Shown here piece after piece: positions 1-64,000 of a stretch of 64,000 bases of DNA. A model generated the notes under the pieces. The model was not told where the DNA came from and made no database searches. It was given only the letters and a program-made list of their open reading frames with translations. Made by a program: the position numbers and the translations under genes. The stretch's first letter is position 1, and every line of letters begins with the position of its first letter. This DNA comes from Tubiluchus corallicola (Eukaryota; Animalia; Priapulida), in NCBI GenBank assembly GCA_030141605.1, contig JAQGDQ010000040.1:434001-498000 (forward strand), given 5' to 3'.

Positions 1-455
1 TCTGGTCTGTCTGAAGGCCAATTGCCCGATGGCTAAGAGACCAATAAAGTCCATTTTTGAGCTTTATGCATTTGCAAATGTATAATTATGTGGATATTTT
101 CCCCAGCAGTGTAAAAGAGGTACATCCCTCTGTCAGACCAAACGTAGTTATTTAGCCTAGAACAGACCTTTGGTAGGGGCAAATATTAATACGTTTACAA
201 GAAAACTCTTCTGAGACTCGTAACCATCTTAAAAACACTAGCATCTGATAGCTTTTTGAAATTTATGGGCCAAGCCATGTTCTACAAAGTCTAGCTTCAT
301 TTGGTAATGTGTGTAACAAAAATGACAAAATTTTTAATAAAGAGCAAAATGGGAGCAAATTTGGCAGTGAAAATAACAGTCGAAAACGTTAATTTATGCC
401 TCCCATTACTGCAAGAAAAAGATTTCTTCTCTTACCGCAATTGTTTACTGTTTCT

Positions 456-527
456 TTTTTGGCGCTGAGAGAATTTCAGTGTTTTCTGCTGAGTTTCTCT
501 GTTTCCTGTGTTTGAAAACGTCTGGGT
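456..527 (+). promoter_or_regulatory. Putative UBR7 core promoter and non-coding first exon (TTTTTGGCGC motif, Inr-like TCAGT, donor TCTGG|GTAAAT)
   Basis: Motifs at 456-465, 476-480 and 521-531. The same order of motifs recurs on the minus strand at 25249-25133. Confidence 0.45.
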
Positions 528-902
528 AAATTACTTGACAAACCATTACTTGTAATGCCCTTTTAAATCATATTTTTGTCGTAAATTTAAATGCATAAAC
601 AGAAAGTATAGCGACTATATTACGTTTTCATTAAAGGCAATTTGACAGAATGATATGGAGTAGCAAATGGCAGCAGCCAGCATGCTGCCTATTGTTTAAT
701 TTCAATATTTATTGCTAACGTGCTTCAGAAAAGTTCTTGACTTCCCATAACCTGAGTACATTTCTTGTTGTTGCAGGTTTACCTGCCATTATTAATCAAT
801 TACTATATGAAGTCTCTTTTTTATTTTCTAGATGCAGCAGTAGCCTATTGCAGTTACTTGTTATTATCATCAGAAAAAATATCTCATTCAAGATTGATTA
901 AA

Positions 903-2404
903 ATGTCTGATGAGGATCAGGACCAAGCTGTGCTTTCTATGGTAGATGTTATGAACGAAGAACAAGAGTTAGAGGACGATGCAGTTGCAGTACTCGGAGC
1001 AAGTGATGCTAAAAATTGCACTTATCCACAAGGTGGGCATTACATTTGCGCTATTTAACGTATCTTTTGTTGTTTATGTCATGTTTAATGTATATACTTG
1101 AAAAAGTGCTCATATATCATGATACCGGAAGTAATTTATTTTTCACAATTATGACATCAGTGGCAATAGCCCAGCTGCTGCATGATGCCGTTTCTGTCAG
1201 ACTTAAATGGTTAAATGAGCTTACAACTTGTATATTTACTGAGAGTATTTTGAACACTTGCATGTGAATTTTATGATAAACTGTTATCAAGCCTTCTTGG
1301 TCTATTGTACAGAGTTTAAGATTTTGTTAAAGATTTTTTTACAAAACACATGACTTTACTTGTGTTTTTTTAGGTTATCTTGGTCGTCAGGCACTCTACT
1401 CTTGCAAAACTTGTGTTGTAAAGGGTGTAGAACCAGCAGGTGTCTGCCTCGCATGTTCACTGGATTGTCACAATGGCCACGAGTTGTTCGAACTGTACAC
1501 AAAACGAAATTTTCGCTGTGATTGCGGCAACAGCAAATTTGAAAATTTCACTTGCAAACATTTCCCAAGTAAAGACAAAGTCAACAATCAGAATAAGTAC
1601 AACCAGAATTTCCGCGGCTTGTACTGCACATGTGCTCGGCCATATCCTGATCCAGATGATGACGTGGATGATGAGATGATTCAGTGTGTCATATGTGAAG
1701 ATTGGTATCATGGCAGACATTTGGGAAGCTCTTATCCTCCGGAAAGTGGCGAATATGCAGAAATGATATGTCCACAATGCATGAAAAATCATGACTTTTT
1801 ATGGAAGTACTGCATTTTGTCTGTTGCAGTCAAGCTCGAGAAACATGAAGATGAGGAAAAGACGATAGACGTAGAATGCACAAAAAACGAATATAATGTT
1901 ACTAATGAAAAAACTGAAAGTGATAGTGACAAATCTGCTGATTCGAAAACAGACAACTTAAGCAGTAATGCAACAAATCCTTGTCAACTCTCAGAATTAA
2001 GCAAACGGAAAGATGAATCTCGTGGCGGATCTACTTTCTGGCATGATGGTTGGCGAAACAAGTTATGTCGCTGCACAGATTGTCTGCAAATGTATGAGAA
2101 TCAAAGTATTAGCTACCTGCTGGATGAGAATGACTCGCTTGTTGCATATGAAAGAAAGGGTAAAGATACTGCTGCATCACATGACGACAAAGTGATGGCA
2201 GCACTGTCCAGCATTGATCGGGTACAGCAAGTCGAAATGTTGCAGGGCTATACCGATTTGAAGGACCAGTTAAAAGAGTATTTGAAAAGCTTTGCAGAAA
2301 CTGGCAAGGTTGTCACAGAGAGTGATATCGCTCACTTCTTCGAGGAGATGCAAAGTCGGAAACGTCGTAAAGTGAATTCTGGCATTCCTCATTACTGTCG
2401 GTAA
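903..2404 (+). CDS. UBR7: UBR7 E3 ubiquitin ligase (UBR-box + PHD finger); exons 903-1032, 1374-2404
   Basis: MSDEDQ...LGASDAKNCTYPQ/GYLGRQALYSCKTC...ELYTKRNFRCDCG (UBR box); NKYNQNFRGLYCTCARPYPD..MIQCVICEDWYH (PHD). The GT(1033)-AG(1373) intron joins the two frames in phase. Confidence 0.95.
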
Positions 2405-2686
2405 AGCCTCCGTATTAGCATTCCTTTAAGTGTAGAAGTTTGTGTAATATTTATGTTTAGCAATTGCTGTACTAGAGCTGCTATTTTTGTCTTGGTAAGT
2501 GTCGTCTCAATTTTGGCATAGTTTTCAGACATACTTTGATCGTGTAATATAATATTTATTATCATAAAATACCTTATTAAATTAAAATAAGGAAAGAAAC
2601 TACTGAAATCTGTGTTACATTACATTTGTGAAAAAACAAAGATGATTTATTCACAAAACAAAATTAATTTTTGCACCATACTCCAA

Positions 2687-3307
2687 GGCAGACCACAAAA
2701 AATTTGTTTCTGTCTTACGTCATGAGCTCAAAAGATGTCAGTAGGGAGGGAGGATTTTTTTTAAAGCTTTGTGAATGTTTAAAGCTGAATCGTAGAATAT
2801 TTAAAATCAAAGTTTGTTTATTCCCCACTGGTTAGCAGTAATGTTTTAAATTTTTTCAACGTACATTTTTTAACGCTTTGTTTTTTAGTATCATATTACT
2901 GAATTATCATATAATAATCGATTCTTATATAATCTCTTTTTTTGTATCATGAATGTGTATATTCTGATAATTATGGCATAAGCGGTAACACTACTCGGCT
3001 GTTAATACACCAATTTGGCAGAAAATTTGATACTTTTAGCCTCCAATACAATGAGCATCATACAAAACGGCAACCCGGGTCGAGAGTTGTCCGTGGAAAA
3101 ACCTTGCCGCATCCTGCGTTCCCCGAAAGAATCATGTTATAATAATTATTGCGTTTACATTTTTAATTGAAAAAATACGCTTTTATATGACTGCGATCGG
3201 TAAGTATATGAACATACAAAAAAATGATAAAATTCCAGGCTGGGTTCACGATAAAAAAATGTTTCCCGGGCGATTAGACAGAAACAAAAGGATTTTTATT
3301 GTCGGCC
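2687..3307. mobile_element. MITE, PIF/Harbinger-like
   Basis: Imperfect TIRs ggcagaccacaaaaaatttgtttctgtct / agacagaaacaaaaggatttttattgtcggcc, flanked by caa/taa. Lies between the convergent UBR7 and IWS1 3' ends. Confidence 0.5.
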
Positions 3308-3625
3308 TAAGCATGTTGTACAAATTGTTTTTAAAAGTATTCTCCCGCATTTTTAAACTTGATTATAGCAAATAAGGACGCATGTATGTATATACAAAAA
3401 AACACAAAAATTTGTATTTTAAAACTGGCATATTTACTTTTTACATCATTTGCTTTCTACAAAAAACTACCAAGTTAGCATAACATCATCTCCTTAGTTT
3501 TACAAATTTAAGTTGTAGTTACATAATTACAAACAAGTGATGCAAGATAAAGTACAATGACAGAACAAGTACTAAAATAATTATTTACATGTTTATTTTA
3601 CAATATGCAGCATGGGCTGTTTATG

Positions 3626-6600
3626 CTACAAGGCCATATTACGCCCCTCTATGCTGATCTGTACAGCTCTAGCATTTTTACGAGTCAAGAACTTTTTAGT
3701 TTTGAATGTCTTCATATGCTTTTCCAGTCTAGCATCCATTTTTGGCTTGCCGCGTTTCTGTAAAGCAAATGACGAATGTTATAAGTAGCCATTTTGTGTA
3801 GGATAAGCAACAAAAAGCAGTACCTGCACACAGTGCAGCTGAAGGGCTAGATCTTTTGAGATGTCACAAAATAAGCTTACAGAGGGTAATAGCATTCTTA
3901 ATTTTTTTTTGAAAATCTTGGGTTATTAGAAAAAAATTTAATTAATTAATTTAATTTAATTAAATCTGCATCAGTAGGCAAGAAACAACCATGATGACAC
4001 TGCCCCGGGATTATACCTTGCATTAGACAATAATTACATGTATTATTACACTTATTCACATAATAATATAAGTTATTTTTGCCTAAGCTCGAGATTTGTG
4101 CACTAGTATTTTTCACATATTTGTACACGGTATTAATGTATTAACAGAACTTCACTTAATTTCTTTGCAGGTCATTAAAATGGTTGAATCTAGCAACCAT
4201 CACAAGAGTTTTAAACTTTTTTCTGTGCTACTAATAACATTAAATTTGTGTACTGCAAGATCACATGCAGACAAATAGTTCAAAATGATTATTTCAGTCC
4301 TTAAAATAACTTTGAAATTGTAGCACAAGCAGTACCATGATCACAATTTCTGTAACCAAGGACAAAGCCTTCCAAAAATAATATTATAAGAATAAGACCT
4401 TCAAGAATAATAAGCTTGTGTAAGAATTCCAATTGTAAGACTAAGTCTGCATATTTCAAATTCAAGAAACCAAGATTTCTTAGAAACAAACTTTGGAAGC
4501 GTTAAAATATTTTTGCATGTCTTGTACAGTTTCATCAATATTAAGCTCCAAAACCAAACCTAACATCAGTATCAAGGTGTTAAGAGTTCAATACGTGAAA
4601 AAATTTGACTCGAGACCAAGACATTCAGGTCTCTGAAAGGTATACCTCTAATATGAATACAATCAAACTTCATTTGCCAAACGTGCTACAGCACCTGTCC
4701 CAAAATGGGTGGTATAAACAGTTTTGACTGTATTCATTCGCCTGAAAAAATGCCAACTCCCAAGATTGCACATGTTTCTTAACATATACAATTTTTTGTA
4801 TTTACACAAAAAAATTAACATCACACTCCTCCGTGTGGAATGTAATTATACAGTTCATAGACATGAGTCAAAATTTAGATTTATTTTTAAAAATTTTTAA
4901 TACATCATGCAATGTCAATTTAGGATAATTAGAGACAAACTAGTACACATCATCAAAACTACCTAAAATGATGAAGAGGTCAAGATGGATATGGTGAAAC
5001 AAACATCATAAAAATGATTTAAAAAACATAAATACCTAGGGCAGTAAATGAACAGCTAAACTATTTCTATAATTGAAAATATCATGTACCCTACTACTTC
5101 GGGTCTCTGCCTCCATCTCTACATTCCATTTTGGTCGAACAATATAGTCCTTGGTAGATGGCATTGGGACACGCGCTCTTGACACGAAACCTGGATCACC
5201 AGGTCGCAGTGCTCTGAAAAATTCAAAATAGTCAATTACATATAAATCCTTTTTTGTTGGGATATAATAATTGTTATAATGAAATAATAATTGTTTGAAA
5301 ATTCAAATTCAAGAAAATATACTAATAAATAAAACAATAACATTAATTTATTGTTTTTTTTATTTATTATTTACTCACTTTGTGTTTGGTGTACCAGTTG
5401 TGTCCCTGAAAATGAAAAAAAGCAAGTAATGATTATTCAATTGCACCACATGATGGTTTAGTTCACTATAAGAATATATATTTCTAAAATTCAATGGCTG
5501 GCACTACTGGAATTATAATTATAAAAAAAATATCCTAAAATCTATAATACACAAATTTACAAAATAACAATTATCTAATGCATTTGCATTTTTTCTGCCC
5601 GTTCGATGCACTGCAAGCTGCGATCCAGCACTCAAAGGCAGCAGTTACTCAACAAGATGTGACTGGAGCCTGGTTCAACAAAGATATCCCTCTAAGATGA
5701 GCCATTGAACCAGCAGAGGTATCTCAACCATGTTCCATGTTTGGATGTAAATACATGCTCTTCCTACGAGATATCCAGCCAAAGTTTAAGAATGATAAGC
5801 CCAGAATGAGTATCGAAGCAACAGCAGCCACATGCCACTCAGGTAAAACCTAAGCTCCTATCCACTCAGCCATGAAACACCACATTCATGGATAACTGAA
5901 ATCTTACCTTTCGTGGCCCTCCAGCGCCCTGTCTATATCTTTACGAGGCGTCATACCACTTGCTTCACTGCAATAGAATAATTACATCATGTAACAAAAG
6001 AAAACACTACAATTTATATACAAGGTGAAGAAACAAATTAATTTAAAAAGGAATTCTCGAAGCAGTATTAGATGGTAATAAAGATATGGTAATAAGCTTG
6101 GTATGCTATATTGAGCACAGCACGTGTGCCTTTTATACTTTTAAAAGAAGAATTTAATACAGTCGTTCTTCTTCAAATGATAAACAAAGAATACTGAACC
6201 TTAATTTACGTCTTTTTGGCATTTGCTGGTAATCTCTTTGTTCTCTTTCCTCTCTTGTCATCGATTTGAAATTTGAAGCTAAATTGAATATCGGCCTTGA
6301 CCATTCATCTAAAACGAAACAAAAATACTGTTACTAACTGAAACCATAGCACTAGTTGAAGCTATATTTTCAATATATTCTAACAATTCTAATGATAGCC
6401 ATTTCTAGTTGAAATGAAACAAATCTCTTTAGCTTCAGAATATCTGAGTTACTATACTTTACTAACTAGAAATGACAGCAATCATTTGTTAAGCAAATGT
6501 TGCACAAATTTTGGCTTACTTTACATTTTAAAATATATGTTTAATCATTCTATGAGGCAGAAAATTCCTGTAATAATCGTTTTTTGAAGCAAAACTTATT

Positions 6601-9600
6601 CAAAAGAGAAAATTTAATTTTGCAAAATGTAAAAAAGTTGCAAAGAGCCTGGATTCGAAATAACAACCTTTGGACAATTAATCGAAATTCACGAGTGCTA
6701 GACCACATAGTCCCTCATGATCAAACAGGTTGTAATTTAATCCTAATAGGTTATAAGTCCAGCCAACCAATATTTCAGTGATTTAGTTTATTTATGATAT
6801 AGCAATTAATAACTTGTTTTGATTACTTTTGTGGTTTTTCAGGTAAATTAGCGTAGACTGATTCCTGGGTGGTTCCATGATATATTAAAGTCAAATAGAC
6901 CCTCACTATAATATAAGCTTTTGCAACTTAAAATCCTACTCTCATTATGAATATTCAAATTATTTTACTATAAACTTGTTTCTTTTGATTTTTTATCACT
7001 TTGTTGTTAGCAGTACTGAATTTGAAAAACTGCCATTTTTCATTGCGTGAGACAAATGACATTATGAATACATTCACGAGGTTACCAAAGATGCAAAACA
7101 TGGCGATCTTTACAATGCCAGTGTTCAAAAGTCGCCAGAAAAAGGCAAGTTATTTAATTCATAAGTTTCTTTTGTTTAATAATAACTATGAATTCTTTGT
7201 GCGATCATAATAAGGCATTAAAAAATGTCAATGTCTGTTGGCGTTATATAGGCCTTTAATACACAGAACGCTTGATATAGAAAAATAATTCATTTCTCAC
7301 TAATTAGTTTTCCAGCACTGATTTTATTTTGGCGTATTTCCCTTGGATGTTTGTACAGCAACATGACAGCCTTTCCGATTCCACTAGTTTTCAACAGATG
7401 TTGGTCCAATGATGGTAACTGTCAAAAGCAAAAGTAAGAAATTATTTTATAAAGTTTATGCCAGCAGGCTTTGCATAGTTAAGAACCGTTTAACTTAGAG
7501 TTCTGCACTTTGTCTTTGTGCTAAAAGAAGCTGTACACCTCAGATTGCATTTTACTCGATCACAGGCTGAATTGGTAGAAATTTGTCAAGAGTTCAGGCC
7601 ACTGTATTAGCTCGGCTTATTTCAGTGGTGCAATGAACAATTACCAATACCTTAAGTATCATAAGCTAATCAGTTACACATGTCATCTTTGTCTATTGTA
7701 GAACCAATAAGACACTGGTGTTCGGGTAAAACAGCTAGTGAGTCGGCATTGTTGTTAACCAGATGAGCATATTAACAGAAAATTCTGCAATATACATTAT
7801 CCTACCTAGCTTACAAGGTTTATTAACCTGCAGCTATATCTAACTAAACACTGAGTGTTCGTCAAAGACTAACATACAAACATGTCGTGGATCTTTACTG
7901 CCAAGTTCCTTTTGCACTGTTTTTTATAATAATAATTAATAATAATTTTGCTAAAGACATAGTCCATGGTTAATACCTTAAGTAACTCAATACTTATTTC
8001 CAAGGTGGTCCCAATTATTATTACCCGCATGTTACTTTGATAAATCCTCATTTTTAGATGTGCCACCTGGTCATGTCTTTTTCTTATGTTTGTACATCTT
8101 ATCTGTAAGTCCTTATCTGTAACATTTGTTTCTCTAGAAATGTCTATATCTATTTCTCTAAGAAATGTTTTGAAAATTGAAAAGCAAATTAACTCTGCTA
8201 CATAGGAAAGTCTAAACTAATGACTGACACATACTGTAACTGACAAGAGGCTGTGTGCCGTATTGGTAATAAATGGTTTTCCGAGCGGGAGATTGAAAAA
8301 ACATTATTGTCAGAACAAGGGCATATACGCAACTGTAAATGTTTCAAAAAGAGACAACAATTAAACATCAAGAAATGTGCAAAACTGGTGAAATAATTAT
8401 ATGCATTTAAAGCATTTATTAGGCTAGTTTTTGAACATGATGTAATATTTTTGTGTACCTTAGCAAAGAAGAGGACTGTACCAAAAGGTTTGTTGTGACC
8501 GCAAAAGGTTAATGAGCTTGAAAATGGTGAGCAAAATAACTAGTGACTTCTGCATTTAGTGTTAGCTTCTGCCACTAAATACAGATAAATCAGATGATTG
8601 TAATACTCACTGATCGTAAAATTTTCAAAAAACCTTCACGAATTTTTAGATTAGGGAGGCTCTTATCAGGCAAAGGCGTTAGCCAATCAGCAATTGATGT
8701 GAGTATTCCCTGATCTAACAATGCCCCCTGCAGGTCAGCTCTAAAAGCAAAAATATATGAATTATTACAGCAACTACAACAAACTATTAATACCATTATT
8801 TATCTGTAAATAACGTCAATAGCCTGTATGACAAATGCTAAAAAATAAAAGAACAGACATCTGTGAGGTACACATGGCCTATTCCCAAATGACTTCATTA
8901 TGTCATTTATGATTCCAGAAATTAATGGCAAAGATTGCAAGTTATTTAGAATTTCGCTAAAAGTTCTTCAATCAATAATGATCAAAAATGCCAAAATGCA
9001 AATAAACCACACAAGACTGAGTAGAAAAGTATTAATTGTAACATTTATACTTGTTCAAATATTCCAGCACCAATGGTAGCATCATCAGTTTCTTAACGGC
9101 AGGTTTTCTTTCTTCATTTAGTTGCCTGTCTTCCTGAAAATTGACCAAATAAAGGAACTTCAGGATTGAACACCTAAGCACAGTAAGCCTTTTCACAGTT
9201 CCAGCGATTGAGATAATCGTGATAAGGTCAAAAGTTAAGTGAACCAAGCAATGCCTCGCAGCCCATGCTATTGCAACAGTAACTGTTTTAACATATAGCT
9301 AGAACCTTATCTAATTCATTTTTTCTTGTTCCCAAGCAAGATCCTGCTAGTAAATCACTCTACGTGCAGACTAATGCATAATTAAGTAAAATCCACATAA
9401 AACAACAGGATGTGGCAAATGGCTTTGCTTTAAACACGTCACATAAAGATTGTAGTTAAGACACATTGCTGTGATACACTTAACCTTTGACCTGCAACAG
9501 CTGCATGTGCACACAACGAAACTGTGAAAAGGCTTGTTCGGTTATCACGACATTATGGAGCTTGCATCTTCGCGTGACTCCGTTTATGTGGCTTTTTTCA

Positions 9601-12600
9601 CTGCTTATATTGTCTATGTTGACTTCTGTGTTTATTCAAACTGAGGGATTTGGCCAACATTGAGAGTAATAGGAATTGCAGAGTTCTCTCATTTAGTGCC
9701 AAACAGCTTATCACAGCTATATCATTACAGAAAATTATTAACACTGATAAAATCCATTTAAACAGAAAATTGTAATGATGACAATAATCATTACTTCAGC
9801 GGCTTCTCTCATGTCACGTATCATGGCGGCAATGATGTCGTCATTGTCGTTGATGATATCGTAATCTCGCCTTCTTCGTCTTCTAGATCTAGACTCTTCC
9901 TTCTTCTTTTGCATCATGACATCAAAATCGTACACGATGTTTCTGAAGCAGACATCAAGGCAATCAACAAGAATTTAATGTTGACACTTGTATAGCAATT
10001 TTATTTTAAAGATGGATTTTTCTCTTTAACAAACAGAAAAAGCTAAACCTACAACGGTTTTGTGAGGAAACATCAAAACAAACGTACTCTTTTCGCTGCG
10101 CTCGCTCATCCGCCTCACTGTCACTAGACTCTGCTTTTGTTTCTTCAGGTTTGAGATCAATTTGTTCAGTTGTATCTTGTGGTGCTGGCTCTTCCTGTTC
10201 AAGTCCTTCTGCTAGTCCTTCATCTTCACTGCCAGATTCTACCAGAGCTAAAAGTAATGTTAATACAACAGTAATTAAACAAACTTGAGGTACCTACAAA
10301 AGGATGTCAATCCTGCAGCACAAAAAATAGCAATAAAACATTAACACACATGTCCACAATGAAGCAGAAATGAGTTAAATTAAAAGTATTGTGGGAAAGC
10401 CAATACAAGGTCAGGGTTCTAATAATCCTTGTTGGTTTTCATGGGGTCTACTAAACAGGAAATTTTAAATAAATGGTTAATAGCAGGAACAAACATGGCT
10501 TGAACAGTATTCACCCCTCATCCATTTTTTTAGGTTGGGCTTAGCCTGTTGAGCAATCAAAACACTGATTGAAACAGCACTAGAGCCACTCCTAATGCAG
10601 AATAAGAAACCTATCCAAATATAAAGATGCAAAAAATTAAATAGACTTCACAGCTCATTCTGAAGAAAAGCTGCTTCAGAATTCAGTTATAAAAATATTA
10701 TGAAAGCAAATGCAATATTGCAAATGTTACCACACTGTTTTTCTCCATTATGACATTGACTATATCTAAAATGTATGTAATGTTGCCGAAATATGGCTTT
10801 TAGTTTTTGAGTATATCACTTAGTACAGATATAATAACCGAAAATTTCCTGAGTACTGGAACTGCTGCGTAGTGAATGAGAAATATCTGCTTTTTCAAAT
10901 ATTTCTCAAATATTTCTTGTTTCACCGTTTGTACCTATTAAGATCACCTACAATTCGCAAACATTAACTTAGTTACGCTCGTAAATAATAAATTCACAAA
11001 AAATTGACTACAAATGCAAAGAATGTTCCAAAAGTTAAATAAAACCAATAACTAAATATTTTGCTTAGAAATTTTCTAGAATTATTATTAATTTTTTATG
11101 CAGATTTATGCAATAATCACCTTTCACTTTCTTCTTTTCCTTTGCAGCCGAGTGCTCCAAATCTTCTTCTCCAAAACCCTTTAATACAAAATTATTGCAC
11201 TTATTTGCAAACAAAAACATCCTTCAATCAGAATTGTAAAATCATAAACTTATTTATTTAAAATGCGTATTTAATCAGAGTGGTAAACCTCTGGATGGTG
11301 TAGGTTCACTGGAGAATGCGTATTACTGTCTGTGAAGCATCTGTGTCAGTCAGACAAATAAAGAGAAATTATGATTTAAAGAACAAGTGACAAAGCTAAG
11401 TTTCAATAACATGTACACATTTGAGAAAAAATACCTCGAATTCTTCTTCTTCGTCACTAGATCCGAAGATATCAGCGATCAATTGATCCCCTGCTGCATC
11501 CTCATGGTCGCTGTCAATTCCTGCAGCCTCTTCATGGTCACTGTCAGCCGCTGCAGTTACTTTACGTTTGTCAGGTTCACTCTTCCTCTTCACTTTGTCA
11601 ATACCAGATTCATCTTCTTGATCACTTTCTGCTCTTGGTTCTTTGTTATCTTCATCTTCACTTTCGACATCTTCAGGAGCACTCTGGATGGCTCCACCTT
11701 CCTCTTCATCATCACTGTAATAAAAAGTTTTCACAGATTTATTAGGAGTGATAGTGACCTCTGCTAAACTTAAAGAAATTAAAATTCAAGAAAGTATCAG
11801 AAATTGACAAACTTACTCCCTTATGGGGCTGCCTACAGGGCTAGCATGATCAGAATCACTGTCAAATTCTCTAGGACTTGCTGGACCACCAAGTTCGAGG
11901 GCATGAGATTCATCAGCTTCAGGACTGGCTGGTCCGTCAAACTCCTCTTTATTTTGTTCATCCTCGTCTGGCACATCATCTTCAAGCATTTTTGTGTCTT
12001 TTGGGCTAGCTGGGCCATCTTTCTCCTCGAATTCATTCTGTTCATTCTCATATGGACTGGCATGGTTTTCACCTTCAAACTTATCTCTTTCTTCATCAGA
12101 TGCACGCGCATCATTATTAGGACTAGCTGGGCCCTCATCTTCAGGGCTTGCTGGGCCCTCATCTTCGGGGCTTGCTGGGCCCTCATCTTCAGGACTTGCT
12201 GGGCCCTCATCTTCGGGGCTTGCTGGGCCCTCATCTTCGGGGCTTCCTGGGCCCTCATCTTCCAACTGATTTTCATAGTCTTTATCTGGACTGGCAGGAC
12301 CATCATTTTCAAAGGTGTCTACTTCAAAAGCGTTAGGACTGGCAAACCCATTATCATCTTCATCCAGCCCATCATCTTCAGGACTAGCTGGAGCATCATT
12401 TTCAAAAGTGGCATCAAAGCCACCTGGACTAGCAGGCTCTCTATCTGCTAGGCTGGCTGAGTTATCATCTTCATTTGCTTCAAAATCCTCTGGACTGGCA
12501 GGTCCACTTTCTTCAGGACCATCTGCATCAGGACTTGCTACTTCATCTACAGGACTAGCAGCTGGGCTTTCATCTTCTAATTCACCTTGCTCATGATCAA

Positions 12601-13377
12601 AGCTGCTGAAGTCGGCATTTTCATAACTTGGTGGCTCATTATCGTCATCATCAAACATTTTTTCCTCTTTACCATCAAGGCTGGCAGAAGCATTTGTCTC
12701 CCCTTCTATTCCATTGGCTTCAAAACTTTCCATTGGTGAAGGTTCTGCATCTTCGTCGGCACCATCATCTGGACTGGCTGGTCCAGCACTATCATCAAGT
12801 TCAAGTGCCACATTGGAAGAACTCTTCCCTTCACAACTTTGCATTTCTAAACCACCTGATTCAACATTTTCATCACCAAACATTTCATAACCCATAGATT
12901 CCATTTCTTCTGTTGCTGGTAGCTCAGGACTTGCTTCACCAGATCTAGCTGGACTCAAGTCAAAGATGTCACCAGGTAGGTTGGAATCGGACTCTAAATT
13001 TGCATCACTTTCCCTTCCCACCTCTTCTGGACTTTCAGGCATTTCATCATCCATTTCTTCTTCATCAGGTTTCCTGGAAAGATCAAAGTCATCAGCATTC
13101 CCTCCTGGAGTTCCAGGAGCTGAATTACTTTCACTTACACTAAGGTGCTCTTCTTCATCAGACTGCTGTGGTGATCCTGCTGGTGATGCTTGAATATTCT
13201 CATTGATATCCACAGAATTATGGGCATCACGAGAGGGAGCTAAAAAGTTGCCTCCTGGTGTGGCTGGATTAAACAGGCCATGTTCTTCTAAATCACTTTC
13301 ATACTCATTTTCATCTTCCCCTTCACTTTCTACTTGAAACTCGTCAACGGAGTTAACAGCTTTGTCTTCATGAGCAT
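3626..13377 (-). CDS. IWS1: IWS1/Spn1 transcription elongation factor (TFIIS N-terminal domain). Exons 13377-11817, 11714-11435, 11178-11121, 10247-10088, 9942-9795, 9133-9051, 8740-8611, 7418-7301, 6308-6200, 5967-5908, 5405-5379 (microexon), 5213-5090, 3757-3626; start exon lies further upstream and was not located
   Basis: Conserved motifs [61 protein letters not shown] and [10 protein letters not shown]. All introns are GT-AG with compatible phases; long acidic N-terminus. Confidence 0.93.
5590..5875 (-). mobile_element. Degenerate tRNA-derived SINE-like sequence in an IWS1 intron
   Basis: Minus strand begins tggctgagtggatagg (A-box-like), followed by gcttcgatactc (B-box-like); GC content is higher than the flanks. 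The 3' boundary is approximate. Confidence 0.35.
12119..12262 (-). repeat. Coding minisatellite, 6 x 24 nt encoding EDEGPASP
   Basis: Unit ctgggccctcatcttc(a/g)gg(g/a)cttg repeated within the large IWS1 exon. Confidence 0.95.
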
Positions 13378-13655
13378 CTGAAATGAAGCAATATAAATAT
13401 AATTAAGCATAGTCAACAAATCTGATTCAACATAAAAACTGTGCACACCCATCAAAGATCCTTTAATTTTGCCCTGTTAAATATAATCCTAAAGTAAGAG
13501 AGAACATACAAACAAATACTAATAAAATTACAAATATTTTTTCAAACAATATTTTGAAATATATTCTTTCTAAGTGCAACTAAAAAAATTCGCAAATTTA
13601 TGTAATCTTGACCAAATGACATCAGCTAGATCGACTACCTGCAACATGTACATAG

Positions 13656-13967
13656 CAGGGGCATAGCCAGGTTCTAAAGTTAGGGAAAGCAAGCCCATAA
13701 AAAAGGTGCCATGACACATAAAGCAATTTATGTTTGTCTATGCCACAACAGACAGTATCAGCGTGTGACAAGAACATATTATAAAAAGATATGGAGCAAT
13801 TTGATCATTGGATCAATCAGTCCACCTTGACAAATGAGTTGAGTAAATGCACGCTCAATTTTCAAAAACACGGGAAGCAAGTTGGTCAAATAAAGTAATA
13901 AAGCAGCTTGTTGACCCATTTTGAAAAATGTGCTCGGGGCAGCGATTTCTCCCGTAGCTATGTCACT

Positions 13968-13968
<1 letters not shown>
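13656..13968. mobile_element. hAT-like MITE
   Basis: Ends caggggcatagc...gctatgtcactg; TSD degenerate. Confidence 0.45.

Positions 13969-13970
<2 letters not shown>

Positions 13971-14013
<43 letters not shown>
13971..14013. repeat. (TA)n microsatellite
   Basis: Uninterrupted TA run. Confidence 0.95.
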
Positions 14014-14021
<8 letters not shown>

Positions 14022-15367
14022 CTAATCTCAGATAATTCAAAGCTATTGAGTATATAGTGATTGTTAAACTTGTTTGCGAAATTCCCTGAAAGAAACGCAA
14101 ATACTATGGCTCACATACAAAAACTGAAAATCCAAACTTTTTGAGGTGGATTTCAGAGAAAGCCAGTAGTACGACCAGATCCAAAATTTAACAGCCAAGC
14201 TTGTTACTTTCAAATTTTGCAAATGCAAGTTATCCATATAATAATTAAACCTATTATTCATCATTTCCATTGGTTACTGATTAAGTAAGCTGATAAATGA
14301 AAAATGTTGCTTCATAGAGAGGCGCCACACTGTGTTTTTTGAAAAATGTTTGTGCAAGAACAATGTTGTTGCCTTGGTCAGCATCAACGTTAACAGAACA
14401 GTGCACTTATAAGAAATTAGTTTTGTTTTTTTTGCTGAGGTAGCTATATAATTGCATGCTGCAGAAGCAGGTATCAAAATTTATCTAGTGAAAAAACCAT
14501 CGTCAGGCAGTTAAGTGACACTCACATTTACAGATAGTTCAATTAACAATGACATACATAGAGTTGGCTTACAATTTAATTGTGGAAAACCAGTATGTGT
14601 GTCAGTGTACAAAAATAGTTTTTTTCGATCAAGGCAGGCAATTATAATACATTGAGAGTTAATTGTAGTTACCAGACATGTCTTGATGTTCAATTGCTCC
14701 AAAACACGGTTGACTCCTGCCAAAAGAATCCAGGGACTGCAAAAAGTTTATAAAAACAAAGCTATGAATGGCTATCCACAAAATGATACTCGTGCAAGCT
14801 TAGCGGCTAACTCACGTAAAAGATAAACTCAACATAAACAAAGCTATACAGATTACCACAATTTCAGTTCTACTGTTGACAACTCTTAATTCGATAAACC
14901 TGCAAAATCAAATTATTACAACAATATGTTTTACAATTGCAGGAAACACCATTGATTAAGTTCAAGTGTAATTGAGCTATAAAACCGCATTTTCAAAATA
15001 ATCAAAACCTGTTGTAAAATTACACTTACTCAATAAATAAGAGTTAACTGGTTTGATTTACAAAATGATAAAACTAAAATGAGATTAAAACGAAGGCGTG
15101 ATGGTGAATTCACTTTATCCCAGGATTTATCAAACACAGTTCTAACTTTACATAGTGTTAACAACTCATTCATTTGTATGATTTATTTTGTTCCTTCTTT
15201 CTTGGTGACTAGCTGGGTTTGTGGGCGAAGCTACTAACACTCAAAATTACTTGAACTACTTAATACTCATAAAGGATACTTATTGATGTAATAGCCACAG
15301 TTTTAGCTGAATATCCAGATTTAAATCGATGTGTTTCTAGTGATGTGGGAGATCTCAAGTTTATATA

Positions 15368-16025
15368 CAGTAGTCACCGCTTAATAGACTCACGGTTAAT
15401 AGACTCAATCACTTAATTGACTCAAAAACGCCTGAAACGGGCCGCTTCTAGTCAAATATATATAAAAACTATCGGTAATTGACTCAAATAACTTTGCTTA
15501 ATTGATTTAATATTTTTCCTTCACGTACTTAAAATAAGACATTTGTATGTGCCCAAACAGCCTTTCCTACTTTTATGTAATATTTACTTCCACTTTTGTG
15601 CATTATATATGTAGAAACAATCATGTTAAGTACCGTTTTGTTTGTAAACAGTTAGGTTTATCATGCGCTAATATGCTAGGGTAGCGGTTTTGCTTTAAAT
15701 CTGTTACCCGCTCGCCCACTGCAATTAACCTTGTTACCCAAAGAATTTCTGGAAGCTAAATTTGCCTAGCGGTTTCCTTTTGATGCTCTAGTTGCAAATC
15801 ACGCTTTCAGGCTTAACAAGCTAATAGTCAAAGATGCAGGTACAACAGTAATCAGCCAGTATTCCTTCATTTCAAAAATTGATTAACAGCCTTTGCAGTA
15901 CATAGTAAGTTGATGACTCATACTTCTATAGCAGTAATGCTACACCCATCAGTTAATAGGTTCAATTGGTTAATTGGGTCAAAACACATCGGTCCCAAAG
16001 TGAGTCTATTAAGTGGCGACTAATG
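15368..16025. mobile_element. Tc1/mariner (pogo/Tigger-like) MITE
   Basis: ta|cagtagtcaccgcttaatagactcac ... gtgagtctattaagtggcgactaatg|ta: ~26-bp TIRs, TA TSD and subterminal ttaat(a/t)gactca repeats. Confidence 0.85.
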
Positions 16026-16205
16026 TAGTTGATAGTGACATATGATTCGTGCGCATGCTCGGTCACAATTTACAAAACACATCGTGCAGATCGGTGAGTG
16101 TGACCTATTTTAGTTTTGTGACAACTATTATCTAAACATCTTAACGATACTTTAATGAGTGTCAATCGTTTCACGGAGTGTATTACTTCGCTGATTATCT
16201 AATGA

Positions 16206-17113
16206 TGACTAATTTACAAATGATAATTGATCGAAATTAACTTTACTTCGTTTTAAATAATTGTCAGAATATCAGTGTTACTCAGTTTAGTTTCTAACCA
16301 TCATTTCGGCTCACAGTTGGGGTAATTCCCAAAAGTGCACCATCTATCAGCATCAAACACACTTTTGAAGAAATATGTAGAGCCTCCGATTTTCTGCAAT
16401 CGCGAAAAATGGACGGAATTTGCGGAAATGGCCAACTGAAGTGGAAAAACAGAATTGGTCTGATTTCTGACTTTTCTGCAAATTTAATGCATGCTAGAGA
16501 CAGAATTTTCTTCACTTGTTACTTTCTGGCAGAACTAAGCAGTTTTTTCAGACTTTTGCAGCCTTAATAAAAGTTCTTCCCTGAGTTTTATTTTTTATGC
16601 AACTTGCGTTCCTACTTTCACTTTGTTTTTGCACATGCCACAAGAAATATGGGAAATTCTTTAGCGCGGGCTTGTGCAGAATAGCAGTACATTTGTGGAA
16701 ACGTTTCCCCTGTTCACACAAACACGATCTGACGATGTTATGCGTGTGAGAGCCAGCCAGGTAATTTTCCAACGATTTGTACGAATATGATAATATATAT
16801 TATACGTAACTTTTGTGAGCGAATTAAATGTTGGCATTCTTATTTTATCTTAGCCAAATATAAATACCTGATAAACTACATACTTAATTCATATAACATT
16901 TATTTTTTTTAATTACAGTCTATCACACATCACATAATTTGATAAGTATTAGTTACAGGTGAATTAGTGACTAATTTACAAATGATAATTGATCGAAATT
17001 CATTTTACTTCATTTTAAGTAATTGTCAGCATATCATTGTTACTCGGTTAAGTTTCTAACCATCATCTCGGCTCATGGCTGACATAATTCCCAAAAGTGC
17101 ACCATCTATCAGC
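16206..17113 (+). repeat. ~146-bp direct repeat pair (16206-16352 and 16968-17113)
   Basis: tgactaatttacaaatgataattgatcgaaatt...cccaaaagtgcaccatctatcagca occurs twice with scattered mismatches. Confidence 0.9.
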
Positions 17114-17579
17114 AACTAAACAACTTGGATAGTTAAGATAAATAAAGATGTTCAACAACTTCAACCAAATCTAACTTTAGTAACAGACGAAATTATGCTG
17201 TTAGCTGCAGACATGACTGGGTGGAATACTCTAATCAATGGTGATGCCTCAATGTCTACAACAGATGGAATGAGACTTTGAAAGTACTTTTTGATAGTAG
17301 TGCATTATAACAAAGTTTAGGCAAGGGCTAGAGATACATGCGGAGTTAGACACCACAGTACTAAATAGGTTTTAACAACAAAGGCTGATCTGGAAATTGG
17401 TTTCAGCACCCAAGTCCTACTTAGAAATAGCAAAAATTTAATGAGTTTTTTAATGAGATAATTTATTTGTTATCAAAAATTATCAGCATATCGGGGCATT
17501 GTACCATGAGAAAGCTTTCAAAGACAAAGTAATACGTTGTTTTTACCAAAAAATAAAGCAAGCACGAATACCCCACGAA

Positions 17580-18228
17580 TAGAGATGGACAGATAGCAGA
17601 TTTGCGGTTATGCGGTTGCCGAATCTGCACTAATTTTGCAGATTGCGCATAGTGAATTATGTGTGGATATGCACACTGTGTACGTACGAGATTTTAGCAA
17701 TTGCAGCATGGAAAAGCCACGTATGTAAGGTAAATTTTCAAGTGTTAGCACAAAAAATTTGCCCAATTCCAGTTGGTTAAGCATTCCCTTGCACGTTAAA
17801 AGGCTTGTTGCCATATTACACGCCTTTCATCACTACTTTAATTTAAGATGTTCTCATCATGCTTTTTTGCAGCTGACCGTTGTTTTGTCTAGAAATTCCT
17901 AGATGCAAAATACTGCTTATAATTACTAATATTATCATTTTTTACTGAATCTATTATTGTTTGTGCTGAGATGTGATGGGCATGATATGGCTGAGCGATG
18001 TACTATGCACATCTTGCGGTGTGAGCTGTCGCTGATTGTTTACAAGCAAAATTGTGGTCTGGCTAGCAATTTATTGTTGATTCGCGATTATAACATCTGC
18101 GTCGTAGAAAAAACCCGTTACAGAGCACACATACCAAGCCTAGTTGTTGCCTACATTTTTGCGGATATGTACGGTTGCGGATTTTACGGATGCAAGTAAA
18201 CGAGATAAGTGATAACCGCCCATCTCTG
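17580..18228. mobile_element. hAT-family MITE
   Basis: TIR tagagatgg...ccatctctg; perfect 8-bp TSD cccacgaa (17572-17579, 18229-18236); subterminal tgcgg repeats. Confidence 0.9.
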
Positions 18229-18648
18229 CCCACGAAGTGCGCTTTAAATAAGAACCATCAAAACGCTTTATCCAAACAACTCTCACATTCAATACCTCAT
18301 ACAAAATTATAAATTAAACGTACAAGCTTGCCTTAATAATAAAAAATGTATAATTTATATATCCCGGAAAATAGTCAAAATAGTGAAAATGGCACCTTAA
18401 GTTTAAATTAAAGAAGAAAATTCATCAGAATCACTAATTAATGGATCTTCTAGTTCCGTTTTTAGCAATGCGACAAATCTTCAGTTTGAATTTTAGGCAG
18501 TGATTTTGACCAATTTAATTCGCGACCTGTATGTTACCTTATATTGTTTTGGCAAAGCAATCTTCTGACCAAATCGTATTCGTATCCTCGAAGGAGGCCT
18601 TGTAATTGCAGACACTTTCCAGCCCAGTGCTTGTTCAACCGTCTCTGA

Positions 18649-18653
<5 letters not shown>

Positions 18654-18702
<49 letters not shown>
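18654..18702. repeat. (TA)n microsatellite
   Basis: Uninterrupted TA run. Confidence 0.95.
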
Positions 18703-18706
<4 letters not shown>

Positions 18707-19869
18707 CATTATATATATGAAATAATTACTGAAAAAATAAAAAATTTTCAAGGCTTGATGATCAATGATGAATAATCAGACTTATTCATCACTAAATTTT
18801 ATTGGTGAGAATTAGAGCATAAAATTACAGCACAAAAAATAAAGCAAATTACTTATTTAAATGCAAAATAGCTAAGGATGATAAATTTTGTAGGCATGGT
18901 TGAACAAAATTATTTTTATGGTAATAATTGGTTTTCTCTTTACTACATAATGTGTCCATCATGAAAATGACAGAGAAGTAGAAGATTAATTATTAAAAAT
19001 TTTAGTACTATAAAACGGGGTAAATAGGGATAGTTTTTACATTCAAATTATTGTAACTTTTTTACTAGCTTTTGTCTTTTGAAGGTATTTTTCTTATAAT
19101 AAAAAATAAAAAATTGTACATTGTTTTTTGTTTAAAAACCCCTGTCCCTGTTAACCCCGAATTTTGAGGTGAATAGTGACAGTCTTGTTTTTGGTCCTTG
19201 TACCCATCTTGCATTACATAAGGTGAAAAGGACACAACTTAGGTTTCAAAAAAACGTGTTTTAGAATCTGCTATTTTGACATCTAGAATAAATTTACGAA
19301 GCTTGGTTAGATAGCACTGCTCCTAGCTAGATAACACAATTTGTTACGTATCATCAAACATCAAAATTCGCCTTTCCCTCCAAAATGGCCACATATCTTA
19401 AGTTAAATTAGAACTAAACCCAACATTTTAGCACAGGCTGTAGCTCCCACGATTTGCTCATTGTATTGTGTTGTTTTTGGTGTTGTTTTCTTGTATTATG
19501 CTCCAACAATGAATCATTTATACATGCATGGCTTGCTGTCCCAATTAACCCCATTGTTTATATCAAACTAAAAGAGAATTACTCAAAACAGAAAAAAATT
19601 GTTAGATGTTACTGAAGGTAAGTCACTCAACTGTAAACTACAAAATAACCACATCTGGCCCACTGATTAGGCCTGTACATTAAGAGTTTGGACTACCATT
19701 ATTTTTGGTGTTATTAGTATACTGTCAGTTTACAGTTGCCATGGCAACCAGGAGAAACTTCGCAATGACATAGTGTTCTTGGTAGATAGTACATGCATCA
19801 GGTTTATTTATAAAATTATAATGTACTATATTGCTTATTCTTTCATTGGAGTAGGTGGTGCAATAACTT

Positions 19870-22800
19870 AGCAGAATCTTACTCTTCATGGTGACTGGAG
19901 TAAGAAAACTACATGGGTCAAACAGTGACATGACATGGCTCATGACCATCCATCTCGTCAAAATTAGTGGCACTTCTCTGGCTAACACCTCTTGACATAT
20001 GTCTGTACCTGTTTGTACTTTCCTCTTCCTTTTTGAGAAATTGATCTTCACATGAAATTTGAATTTGTCCACCACTGAGTCCCACACGACTCCCAACACC
20101 CGACCTTCCTCTTCTGAATTTGCAATCACTTTAACTGAAGAGTCTTCTTCTGTAGGTGCTTCAATAGAAAAATGCCAACACTTCACTTTAAAATTCCCTC
20201 TTTTCAAAATATCTTCCACCTCCTTTGCTAGTTTGAGGCCCCTTTCCCTTCCTTCACAAGACTCTAAAATATCATCAACATATGTTGATTCTTTTATGAC
20301 CTTTGCTGCCTGTGGATGTGAGCTTTTGAACATTTCAGCAGACATATACTCTCCCGCCGGACGATATTTACAACAGTAATGACGTATACTCTGGTGCCCT
20401 AGTTTCATCACAATCCCACCAAAGAAATCTGTGTTGATCATTGACATCCATTTCAACTGAGTTGCACATCTTCCAAATGTTCCCTTGAATGGCAAAAGAG
20501 TGCTCTCGAAACCTGCAAAACACGCCAAGCAAATTGTTAAGGTAATTGTCTGGCCCTTTAGCCAAACATGAATTAAGTGAAATGTTACCCTTGGCTTTTC
20601 TACTGCTGTTGAAAACAATTCGCACGGGTGTTGACTGGCTGTTAGGGTAAAGCACAGCTAAGTGGCATAAATAGGAAACTGGCCCTTTCCAGTTATCAAT
20701 CTCGGCTTGACTAAGCTTGCATACAGCACCTCGATAGACCATGTCTTGTATCTGACCTGAATACACAGCACCCCATTCTGCATTTTTTTGCCAAACTTGA
20801 CTCACACGACTGTAAAGCTGACAGAGCTTGTTGATAGTTATCAGGCAACTGCGATCTGTCCACTATCCAAGATACTTCGAAATCCAGACTTGGCGATCTA
20901 GATCGTAGCTGAGTCCTTCACGGATCAAGCATAGCTCACTCTCTTCCCTGAAACTGTAGGTATGCCTGGGAGTGGGACACTTACCACACCGACATGTCCC
21001 ACATTTTGGCACAATCTGACTTCCGAGTGCTTCAGCTGCAAAGAAGGTGTCACAGTTATCTTCTGCACCAACTAAAGATGATGACATAGAATCTCTCGGC
21101 TGCTTTCTCACTAGGCACTCCTGTGGATTGAGCTGTGGATAACTTAAAACTCCAGTACTGAAATTAGAGACATTTACATGAAAAATAGCTTTTTTCCAGC
21201 GTCCATCTGTCTTTCTGGTAGTGTCAAATAGCTCTGGATGAGATCCACCCAAACGCCTACCAAACATATTTTCCATAATGAAAAGATGAGCACCATCTGA
21301 TCGGATTGGTTGAGGTTGCCATCCAGCTTTAAAATTGTCAAGTAAAAGCTCTACTGTATCAGTCGGATGCTTAAGGTCCCCAACTGAAATCCCTGGAACG
21401 ATACGCTTCACCACTGTGCTTCCAGTTATTGAATCCAAGCCGTATGCCTAAAAGGTGTGACGTTGGTTATCTTTATCCATTATCGTGACGTTATACACCC
21501 GAGTTTCCAAAGTTTCCACATGTCCCTGCAATGTCTTAACATCAATTATCTCACTTTCTCCAGGGAACTTATTCTGCTTTGCACAATCATGTGTTATGAA
21601 CATCCCAGAACTTCCTGAATCAAAGAAAGCATTAATTTTACTGCCACGTCTTAGTCCTTGAATCTAGATTTTGTGAAGTAATGTTGTTGAATCAGTACCA
21701 GCACTATACATCACTGTAGCTGATGTAACCTTCTTAGCATACAAACAATTTGAAATAGTTGTTGAATCAACCATTTCAACATTTGATTTTGAAACACTAC
21801 CAGGCTCAGATTGCATCTCTTTGAAGCAGAACATTGTATGGCGACCTCCATTCTGACACTTCTTGCACTTTGCTGTGCCCATGCATACTATTGCCACATG
21901 ACTCCCAAAGCAGATATAACAAGCACCATGCCTCTTTATTACATCTCGTTTTTGATTGACAGTAAAATTTTGGAACTTTTCACAATCCCTGTTTAAATGG
22001 TCAATTACTTCGCATGTGCTGTACTTGAAGTAAGGTCTTCTGTCACCCATCTTCCCGTTTGCTTTACATTCACGAGCAAAATGTTCTTGTGTGCCACATT
22101 TGAAACAGCTTTTTGATTTAGTACCGCCACCAGTCCCAAATGCTTCTGGTTGAATATCCTGATAATGGCTACTGACACTGCCAAATTGCTTTCGTGCAAC
22201 TGCAGTTAAATACTCTATGCGCTCCTTTTCCTTTAACAAAAATGGTAAAAGAAGCTCGAAATGTTCCAGTCTCTCTTCATCACTCTTGCTGATGATGTGC
22301 CTTGCCCATTCATTACGAATATCTTCCGGTAACCTGCATTCAATTTCAGAAAGTACCCTGCATTGCTAATTTCCTGCAACATACTTAATGACTTTTCTAT
22401 CCAGTCGACAAACTTTATGAAACTAACATGATGCTTTCTGTGACTTTCTTTCTATCTCCATATTTCCTTTCAAGGCATTTAATCATTTCAGCGTAGTTGT
22501 CATTACAGGCAGCTACTAGATCCGCTGCCTCTCCACTTAATTTCTCATTCAAGATGGCGGCCCAAAATTCACTGGAATAATGTTTCTCGATAATCTTCTT
22601 CCAATTTGTGATGAACGTCGGCCATTCGCTGTATCCACCATGAAAACCGGGAATGGGTATTGCTTCCAATTTTGCTCTACCAGACGCTTGCTCAGGTCCA
22701 GTGTTGCTTGACATGCCAGATACATGATTGCTTTGTGATGATTGAGAACCAATATAGTTCATTGCTTTGTCATTTATCTCTTTAACAATTGCCTCTACGT

Positions 22801-23400
22801 CATTGAATCTTCTATCTTCTTCCGATAGTCAGCAACCAAGGAAGCATATTTGGTGAGTGATAACCTCACTTTGTCCAACAGTGTCTGAATTTCTAACCGA
22901 CAACTCTCCTGGACCTGAATTGATGTGTCTCCACTCTCAATCCTCCTTTCCTGATTTTCAATATGCCCATGCAATAAATGAATCAGTGTATCAAAATCTA
23001 TCTTGTGCCACTTGATGATTTTCTCCTCTTCTTTTGTTGCTTTAGCTTCATCATCGTTCTCTTTCTTGAGTTCTTCAACTCTCCCGATTCTCCGCTTGTA
23101 GTCCTTATCTCATGCAAGAACGTTGTCTGCTCTTGAATAGTCTTGCTCCATGTATTGAGAAGCCTTGTCTTCACCCACATGCGGCAGTTCTTGTTTGCAT
23201 GCATTTATGAATTCAATGTGGCATGCTTTCAAATAGTTAAGTGCGGCCTCCACAGCATGCACCAGGCGATTAAGTTCTTGCACACTGTCTTCCTCTTCAA
23301 TTAAATCTTGAAGCCTTCTCAGTACCCTTCTCAAGGCTGATTTTGCAACAGTTCTCTTTGTCTTTTTCTATTTTTCATCATTAATTCATGATGAAGTGCT
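19870..23400 (-). mobile_element. Decayed BEL/Pao LTR retrotransposon (gag, protease, RT and partial downstream domain; integrase missing)
   Basis: Gag motif KLEAIPIPGFHGGYSEWPTF; CCHC knuckles; protease AFFDSGS (~21610-21630); RT STPVRIVFNSS..SLNSCLAKGP..STYVDDIL; RVLGVVWD. Many frameshifts and stops; LTRs not confidently delimited. Confidence 0.9.
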
Positions 23401-24009
23401 GAATTTATATTGAAATGTATTGTCCAGTTTGTCTGTCTGCATGTTGTAACCCATAACCTTAATAAAAAATGATGAACACTTTGGTACAGGTTGATTTCCT
23501 TTATTACTGTGCTCAAAAAAAGAAGTGAAGGGAGAATAGAAGGGAGTTGGGCTTCAACATAAATTGCAGTCTGAAATAATAAAAATAAAAAGCAACATTT
23601 AGAACTTAATAATTTACTGTAGGTTTAACACACTGCGACAAAAATTAAATTTAAAGCACTAACCTCAGTTTAGGTAAATCAAAAACCACAAAATATAATT
23701 TGATGCAAACATACCTTAACAAACTACATTATGAAATTTGAAATCTGAACTTTACCAGCAGACTATGAAACCTGAACTACTACTGCCCAACATACAATAG
23801 CCAGGATTCCTGTTACACCACATTAACTCTAGTTGAAACCCAGTAAATGGTATGTAAATAGATAGTACAGTAAACATCTTAAGAAATAGGTAAATTATTT
23901 TTACAGGCAAACTCCCTAAGGTACTACCACTTTCTGCTAAGTCTAAGTCTAAAAAACACTAATTATGGCACAACTGCCTAACAAAATGCACATTATCAAA
24001 TTGTTTCCT

Positions 24010-25050
24010 TAACAATACGATGGGTAGCAGAAAAGAGGAAAGATGTGTGATTAAAGAAAATGATAGCAGGGTGATCAGTGACAATGAACAACTTAAAGAG
24101 ACGTATATGAAATATTATGAACATCTACTTGCAATAGAGGAAGCAGAATCTGATAGAAGCAGAAGAAAAAGTCAATTTGTTACCAAATAATGGAGATAGG
24201 TAAAAAGAGAAAAATAAGGGAAATAACTATAGAAGAGGTGGATGATGTAACAAAATTAAGATAGTTAAATAGTCGAAAGGTGGCCAGGCGGGTGACCATC
24301 AGGGCTCTACTAATGAAATGATAATATATGATCTACTAATGCAAAGATTTTAAAAAAAAGCATAGTAAGAATGTTGACTCGGTTAAGGAATTTGAAATTC
24401 CTGATCGGTGGAAACAACTGAAAATAAAATCGATAAAGAGAGGAGTTAACACACATGATGTTAATCAACAGAGGAGCGATCTTTTTAACAAATACACTGA
24501 TGAAATTATATGAAAACATGTGGAGCAAAGAAATAGAAGGAAGTTGGACAGAAGAATTTAGAAGTGTAAATTAGAAATATGGTATTAGCTATACAATTTG
24601 GACATATAAAGACTCTTAAAAAAAGTCAACCTGGAAAAAACAACTAAAAGAAAATGTAAAAAAATTCATTAAGGTTACTGCACATCACCAGATACACTCA
24701 AAAACTAAGTTAAAGTTCTTAACTTATAAGCACAATAATATAGCTGAGTCAACACCAGAACAGACAAACAGGATTTTAGAGATAAAATTTAATATGCTGC
24801 CTCTAAAATGTAATTATAAGAGTAAGTTCAAAGAAAATCTATAGTGCCCACTACGTGGTAAAGAAGAAGATACGACAGATCATCTATTCAAATGTATGGT
24901 GATAAGAAATGTGCTACTAGCTGCAGAAGTAAATTTTCAAAATCAGATTGTCAAAAAGCCAGAAGTTCCCCACAAACAGCAAAGCAGCTGGTGGAATATT
25001 TTCAAACAGCAAAGGAAACAAGAAAGAGGTGTCGAGCTGGAAATCTAGCA
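24010..25050 (+). pseudogene. Heavily decayed non-LTR retrotransposon ORF2 fragments
   Basis: Remnants resembling KAGD..G.TNEM (~24280-24320) and a C-terminal CPL(C)GKEEDTTDHLFKC zinc-finger motif (24845-24895). Confidence 0.6.
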
Positions 25051-25138
25051 AAAATAATAATAGTTGTAAATGGTTATAAGCATTACGGTTAACTACGTTA
25101 CTTGTGTTTTGCACGGTGACAAATTTGTGCCTATTTAC

Positions 25139-25249
25139 CCAGATAATTATAGCGGGCATCGAGGAAATAGTGATTCAACGAAACAGCCACATCAATGAAA
25201 AGAAGCACGAAAAATCACTGAAATCACCATGGCAGCTATGCGCCAAAAA
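25139..25249 (-). promoter_or_regulatory. Putative IWS1 core promoter and first exon
   Basis: Minus strand reads TTTTTGGCGC (25249-25240), ATTTCAGTG Inr-like (25224-25216) and donor TCTGG|GTAAAT (25139/25138), mirroring the UBR7 5' region. No other gene lies between here and the IWS1 CDS. Confidence 0.45.
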
Positions 25250-25347
25250 CGTACTAATATCATACAAAACAGATACAGTCTGCACAACCTTAGACATGTG
25301 GGACTGTGGTTTCATTAACATTTGTGTGCGTTTTCAGTTAAATAGCG

Positions 25348-25818
25348 TGTTGGGAGCCGTTTGGACCACTGCGCCAAGTAGACCACTTGATGCGCTAAAA
25401 GTAGTGTCCTACATGGGCAGCCCAAGTAGGACACTAGCGATTTTTGTCGAGAAACTTGCTCTGGCAAAACTTGTTTCCAGTTTATATTACCATTGCTTAT
25501 AAGTATTGTTATGACATAATAAAGCATAAAACAAAATTTCTTTTAGAAATGGATATTCCTTGGCAATTTACAAATGCATTTCTTACAATAATTTCATCAT
25601 TATGATTAACTCCATTAATATATCATAACATTAAACCTAGTATCTAATGCTTTAAAGAGAGAAATTCTGCACACAGTTATTACAGAAATAATTGCAAACA
25701 GAAATAATTGTCAGTACACTTAACGACTGAATTCACGACCTGTCTCTAGTGTCCTACTTGGGCAGCCCAAGTAGACCAATTGGTCTACTTGGCGCAGTGG
25801 TCCAAACGGCTCCCAACA
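25348..25818. mobile_element. Non-autonomous TIR element with TGT...ACA ends and 5-bp TSD (Ginger2/TDD-like by termini); copy A, between IWS1 and GFM1
   Basis: Perfect 38-bp TIR tgttgggagccgtttggaccactgcgccaagtagacca (25348-25385 / 25781-25818); TSD TAGCG at 25343-25347 and 25819-25823; internal 35-bp palindrome at 25402-25436. Confidence 0.9.
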
Positions 25819-25943
25819 TAGCGGTTTTTTCTAACTGCTCAGTTTTGTGCAAGAAGGTTTACGGCTCGGAACAGAAGTGAGAATCAGATATTACTGCTAA
25901 TGAAACAACTTTTCACTGCGCTGAGTGTTTTGTTTTCTGCTTT

Positions 25944-28900
25944 ATGATGACACTGGCGCGTCACTATCAAGTTATTGGCAAGTTGACAAGCGGAGGAAGA
26001 CTTTTTTTGAAAAATGTAATTTTTACTTTCTAATATTTTAATGACGCTCACAAAGCATCACTAAAATTATTTTTGCTTATTATTGATTGGATATAGTTCC
26101 AGCTTACTTTGCTATCAATTGTGAGTTAGTTACCTATAGCCTAGGCTATACTACTAGGCTAGCTATACTTACTATAAATTATAATTATAGTATGCTAGAG
26201 TAAGATTAAGTCTTAGAGGAAATGGGTTCAGTTGTTCAAGATATGGATATTAAAATTATTTACAGTAATATAGGTTAGAGAAAAGATGTGTTTTAAGGAT
26301 ATTTACTTCTGTTGGAAAACTTTATTTTCCTCTTATTCCCCTTATTGTTCATATCCCTGGCATTAATTTCATAAATTGGAAAACTTGGCACTCCCCTATT
26401 CATTGTGCCATTAGTAGCATTTAGATTAGATTAGATTTATTATATGTGTTCATGTACATACAGAACAATACAGAGTAATATACAAAATTTATAAATCATC
26501 AGCACATGAAGACACATCAAGTCAACACTATGAGAAAACTTGTGCAGTGTTAACTTAATGAACCTTCATAGTCACCTAGCCTTCGGCACGTGGTGGACAG
26601 CTCCTCCCCTGGACATGTTCAGTAATTGCTCACTGTGTAATGGTATTAATATAATATTCACTAGTCTATCTAAAAAAGCAGCTGATGTTGCGTAACAGTT
26701 ACTGTCAACAATGCCACACTAGTACATAACCATTATTGTAATAATTAAGTGTTTATTTTCGTACATTTTGGTGTGAGGGTGTGGTAAAAGTGAAGAATAT
26801 TTTTGTGTATGATTCATGCATCATTTGAATTGTAAGCATTAGTAGCTAATAATCAAAAAATCAATAATTGAAAGGCCTTAGTCATGAATCGTGAAACATT
26901 TTAACCTAATTTCTGAATTCTATTTATTATACTTACAAATAGGTATGAGCAATCCCCGAATCACTAAATGTATTTTTACAGGGTGTTATTTCTTGCTTGG
27001 TACAACGGCACTCCTGGATTTCTTCTGATTCAAAGGTATTCTTAAATTACTCATACAACATTGTATATTTAAAAAATTTAATGTACACAGATACGTACAA
27101 TATACTGCTAAAGTACATTGACAGTGAACTGAATTATACTGAGATATTATACACAATAATAAATAGCATTTGTTTTACATATAATAGCTGTGCTGTCTTG
27201 TTTTGCACAGTCTAGTTTTAAAGTAGAAGACATTCGCAATATTGGAATTTCCGCACATATTGATTCCGGAAAAACTACCCTGACTGAACGGATATTATTT
27301 TACACAGGCAGGATTGCTGAAATGCACGAGGTATGATTAATACACCATTTTTCTCATGATCTTTTTTATCCTTATAAATCGCTTTACATTTTCACTTTTT
27401 TACATTTAGCCATGCGCTTAAAAGAGACTACTGCAATTACTGATTCAAAAGATGTGCTTTGCCGCTGTCGGTTCAATAAAAATTATGGCTGTGGAATCTT
27501 TATATAACGCTCGGACACAGAAGAAAGTAAGCCCTCCTTAAAAATGCCATAGAGCAAAGAAAATCAAAGAAAGTACAAGACACATTTTAGCACTTACTAA
27601 CCTATTTTGCTGAGAAAGTCCAAGAAGTAAGAACTTTATGCTTGATATTGTCATTAAGCCCATAAAAATGGAAAAAAGTAGATATCAGTATGGTTGTATT
27701 GTCTTTTTGGACATGTTAATTCATGTACTCTTTTATTTTATTATTTTCACATTTCCAAATTTTTTTCTCTCATGTGTCTCAGTTTTTATTTTAAAAAAGT
27801 GCGTACTTTTTGCATATGTCCACCCTGTTTAAATAGCACATCACTAAAATATTGTTGATTTGTATTTTGGAAGGGGTACCAAAGTTATTAGTTTCTTTAG
27901 CGCATTCTTTGATTTTTTTCCAACAGTACGAACTGCTTGATTTGTAAATCTTCCAACTATTATCATTTGAAATAAATTATTGCCGGTTTTTGTGATTGTA
28001 ATTTTATTTCCATCCAATCTTAAAGTATCAATTTTTTTAAATGTTTCATGTATAAAGGCCAGTTGTTTTTTTGGTAACAGGTTAGAGGTAAAGACGAAGT
28101 TGGGGCTAAAATGGATTCAATGGAGCTAGAAAGGCAGAGAGGTATTACAATCCAGTCAGCAGCAACATATACAACTTGGAAAGGAACTAACATAAACATC
28201 ATTGACACACCAGGTATAACTTGAATAATATGTTGAATAATATGTTGAATAATATTATGTAAAGCTCTGGAAGATTCTTCACCCTTTCACTACATAATTG
28301 CTTTTTAGCAGGGCCACATTGACTTTTGCACATTTGACAATATCTTCTTGTTGTGTGTTACTAAAACAGAATCTTGTAAATTAACAAATAGTCACTTGTT
28401 ATTAAACACTAACATTGAATATTAGCTTTATTTGTACACATGCACACACATACGGGTACGCACGCACATGCATACCCATACAAATATGCACGAAACCAAT
28501 TTTTGCAGAAGTCTTAATACTAATCCATAATATGCAATAATTTTATGAGAAATACAGAACAAGCGACTAAACATACATTTCGCTAATCATTAGCAAGTGA
28601 TTTTGTGTAAGAACAGTACCTTATAGGACTATATTTTTGAATCCACCCAACTTCAGTTGCTGATTTGCTGGTTAGCTTTAGTTGTTGAGAAGCTACCCCA
28701 ACCCCATGGCTGTTAAACTTTTCTACAATGTTTCTGAATTTCCATAGCAGCAAAATAAATAGACCCGGGTGACTGCGCTAAGTGCTGAGCTCAGGCAGTA
28801 GTCTACTGTCTTCCGTCCCTTACACGAAAAAACACTGCCGCCTTCCATAGTGAAAGGGCTAAGCAGACAGTATAACAATTGTGTACTGGAAATCTTTGTA

Positions 28901-31900
28901 CATACCTTCTTAGTAGCAATATTTTTTGTAGTAAAACACTCCAGCATGCAAAATTTTTACTGTTTGCAGTGAATATTACATTAAATCTTTGACAGCTTAG
29001 TACTATTTTCCTTAAATCATTGGCAGGCATTGTTTTTTGTTCAAATGAAGTGTTTTGATAAGCTCATGTATTTTTACCATTTTTGTATTTTTAGGACATG
29101 TGGATTTCACTGTAGAAGTGGAGAGAGCATTGCGAGTTCTAGATGGTGCTGTCCTAGTTCTATGTGCCGTAGGTGGTGTCCAAAGTCAGTCTTTCACAGT
29201 TGACAGGCAGATGAAACGCTATGGTGTTCCTTGTCTTGCTTTCATTAATAAGTTGGACAGGCTGGGAGCAAATCCGTATCGTGTACTCAGTCATTTGCGG
29301 TATGAGAAATGCCAAACATTTAATATTTTGCTCACAAAGTGATTACCAAAGGTTGGTAATTTAATCACAAAGTTAATCCCAAAATTACATCAAAGTTTTC
29401 TACTTGTCGAAGTCAATTTTTACCCTTCTATTGATATAAATTACGGAATGTAAATTGAATCACTACTTTTAAAGTACTGCAAAATAAAATTTTGTGAAAT
29501 AGTGAAACCACAAGTCTGTTGCCAAAGTAGTATGTTTAATGTAGATTTATAAGCATTTCTGCCTCTCGAAAGAGTTTTGATGTCGAATTAATAATCACTT
29601 GCTGGTTTTCATAGCCATGAACAGATGCATGGGAAATGTTTATATAGCTGTCACTCCTAGTGTGATGTTCAGTACCTATCCTACCAGCAGAAATTGGCAC
29701 TAAAATGAAAATTTTTATTTCTTATTTAATTATTGGTATTTATTTGTTTTTTAATTAGATCAAAGTTGATGCACAATGCGGCATTTATTCAAATTCCAAT
29801 AGGACTAGAAGGCAACTGTCAGGGTTTAGTTGATTTAATCACACAGAAAGCTGTTTATTTCGATGAACCTCAAGGGTAAGTTTATAAAATTTATAAAAGC
29901 ATACATGAAGTGAAGTCAAAAGCAAACCGGCTTTGTGTTTTTACCAACTTTTAATACATGTATTTATAGAAAGCAAAACAAAACTGTTTTGTGTTTTTTA
30001 GTATGGTGGTCAGAGAAGATGAAATTCCAAAAGACATGAGGACTGAAGCCATTGACAAAAAGCAGGAACTTATAGGTGGGTGACTTTTTTACAATCAAAG
30101 GAAACAAAATGTATTTTAGTGTTGTCCCACTGTAAAATTTGCTACTGCTATTTGATTTTGAGCCATGATAAACTTTCCTTTAGTGTTGTAATTTACAGTG
30201 CAATCTGTAGTTCACCAAGCTTCACTTACCCTGAAATATTGTTTTGCCAAATTTTCTGTATTTTCCTTTGATCTGATTTAGCGACAGTGTCGCTCTATTT
30301 AAACCTACATGCTAAGATACACCTACACTTTTCTTTCTAGAAAGAGCTTAATATTTACTTGTTTGTATCACTGGTAATATTGGTGACCTGTTTGAGTTCC
30401 ATATGTGTAAGTCTGCTGTTTTGCTTTATAGAACATGTATCAAATGTCGATGATCAACTTGGGGAATTGTTTTTAGAAGAGAAGACACCGACCGTAGAGG
30501 AGTTGCAGGTACAAACTATACAAATACGAGATATTGGTGCTGTTTTTGTCTTTATGTTTTCTTTTAATGTTATTCATAAATTTCAGGAAAACTTTCACCT
30601 GTGTGTCAAAAATTAGACAAAACAACATGTTGCGAACTATTTTCATATTACAATGTTGCCTTCATTTTTTGAAATTTCTATTTTTATAAACAAATAAGTT
30701 TTTTATGACATTGGGGTAATGTGTATTGTAAATAATAGCATTACTGCATTCTGAAATGTAAAACGTTTAAGCTTATAGTTTAAGTTTGTTTCATTATCTT
30801 GAAGCTTGACACATTTATTCTGCCAATTATTCTTCTCCTTTTTCAAAGTCAAATGTGAGAAGGTTTGCATGTGGAAACGGAAATTTGAGTTTAATTTGAA
30901 ATGGGGAGACAGTGATAATGATCAACAGCCAAATGAAACTGACGCAGACTATTTCAAACTTACTAGTATTTTTCTTTTGCTCTGCAGGCATATTTCTTTT
31001 CGACTTTCTGAGGATGTAATTCATTTAGACAAAAACATTTTTACGAAAGAATTGTAGCAAAAGCAAATGGACCAACTTACATTTTTATTCCAGGCTGCTA
31101 TTCGAAGGAGCGTAATACAGCGCAAATTCACGCCTGTACTGGTAGGTTCTGCTCTGAAGAACAAAGGAGTACAACCATTGCTTGATGCTGCTGTTAATTA
31201 CTTACCAAATCCATCAGAAATTCAGAACTTTGCTCTGCGTGAAACACAAGAGTAAGTGAAGTATTTGGCATATATGTTAGGTATAAATAGCATCTATCTA
31301 CAGTGGCCTTGTGAAAGACCTGCTTAGAATGGTGTATTTATGCCATTTTTGTATGTGATTAATCGATGCATTTGACAAGTGCGACAATTATAAATGCATC
31401 AATCACTAACTTTATTTGTAAAATTACATACTATAGTTGAGTGTACTTACTAGAGAATGTGCATGCACATCTAATTCATGTGTAATTCAAACAAGGAGAA
31501 AGATCTCTGATTTTGCTTCTGTATATTTTTTATAAATACTGCACTCATGAATGAAATAAACATTTATATACTAGAACAGAAATTCCCATATAGACCATAT
31601 TTATATTGTCTTTTAAATAATTTCAATTGTTAAAATAATTTCTTTAGCATATACAGCCAGCCAGCACACATTTATAAGAAAGCAATTTGAACTGAATTTG
31701 GCATCAACAATTTCGATCTAAGTTTGTGCATAGTATAATTTTAGCTACGTATTATTGAAGAACACGTAATGTCAAAATACTGATGAAATAATGAAATAAA
31801 CAAAAAATACACCAGGTTTTACTGCAACAAGCATAGTGTATTTACTTATTTACATGGTATAAGCTAGCCCAATCTTTAGTGAAATGTGCGGGCTTCAAAA

Positions 31901-34900
31901 CAAGTGTTTGTAATTGTCTGTAGCTTATGTTTGCTAAATCATTAAGTGATTAAGATGTTTATCAGCTGCAGGCTATCCGCACATTAAGTCACTTTGTAGA
32001 AAACAAAGGTGTAGAGTGTAGACGATAACATGATTATCACACTATACAGACGCAGAGCTTTAATACATGTCAGGATTCTCTGAAAGTCAAGTTTTTTTGT
32101 AATGATTTATAATTTTTCTAGGGGTCAGTCTGAGAAGTTACACATGAATCCAATACGTAATGATAAAAATCCATGTATTGCCTTAGCATTCAAACTAGAG
32201 GTGAGCTGTACGAAGATATCAAAAAATATGTAATATATGTATCGGTAGTGTTTTTAGCTTTTATGTGTCCGAAAAGTGCATTACTTTGCAATTGTTCATT
32301 TGATTTTTTTTAACTTGACAATAGTCTCAACTGTCCCTGTGATTGACTACCAGGACCACCACAGCCTTTCTAAATAAAAAGTAGTACAAGCTTCTTTTCT
32401 TCCTATTAAACGCATTTTGCTTGTGACTAATTGTTTAAAAAGTGCAGCTAAATACTTTTCCTTGTAAGATCATGCCAGAATGTGTCATTATTTATTCAAA
32501 GACACGTAGTTGCTAGATATTTTTTGTTTATTTAATTTTTTATCACATATTTTCTTTACACAATTGCATTAAATTTCTAAAAGAAAATCAACGTTTGTAG
32601 GCTGCTATACTACATTATTTTTCTTTGTCGTCTTATGGCCTCTGGATAATCTTCAGCAATACTTGTTCTGTACTGAGAAATATATTAGAAAAATTGGCTT
32701 GGGTAGAGTCTTAAACCAATAATAATTTCCATCCTGCTGGTGCCAGATTTCAAATGATAGGCAATATTGCTATAACCTGTTGAAGTACTATAATGAGTCT
32801 GTAAAGTTACTATTTGGAAGTTGCTTTTCAGTCAGCATAATTTTGTATAAACTTGTATTGTAATTGTATAAAATTATATTTATTTTTAGCAAGTTTATAT
32901 TTTACTCAGTGAGTACCTAGTTTTTATTATAGATGCATTCCTGTTTGAATATTAATGCAAAGAGTTCTATATTTATTATAGATGATTATTTATTATATGT
33001 AGAAAAAAGTATTAAACTATTTCTTTTGCTAGGCTGGCAGATTTGGTCAACTTACATATCTTCGTGTTTATCAAGGGCAAATGAAGAAAGGTGATACTAT
33101 TTGGAACACCCGTACTGGAAAAAGAATGAAGGTTTCCCGTCTTGCCCGAATGCATTCTGATGAAATGGAGGTAAAGCTGTTTTATACTTCTGATTAGATC
33201 AGGATATTGCAATTATCAGAACAACGGGAGCAACAAGCTATAATAGGGATGTTAAATGATAGAAATTTGATGATAAGGTAATGATACAATGTGACAGGAT
33301 AAATTATTTTAAGTGATAAAAACATATATTTCTGTAATATTATTTTGTGTATGCGAGGTGTACATAACTGAGCTAATGCATCTAAATACAGCATTTGGCA
33401 ATTGCACATCACTGAGGACAATTGCTGTTGATAGGAGAAAGTATGTGAAAATGATGTGAACAAGCTTACAAATCACTGGCATAGTTAGGAGGGCAGAGGG
33501 GTCGGTTTGCTTTGGGTGGTACATTTCAGAGTGTGGCACTTTGATCAAATGTACTGAAAAAATTGAACTGTTTCTTCTGTCAGAACAGTAGAAAGGCAAA
33601 ATAATTTGACGCAATTTAATTTTCCACGTAAACAACACAGCATCTTTTGTCTAAAGTTTGCGACAAAGGAAGATGATAATCAGTAACTTAATATCTTTGT
33701 AATGTTTACTTGGTTTTCTTTGCTTTCAAAACTGCTGCACAGCTCACATTTCAAGTTTAACATAAAAGTGCATTTTTATAATCACAATCTTACCTCTGTT
33801 ATAAGTTTGAAGAGACAATTTCCTTTTTCACAAACAAATTTTTTCAATAGTTCTTTATTATTTTATGAATGTATCTCCACAACTCATCGCAACACTGCAA
33901 AATTTTACAAATCTAAATCTTTCTAAACGAGGATATTGTTATGTTGCATTATTTGTCTGGGAGAGAGGGCCAGCAAACTCAAGTGCAGTTCCAGGTGCCT
34001 CATGCACTAACTACTTTAAGGATATAAATAACTCTAACTTTATTTTTTGTGTAATTAATCCTATGCATAAATAGAAAATTAAGGTGAAGTAATTTGTAAA
34101 CCCTAGCAATAGGCAGTGATACAATATCTACCAAATTTGTTGCAATAATGATATTTCCTAGACTAAACTGTGACAGTGCACTTATAATTCTTGATTGTTT
34201 TTGTCAGGATTTATTTAATTAGGCTTAAAAGTGCACGTCACAAAAGAAATTGATTTTTATTAGCCATCAAATTAAAGATAACGTGTATTGTCGTTACTGT
34301 TGTGGTGTAATATTTAGGAAAAATTACAGAACGACAGTCTCAATTAATCTAAATAAGCTAGGCATTAAATTCAATTGCTTTATTTAATTACAAATATATA
34401 ATGAATGAAAAACTGTGCACAGATCATTAAAACAAAACTGTATAAGTGTGTACGAAGCTACAAGCATACCTGTACCGGGTTTACCATGTCAGAGCTCCAG
34501 TCCTAGCATTAACTGCGTCACCATTCCATTTCCATTCCGTTACCATGGTTTCATCACTCCATATTGCAAACGTAACTACTTCATTCCATTCCATGTCTTA
34601 TCGATCCATACCATACCATCCGTAGTTCGACACCTCCAGGTTCCGACAGCTGCTGGCAGCTCAGCTCACGGACCACCACCTCTTTGCCTCACTGCTGCTA
34701 CAGTAGCTACACGTCAGTCTAGCTTGCCTGACTCCATCCACCAACTTGCTGAGAGTCTCACCAATACAAGTCTAGATTAGGTTCTGTATTCCATAGACCA
34801 TGTTAACAAGCTGTTTCTACTCCTCTTATATCATTAGAGAAGTTCCACAATAGTATAAGTCAAAACACCTCAATTAAGCTCGTTAAAGAGATGTTCAAAC

Positions 34901-37900
34901 TGAGCCGTGTAGACAGAGTTTTGACGTGCCTGCCACACGTTACGACATGCTGAAAAACTAAATATCGACTGTCTAGCTAGATCGAGAAATTCTCTTCTCC
35001 ACGACCTGTAGGAATCACCTGTGTTTATGCATTTTTAAAATAACCAATGAGAGGCAAGTATGCGTTAAACATAACTAGGATGCCTGTACCAATTTCATAA
35101 TTGTGGACGTATGCAAAACTAAACTGCTTCATCTCTTAAAGAAGTATTTTAAGTTCAAATAATCTGAAGACTATAATGGGCCACATATAGAAATTAATCT
35201 AATTGTTAAGAATAAAAATTATTAGGTGAAGCAGTATTTATATGGCTTGTGTAGGCATTCAAAATAAAAGATCAGGCTTGGACAGTAGTACGTCCGATAG
35301 GGCACAAAAATAGGGCGCTATCGCAATAACAATAAAAACAAATTTGCATTGCTACGATAATTGATACATACCTTAGCTATGACAGTGCATTAGTGTCATT
35401 GGCGAGTACTCTAATTGTCATTGTAATCTTATTTTTTCATAAAATTCTGTAAGTGGAATATATTCGTGTAGGATGTGACTGAACTCTTGGCTGGGGATAT
35501 TGGTGCACTGTTTGGGGTAGACTGTGCTAGTGGTGATACCTTTGTAAATCACTCTGGTCTAAACCTCTCTATGGTAAGTACAAAAAAGATAAAGTACTTT
35601 AATTACTCTTGTTAGTAAATATTTGGCATTTTCATACCTTGCTGATTTTATTTTTGTGGTTAAAAGGTTTGCCATATTCTTGTTTCACTAATTTAAACTT
35701 ATGGTCACATTTCATTATCTATAATAATTACCAAAATGTTTTTGTTAGATAATATATGATTAATGGACACAGAATAGAGCTAGTGATGGTGTTACAAATG
35801 GGGAAAATTTTCAGTGACAGAAATTTTCCTTGAGATTTTTGCACACGTTTGGAAAAGTAAAAATTTAAATGCGGTCCTGCAGTTTGTCATTGGAACAAAC
35901 AATTGCAGCTAATTTTAAGTAAAGACTTTCAAATTTTGTGTGTCACTGGACTAACACAAGATTGAATTCTGAGTCTAGCCTCACATTGTTAATGGAATGG
36001 TTTCTGCTAAATAAAAGTATCTACTTTATGTGCAACGTGTTTCTGTAGCAATAGTTTTTTTGATGTAAGCTGTTCTTTAAAAAAATGTAAAAAATAAAAA
36101 AAAAACATTATATAACACCTTAGAATATTTTGAGCTGTAGTTCAAAATTGACTGTTGTTGGTTTTGCTTTAAATAAAATAATAGGTGGACAAAATTTATT
36201 ATTTGGCAAAACATTAAAAAATCATATGGCTGATGTAAGAGGCTTTGTATGATGTAAGATGTATCTTTGAAAAAAATCTTAAAAGCATTACTTCTTTCTT
36301 AAATGCATCAACTGCTGACAATGAACATATTTGTCTAACAATTTACCGCATGGACATATGCTAACATGACGGCATGGTATTGCTTGATGTTAAGTTATTT
36401 ACATTGTCTAAACATTGTTGTTCATGTGGCTTCGGCTTTGTGGCTTCAGACATGTGACTTGTAGGCAACGAGAAAAAAATTTATATTGACATTACCGTAA
36501 GCTTGATGTGTTTTTCATTGTTTAGGCCCACTCCTATAATTAGTGATTTAGTGCAACTTTTCAGATATCATTTTCAGGAATCTATACATGTTCCCGAACC
36601 TGTCATCTCCATGTCGATAAAGCCAGCTCTCAACAAAGACATGGATCACTTCTCTAAAGCAATAAATAGATTCACAAGAGAAGATCCAACGTTTCGTGTT
36701 CATTATGATACTGACAATAAGGAGACAATCGCTTCGGGTATGGGTGAGCTACACCTGGAGATTTACTCACAGGTAGGTTGATTAAGGCAGGTAGGTAGGT
36801 TTTTAAAAAAGGATCATATTTTTCTCACACCCTTACCTAGGTATCAGTTTATTCGTGATGACTCTACAACCAATGCAGGTGGTGTGGGATTGTATATCAG
36901 AAACTCAATAATTTTTTCGGAAATGCCTAAGTACAAAATACACAACTCAGACTGTAAAAATGGGTCCACAAACCGTATGCAACTGGAGAATATGTGGATC
37001 GAAATAGAAACTCCACCCAACATCAAAAACATTTTATGTGGAGTCATCTATAGACACCCAAATACTAACATTGAAGAATTTCATGAAAAACTAGAAAGCA
37101 AATTATCTTTAATTAACAGAACTAACAAATTTTGCTATATATGCGGTGACATAAACATTAATTTACTACATAGTGACAGCAAAACCTCAGTGACAAATTA
37201 TACAAACATGTTATTCTCTAATAATTTTGTGCCAATTTTAACTAAACCAACAAGAATAACTCATCACACTAATACACTCATTGATCATATTTACACAAAT
37301 GACCCCACCAACCACGTAACACCTGGAATTTTGCTTTATCAAGTAGCAGATCATCTTCCTATATTTGCAATTATAAAGCATACTAAACTGAAAATGAAAT
37401 CCAACAAAATCACCGCCAGAAATTTTAAAAATTCAACTGAACAAATTTTTTTAAATAACCTGCAGCTAGAATTAGCCAAAATAAATTTTAATGACTTGGA
37501 AACTAATGAGGGATTTAGCAAATTTAATGAAATACTCTTCAATGTGTTCAATAATCATTTTCCTTTGCAAACTTTGTCTAGTAAAGACACTATTACATTT
37601 CAAAATCCATGGATACCTAAGGGAATTTTAAACAGTATTAAAACCAGATCACGTCTTTACAAATCACACAAACTCTCAAATAATTTATACAAACAAATCT
37701 ACTACAAATCCTACTCTAATAAATTTAATCATGTCAAAGAATCATCAAAAAAGCAATATTACACTGAAACACTGCAAAAACATAAGAATAACATGAAAAA
37801 AACTTGGAAAACAATAAACAGTATTATAAAAACTGATTCAAAAACACGACAAACACCAAGTAAGTTAACAATAAACAATGTAGACTATACAGATACATAT

Positions 37901-40900
37901 GATATTGCCAGTAAACTAAATGAGTTTTTTACGCCCTGACATGGCTGCCAAAATACCTAAACCTAAAGTTAATTTTACTGACTTTTTAAAAAATCTTAAC
38001 CCAAATTCTTTTTTCATTAATCCTTTTACTGAAAATGAAACATGCACACTTTTAAATACACTTAATTCAAACAAATCACCAGGACCAGAAAATATACCAA
38101 TACCTTTTTTTAAATCTGCAAGTCAAATTATTTCACCAATACTCACATTACTGTTCAATAAATCGGTTATTACTGGAACTTTTCCAAATATACTAAAAAT
38201 AGCGAAAGTTATTCCTTTATATAAAACTGGCTCTCCACATGAACCTGGCAATTACAGACCAATATCTCTCTTATCACCAGTATCAAAAGTTTTTGAGAGG
38301 CTAATTTACAAGAGATTATACCAGTTTGTTGTGATAAGCAATATCCTAAGTAAATACCAATTTGGTTTCAGAAAAATATTTCAACTGCCCTTGCTGTATC
38401 CGAATTAATAGACACGATCTCTCTAGACACTGACAAAAAATTACTGAATTATGGAATATTTTTAGACTTATCAAAAGCTTTTGATACCGTACAGCATAGT
38501 ATACTAATAGCCAAATTAAACCATTATGGCATCAGAGGTCTACCTTTGCAACTAATTCAGTCATATCTTACTAACAGAAAACAATTCATATCTATTAACA
38601 ATGTATCATCAGACTATAAACACATATCGTGTGGAGTGCCACAAGGCTCTAATTTAGGACCGCTTCTATTCTTAATATATATTAATGACCTTCCCACTTA
38701 CAGCAACTTTCGAACCTGAATATTTGCCGATGACACTAATTTGTTCATGTCTGACTCCAATATAAATAATCTGCAAAAATCTGTTAATGAAGAAAATAGA
38801 CCTGTGGATGAGGACAAACCAGCTATCAATTAACTACAAAAAAAAAACAAATTTATGATAATCAACAACAAGCAAATTAACAGTGCTAGTAATCCAAAAT
38901 TTCATATTATAATAAACAAACACAAAATTGAAAAAACAGACAACATCAAATACTTGGGCCTACTCATTGATAACAAATTAACATGGGAACCACATATAAA
39001 ACACATAACATACAAATTAAGTCGAATTACCGGAATAATTTTAAAAATAAGGCACTACGTTGACCAATATATTCTGAAACTTCTATATAATTCATTAATT
39101 TTCCCTTATTTACCATATTCCATCTTAACATGGGGTACGGCTTCTGCATCAATTCAAAAATTAATACAGACACAACAAAACAAAATAGTAAAATTAATAA
39201 CTTTTGCTCGCAAATATGATCATGCTATACCATCGTTCGTAAAATTACAAATTTTAAAGGTAAGAGATATTTACAATTTTGAGTTGTTCAAATTTATGTA
39301 TAAATTCAATGCTGGTTTATTACCAGAACTTTTTAGTGTATAGTTCACTAATGTTTCTGATATACATTCCTACTTCACAAGAGCTGTTTCTAATGAACAG
39401 TATTTTGTGGAGAGATTTTTTGCCCGACATGGTTTCAATAGCTTAAAATCACGAGGAGTTAAATTATGGAATTCATTGCCAAAAGATACCTTTGAAGGTA
39501 GCTTATTTTCTGCTTCCAAAAATGCACAAAATCTTACTAAATGGATATACCGGTAGTACATAACTTGTAAGACTAATGAGCAAGCTAGCAAGCTTTTTTC
39601 TTTTCTTTTTTCTCCTCATCTCCTAAGTAATTGTTGCTCTTTCTCATACATACTTTTTCTCATAAATTTTTCTATATTATACTTTTTTGTGACTTATATT
39701 TTTCTTTCCATATTCTCAGTTTTTAACTTCACTCACTAGCTTTGGTCAAATTATCCTGTTAATAAGACCCCATTTGAAACTACTACATATAATAATCCTA
39801 ATTACTGAATAATTGTATTGTTTTGTTTAGATTTTGGTATCCAACTTTTTCTTTCAGTTCTTTTTGGATAATTTGTATCATTTATACTGTTATTATTATT
39901 ATTTTTTCTTATTTGTTTTTGTTTTTGTTATCTGCAGCTTCACCGTTAATTTTTAATATACTAATCTATTTATAAGAAAGGGCAGGAGACTAGATGACCC
40001 TATGGTCCTTCCCTGCCCTGCTCCATGATTATAATTACTTAATATTTAATATATAAAAAACTTTTGATGTTAACCTAATTGGAGAAAATAAGTGTTCTAT
40101 GTCTATGTCTATGTCTTGATGTTTTAGCAGAACGTACTTATCATTCATTGACTGAAATGATAAAAGTGCCACAGAATAACTGTTTTACAAATAGAAATTA
40201 ATAATACAGCATAAGAATAATCATATACAAGGGAGCTTTTTTAAAGGAAAGACCATACCTTCCGAGAAGTTAGGCTTATTTCAATGCCCTGGAAAAATGT
40301 TAGAAGGATTTAGTAGTGAAAGTTAGATAAGTGCTCGTGTAATTAGTAAAATCACTTTAAACTCCTGATCATTTCACACCATTTTGAACACCTTTCTTCC
40401 ACCAATGATGCCATTCATCAACTAAAAAAGCAGCACACTGTCAATTTCCATTAAAAGTATAATAAGCTTTTACAAAAAATTAAACAACAACTTATTTTGT
40501 AACGTTTTTGCATGAACATTAGGTAAGCAAGTGGTTTCAATTAGTTTAAGCAGCTCCTCGGAAGTAGTTTAAGTAGCTGAAAGCCACTAGGTGCTTACGA
40601 AAAGTTATGAAGTCCACCAGTTACATGATAATTTTCAAGCAAATGGCAGCTACCGCCGCGTCTGAAAATTCCTATTCTGCGGTACTACAAATTAACTTTT
40701 TTTGTACTTTATATACAGTTTTTTTGCAAATTTCTTTGTTATATTTTCCAAGCCCTTAAAGGGATTGCTGTAAAACAAACCCTACATGCTTAATGACTTG
40801 CCCTTTCCTTTAAACATTTACTGAGCATGGATTTTAAACCCGGAACCTTTACATTACAAGTCTAAGGCCTTGATCATGCAGGGTGTAGTAATCAAGGTAG

Positions 40901-43900
40901 GTCATAATTCAGCCCTAATAGCTTACCAACCAATTCAGCATTTCCGAGGCTTGGTTTGCTCACTAATTGTATTCTTTTTCATTAACTTAGAACCAGTTAT
41001 TTGCTTTTTTATAATTTATTAATTAATTTATAATCTTAATTTCGAGATTACTAGTTAGTAACAGTGTGAACTCACAGTTATAAAACCAAACTTTGTAAGC
41101 TAGAAGAAAATGATGTGGAAACACATTAGAACAGAACTTGGTTGATGGACTTAGATTGTAAATTCACTTTACTTCAGTCAACATGCTGTTGACCAGTGCA
41201 AGTGTTTGTCCAATCCCAACTGCTCACTAACCAATTTAACATTTCCAAGTATTATCAGTCTTGACTTTCACGTTTTCTTTCATTCGGTTAAGTTAGGTTT
41301 TCAAAATTTAATAATTATCAGCTTATCAGTCATTAATGAATAGTCTCTGTGATTATAACTACTTTAGATTTTAAATTGATTTTAAAAAATAATCCTGTTA
41401 GTTACTAATTATTCTGCTGTTTGTTGATTGGTAAATTACTAATATTGCATTAAAACCTGATTCCATCACAATTATTGCAGAGGCTTAATTTGAAGCTCAG
41501 CTTAGTCACCTGCGACTTTTTCTCACATTTGTCTTCTGTTGTTTGAGTTTTGTTACAAAAACGTAACCACTGTGGGTTTATTTGATTAATTAGTAATTAA
41601 TGCTCTTGAATTTAATATCATCATAAGCATTCATGACAGTTTAAAAGTACATAAAAGTACATTTCTTAATCCTAGCTGTTTCAGATAACAATAACGTAAG
41701 CTAAATGTTGTCATAAATCAGAACATGTATTCCTACATTTTTTGTTTTGTCTTTTTTTGTCTTTGCAAGTTAGAATACAATTACATTTCATGCAGATCAT
41801 TAATGTATTTTATAGTTACATTATTTTATGAAACATGCATAGTTAAATTAGGTTCTTCATTTGCTATAGCTGTTACTATATTTATTTTATAATTGTAGAG
41901 GATGGAGAGAGAATATAACTGCAAGTGTTTGCTAGGAAAGCCTAAAGTTAGCTTTCGAGAAACGATTACAGCACCTGTTGAGTAAGAATATGATTTAATT
42001 TCTTAAAAGACAACCGGACGATTGTGTAGACATTAGTTCAAAATAAAGTATGCTCTAAAATATTGAAAACTACAACAGCTTTTTTAAGTCAAAACTTAGA
42101 TAGTTCGGATAGTTTAACCTCGGATAGTTACATTTTGTTAAACTTTCAAAGCTTTGCGCGGCTCAGTAAATCCACTAAGACCGATGGCACCTTTTTCATC
42201 TCATTTGTGTGGCTGACAAATAAGCGCAATGCTGTGATAAGCATATTCATGAACTGCAGTGTTTGTCTGTGACGCCACTGTGATGTAAAGCTCATTTTCG
42301 TGACATTGCAGCAGCCTCTTATAGTAATCTTTCCTTTACGCACAAACGTGCTTGACGTACAGGGAAGGTGCCTACCATTGTGCAAACTGTGGTTAGTTCG
42401 CGATATAAGCGATAGCTGTGTTTGGTTGCCGTTAACTAATTTTCCGAAGTCATTATTCAAATATTAGAAACAATTGCTAACTTTTATAGGCAAGAAAATT
42501 TATATTCTAGACAGTAAGTTATAATGAGATGTAGTCTAATCAATCGTCTGGTTTTCCTTTAATAAATGTGTACAAGTTTCAAAATAAAAATATAGATTAA
42601 AAAATACTATACTATCATTTACCTTTTTTCATTTACTAGCAGCAACCTAGTATAAAAAACTTCCTTTGAAATCTGAAACCTAATTTGTTAGATTATAACT
42701 GTGATTGCCAGAGAGTTTGCAAACCATTGCGGTTCATTTTTAATAATTATTACCCATTGTGGGCAATGGGTTGGAGAAATAAAGGAGATGCCGCAATGGG
42801 TAATAATTGATAAAAATAATCCGTAGTTGTCTATAAACACCCTTGCAATCACATTCATAATCTAACTAATTAATGATATCGTTGGTTACCAGCTAATTTA
42901 AAAAAAGTGTTGAGATATCGTAAATGTCTAATTTGTTTTTTACGTTTTGCAGGTTTGACTACTTGCATAAAAAGCAACATGGAGGCGCAGGACAGTACGG
43001 TCGTGTTATTGGATATCTAGAACCTCTTCCACCTGAAGAGTTTACTAAAGTCATATTTAGTGATGAAACTGTGGGTACAAACGTGCCAAAAAACTTTGTT
43101 CCAGCTATTAAGAAAGGGTTTATGCAGACAACAGAGAAAGGTACTTTGACTGGACATAAGATGTCAGGCGTAAAGTTTCGCTTGCTTGATGGTATGTTTG
43201 TATGCTATTCTCACCGTTTTGTTAATGCGAAGTATAGTTTTGTTAAAAAATCCTTAAATATGTGTGTTGATCCAAATATTAAACAAATAAAAAATGATCA
43301 TCTTGTATTTGTTATCTTAAGAAACTCAGGTGTAAATTTCTGCTATATTTTTACTTGTGTGTTAAACAACTATAAAGTGTTTTTCGTTGCAGCTAAATTT
43401 ATTCTTCAGCCAAATTGGCGTCAGTGGTAAAACTCCTGTTTGATGTACATAAAAACTGTATAGTTTCATTTTTATTTTAAAATTAGAAAATTTAATTTGA
43501 GTTTTCATAGATGACCAAGATCATCACTTTATTGAAAAAATACAGTTAAGCTAATGATTAGTTGTTGAATAAATGTGTGCTTAAAAAGTTGAAGGAAATG
43601 CCAAGCCTTCTGGGACATTAGGCTTATTTCTCTATTAACGAAATTGTTAGAAGCATTTAGTAATAAAAGTGCATTAAGCACCTCGTGAAATTAGTGAAAT
43701 CATTTTAAAGTCGTGATCATTTCACGCTTGCGCGCTTCCATTTTGAATGTTCATTCTTCCACGAATGATATTGTTCTCGACTGAAGAAAAGCAGCGCATT
43801 ATCAATTTCAGTCAAAAGTACAATAAGTTTTCACAAAAAATTAGATAGCTAACTTTAGGATAGTTTTATGTGAATATTAAGCGAGCTGCAGATGTCAGAA

Positions 43901-46490
43901 TTAGTTTAAGAAGCACTCACTTACAGAAATCACGAAGTCCACCAGCTACGTCATAATTTTGGAGTGAATGACAGTTACCACTGCCCCTGAAAATTTGTAT
44001 ACAGCAATAGTGTAAATTAATTTAAATGCATTATAGACAGTTTCTTGCAGATTTCTTTTATTTTTCTAAGTTTAAGTGATAACAGTAAAATAAATCCAAC
44101 ATGCTAAGTTACTTATCCTTTCCTTTGCAAAACTCTGCTGAAATTGGAACTTACTCAAACAAAAGCATGAAACATTGTTTAATTAGCATTTTATTTAAAC
44201 TTTCCTTTTATTAAAGAAAACACGTGCTCTTTCCAAAAGAGTATTGACAGCTTGTGAATTGTTTATGTTCTCAGTTAAATAAAGGCTTAGGGTCCAAGCA
44301 GCAAAATTGTTTAGTTATAATTTTTATGTATTTTTTTCAGGTGACCATCATATTGTTGATTCAAATGAAATATCTTTTATTCTCGCCGCTCATGGCGCCA
44401 TAAAACAGTGTAAGTTTATTTTTTGGTGCAGTTATTGTGATCAAACGTCTTTGCTTTTGCTCTCCTCATTTATTATTACCATTTGGACAAATTAAAGTCT
44501 TTCTGTAGGATCTAAGGCCCTCCTGAATTAGATACCATGGACCATAAAATGGATGAATACTAGAAGTGTTTGCGAATATTACCAGGAAAGCATAAATTAT
44601 GACAGTGACAAACTCGACTACTGACCACTTACAGCAGCTGGTCTTCATTTGGTGGTAGGCACCGAGTATTCATGTTACTGGTCAACAAAAGAAAGGCCCA
44701 GCTGTTTTGTTGCTAGCAAGTGTTCATCGAGCAATTATTGGTGTTAAACATCAATGGTTAATAATTATAAAATGGTAATACTGAAAGCAAATTGTGTCAT
44801 CATTTTTCTTAGAGACAATGATATTTTGATCCATACCATCAGTTGTGTTTATAATTACATAATTTAGCCACTCAGCAGCTGTCAGTTATTTTGCAACCTG
44901 CCTAATTCGTTGCCTATATTGCTTCTCAAAAATATCACTTCATAAACAAGGTTGTAAAGCTCAGTACACAATAATTTAGCTTTCACTTTTAGGGCCTGTT
45001 TTATTGGTGAAAAGTATTACACACACTGCTCTTTTCATTCTAAAAATTAATACAACTAGCTTGCCATCACTATTATCCATTTGACAAATACGGTTCTTAC
45101 AGGTTATGAGTATGGAACTTGGCAAGTTATTGAACCAATCATGACAGTTGAAGTTACAGCACCAGCGGAATTTCAGGGTGCAGTCATGGCACAATTGAGT
45201 CGCCGTTCTGGTATCATCACTGGTACAGATACTGCAGAGGGCTATTTCTCATTGCGAGCTGAGGTTGGTATCAGTAGCAATATCAGTAATAATAGCTAAG
45301 TGATCGTGGTATGTGCTTGGCAACTGAAGTTAAGAATAGCCGACTTGGACAGTGAATGGATCGGTGACCGCTGTCAGGTCATTGTCAGTGTCTCACCTTA
45401 CAGGCATTGCCTTGACAATTAACTAGGCTCCAGGCATTGCAGAACTCATAACCATTGAGTGGATCCTGCTCATTGAATAAGTTGCAGTGTATCAAATTGT
45501 ATAAAAAAATTAGTGATAAAAAACTTAGTTGGTTACTTTCTATTTCATGATATGCAAACGTGAGTTACCTAGACATTCAGTTCTTAATTAAAGATTAAAG
45601 AAAAAACCACAAATAAACTTAAAAAATAAACAACAAAAAATGAAGTATGAAGTGCACTAAGATGCACTTGTTATAGCAATAACACAAGATGTTTATCTGC
45701 TATAAATGCTGAGCACACTGAGTAATGAACACAAAAAAACTAGTGTAAAGATAATATTACCATCGTGATTGTGACTTTATGCTTTTTGGGTTTTTCCTGT
45801 TTTCACTTTTAGTTACTGTGATCCTGCCTTTTTTTGTAATGTATCAATTTGAAGATTGGTGTTTTTTAATGTATTTATGTATGTATTTAATGTAATGTAT
45901 GTATGTTTCTTTATTTATTTTTGCTTGAACATAATCAGTAATAGTAGATTAAATATAAATATTATTGATAGATTCATAGGTAATTGTTCGGCTCTTCTTA
46001 AATCTGTTTGGCTTATCGAAATGTAGAATTTAATTTAATAAGGAAAAGATGAACTCATCCATGAGTCCGTCAGTCACATTTATAGTTATGTGATTATGGA
46101 AGCCAAATCTATTAAAGAATAAACATGTCTTCAATTTTTCTTTATTGAATGTACTTATTTATTTTTATCATTATGAATTATTCCCGTGTTATTCATTAAC
46201 TGCAGCATTGTTTGACTAACCCACCATCATTTACAATACTTGGCCATTGCCGGCAATTGTCAGTAAATTTTCAAAACATCACAGAAATCACAGAAAGTTT
46301 ATTGCAGGTGCCACTGAACGAAATGTTTGGCTATGCAACGGATCTGCGTTCGACAACTCAAGGTAAAGGAGAATTTACTATGGAATACAGCAGATACACA
46401 CCGTGCAAACCACAGCTACAAGAACAACTTATTAGACAATATCAGGAATCATTGGGCATCTTTCCAGATAAGAAGAAACATAGAAGTTGA
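25944..46490 (+). CDS. GFM1: Mitochondrial elongation factor G1. Exons 25944-26015, 26982-27035, 27211-27330, 28081-28213, 29095-29299, 29759-29875, 30002-30075, 30432-30508, 31094-31251, 32122-32200, 33033-33170, 35472-35573, 36578-36772, 41899-41981, 42953-43191, 44341-44409, 45103-45263, 46308-46490
   Basis: [100 protein letters not shown]. All introns are GT-AG and in phase. Basic presequence-like exon 1 MMTLARHY...; exons 1-2 are less certain than the rest. Confidence 0.96.
34289..34947. mobile_element. Possible solo LTR or other repeat with a CCATT-rich interior in GFM1 intron 11
   Basis: Ends tgtcgttac...gttacgaca (TG...CA); degenerate ccatt pentamer tract at ~34515-34625; no clean TSD. 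Confidence 0.35.
36810..40116 (+). mobile_element. 5'-truncated L2/CR1-group LINE (endonuclease + RT pseudogene) in GFM1 intron 13
   Basis: APE motifs [37 protein letters not shown] motifs [35 protein letters not shown]. Frameshifts at ~37930 and ~38380, stop at 38717; 3' stem-loop gggcagg..cctgccc (39980-40018) and (ctatgt)n tail. Confidence 0.92.
40245..40809. mobile_element. Kolobok-like MITE (TTAA TSD), copy 1
   Basis: ttaa|aggaaag...ctttcct|ttaa; colinear with 43593-44124. Confidence 0.75.
42007..42558. mobile_element. Kolobok-like MITE (TTAA TSD), second family
   Basis: ttaa|aagacaaccggacgattg ... caatcgtctggttttcct|ttaa. Confidence 0.8.
42687..42866. repeat. Foldback (long imperfect inverted repeat) MITE
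   Basis: gttagattataactgtgattgc...attattacccattgtgg / ccgcaatgggtaataatt...gcaatcacattcataatctaac. Confidence 0.8.
43593..44124. mobile_element. Kolobok-like MITE, diverged copy 2 of 40245-40809
   Basis: Shares blocks ttaggcttatttc, tgatcatttcac, gaagtccaccag and cctttcct with copy 1. Confidence 0.75.
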
Positions 46491-47439
46491 TCACTAGTCT
46501 AGTTTAAATCATGTTTTTAGTTGTTATTATTATAGTTGCTACTCTGTCATTTAAAAAGTTCCGAGTTCGTTTAAGTAATTGTTAAAGTTGAAGGTGATTT
46601 TAATGCATCGAGCTATATATTAATACACCAGCTTTGTATGTAGATATACATATATATATGTGTGTGTATGCATGTATATCTGTGTGTAGCTGTAGCTGTT
46701 TGTGACACTTTTCTATGCCGCTTAACAACTTTTACGTGTTTCAGCTATTAGATGATTTGTCTTGGTTTTTAAATCATTTCAAAATGTTGGCAGAGAATTG
46801 TTGAATTTGTGTGGCGCTTTTGCAGAATAATACAGCTTTGTAATGCAAACAAGGGCACCAAGTGGCAAGCCGTCTTTTGCATACTAGGCGTAGTTTGAAT
46901 GTTTGTTTTGTGGAAAATTTTAATGAGCATAGCATTATTTTCTGGGTGGTCCGGCGGTCGAATGGACTGCTTGTCACAAATGTGCCCAAACAGCTGAAAA
47001 GGTGATTTTTGGAACCAGTTGGGCATCCAGGAGAAAAATAAACACTCTGCTAGGGTGAGAAAGAACTGATCTACAAGGTGTGGGAAATTTCAGTGAAAAT
47101 GGCATGCAGTAACTTGGAACTGTGCAATTCCATATTCCCAATTTCATTATTTCTGTTGAGCAAATACAGAGTGCTTACTTAATGTCGTAGGCCAATTGTT
47201 TCAGCATAAACAAACTACTAATGAGACATTTTTACATTATTGAGCATTGGTGAATAAATGTAATAGCATTTGTCATATTGCTTTCTTATCCAGCAGGTAT
47301 GCAATTATGAAAATAAATCATAGTCTCATCAAGAGTATGATCTTTGATTTAAGTACATAATTTTATTATATAATCAATAACAGTTATGAGAATTGTGGAA
47401 TGGAGCTGTCATTGCTAGCTTATTACACTGTAGTAGCAG

Positions 47440-47631
47440 CAGTGTTGAAATAGTTCTTATAGGGTTACAATTACATTTTTAGAAATGTAACTACAGTTAC
47501 AAGTTACACTGTCAAAAATGTAACTAGTCACAGTTACAGTTCCCTCTCTACTTACAAAAAAGTAACTAGTTACAGTTGTGGTTGACAATTTTGGAAGTAT
47601 TTACATTTGTAACTCGTTACTCCTATCACTG
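47440..47631. mobile_element. hAT-like MITE with GTTAC/GTAAC repeats
   Basis: cagtgttg...tatcactg; near-TSD agtagcag/ggtatcag (6 of 8 match). Confidence 0.7.
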
Positions 47632-48529
47632 GGTATCAGGCTGCTTCAAATTTGCAGGATAGAAGATGACTTGTTGCCCTGCTATTCTCAAATTTGTTAG
47701 TAAAGTTTGTTGTCACTGAGTGCTCTTTACAATGCAATTAGCAATGTATCAGTTGTGTTAAAATACTGTAGAAACCAAAATCTTTTATTTCTATCCCTTA
47801 ATTATCCTTGCTGCATTTGTATTAGTTCATTTTTGCATTTTTCTGGTAGTTTAATACTTGCTTATGAATACATTTCACAGTTTCTCAAATTAGTAAAGAA
47901 ATTAGTATTGAGGAAGCCAGAGGAAGCAAAATTTAAAAAATCTAACTTATTTGAATAGAATCATTTAGTTTTATTCAAGCTGCCTTCATTGTGTTGCTGT
48001 TATCAGCATGTCAAACATAATAAAGTGTCCCTTATGTCACATTAGACGTATTTTATTTGCATTACCAACAGAAAATTTTCTGCAGAAGTGCAGTCTTTCA
48101 GAAAACTCTGCTCAAAGATTTTAACACTTACTATGAATATGAAAAATTGCAAATTAAAAATAACATAAGTACCACTACAAAATGAATTATATATAATAGC
48201 AAACCTTGTTCAAATTTATAAATACTGTACTTCGTATTCTTTTAGGCTCTGCCTTTTGCATTGTCATTAAAAGGATTCATCACCATCATCACATTCTCAT
48301 TCTGTCTGTTGTAGACATTGCAGCGTTACCCTTTATTAGAGCATTCCACCCAGTCCTATCTTCAGCTAACAGTGTAAGCAACTCTAACCCTAAAGCTAGC
48401 TACTGTGTTTGGTTGAAGTTGTTGAACATCTTTATTTATTTTAAATTTTCAAGTTGTTTTTGGTTGGCCAGGTGAACCTTCTACGGTAATTATTGCTGGT
48501 GTTTCCCTCAGTAATCGGAGGTGTCCTAA

Positions 48530-48700
48530 CTATCTTAATCTTACTAAAGCTATGTACAGAGGCACAATAACTTTTGCAATACCTGATGAAATGCAATGTT
48601 TTATCATTCCGATGCATCTGTTAGCCTGAGAAATAATATGTTCATTACGAGAGTTCCACTTCTGGTTATTTGACATTAATACTCCGAAATCACAAAAGAC
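48530..48700 (-). pseudogene. CR1-type RT C-terminal fragment
   Basis: DFGVLMSNNQKW...ANRCIGMIK...LYIALVR resembles DLG..LYVALVR in the CR1 ORF2 at 54963-55745. Confidence 0.65.
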
Positions 48701-49347
48701 TGATTTTCCTTCAAAAATTGTAATATACATGTACTGTACTGCAGTGGTCATAATGCAGATAAATTCAAACAGACTGATTATGTTGAAACTACCTTGTCAA
48801 TGATGTAATTTCACAATATTCTTCATAGATTGGTTACAAAACAAGCTAAGTACTGATGTAATCCCATTAGAATGTGTTACTAAATAAAAGGTAAATAACT
48901 TTTTTGTTTTTCAAAATGCAACAATTTTGTTACAGTCACATGATGCATGCACAATGCACCAGCTGATTTTGGTTCACTCTAAGGCAGTCACCATTTACAT
49001 TCTTGAATACTATATAATACTATACAACTTTGAGATGGTTGTACTTTTTATCAATTAAAATGTATACAAATTAGAAAATTTTTAATTAATACCCATGTAT
49101 GAAAATATGTGTATAGTTCAGCTAAGAAACTGTACAACAAAACTATACACATGCAAAAGTAAAAAAATGTGTTATTTTACATTACGCGAACTTCACATGA
49201 CACTTTGATGTGCTTCTTATAAGAAGTTCTTACACTGTCTTAGGTTTTTCTGAAAGACATACTAGTTCATGAGATTATCACATGTGAGAATATAATATTC
49301 AGGTTATCTTCTTTGACACAATAATTACATGTTAGATAAGTTATGTG

Positions 49348-49905
49348 TCACCGAATACAACTATACTGGGCACATTCGACAGTTGTAAAGTTAGGAAATT
49401 TTGCTAATGATGAATCGCCCACTGGTGAATGTATCTTTATTTGTCGCATATGCGTATCTCTGCCATTTTGATGATTTGATAATACAGCTATTTGCACCAT
49501 AAATGTACGTATCGGTTTCTCGGTCGCATCTGTTAGTGGAATAATCACCCAACCGCTTGGTTCATTTAGTTCAACTATTTCCACTTCTTGCAGATCGTTA
49601 AAATGATTTCCTGTCCTCACCGATATCCGACTCGGTGTGTAGCTTTCATCAGATTTATAGTCAGCATATATGCACACGTCTTGAATAGTTGTTTTGCGTC
49701 GAAATTGTATATTTACAAGATGAGGTTGTGGCCCATCTGACTGCCAATATGTGTCCAAGTTGTCATCTCGTAACTGATCAACTCCAAAACCTGGTTTGCA
49801 AGAGGAAAGTGACCAAACAGCCAAAGATCCAACTTCCCGTATTTTTCCTGATTTTTCATCCTTTGTTGGATCACTGAAATCACTAAACCTATTATTTGTA
49901 GCCAT
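49348..49905 (-). CDS. ANAPC10: Anaphase-promoting complex subunit 10 (APC10/DOC1), intronless CDS, 185 aa
   Basis: REVGSLAVWSLSSCKPGFGVDQLRDD..TYWQSDGPQPH..DESYTPS..NHQNGRDTHMRQIK and a C-terminal IR tail; 5'UTR acceptor at 49996. Confidence 0.98.
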   Translation of the reverse strand: MATNNRFSDFSDPTKDEKSGKIREVGSLAVWSLSSCKPGFGVDQLRDDNLDTYWQSDGPQPHLVNIQFRRKTTIQDVCIYADYKSDESYTPSRISVRTGNHFNDLQEVEIVELNEPSGWVIIPLTDATEKPIRTFMVQIAVLSNHQNGRDTHMRQIKIHSPVGDSSLAKFPNFTTVECAQYSCIR

Positions 49906-51700
49906 GAGCTGAAGTCTGAAGTACTTTACTTTTCAGCAAGCTATAATATACAGTTATTGTGGTGTTCTTGCATATTACTGAATAGATGGCGGAACCTGAA
50001 ACATATACATAAATATTAACTAATTATTGATCTGTAAACTTGACAATAATTCTGTGTTTGAAAATCCGAGTTTGTATCACTCGGTGTTAGTTCTGTGCTT
50101 GTAAAGTTTAAGTGAATAACCTTTGGTTTGAATATGACATGAGGTGAAGAAAGTTTCATGATTGATAACGAAGAAATGAGTGAATCCAGAGAAGATCTTA
50201 TACATCTAAACACATATTTTTAGTTTTTTTTCCTTCATTCTGCCGTATAGATGCTCTACTGTCTGCTACATGTTCTTCAATTCAATTCAGGAAGATTTAC
50301 ATGGAACTATTTATATAAATAGTATTTGATGCTTACGCATTCTAAAAATGGCACCCCTATCTGCCGGCGGACTGCCACTACTGTCCACGATGCATCATCG
50401 CTCAAATCTAGATTTTTTTAAATCTTTTTGCAGTTTATCCATATACATCAGTAGTTGACCCACTTTCGTTTTTCTCATCTTAAAAGTTTTGCGTAATGCT
50501 ATAGAAGAGGAGATTCCTGAGATAGTCTTAGTACATGCCCAATAGAGAGGAAGACTATCTGTTAGAAAATGGTTTGAGACAATTGTATGAACATACTCGC
50601 TTAACCCTAATCAAGATTCATGTCGTAAACAGTATGAAGATATTTGTGTAAATAAATTTTACATAATCGAATCCATGTACAGATGACTAGCATCAAGACA
50701 GGAGTCGTATTTTATTTGCAATCTTTTTTACAATAGAATCAGGAGATAGAGTTCAACTCGTGTACGGTCCCTTCTCATATTCATTTTAAATTTATCAATA
50801 GATGATGCATTTACTTACTTACAGCTCACAGCGTGGATAGGGGTTAAGCGTAAATGACCGCTTTTTACCCCTCCAATCTTCTCTGGATGCTTTATTTATG
50901 CTGAATATTCTAGTAGGTGGTGGCAGTAACAATACAATCCGGAAGATAGTATCAGTGTGTTCTTGGTACGAAAGATAGTGTAAGTGTTTAACACTTCGAT
51001 TATTGCTGAGGTTATTTTGGAGCTGCATTCACTTGTGGTCGAGTATCAAATAAAATTTAGAACTTATTGATAATGAACAAAAACGTTTATTTCAGCAGTT
51101 AACACAAAGAAGAAAGTAAACAAGAAAAGAACATTAAATCAATTAATCCCGACCTGCCATGAGTATGTGTGTTATCTCCAAACCTCAGTGCAGAGTGCCC
51201 GCAAACAATGCCGTTGCGCACGCAGCCGATACAGAGAAAAATTGCACGCTGGCGCCATCATCCAGATAGCACACTAAACTCACGCCAGTTGCATGGCTCC
51301 CCAAATTAGATTAAATGTTAATAGCTAATTTCTAAACCATACACACAAAATAGTAACAACTGGTACACAGAAACTTGAGAACATTACAAAACAGTGCAAC
51401 AAAACCTCAATTAAGCAAACACATACAATTTACGAAAGGCTCCTTGATGGGGAATCCCGGCCTATATGCTAAGAATGTTAAAACAGAACTGTTATCTAGA
51501 GAAAAGGCGAGTTACCCATTTTTCTTAGTTAATTTAATAAACACAATACAATAAACGGTAATGCTTAACAGCTATGAAGCATTAATTTCAACAAAGTTCA
51601 ATTATATGTAAATATCATACAATATTTAGCCTAAAGATAATAAGGGAAATTAATCCCGAATTTCCGCGAGAAGTGCAATTAATGTTCTAAACAACAGCAA

Positions 51701-52443
51701 CATACCTGTCAACCTGTTATTAGCGTTGCCCTTATATAGGGTCTTGCTAAACCTTATAAGACAGCACGGGACCTTACCGAATCTGACCCCCCCCCAAGAA
51801 ATGTTATATTACTTATCTTACATTGACTAATTTTGTAACCACAATAAATAATAATAACAAAGTCAGACTTTCAGATTGTTGGGGAGCCCGGGACAATGTC
51901 CCACTAAGGCCCCTACAGTTTATAGATTTTTTATGTGTTTTACATACAATGGCCCACCATTTTCCCCTTAAAATAAAAATTTTTCCATACATTTCCGAAA
52001 CAATCTGAAGTCCTGCAAAGATAAACAACTGAATAAACAAGTGCTTGTAAGAAGGCTAACCTGAAAACATCTGGATTAACAACTTTGGGCTCTCCCATTC
52101 TTTTAAATGACGTCCAGTTCCAGTTTTTTTCTTTTTCGCCGGAGGAACACATTCGCTTGCCATATTTTTTTTCATGAATGAAATAGCGGAAGTGGTTAAC
52201 CGGATGTTAAAAATTATTAGCTGAGTGTGCGCAATGACAACGTTTGAACGGAAGTAAGATCGTCTGCATGAAAGTACCGATCGAAAAGGGAATATTCGAT
52301 GCGATTATTTTCGCTGAGCAACATTTTGATTTTGCCGTATATTTTTCTTTTCGCCGTATGAATTTTCTTGTAAGCCGTATTGGGCCAAAAATGCATTTTT
52401 CCCGTACAGCAATACGGCCAAACCGTATAGGTTGACAGGTATG
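51701..52443. mobile_element. hAT-like MITE with 6-bp TSD
   Basis: Perfect 15-bp TIR catacctgtcaacct/aggttgacaggtatg; cagcaa on both flanks; subterminal ccgta repeats. Confidence 0.85.
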
Positions 52444-53226
52444 CAGCAACCTTGTGTACAAACGAACTTGCGTGTTTTACATAAACTTGAAGATATATAA
52501 CTGCAATATTCTACATTTACCATCATAATATTTCACGAATCTCTTGATCCCCATAACGTAAATTACGCCTTAGCAACGGGTTGCATAGAGCAACGAAATA
52601 TCCTATGCGAAAAACAATAATCGCAGAATACCTCACTAAAATTGTAGAATATGTAAAATAAACCGGATGAAACTTGTCAATTGAACAACTCAGAAAATCA
52701 CAGTGGGGTTTTCCTACACTTTCATCATGTTGTTAATTTTTTCTCATCACCATTCATTCTAATCATCACTTGCTTATTCACATTCTCTCATTTCAAGTTT
52801 CATTTTTTAAAATTCATATAGCATTACACGAAATTTCACAGAGGGTATTTTTACAAGCATGGCTTCCTTAATTCAACACAAATCATCCAACTAGGTATTT
52901 AAGTAAGTATATTTCGAAGTTTGCTTGTTGGATATTTTGCTTTTTGTTAACTATTGACAGTAATACTGAATTCTGGTATGTCTTACTGTACCAACCAGTT
53001 GTATTTGTGTTGATGCGAAATAAACAATCCTAAATCTTGAGTTTATTTTGAAAACATTCACAGACTCAACTTGTGGATAACATATTATCGCCAAAATTTT
53101 AATCTGCTTCTTCGTTGGTAATACTAAATTCTGTGAAAGAATTTCAATAACGTGCACAAGTAACAACTAACCAGGCAGTTCTAACTCTGACGTTCTAAGA
53201 CTGCTGTTTCTCGTGTCAGCACTCAG

Positions 53227-53947
53227 TGTAGGGCGCCGAGTAACGCACTAGCCGAAGTAGAACACTTTCGGTAAAACCCATGTGATAAATTTGAGGAAAA
53301 GCAGTGTCGTACATGGCAGCCCAAGTAGGGCACTAGCGATTTCTTTCAAGAATCGAGATCTATGACATAATAAAACATAAAACAAAATTTGTTTTAGAAA
53401 AAAAGTAACTTTATAATAATAATAATAATAATAATTTATAGTCCTTGATAAATTTACTTTTTACAACAATATCATCATTATTATTAGCTCCATTAATAAT
53501 TATCATCATAACATTAAACTAAATAGCGAATGCTTAAAGAGAGAAACTACGTAAGACACATAACTCGCTAACCCGTTTACTTAGTAGAAAACAATTATTT
53601 GTCCAAGAAGGAGCGAAAAGGATCACCTGTCTGTGAAGGAAGACAAATTGAAAAATGATATACTTTAAGCAAATGTTAAAAACTCCTAAAAAGTGCGCTT
53701 ATTTCACTTCAAAGAAGATTAATTATACTAGCTCAGAGTAAAATTCTTTTATTTCACCGGATGTATAATAAATTATTGAACATGTATAGGCGTGTTTAAT
53801 TATTATTATTATTACATAAACAAGGACAACGGACGGTGCCAGTACGCTTAACGACTCAATTCGCGGACCTGTCTCTAGTGTCCTACTTGGGCAGCCCATG
53901 TACGCCAATTGTCCTACTTTGGCTAATGGATTACTCGGCGCCCAATG
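53227..53947. mobile_element. TGT-ended TIR element with 5-bp TSD; copy B, between ANAPC10 and NOL6
   Basis: Imperfect ~38-bp TIR tgtagggcgccgagtaacgcactagccgaagtagaaca / tgtcctactttggctaatggattactcggcgcccaatg; TSD CTCAG at 53222-53226 and 53948-53952; interior colinear with 25348-25818. Confidence 0.85.
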
Positions 53948-54183
53948 CTCAGCACCACGGGAAATCCTCCTTGGAACTGAAACTAACAAGAAGGTGAAAA
54001 AGAGTACCCAGATTACCGTACGCAGTCTCACATGCAATGGAAAAAGGAAAAACGGAGAAATGCGCTTATTAAAAGGTAATTATGCTTCAATTTATAATGT
54101 TTAATTTTGCAATTTTTCATGTTCCTCTTCATTTGTGCAAATGAGTTTAATTAGTTTTAATGCAGCTTTCGGTTTTGTACTAA

Positions 54184-54717
54184 GTTCGTGTGCCTAAACG
54201 CCATAAACACCACGTGTGATGTTCGAGCTTGCTTGACATCCCCGTGTACCGCCGCACCTTGCATCGTTCGCGTGCACATATTGTGCCGTGTACTGTCTTG
54301 CTATGTACTGCCGCTTCACGGTACATGGTGAGCGCGTGAACGTCCCACATAGTGCTTTGTCAAAACGTTTCTTAATGTAAGTGCTTGATTACAAGTTGCC
54401 TTCTGATTTCAAGTAAAATTTTACGAAACTATAATACTATTATAAATTATTTCAAAAGTTATTTGAAGTACTGAAAACATTTTGATATGAATTATTTGCA
54501 ATTTTAAGTGCTACGATAGTGCCTCAAATATCAACAACCTGGATCTTCCTTACCAGCATCGACTGTAGAGTTTTACTGAGAGGCTTATAACCGTTTCCAT
54601 TAAATAACTCTCATGTCATGATACACAAGACTCAAAACGTTGTATTTTACCTTTTCTAGGCAGAATTTATATGTGCTGTGTCAGATCAACCACGAACAGC
54701 ACTGGCAATGTCTGACA
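54184..54717 (+). repeat. Unit 1 of an old ~535-bp tandem duplication; unit 2 is 54718-54830 plus ~59150-59610, split by the CR1
   Basis: gttcgtg.gcctaaac recurs at 54184 and 54718; aacgtcccacatagtgct...cacgaacagcac..gcaatgtctgaca recurs at 54339-54717 and 59227-59610. Confidence 0.85.
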
Positions 54718-54962
54718 GTTCGTGAGCCTAAACTTCATAAAACACTACATATGATGTTCGCGGTAGCTTGGCATACCCGCTTGCAGGCCTCGCCTTGTAA
54801 TGCCTTCCCGCATACCTCACTGCCACGTACTAGTAGTAGTAAATCTCCAGTAGTTATAATATAACTTTTGAGACAAATAGTTCTTCGACTGTAATTGCGA
54901 CAAATTGCACATTTAATAGATTGTCATCAACACCTAGGTGACTCCACTGGCAAGTTTTCTCA

Positions 54963-57915
54963 CTATAATATGTAATCCAGCATCCTTGTTATAGGCATGT
55001 TCCAATTAGCACGGTGATTAAATTTCAATGGATGATGTTCATAGTGTCTATCTAATTTTGATTTAAATAAATTTACAGATGTTGCTGTTCTCACATCACA
55101 GGGCAATCTATTCCAGATTTCTGGCATCGTACAAGAAAAATAGTCGTATTTACCAGTTTTGTGTGCAGTTCTTGATTTATGAAGAATAGGACCTGATCTT
55201 GCTGTACGATGTACTTCTAATTTAACAGGACAATCATCACAGCTGTAAACTCCAGATACATATTTGTATACATCAATTAGTTGGCCACGTAAACGTCTAA
55301 AAGCTAATGTAGTTAAACCTATTCGTTTTAACTGACTTTCATACGTCAAGTTCATTAGTTCCGGTAACATGTTGAAAGCTCTCATTTGGACAGTTTCGAC
55401 TGGGTCCACTATATATGCCCTAGGACTATTCCAAATACTGCTTCCATACTCCACTTTTGATCGCACAAGTGCCACATATAGAAGCTTGAAAGTTTGCAGA
55501 TCTAGGTACTTGAAATTCCTCCTTATTAAAGCATTGTTTCGTTTGGCGTTCTTTATGATTTCTGCTATGTGATCTTTAAAATTTAGTTTATTATCAAGTA
55601 ATAATCCAAGGTCTTTCTCACAAGCACTAAAGTCCAATGCCACTTGCATCATACATTTTGTATTTATATTCATATCCTGCTCCCACAGATACAACCTTAC
55701 ACTTGTTGGGATGGAACTGCATACCATTTTCAACTGCCCAATCACAGAGCCCTTCTAGATCCAATTGAAGATCATTACAGCTGGTAAAAGAATCAGATTC
55801 AGACCAGATTTTGCTGTCGTCGGCAAAAAGACGAAGAGAATTACTCACACAACTAGGCAAGTCATTTATAAATACCACAAATAAACACGGACCTAATACC
55901 GAACCTTGCGGTACACCACTAGTAATCAAGGACTCAGTCGATTTGTAACCATCAACACACGTACATTGACTTCTATTTCCTAAGAAGTTTACTATCCACT
56001 GTAAAACTGAACCAGTTATACCACAATTTTTAAGTTTTGCAAACAGAAAGTGATGAGGTACAACATCAAACGCCTTTTTCAGGTCCAGTAGTATTATATC
56101 AAAAGGCTTATTAGCATCTTTTAACTCAAACCATGCATCGTAACATTGTAACAGTTGGGTAACCGTTGTTCTACCCTTAACAAACCCATGTTGTTCTTCA
56201 CAAATAATGTTGTATCTTATCAGATGGTTCATTATATGTTTCGGCATGATTTTTTCTGTCACCTTATTAATTGTATTTAGTAAGCTAACTGGCCTGTAGT
56301 TCGATGGATCTGACTTGTCCCCTTTTTTATGACTGGGAGTAACCTGTGCCACCTTCCATTGTCCAGGTAACTGACAATCAGCAAAAGACCTATCCAGTAA
56401 GGTGTATATAGGCTTAAAAAAAAGCACAGTTCTACATTCATTTAAAATACGTGGATGGTAACTATCTGGAGCGGATTTGTTTACATTGAGATTTTGTAAC
56501 TCATAAAGCACCTCTTCTTCAGTTATGGAAACATTGCTGATATCAGGATATTGTTGCACTGTAGTTACTTCATAGTCAGAAGCGTTGGGACTAAATACAC
56601 TAATGAAAAAATCGTTCAAAATTTGTGCCTTCTCCTCTGAATCAGAGACAAGAATACCTTGGGAATTCTTCAGTGAATGAATTCTAGACTTTGGCTTCCG
56701 AAGCGCATTGATATACTGCCAGAATGCCTTGGGATTACTCTTGCAATTACTTGCTAAAATACGTTCATATCTTTTTCTCGCAGTAGTTATAAGGTTTTTC
56801 ACCTTATTACGCCTTGCAGCATACCGTTCATAAGAAAGTTTTGTTCTTCGTCTCTTCCAGTCAAAAAACAACTTTTCTTTCTCCTTAATACAGCCAAGCA
56901 ACTGCTTAGTTAACCAAGGAGGCCGAGGTCGACTACTCTTATTACAAAAACTTGGATAGAAACTAGGCACATATTCATCAACAACTGACATGTACACATT
57001 ATGAAATTTTGTCCACATATCATCAAGAGTAAGATTACTATTTAAAACATTAATCCAATCAACTTGGATAAATGCATTACACATACTGCTGAAATTAACT
57101 TTGTTTAAACACATCTTCTTCTGAGGTAGAATTTTGACTGGCAGTACATTTACATTCAAACTAAAATGCAAGCACACATGGTCACTATTACCTAATGGTG
57201 AACTAGATCTCAAATATTTTACCAAATCATCTTGCTCAGTAAAAACTAAATCAAGTAAAGATGGTTCATTTCCAATGCGATAGCGTGTTGCAAATTTCAC
57301 GTGTTGAGATAACATGTTCAGCTCAAAGCATTCTAAAAACTCATTTTCCACAGCATTATTGGAGAACTCCAATTGCCAGTCAATTCCTGGTAAATTAAAG
57401 TCACCCAGAATACAGATATTTGATTTGTGAGATTCACAGACATATGAAATCAGTTTAATAAGATTAGCATTATCACTGATTGTTGAGGACGGACTTCTGT
57501 ATATCAGGAGAATACATAAACTTTGATTCTCTTGAAGTTTGATTTTTACACCTACTGCACACTTAAAATATTTACAATGTAGTTCAAAAAAGTCAATACT
57601 CTGATGAACGTATATAACTACACCACGGCCACAAGAGTTATAAATAGGTATATTATAACCCGGGATTGTTAACTCAGTTTTGTCTATGTAATTTTCACCA
57701 GATTTAGAGTTCACTTCCGTAATTGCAACTACATGATAAATCGTAGAATCCTGAAATAATTTTGTAATTAATTCCTGTCTCTTGTTTAAGAATTGATCTG
57801 CATTAGTATACAAAACATTAATGTTATTCCCAGAATAAGTCTTAACTTTATTCCATGAGTTACAATATCTCTTCGGATGCTGTTTACTGCAACCTAGTTC
57901 TTTTTCTTTTTCCAT
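54963..57915 (-). pseudogene. CR1 ORF2 (AP endonuclease + reverse transcriptase) with one frameshift at ~55630-55660
   Basis: YTNADQ, AITEV, IYRSP, GDFNLP, LDLVF, SDH; NYRPVSL, DLKKAFDVVPH, GVPQGSVLGP, FADD. Continues in a second frame as EKDLG..RRLRGQLI. Confidence 0.92.
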
Positions 57916-58895
57916 TCGTAGACAACTCCTCTGGCGTAGTTGATGCTCCAGTTTTTTGACGGCTCACGTTTTTTCTTTTCTTCTAATTCCTTCATGAGTA
58001 CCTTTCTTTCTTCACGCTGTTTGAAAGTTAAATCTGGCCGCACAAACATATTTCCAATTTCACAATTGTCTGAATCACAAGTCTGACGATATGCTTCTAA
58101 AATCCTTGTTTTATCTGCATAAGACTCAACTTGGAATTTGAGCATGTCGTTACCTTTTTGATCTTTACCTTTCAGACGAAATATATTGGTAACTGGCTTT
58201 ACATTACTGACACCAATTTTATCCAAGAAAGCATTTATCATCTCATCGTTTCTTTGTTGTAGCTCATGCTTACTTAGATTAGAATCCACCATGGGTAAAT
58301 TTCCTAACACAAGCCGTGTTTTTATTTTTTCACGTTCCCGCATTTCTTGCACTTCATTTACTATTTGGGAATTCACCTTACTATTAATGGTGTTGTCAAT
58401 CGAATTTTCTAGCTCGCTCACTTTTGCAGATACACCCATCACCTTGTCCGCACAACTATGAACATCATTGGTAATTTTATCTACTCGAGCCTTTAGTGTA
58501 CGATGTTGTTCCTCTAATTTAGCAACAGATGACAATATCGAAGCAAAGGTGGTGTTACATTTGTTACAATACCAATGAAGATTCATATTGCCTTTCATAA
58601 GTATTTTATAGGTATCCGAATCCACATTCTCACATTTTACATGATGCCAAAAACAACATATTTCACACTGCAAGGCCTGATCATCCCGCTGTACTTCTTC
58701 ACTACATGATCCACATTTAGGAGACAACTCAGCACTGCTATCATCAAAAGTATTGTTTTCCATACTAGCGGATAACTGTCGATTACTATAACTACCCTTA
58801 TTCAGAGATCCGCTTGCTGAACTTCTTAAATTACGACGCTTAGGATTGGTAACTGTATGACTCATTATGCTCCCATAAAAATCGTTTTGACGCAA
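57894..58895 (-). CDS. CR1 ORF1 (PHD finger, coiled coil, RRM-like domain)
   Basis: CGSC..LQCEICCFWHHVKC..WYCNKC; heptad-rich region; RLVLGNLP...FVRPDLTFKQRE. Confidence 0.88.
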   Translation of the reverse strand: MRQNDFYGSIMSHTVTNPKRRNLRSSASGSLNKGSYSNRQLSASMENNTFDDSSAELSPKCGSCSEEVQRDDQALQCEICCFWHHVKCENVDSDTYKILMKGNMNLHWYCNKCNTTFASILSSVAKLEEQHRTLKARVDKITNDVHSCADKVMGVSAKVSELENSIDNTINSKVNSQIVNEVQEMREREKIKTRLVLGNLPMVDSNLSKHELQQRNDEMINAFLDKIGVSNVKPVTNIFRLKGKDQKGNDMLKFQVESYADKTRILEAYRQTCDSDNCEIGNMFVRPDLTFKQREERKVLMKELEEKKKREPSKNWSINYARGVVYEWKKKKN

Positions 58896-59750
58896 ATGAG
58901 ACCTTTGGCTTTAAGTTTTACTTGGTAGTTTGCGACAGCATTAATCACCCGCATACAAGTCAAGCACTTTACATCGTGAGTATAGAGTCTATCACGTAAT
59001 CAGTATAATAATGACTTAATGTGACAGTTGTTGTTATCACTTTATTTTTGCACAAATTTACGAAAAAAAAGTTATAATATGGTCGAATTTATATGAAAGT
59101 TTAGAATTTTTAATTAACGTCGGAAAAAACATGTCCACGTGGAATCACCGTGGCACCACCTGTGAAACTGCCTTGGCCATGTTCCCCCTGATGGTACACA
59201 ATGGCATACTACACGATAAGCGTGCAAACGTCCCACATAGTGCTCTGTTAAAATGTTTCCTAATGTAAGTGAATGGTATAGAAATTATTACAATTTGCCT
59301 TCTGATTTCAAGTAAAGTTTTATGAAGTTGTTATACCATTATAAGTTATTTCAAAATTGATTTGAAATAATGAAACATGTTGATGTTAATTATTTGCAGT
59401 TTTGAAGTGCTACCGGTAGCACCTCAGATAACAAAATCTAGATTTCTTTACCAGCATATACAGTAGAATTTTGCAGACAGGCTTATATCCATTTTTCATT
59501 ATTTAGCTCTCACGTTACATGTGTCATGACACACAAGACTCAAGACATTGTATTTTACAGGTTTCTATTTTTGTTAGATCAGCCACGAACAGCACGAGCA
59601 ATGTCTGACAGCAAGCTGCAGAACTTAACATTCATGTCTCAGATATACCTAGTTGATCACAATTTTGACTGAAGAAAAAGTTACGGGAAATTTGACTTCT
59701 TACAGATGCCTTGTGTAGTAGTTTTACTGATACATACAGAATAATCATCA

Positions 59751-62700
59751 ATGGAGCCAGCCATGAACACCATGAGTAACCTTCTTAATGAACATGAGTC
59801 GGAAATTGATCATGAAGATGAAGCTACAAGTGAACCACCATCTCTAAAATCCCGAGCTCTTTCAAATGCCAATTTATTTGAATTGCAAATAACAGAATTG
59901 CTATCTGAACTCAGACTCAAACGAGAACAAAAAGATTTAGTAGAGAAATTTGTGGAACGACTGCAAAGTAACCTTCTTAGCTTGCGCAATGGCAAGACAC
60001 ATGAGCTTTGTGATCAGGGATGGTTGACTAAAAGCGGGGTAAAAATTCCTTTACTGCAAGAACCTCCACATGTGAAAGGTATGTTCAAATTTGTGAGACC
60101 AATAAATGTGCATGTATATGGAAGCTTTCTGCTAAATTTATCAATTAAACCTAATATTAACATTGACATTGCTGTGGAAATGCCTGAGGCATGTCTTCAA
60201 GAAAAAGATTTTATGAATCATCGATACCATCGCAAGAGGGCTCTATATCTAGCTTATATCGCATCTAAAATGGCTAGGAAGACAAATGACTGTTATATGT
60301 TTTCTTACCTCCATGGTAATCACATGAAGCCTATTTTAGTTATTAAGCCAACTGGTCCTGTGGGAAAATTTTGCCAACTTCACATCCATGTCACCATTCC
60401 CAGTAATTATTTCAAATCCTCGAGGTTTATTCCTTCTAGGAGCAATATTAGAAGAAACTGGTACAATACTTGTAGAAGCTCCGTCACAATGGAAGTACTA
60501 GTAGATGGAGATGAAGTTCAGACACCTCATTATAACAATGTCTTTCTGATGGATATGGTAATGAAAAATCATCACGAACTGTTATCTCATTGTCTCATCT
60601 TGGAATCAGAACAAGGCAAGGACAAGCATTTAGCACTTCGCAATGCTATCATGTTACTAAAAGTTTGGCTTCGACGACGTGAACTTGACCAAGGGTTGGG
60701 CTGTTTTAGTGGATTTATCATGACTATGTATATCATCTATTTGTTAGAACAAAAACTGATTTCCTTGCCCATGACAGCCTCTCAAATCCTAAGAGTCACA
60801 CTCACTACATTAGCACATTCTGACTGGACAAGTAATGGAATCATTTTGTGTAAGGATACCAATGAGCAGCTGCCAACAATGAAGATGTTTCATAAAGCAT
60901 TTGATGTGGTTTTTGTTGATTCTACTGGTTATGTTAATTTGTGTGCTGACATGCATAAATTAACATTTCATCGGGTGTGTCATGAAGCTAAGCTTTCTAT
61001 AGAACACTTTCAAAATAAGACACTTGACACTTTTGATCTGTTATTCTTGAAACAAGTTTCTTTCTCGCACAAGTTTGATCATTTGTTTTTCTTAAGTGAT
61101 ACAGACCATTTGAGAAGTCTAGCCATAGGGAGTTATTTTGAACGTTTGCTTGATTTCTGTGGTAATTATAAACAAGCCATCTTGCCATTATTAGAAAGCC
61201 TCATTCTTAAAGCACTTGGGAAAAGGTTAAATTTGTTAGATATTCAGCTTATGAAGTCACTTGAATGGAAGATAACTGATGAAGCACCATTAACACATTC
61301 AAAAAGTTCCACATTGTTTGGGTTACTGCTGAACATCGAACATGCCACCAGTCCACTGGTAAAAGGGCCTGATGCTAATACCAGTGAAGCCAAAGAATTT
61401 CAAAGATTTTGGGGAGAGAAATCAGAATTAAGAAGATTCCAGGATGGGTCCATCTGCGAAGCCGTCGTCTGGCCTGGGGCAACAATTGCAGAGAGACGTT
61501 CTCTTTGTGAAGTTATTGTCAAGCACATCTTGCACAGGCATTTTGGCATTAATGAAAATTCTGTTATCTACCAATCTGCAGTTTTGGATCCTTTGTTAAA
61601 GCTACCAGTAAATGCAAAAGATGCAAGTCTTCAGACATGTGGCACAGGAGAGGAAGAAAGCATGGCCATCATACTCAGTTTTGATGATCTTTGTAAAACG
61701 TTAAGAAGTTTACAACAAGAACTACCTCTTTCATTTACTTCCATCCAAGGGATCTCACCTGCTTTCAGATTTACAGAGGTGTTTCCTCCAACTCCTTGCC
61801 CCACTAAAGGAGCTACAGCATTAGAAAAGAACACTGTCCTTGTTCCCAAGTTTAACAAGCCTGCTCCACCATGGGTACAACCCCTATCGGTGATATTACA
61901 TATGGAAGGCAGCGGAAAATGGCCTGATGATGCAGAAGCAGTGAAACAGATAAAGATCGCGTTCTGTCTTAAACTTGCTGAGTTACTGCGGCAGCATTCA
62001 TTTACTGTACTACCCACTGCCAAGCATGTTGATGTTTTCAAAGATGGTTATGTATTTCGCTTGCAAGTAGCATATCACAGAGAAAAGATTCTTTTGCAGC
62101 AAGACCGGTCGCCAGATGGAATGCTAAGATTGCGTCAGACGGGGGAGTCTCTTAAAGTTGCTCAGGAAACAGAATATTTGCCCACACTTACTACAGCATT
62201 GCATGGATTACAACAACAGCATAACACCTACAGTGCCTCATGTCGCTTGTTGAAACGGTGGATGTCTGCACATTTGTTAAGTCATCATGTTACGCACGAA
62301 GCCTTGGATTTAATAACAGCTTACGTGTATCTACATCCAGAGCCTTTTACCGTACCGAATTCAGCAGTGACTGGTTTCTTAAGAGCGCTATCACTTTTGT
62401 CAGAATATGAGTGGCAGTCCCATGCAATGGTAATCAACTTTAACGATGAATTATCCGTAAGTGATTACGAAGCCATACAGAAGAAGTTTACAGTGCATCG
62501 ACAAAAATTGCCCCCTATGTTTATTGTAACACCATACGACATGCAGTCCATATGGACAAAATGGAAGCCATCTCAACGGATTCTTTCATGGCTTGTGACA
62601 TTAGCTCGAGCAGCAGTTCCATTACTAAGTCAGCAACTCCTTAATGCAAGTAGCAATGAAGCATTTAAGCAAGTGTTCCGTGCACCATTAGACGTATACG

Positions 62701-63107
62701 ACGTCATTATATACATTCATCACAGATTTGTACCAAGGCATTACCAAGCTGTGGATATAGAAAATGACACATATATTCCAGCATTAAAACCTTACGTGAA
62801 GCACAAGCATGAGAAAATGCCAGTCACTGGATTCGACCCTGTAGAATGCTACATCAAGGAATTAGAAAGCGCATACAGTGATTATGCTCTGTTTTTCATG
62901 AACGAAAACGGTGGAGATTTTGTAGCAGCCTTATGGAAGCCTAATGCTTTTCATACTGGCACAAATGAGAAAATTCCAAAATCTAGTGCAACACATGGAA
63001 AAAATGTACCAGTGTCTATAGAAGATGTACTGAACGGTTTCCAGTTATTGGGCACTGGGATTGTGAAGAAGTTAGAATGTCGAACACATCACTGGCACAT
63101 TAAGTAG
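59751..63107 (+). CDS. NOL6: Nucleolar protein 6 (Nrap/Utp22), intronless CDS, 1118 aa
   Basis: GSFLL..DIAVEMP..KDFMNHRYHRKRALYLAYIA; FWGEKSELRRFQDGSICEAVVW; EGSGKWPDD; GFDPVECYIKEL. An in-frame TAA lies just upstream of the ATG. Confidence 0.96.
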   Translation: MEPAMNTMSNLLNEHESEIDHEDEATSEPPSLKSRALSNANLFELQITELLSELRLKREQKDLVEKFVERLQSNLLSLRNGKTHELCDQGWLTKSGVKIPLLQEPPHVKGMFKFVRPINVHVYGSFLLNLSIKPNINIDIAVEMPEACLQEKDFMNHRYHRKRALYLAYIASKMARKTNDCYMFSYLHGNHMKPILVIKPTGPVGKFCQLHIHVTIPSNYFKSSRFIPSRSNIRRNWYNTCRSSVTMEVLVDGDEVQTPHYNNVFLMDMVMKNHHELLSHCLILESEQGKDKHLALRNAIMLLKVWLRRRELDQGLGCFSGFIMTMYIIYLLEQKLISLPMTASQILRVTLTTLAHSDWTSNGIILCKDTNEQLPTMKMFHKAFDVVFVDSTGYVNLCADMHKLTFHRVCHEAKLSIEHFQNKTLDTFDLLFLKQVSFSHKFDHLFFLSDTDHLRSLAIGSYFERLLDFCGNYKQAILPLLESLILKALGKRLNLLDIQLMKSLEWKITDEAPLTHSKSSTLFGLLLNIEHATSPLVKGPDANTSEAKEFQRFWGEKSELRRFQDGSICEAVVWPGATIAERRSLCEVIVKHILHRHFGINENSVIYQSAVLDPLLKLPVNAKDASLQTCGTGEEESMAIILSFDDLCKTLRSLQQELPLSFTSIQGISPAFRFTEVFPPTPCPTKGATALEKNTVLVPKFNKPAPPWVQPLSVILHMEGSGKWPDDAEAVKQIKIAFCLKLAELLRQHSFTVLPTAKHVDVFKDGYVFRLQVAYHREKILLQQDRSPDGMLRLRQTGESLKVAQETEYLPTLTTALHGLQQQHNTYSASCRLLKRWMSAHLLSHHVTHEALDLITAYVYLHPEPFTVPNSAVTGFLRALSLLSEYEWQSHAMVINFNDELSVSDYEAIQKKFTVHRQKLPPMFIVTPYDMQSIWTKWKPSQRILSWLVTLARAAVPLLSQQLLNASSNEAFKQVFRAPLDVYDVIIYIHHRFVPRHYQAVDIENDTYIPALKPYVKHKHEKMPVTGFDPVECYIKELESAYSDYALFFMNENGGDFVAALWKPNAFHTGTNEKIPKSSATHGKNVPVSIEDVLNGFQLLGTGIVKKLECRTHHWHIK

Positions 63108-64000
63108 TAATAAGGCAATGCTGTAATGAAGTTGCAAAGATAAATAAATGTTGATTTATTGCAATTTTTTGAAAGTGCCAAATTTTGGCTTGGTTGATTA
63201 TTGTCCATCTTGTAATATTCTGCGCATTAAAAAATAATGGACATTTTCAGAATTGTTCGTATAAATTTTGCTGATAACAGTCATAGGCAGTTAATAAGGT
63301 CGCATATTTTGGCAGAATTTTTTAGTATTTAGCATTTTAGCTACTTGTATATAAATTTATGTTAGCATTTTTCTTATCAGAAATTAGTAAAGTTTTGCTT
63401 GTATTTCTTGTGTTGGAAACTATCACCAAGTATAGAATTCACAGTAACTATCTAACATTTGATAAATTTTCCACAGAAGCAATTAATTAAAATTAAATTA
63501 GTCAGGAATCTTATAGTAGATAATTATATTATGTAAATTTTCATGTTGCTACTTATATACATAACAATAACACGGACAAAATTCTTTGAAAAGAACTGTT
63601 TGTTTAATGCCATGTTTTATTATTTAAAAATCAATGCGTTATAAATTACTTTAAATACTGAAATGTTGCACGTAAAGTCTTGGGCTGCATATACATAAAA
63701 TGAAGGTCAAAAAACATTTCTTCGTCACAGAAAAAGCTTAATATTTTTTGCAATTTAAAACAAATAAATAGATTAACTATGCATTTTAATTTTCTTGATA
63801 ATAATTGCATTTTGTTTAAATTACTCTGTTTATTTTGCAGAGCAGTGCAGCTTAAATCAGTATTTTGTGTGACAATGTAGCATTGTGATTAGATGTAGGC
63901 TTATAAATAATTTTTCATTGAGAACATTGACTAGCCTGAGAATTTTCACATACATTAACATATGCAATGCTTCATACAAGTTTATATGTCAAAATATGCC

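What the first reader, a model, noticed from the sequence alone, without database searches (positions are those of the whole stretch)
25343..25823. The same TIR element sits between both head-to-head gene pairs: a candidate bidirectional-promoter-targeting or promoter-donating transposon
Seen: a 471-bp element with perfect 38-bp TIRs, TGT...ACA ends and a 5-bp TSD (TAGCG). It ends about 125 bp before the GFM1 ATG and ~20 bp before an Inr-like TCAGTT (25839), and starts ~130 bp from the inferred IWS1 initiator. The only other copy I see in 64 kb (53227-53947) occupies the equivalent slot between ANAPC10 and NOL6, in the same orientation, whereas the other MITEs are intronic or lie between 3' ends. 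Known: TGT/ACA ends with 4-5-bp TSDs fit DDE integrase-related Ginger2/TDD transposons, and promoter targeting is known for fission-yeast Tf1 and P elements. Inference: this family either inserts specifically between divergent Pol II start sites as a safe haven, or has become the bidirectional promoter itself; each TIR of copy A carries TTGGCGC, the core of the motif seen at the putative UBR7 and IWS1 promoters. Two copies is a very small sample.
Basis: partly seen in the sequence, partly recalled or inferred. Interest (0 to 1): 0.85.

Follow-up and report, generated by a model that had tools for sequence, protein, structure and literature searches.

The report
Polymorphic mini-transposon in a gene promoter
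A small, many-copy jumping element of an invertebrate recently landed just in front of a mitochondrial housekeeping gene and is absent there in another sample, so it is not the promoter itself; its family likely prefers to land near gene starts, as several known transposons do, but two copies cannot prove that.

Summary
Element A (25348-25818, 471 bp, perfect 38-bp inverted ends, TGT..ACA, 5-bp duplication TAGCG) is as described and lies 125 bp before a homology-supported GFM1 start codon. Copy B (53227-53947, duplication CTCAG) is an older sister subfamily, not the same element: its ends match A's at only 26-28 of 41 bases. A contig from an independent sample joins A's two flanks and skips exactly 476 bp (element plus one duplication), so A is a polymorphic insertion into a promoter that already existed; 'the element became the promoter' is refuted for A. 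B is shared by both samples. The family has many copies (68 contigs of one run leave B's left end into unlike flanks). Targeting is open: if the candidate start sites are right, two hits would be very unlikely by chance (about 4e-5), and a TTTTGGCG motif supports two of them; using only homology-anchored start codons, the chance is about 0.07. Preference for head-to-head promoters cannot be told from ordinary start-site preference (P, Mu, Tf1). Ginger2/TDD is only a resemblance: no transposase was found, and animal Ginger2 makes 4-bp duplications. The scan had not noted this element on other DNA.

The parts
25343..25347 (+). Left target-site duplication of A, TAGCG
   Evidence: Sequence; empty allele keeps one copy (joint)
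25348..25818 (+). Element A, 471-bp non-coding TIR element, TGT..ACA, G+C-rich ends (53-54%) and A+T-rich middle (27% G+C); polymorphic insertion
   Evidence: empty site in run X4 skips 476 bp
25348..25385 (+). Left TIR of A (38 bp, perfect)
25781..25818 (-). Right TIR of A (38 bp, perfect)
25402..25436 (.). Left subterminal palindrome of A (two inverted CCAAGTAG-type units around a central A); likely transposase-binding repeats
   Evidence: BLAST self-match; fold z = -5.3 for 25348-25445; function inferred
25754..25792 (.). Right subterminal array of A (three alternating CCAAGTAG-type units), shared with B
25454..25508 (+). About 55-bp segment of A that B and many other copies lack
   Evidence: Alignment; joints skipping 55-57 bp
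25819..25823 (+). Right target-site duplication of A, TAGCG
25839..25844 (+). Inr-like TCAGTT, candidate GFM1 start region; outside the element and inside the flank kept in the empty allele
   Evidence: Sequence; 25819-25895 is also matched by a diverged contig of run X5 with 12 differences (record 23); start site not measured
25944..26015 (+). GFM1 first coding exon (mitochondrial transit peptide)
   Evidence: Splices in frame into [15 protein letters not shown]; EF-G families in later exons
25240..25249 (-). Native TTTTTGGCGC motif followed by TCAGT (25221-25217); candidate IWS1 promoter, same layout as at the UBR7 5' end (456-480)
   Evidence: 2 hits against 0.11 expected; outside the element; start site not measured
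14673..14679 (-). Likely IWS1 start codon exon end (ATG TCT G), giving MSDAHED.. with the large exon that begins at 13377
   Evidence: Frame test; predicted
53222..53226 (+). Left target-site duplication of B, CTCAG
   Evidence: family end at 53227 marked by loose ends of 68 contigs
53227..53947 (+). Element B, 721-bp older sister subfamily, TGT..ATG, TIRs 32/41 matched; present in both samples
   Evidence: X4 contig 53082-53296 crosses its left junction with 1 difference
53948..53952 (+). Right target-site duplication of B, CTCAG
53089..53096 (-). TTTTGGCG in the ANAPC10 sense direction, 131 bp outside B; candidate ANAPC10 promoter
   Evidence: start site not measured
49348..49905 (-). ANAPC10 coding exon; acceptor at about 49995 implies an untranslated upstream exon
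   Evidence: PF03256 E = 1e-79
54040..54075 (+). Candidate untranslated first exon end of NOL6 (donor AAG|GTAATT at 54076)
   Evidence: Donor scan; predicted only
59751..63107 (+). NOL6 coding region, 5.8 kb from B
   Evidence: Six Nrap families; homologues

Best explanation
A and B are two separate insertions of a many-copy, non-coding TIR transposon family, A young and polymorphic and B older and shared, and the family likely favours the open DNA at gene start sites, where it would sit as a tolerated passenger and not as the promoter. Shown: inverted ends that vary together within each copy, 5-bp duplications, an empty site for A, many unrelated flanks. Inferred: a partner transposase elsewhere in the genome binds the repeated subterminal CCAAGTAG-type units, cuts at the CA-3' ends and joins them to a target with a 5-bp stagger, as integrase-type DDE enzymes do; the nucleosome-poor stretch between the IWS1 and GFM1 core promoters (about 250 bp without the element) is such a target, and the insertion leaves both core promoters intact, only 476 bp further apart.
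For: Empty allele: run X4 record 10 covers 24989-25341 and 25818-26012 in one contig, skipping 476 = 471 + 5. Many copies: 68 contigs of X1 and 30 of X4 leave the stretch at 53227 into unlike flanks (agreement 0.37-0.40), 56 of X1 at 53945; summed contig depth inside the elements is some hundred times that of the flanks (not a copy number). TIR element and not solo LTR: 9 of the outer 41 columns are the same at both ends of A and the same, but different, at both ends of B. No coding capacity: longest stop-free frames 65 aa (A) and 74 aa (B). Start-site bias: A is 125 bp from the GFM1 ATG (chance about 0.024 that at least one of two copies lies that close to one of five start codons); with the candidate 5' ends, one copy in each slot has a chance of about 4e-5. 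3 of 4 TTTTGGCG hits in the window lie in sense direction at candidate 5' ends (UBR7, 99 bp outside A, 131 bp outside B; 1.4 expected). Start-site targeting is documented for P, Mu and Tf1, and most such Mu insertions have little effect on expression (PMC7337890, sections 9 and 13 part 1).
Against: Only two copies could be placed against genes. Anchored on start codons alone the two head-to-head intervals are 10.8 and 9.1 kb of about 52 kb, and one copy in each has a chance of 0.07. The pattern was picked after the fact among many families and windows. The motif used to support the candidate starts was also chosen after the fact, the fourth hit (7327) is intronic, and none lies beside GFM1 or NOL6. 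The candidate ANAPC10 first exon overlaps a repeated piece at about 52997-53039. Majority letters of the other copies' flanks are simply A+T-rich and say nothing on promoters. X1 is probably the source of the window and is no independent support; the empty site rests on one contig of one other sample.
Confidence: 0.6

Rival explanations
1. No targeting: a high-copy MITE inserts more or less at random, one copy fell by chance near the GFM1 start, and B lies in an ordinary repeat-rich intergenic or intronic stretch.
For: Start codons of IWS1, ANAPC10 and NOL6 are 10.7, 3.3 and 5.8 kb away; both intervals hold other repeats, LINE and BEL/Pao remnants; chance 0.07 under start-codon anchoring; with 3000 copies in 300-500 Mb (assumed figures) two copies per 64 kb has a chance of 0.06-0.14.
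Against: A is 125 bp from a well supported ATG; sense-direction TTTTGGCG just outside both left ends and at UBR7; with 300-1000 copies (assumed) two per 64 kb would have a chance of 0.001-0.02.
Confidence: 0.27
2. The family targets head-to-head (bidirectional) promoters specifically, for example by a tether to a factor or chromatin state found between two divergent start sites.
For: Both copies lie between divergent genes, each about 100-130 bp from a candidate core promoter on its left and 20-130 bp from one on its right.
Against: 4 of the 5 gene starts in the window are in head-to-head pairs, so any start-site-seeking element would give the same picture most of the time; three of four start sites are predicted only.
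Confidence: 0.08
3. The elements donate promoter motifs and have been co-opted as promoters, as CERP2 and CELE2 MITEs were in Caenorhabditis.
For: A's TIRs carry outward-facing TTGGCGC; B is shared by both samples; precedent in bioRxiv 10.1101/2022.01.21.477252 (passages).
Against: A is absent in another sample whose flanks keep the native motifs; B lacks the motif and its TIRs are decaying, 32/41; TTGGCGC is not above chance.
Confidence: 0.04
4. The elements are solo LTRs of a Gypsy or BEL retrotransposon (TG..CA ends, 5-bp duplication).
For: Most LTR elements make 5-bp duplications and share TG..CA ends (PMC6839031 passages); an AATAAA is conserved in both copies.
Against: 38-bp perfect inverted ends, 9 co-varying TIR columns, subterminal repeat arrays at both ends, and flanks at both ends of other copies that do not agree with one another.
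Confidence: 0.01

Closest known systems
Ginger2/TDD DNA transposons (Bao, Kapitonov and Jurka 2010, PMC2836005; passages and section 6 read)
   Same: TGTNR ends (TGTTG in A, TGTAG in B); non-autonomous short members exist (Ginger2-1N1_NV, 252 bp); TDD-4 and TDD-5 of Dictyostelium make 5-bp duplications.
   Different: Animal Ginger2 elements make 4-bp duplications, prefer RTATAY and have TIRs of about 50-180 bp; here 5 bp, targets TAGCG and CTCAG, 38-bp TIRs plus palindromic subterminal arrays; no transposase in hand.
Start-site-targeting P element, maize Mutator and fission-yeast Tf1 (Zhang et al. 2020, PMC7337890; abstract, section 9 and the first part of section 13 read)
   Same: Insertion next to Pol II start sites, mostly with little effect on the gene.
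   Different: Those rest on thousands of new insertions; here two copies. Other superfamily by ends and duplication length.
CERP2 and CELE2 promoter-donating MITEs of Caenorhabditis (bioRxiv 10.1101/2022.01.21.477252; passages read)
   Same: MITE with motif-bearing inverted repeats found at promoters.
   Different: Those are old, conserved and needed for promoter activity; A is polymorphic and the motif is not shared with B.
hAT5 group (5-bp duplications; named in PMC12730594, passages read)
   Same: 5-bp duplication in animals; subterminal repeats in both orientations are common in hAT elements (recalled).
   Different: I could not find the hAT5 end sequence in the papers searched; hAT ends are usually YA..TR (recalled), not TGT..ACA.

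Membership tests
Non-autonomous TIR transposon (MITE) | Terminal inverted repeats with a flanking target-site duplication | tested here: met
   38-bp TIR and TAGCG; 32/41 TIR and CTCAG
Non-autonomous TIR transposon (MITE) | Empty site with a single copy of the duplication | tested here: met
   Joint 25341-25818 skipping 476 bp in run X4
Non-autonomous TIR transposon (MITE) | Short, non-coding, many dispersed copies | tested here: met
   471 and 721 bp; longest frames 65 and 74 aa; 68, 56 and 30 contigs with unlike flanks
Ginger2/TDD | TGTNR termini | tested here: met
   TGTTG at both ends of A, TGTAG at B's left end; family right end ..ACA
Ginger2/TDD | 4-bp duplication in animals (5 bp only in Dictyostelium TDD-4/5) | tested here: not met
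   5 bp at both copies and by the empty allele; definition
Ginger2/TDD | RTATAY target preference | tested here: not met
   Targets TAGCG and CTCAG; only 2 sites seen
Ginger2/TDD | Integrase-like transposase with H2C2 zinc finger and DDE core in an autonomous partner sharing the ends | not testable with these tools
   No genome held; end patterns found nothing in metagenome, viral and prokaryote collections
hAT5 | 5-bp duplication with a hAT transposase partner | tested here: inconclusive
   5 bp met; partner and end consensus not available
Start-site-targeting elements (P, Mu, Tf1 type) | Genome-wide enrichment of new insertions at measured Pol II start sites | not testable with these tools
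   Two copies only; chance 4e-5 to 0.07 depending on gene model
Co-opted promoter MITE (CERP2/CELE2 type) | Insertion fixed or conserved and needed for promoter activity | tested here: not met
   A absent in another sample; B shared by two samples only, activity untested
Solo LTR (Gypsy/BEL) | TG..CA ends with only short inverted repeats and no left-right co-variation | tested here: not met
   38-bp perfect TIR, 9 co-varying columns

The most novel reading that the evidence does not exclude
An animal transposon family with integrase-type ends (TGT..ACA) and a 5-bp duplication, a combination described for Dictyostelium TDD elements but not for animal Ginger2 in the paper read, that precision-targets the gap between divergent Pol II start sites of housekeeping genes and has done so in two separate waves (A and B subfamilies). 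I found no paper on such targeting in three searches.
Probability: 0.1. Interest if true: 0.7.

Novelty: new member of a known kind. Interest (0 to 1): 0.3.

Why it matters
As shown, it is an ordinary MITE insertion polymorphism, of use as a natural experiment: filled and empty alleles differ by a 476-bp spacer in the likely shared IWS1/GFM1 promoter. If a genome-wide map confirmed start-site preference, it would add a further, unrelated transposase lineage to the short list of start-site-seeking elements (P, Mu, Tf1) and give a recently active animal system in which to find the tether. Specific targeting of head-to-head promoters would be a new rule, but nothing here separates it from plain start-site preference.

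Tried and rejected
No whole genome is held, so the genome-wide distance test and the hunt for an autonomous partner could not be run. End and subterminal patterns gave 0 hits in metagenome contigs, viral contigs and prokaryote genomes. No RNA holder listed; the one guessed RNA run laid 0 contigs on 24900-26400 and 3 partial ones on a repeat in 49300-54300: no evidence either way on start sites. No empty site of B appeared among the 15 joints shown, with 32 more not shown: no proof that B is fixed. Run X1 has no cover at 25206-25307: a hole, not a finding. A diverged contig of run X5 begins exactly at 25819 and does not enter A, but its remaining letters were not shown joined to the left flank: suggestive only. 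Two searches for a relative's IWS1 N-terminus found nothing, and the NOL6 search returned only distant animals, so neither fixed a first exon. Rfam: 0 matches in the window. A 6-bp duplication reading (ATAGCG) also fits the 476-bp skip but breaks the symmetry of the ends, and majority letters before other copies do not show a fixed A there: rejected. Reading the skip as an AT..AC intron was rejected because run X4 also covers intronic and intergenic DNA and the skip equals element plus one duplication. A 4-bp GCAC reading of B is rejected by the family ends at 53227 and 53947. Recalled promoter motifs (DRE, NRF1, ETS, Motif 1, YY1, TATA) did not cluster at the flanks, apart from E2F-like TTTGGCGC. 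A quick UBR7 tree of 34 rows (33 of the 120 listed hits) left the animal unplaced; the nearest named row by path was Priapulus, without support. Summed contig depth suggests the A type is more amplified in run X1 than in X4, but the tool warns that this is no copy number, so it was not used as a claim. PMC6004678 gave no passage for the terms asked.

Full report
Observation. Element A runs from 25348 to 25818 (471 bp), begins TGTTGGG, ends CCCAACA, and has TAGCG on both sides. Its inverted ends match perfectly for 38 bp. A second copy, B, runs from 53227 to 53947 (721 bp) with CTCAG on both sides; BLAST of both against the window finds no third copy. The two share the subterminal arrays and three internal blocks (80-95% identity), but their outer 41 bp agree at only 28 (left) and 26 (right) positions, B's own ends agree at 32 of 41, and B ends in ATG. 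At 9 of the 41 columns both ends of A share one base and both ends of B share another. So A and B are sister subfamilies of one TIR family, each with its own matched pair of ends; this also argues against a solo LTR. Neither has a reading frame longer than 74 aa. Just inside each end lie repeats of a CCAAGTAG-type unit in alternating orientation, which form strong palindromes (z = -5.3 for A's left end); other copies carry further units (loose ends). That these are transposase-binding sites is inference.

Host and genes. The window is from an invertebrate animal that I could not place: UBR7 has one unnamed relative at 86% and named ones near 50%, and a quick tree leaves it unplaced; an earlier unchecked note on this genome suggests a priapulid. 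UBR7, GFM1, ANAPC10 and NOL6 are confirmed by Pfam; IWS1 is recognised from its C-terminal exons read by eye (recalled likeness, no Pfam hit for the N-terminal exons scanned). GFM1's first exon is well supported: the ATG at 25944 splices in frame through a transit peptide into [15 protein letters not shown], 125 bp from A. The other three 5' ends are predictions. The large IWS1 exon begins at 13377 and needs a phase-1 partner; ATG TCT G at 14679 gives MSDAHED, whereas the ATG at 25230 spliced directly gives a stop after 16 codons. There is some support: TTTTGGCG occurs 4 times in the window (1.4 expected), 3 of them in sense direction at candidate 5' ends, namely UBR7 (457), 99 bp outside A and 131 bp outside B; at UBR7 and beside A it is followed by ATTTCAGTG and later by CTGG|GTAAAT. 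The motif was chosen after the fact, and the candidate ANAPC10 exon overlaps a repeated piece.

Is the element the promoter? Of six runs listed, three are one sample (probably the window's source), one (X4) is another sample and study, and two carry the same species label with next to none of the words. In X4 one 548-letter contig covers 24989-25341 (7 differences) and 25818-26012 (4 differences) and skips 476 letters, which is the element plus one duplication. This is the empty site. It fixes the duplication at 5 bp for symmetric ends, shows that A is polymorphic, and shows the native TTTTTGGCGC, both Inr-like words and the GFM1 exon standing without the element, about 250 bp apart. It rests on one contig of one sample. 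For B, an X4 contig crosses the left junction with one difference (53082-53296), so B is shared and, with its decayed ends, older. B lacks TTGGCGC, and that word occurs 4 times against 1.9-2.5 expected, two of them in A's single inverted repeat. Promoter donation, as shown for CERP2 and CELE2 in Caenorhabditis (bioRxiv 10.1101/2022.01.21.477252, passages), is thus refuted for A and unsupported for B.

How many copies? 68 contigs of X1 and 30 of X4 leave the stretch at B's left end into flanks that do not agree with one another, and 56 of X1 do so at the right end, where the majority continues with CA, giving a family end of ACA. Summed depth inside the elements is roughly 350-460 times the flank depth in X1 and 40-160 times in X4; the tool states that this is no copy number, so I take only 'many, probably hundreds'.

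Is there targeting? Three null calculations, over about 52 kb of non-coding sequence: one copy in each narrow slot, 4e-5; one copy in each interval between supported start codons, 0.07; at least one of two copies within 125 bp of one of five start codons, 0.024. Two copies in 64 kb has a chance of 0.001-0.14 for assumed totals of 300-3000 copies in 300-500 Mb. All are after the fact. Since some transposon families do seek start sites and such families would produce most windows that look like this one, I put some start-site bias at about 0.65. It would be a known kind of behaviour: P and Mu peak within 50 bp of start sites, Tf1 is tethered there, and most Mu insertions in promoters have little effect (PMC7337890, abstract, section 9, first part of section 13). 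A special preference for divergent promoters cannot be read from this window, where 4 of 5 gene starts are head-to-head. Three searches found no paper on a transposon that targets bidirectional promoters as such; the library lacks most subscription journals and I read no supplements.

Family. TGTNR ends fit Ginger1, Ginger2/TDD and LTR integrase elements. Animal Ginger2 elements make 4-bp duplications at RTATAY and have TIRs of about 50-180 bp, and only the Dictyostelium TDD-4 and TDD-5 make 5 bp (PMC2836005, passages and section 6); a later paper lists 4 or 5 bp for Ginger2 (PMC10045372, passages). hAT5 also makes 5-bp duplications (PMC12730594, passages), and PlavakaA has TGT..ACA ends with 2 bp (same call). 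No autonomous partner could be sought, as no genome is held and collection scans were empty. The element works like an integrase-type cut-and-paste MITE (inferred from ends and duplication) but is not shown to be a Ginger2 member.

Verdict. A real, ordinary MITE insertion polymorphism at the GFM1 5' end, with an older relative between ANAPC10 and NOL6. Promoter donation is refuted for A; start-site bias is likely but untested; bidirectional-specific targeting has about a 1 in 10 chance. The scan's earlier notes hold no look-alike of this element; a similar first-reader idea in another genome also ended as an ordinary insertion with an empty site (not checked here). New member of a known kind; interest 0.3.

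Noticed in passing
window 456-531 (+) and 25249-25133 (-): The UBR7 5' region and the flank left of A share one layout: TTTTTGGCGC, then ATTTCAGTG 9-17 bases later, then CTGG|GTAAAT; each 10-mer occurs only at these two places (0.11 and 0.17 expected). It may be this animal's housekeeping core promoter; the donor beside A lies at the edge of a small repeat (about 25028-25145).
   Followed up: partly
window 54183-54779 and 59210-59611: A repeat of about 600 bp bounded by 62-bp direct (not inverted) repeats, 81% alike, with a second partial copy 4.9 kb on, on the other side of a LINE.
   Followed up: no
window 54963-58910 (-): LINE with a PHD-finger ORF1 (338 aa) and a 778-aa endonuclease-RT frame, between B and the NOL6 coding region.
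   Followed up: no
window 19725-23200 (-): Broken BEL/Pao retrotransposon (DUF1759, zinc knuckle, peptidase A17 pieces) between the IWS1 and GFM1 coding regions; a further LINE remnant lies in a GFM1 intron at 36782-39343.
   Followed up: no
window 11816-13377 (-): IWS1 has a very long acidic exon (about 520 codons) with 24-bp GPASPEDE repeats, many Ser-Pro sites; no relative found in two protein searches.
   Followed up: partly
window 52081-52403: Multi-copy repeat (one X4 contig at depth 119 against 4-7 in unique DNA) that holds a short frame MASECVPPAKKKK.. on the minus strand; possibly the 5' end of another transposon.
   Followed up: no
window 1373-2404, 49348-49905, 59751-63107: UBR7 (after its first coding exon), ANAPC10 and the 1118-codon NOL6 coding regions have no introns, while IWS1 and GFM1 are intron-rich.
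   Followed up: no
window 25454-25508: The A-type segment shows far higher relative contig depth in run X1 than in X4 (about 460 against about 44 times the flank), a possible recent burst in one lineage; depth is no copy number.
   Followed up: partly
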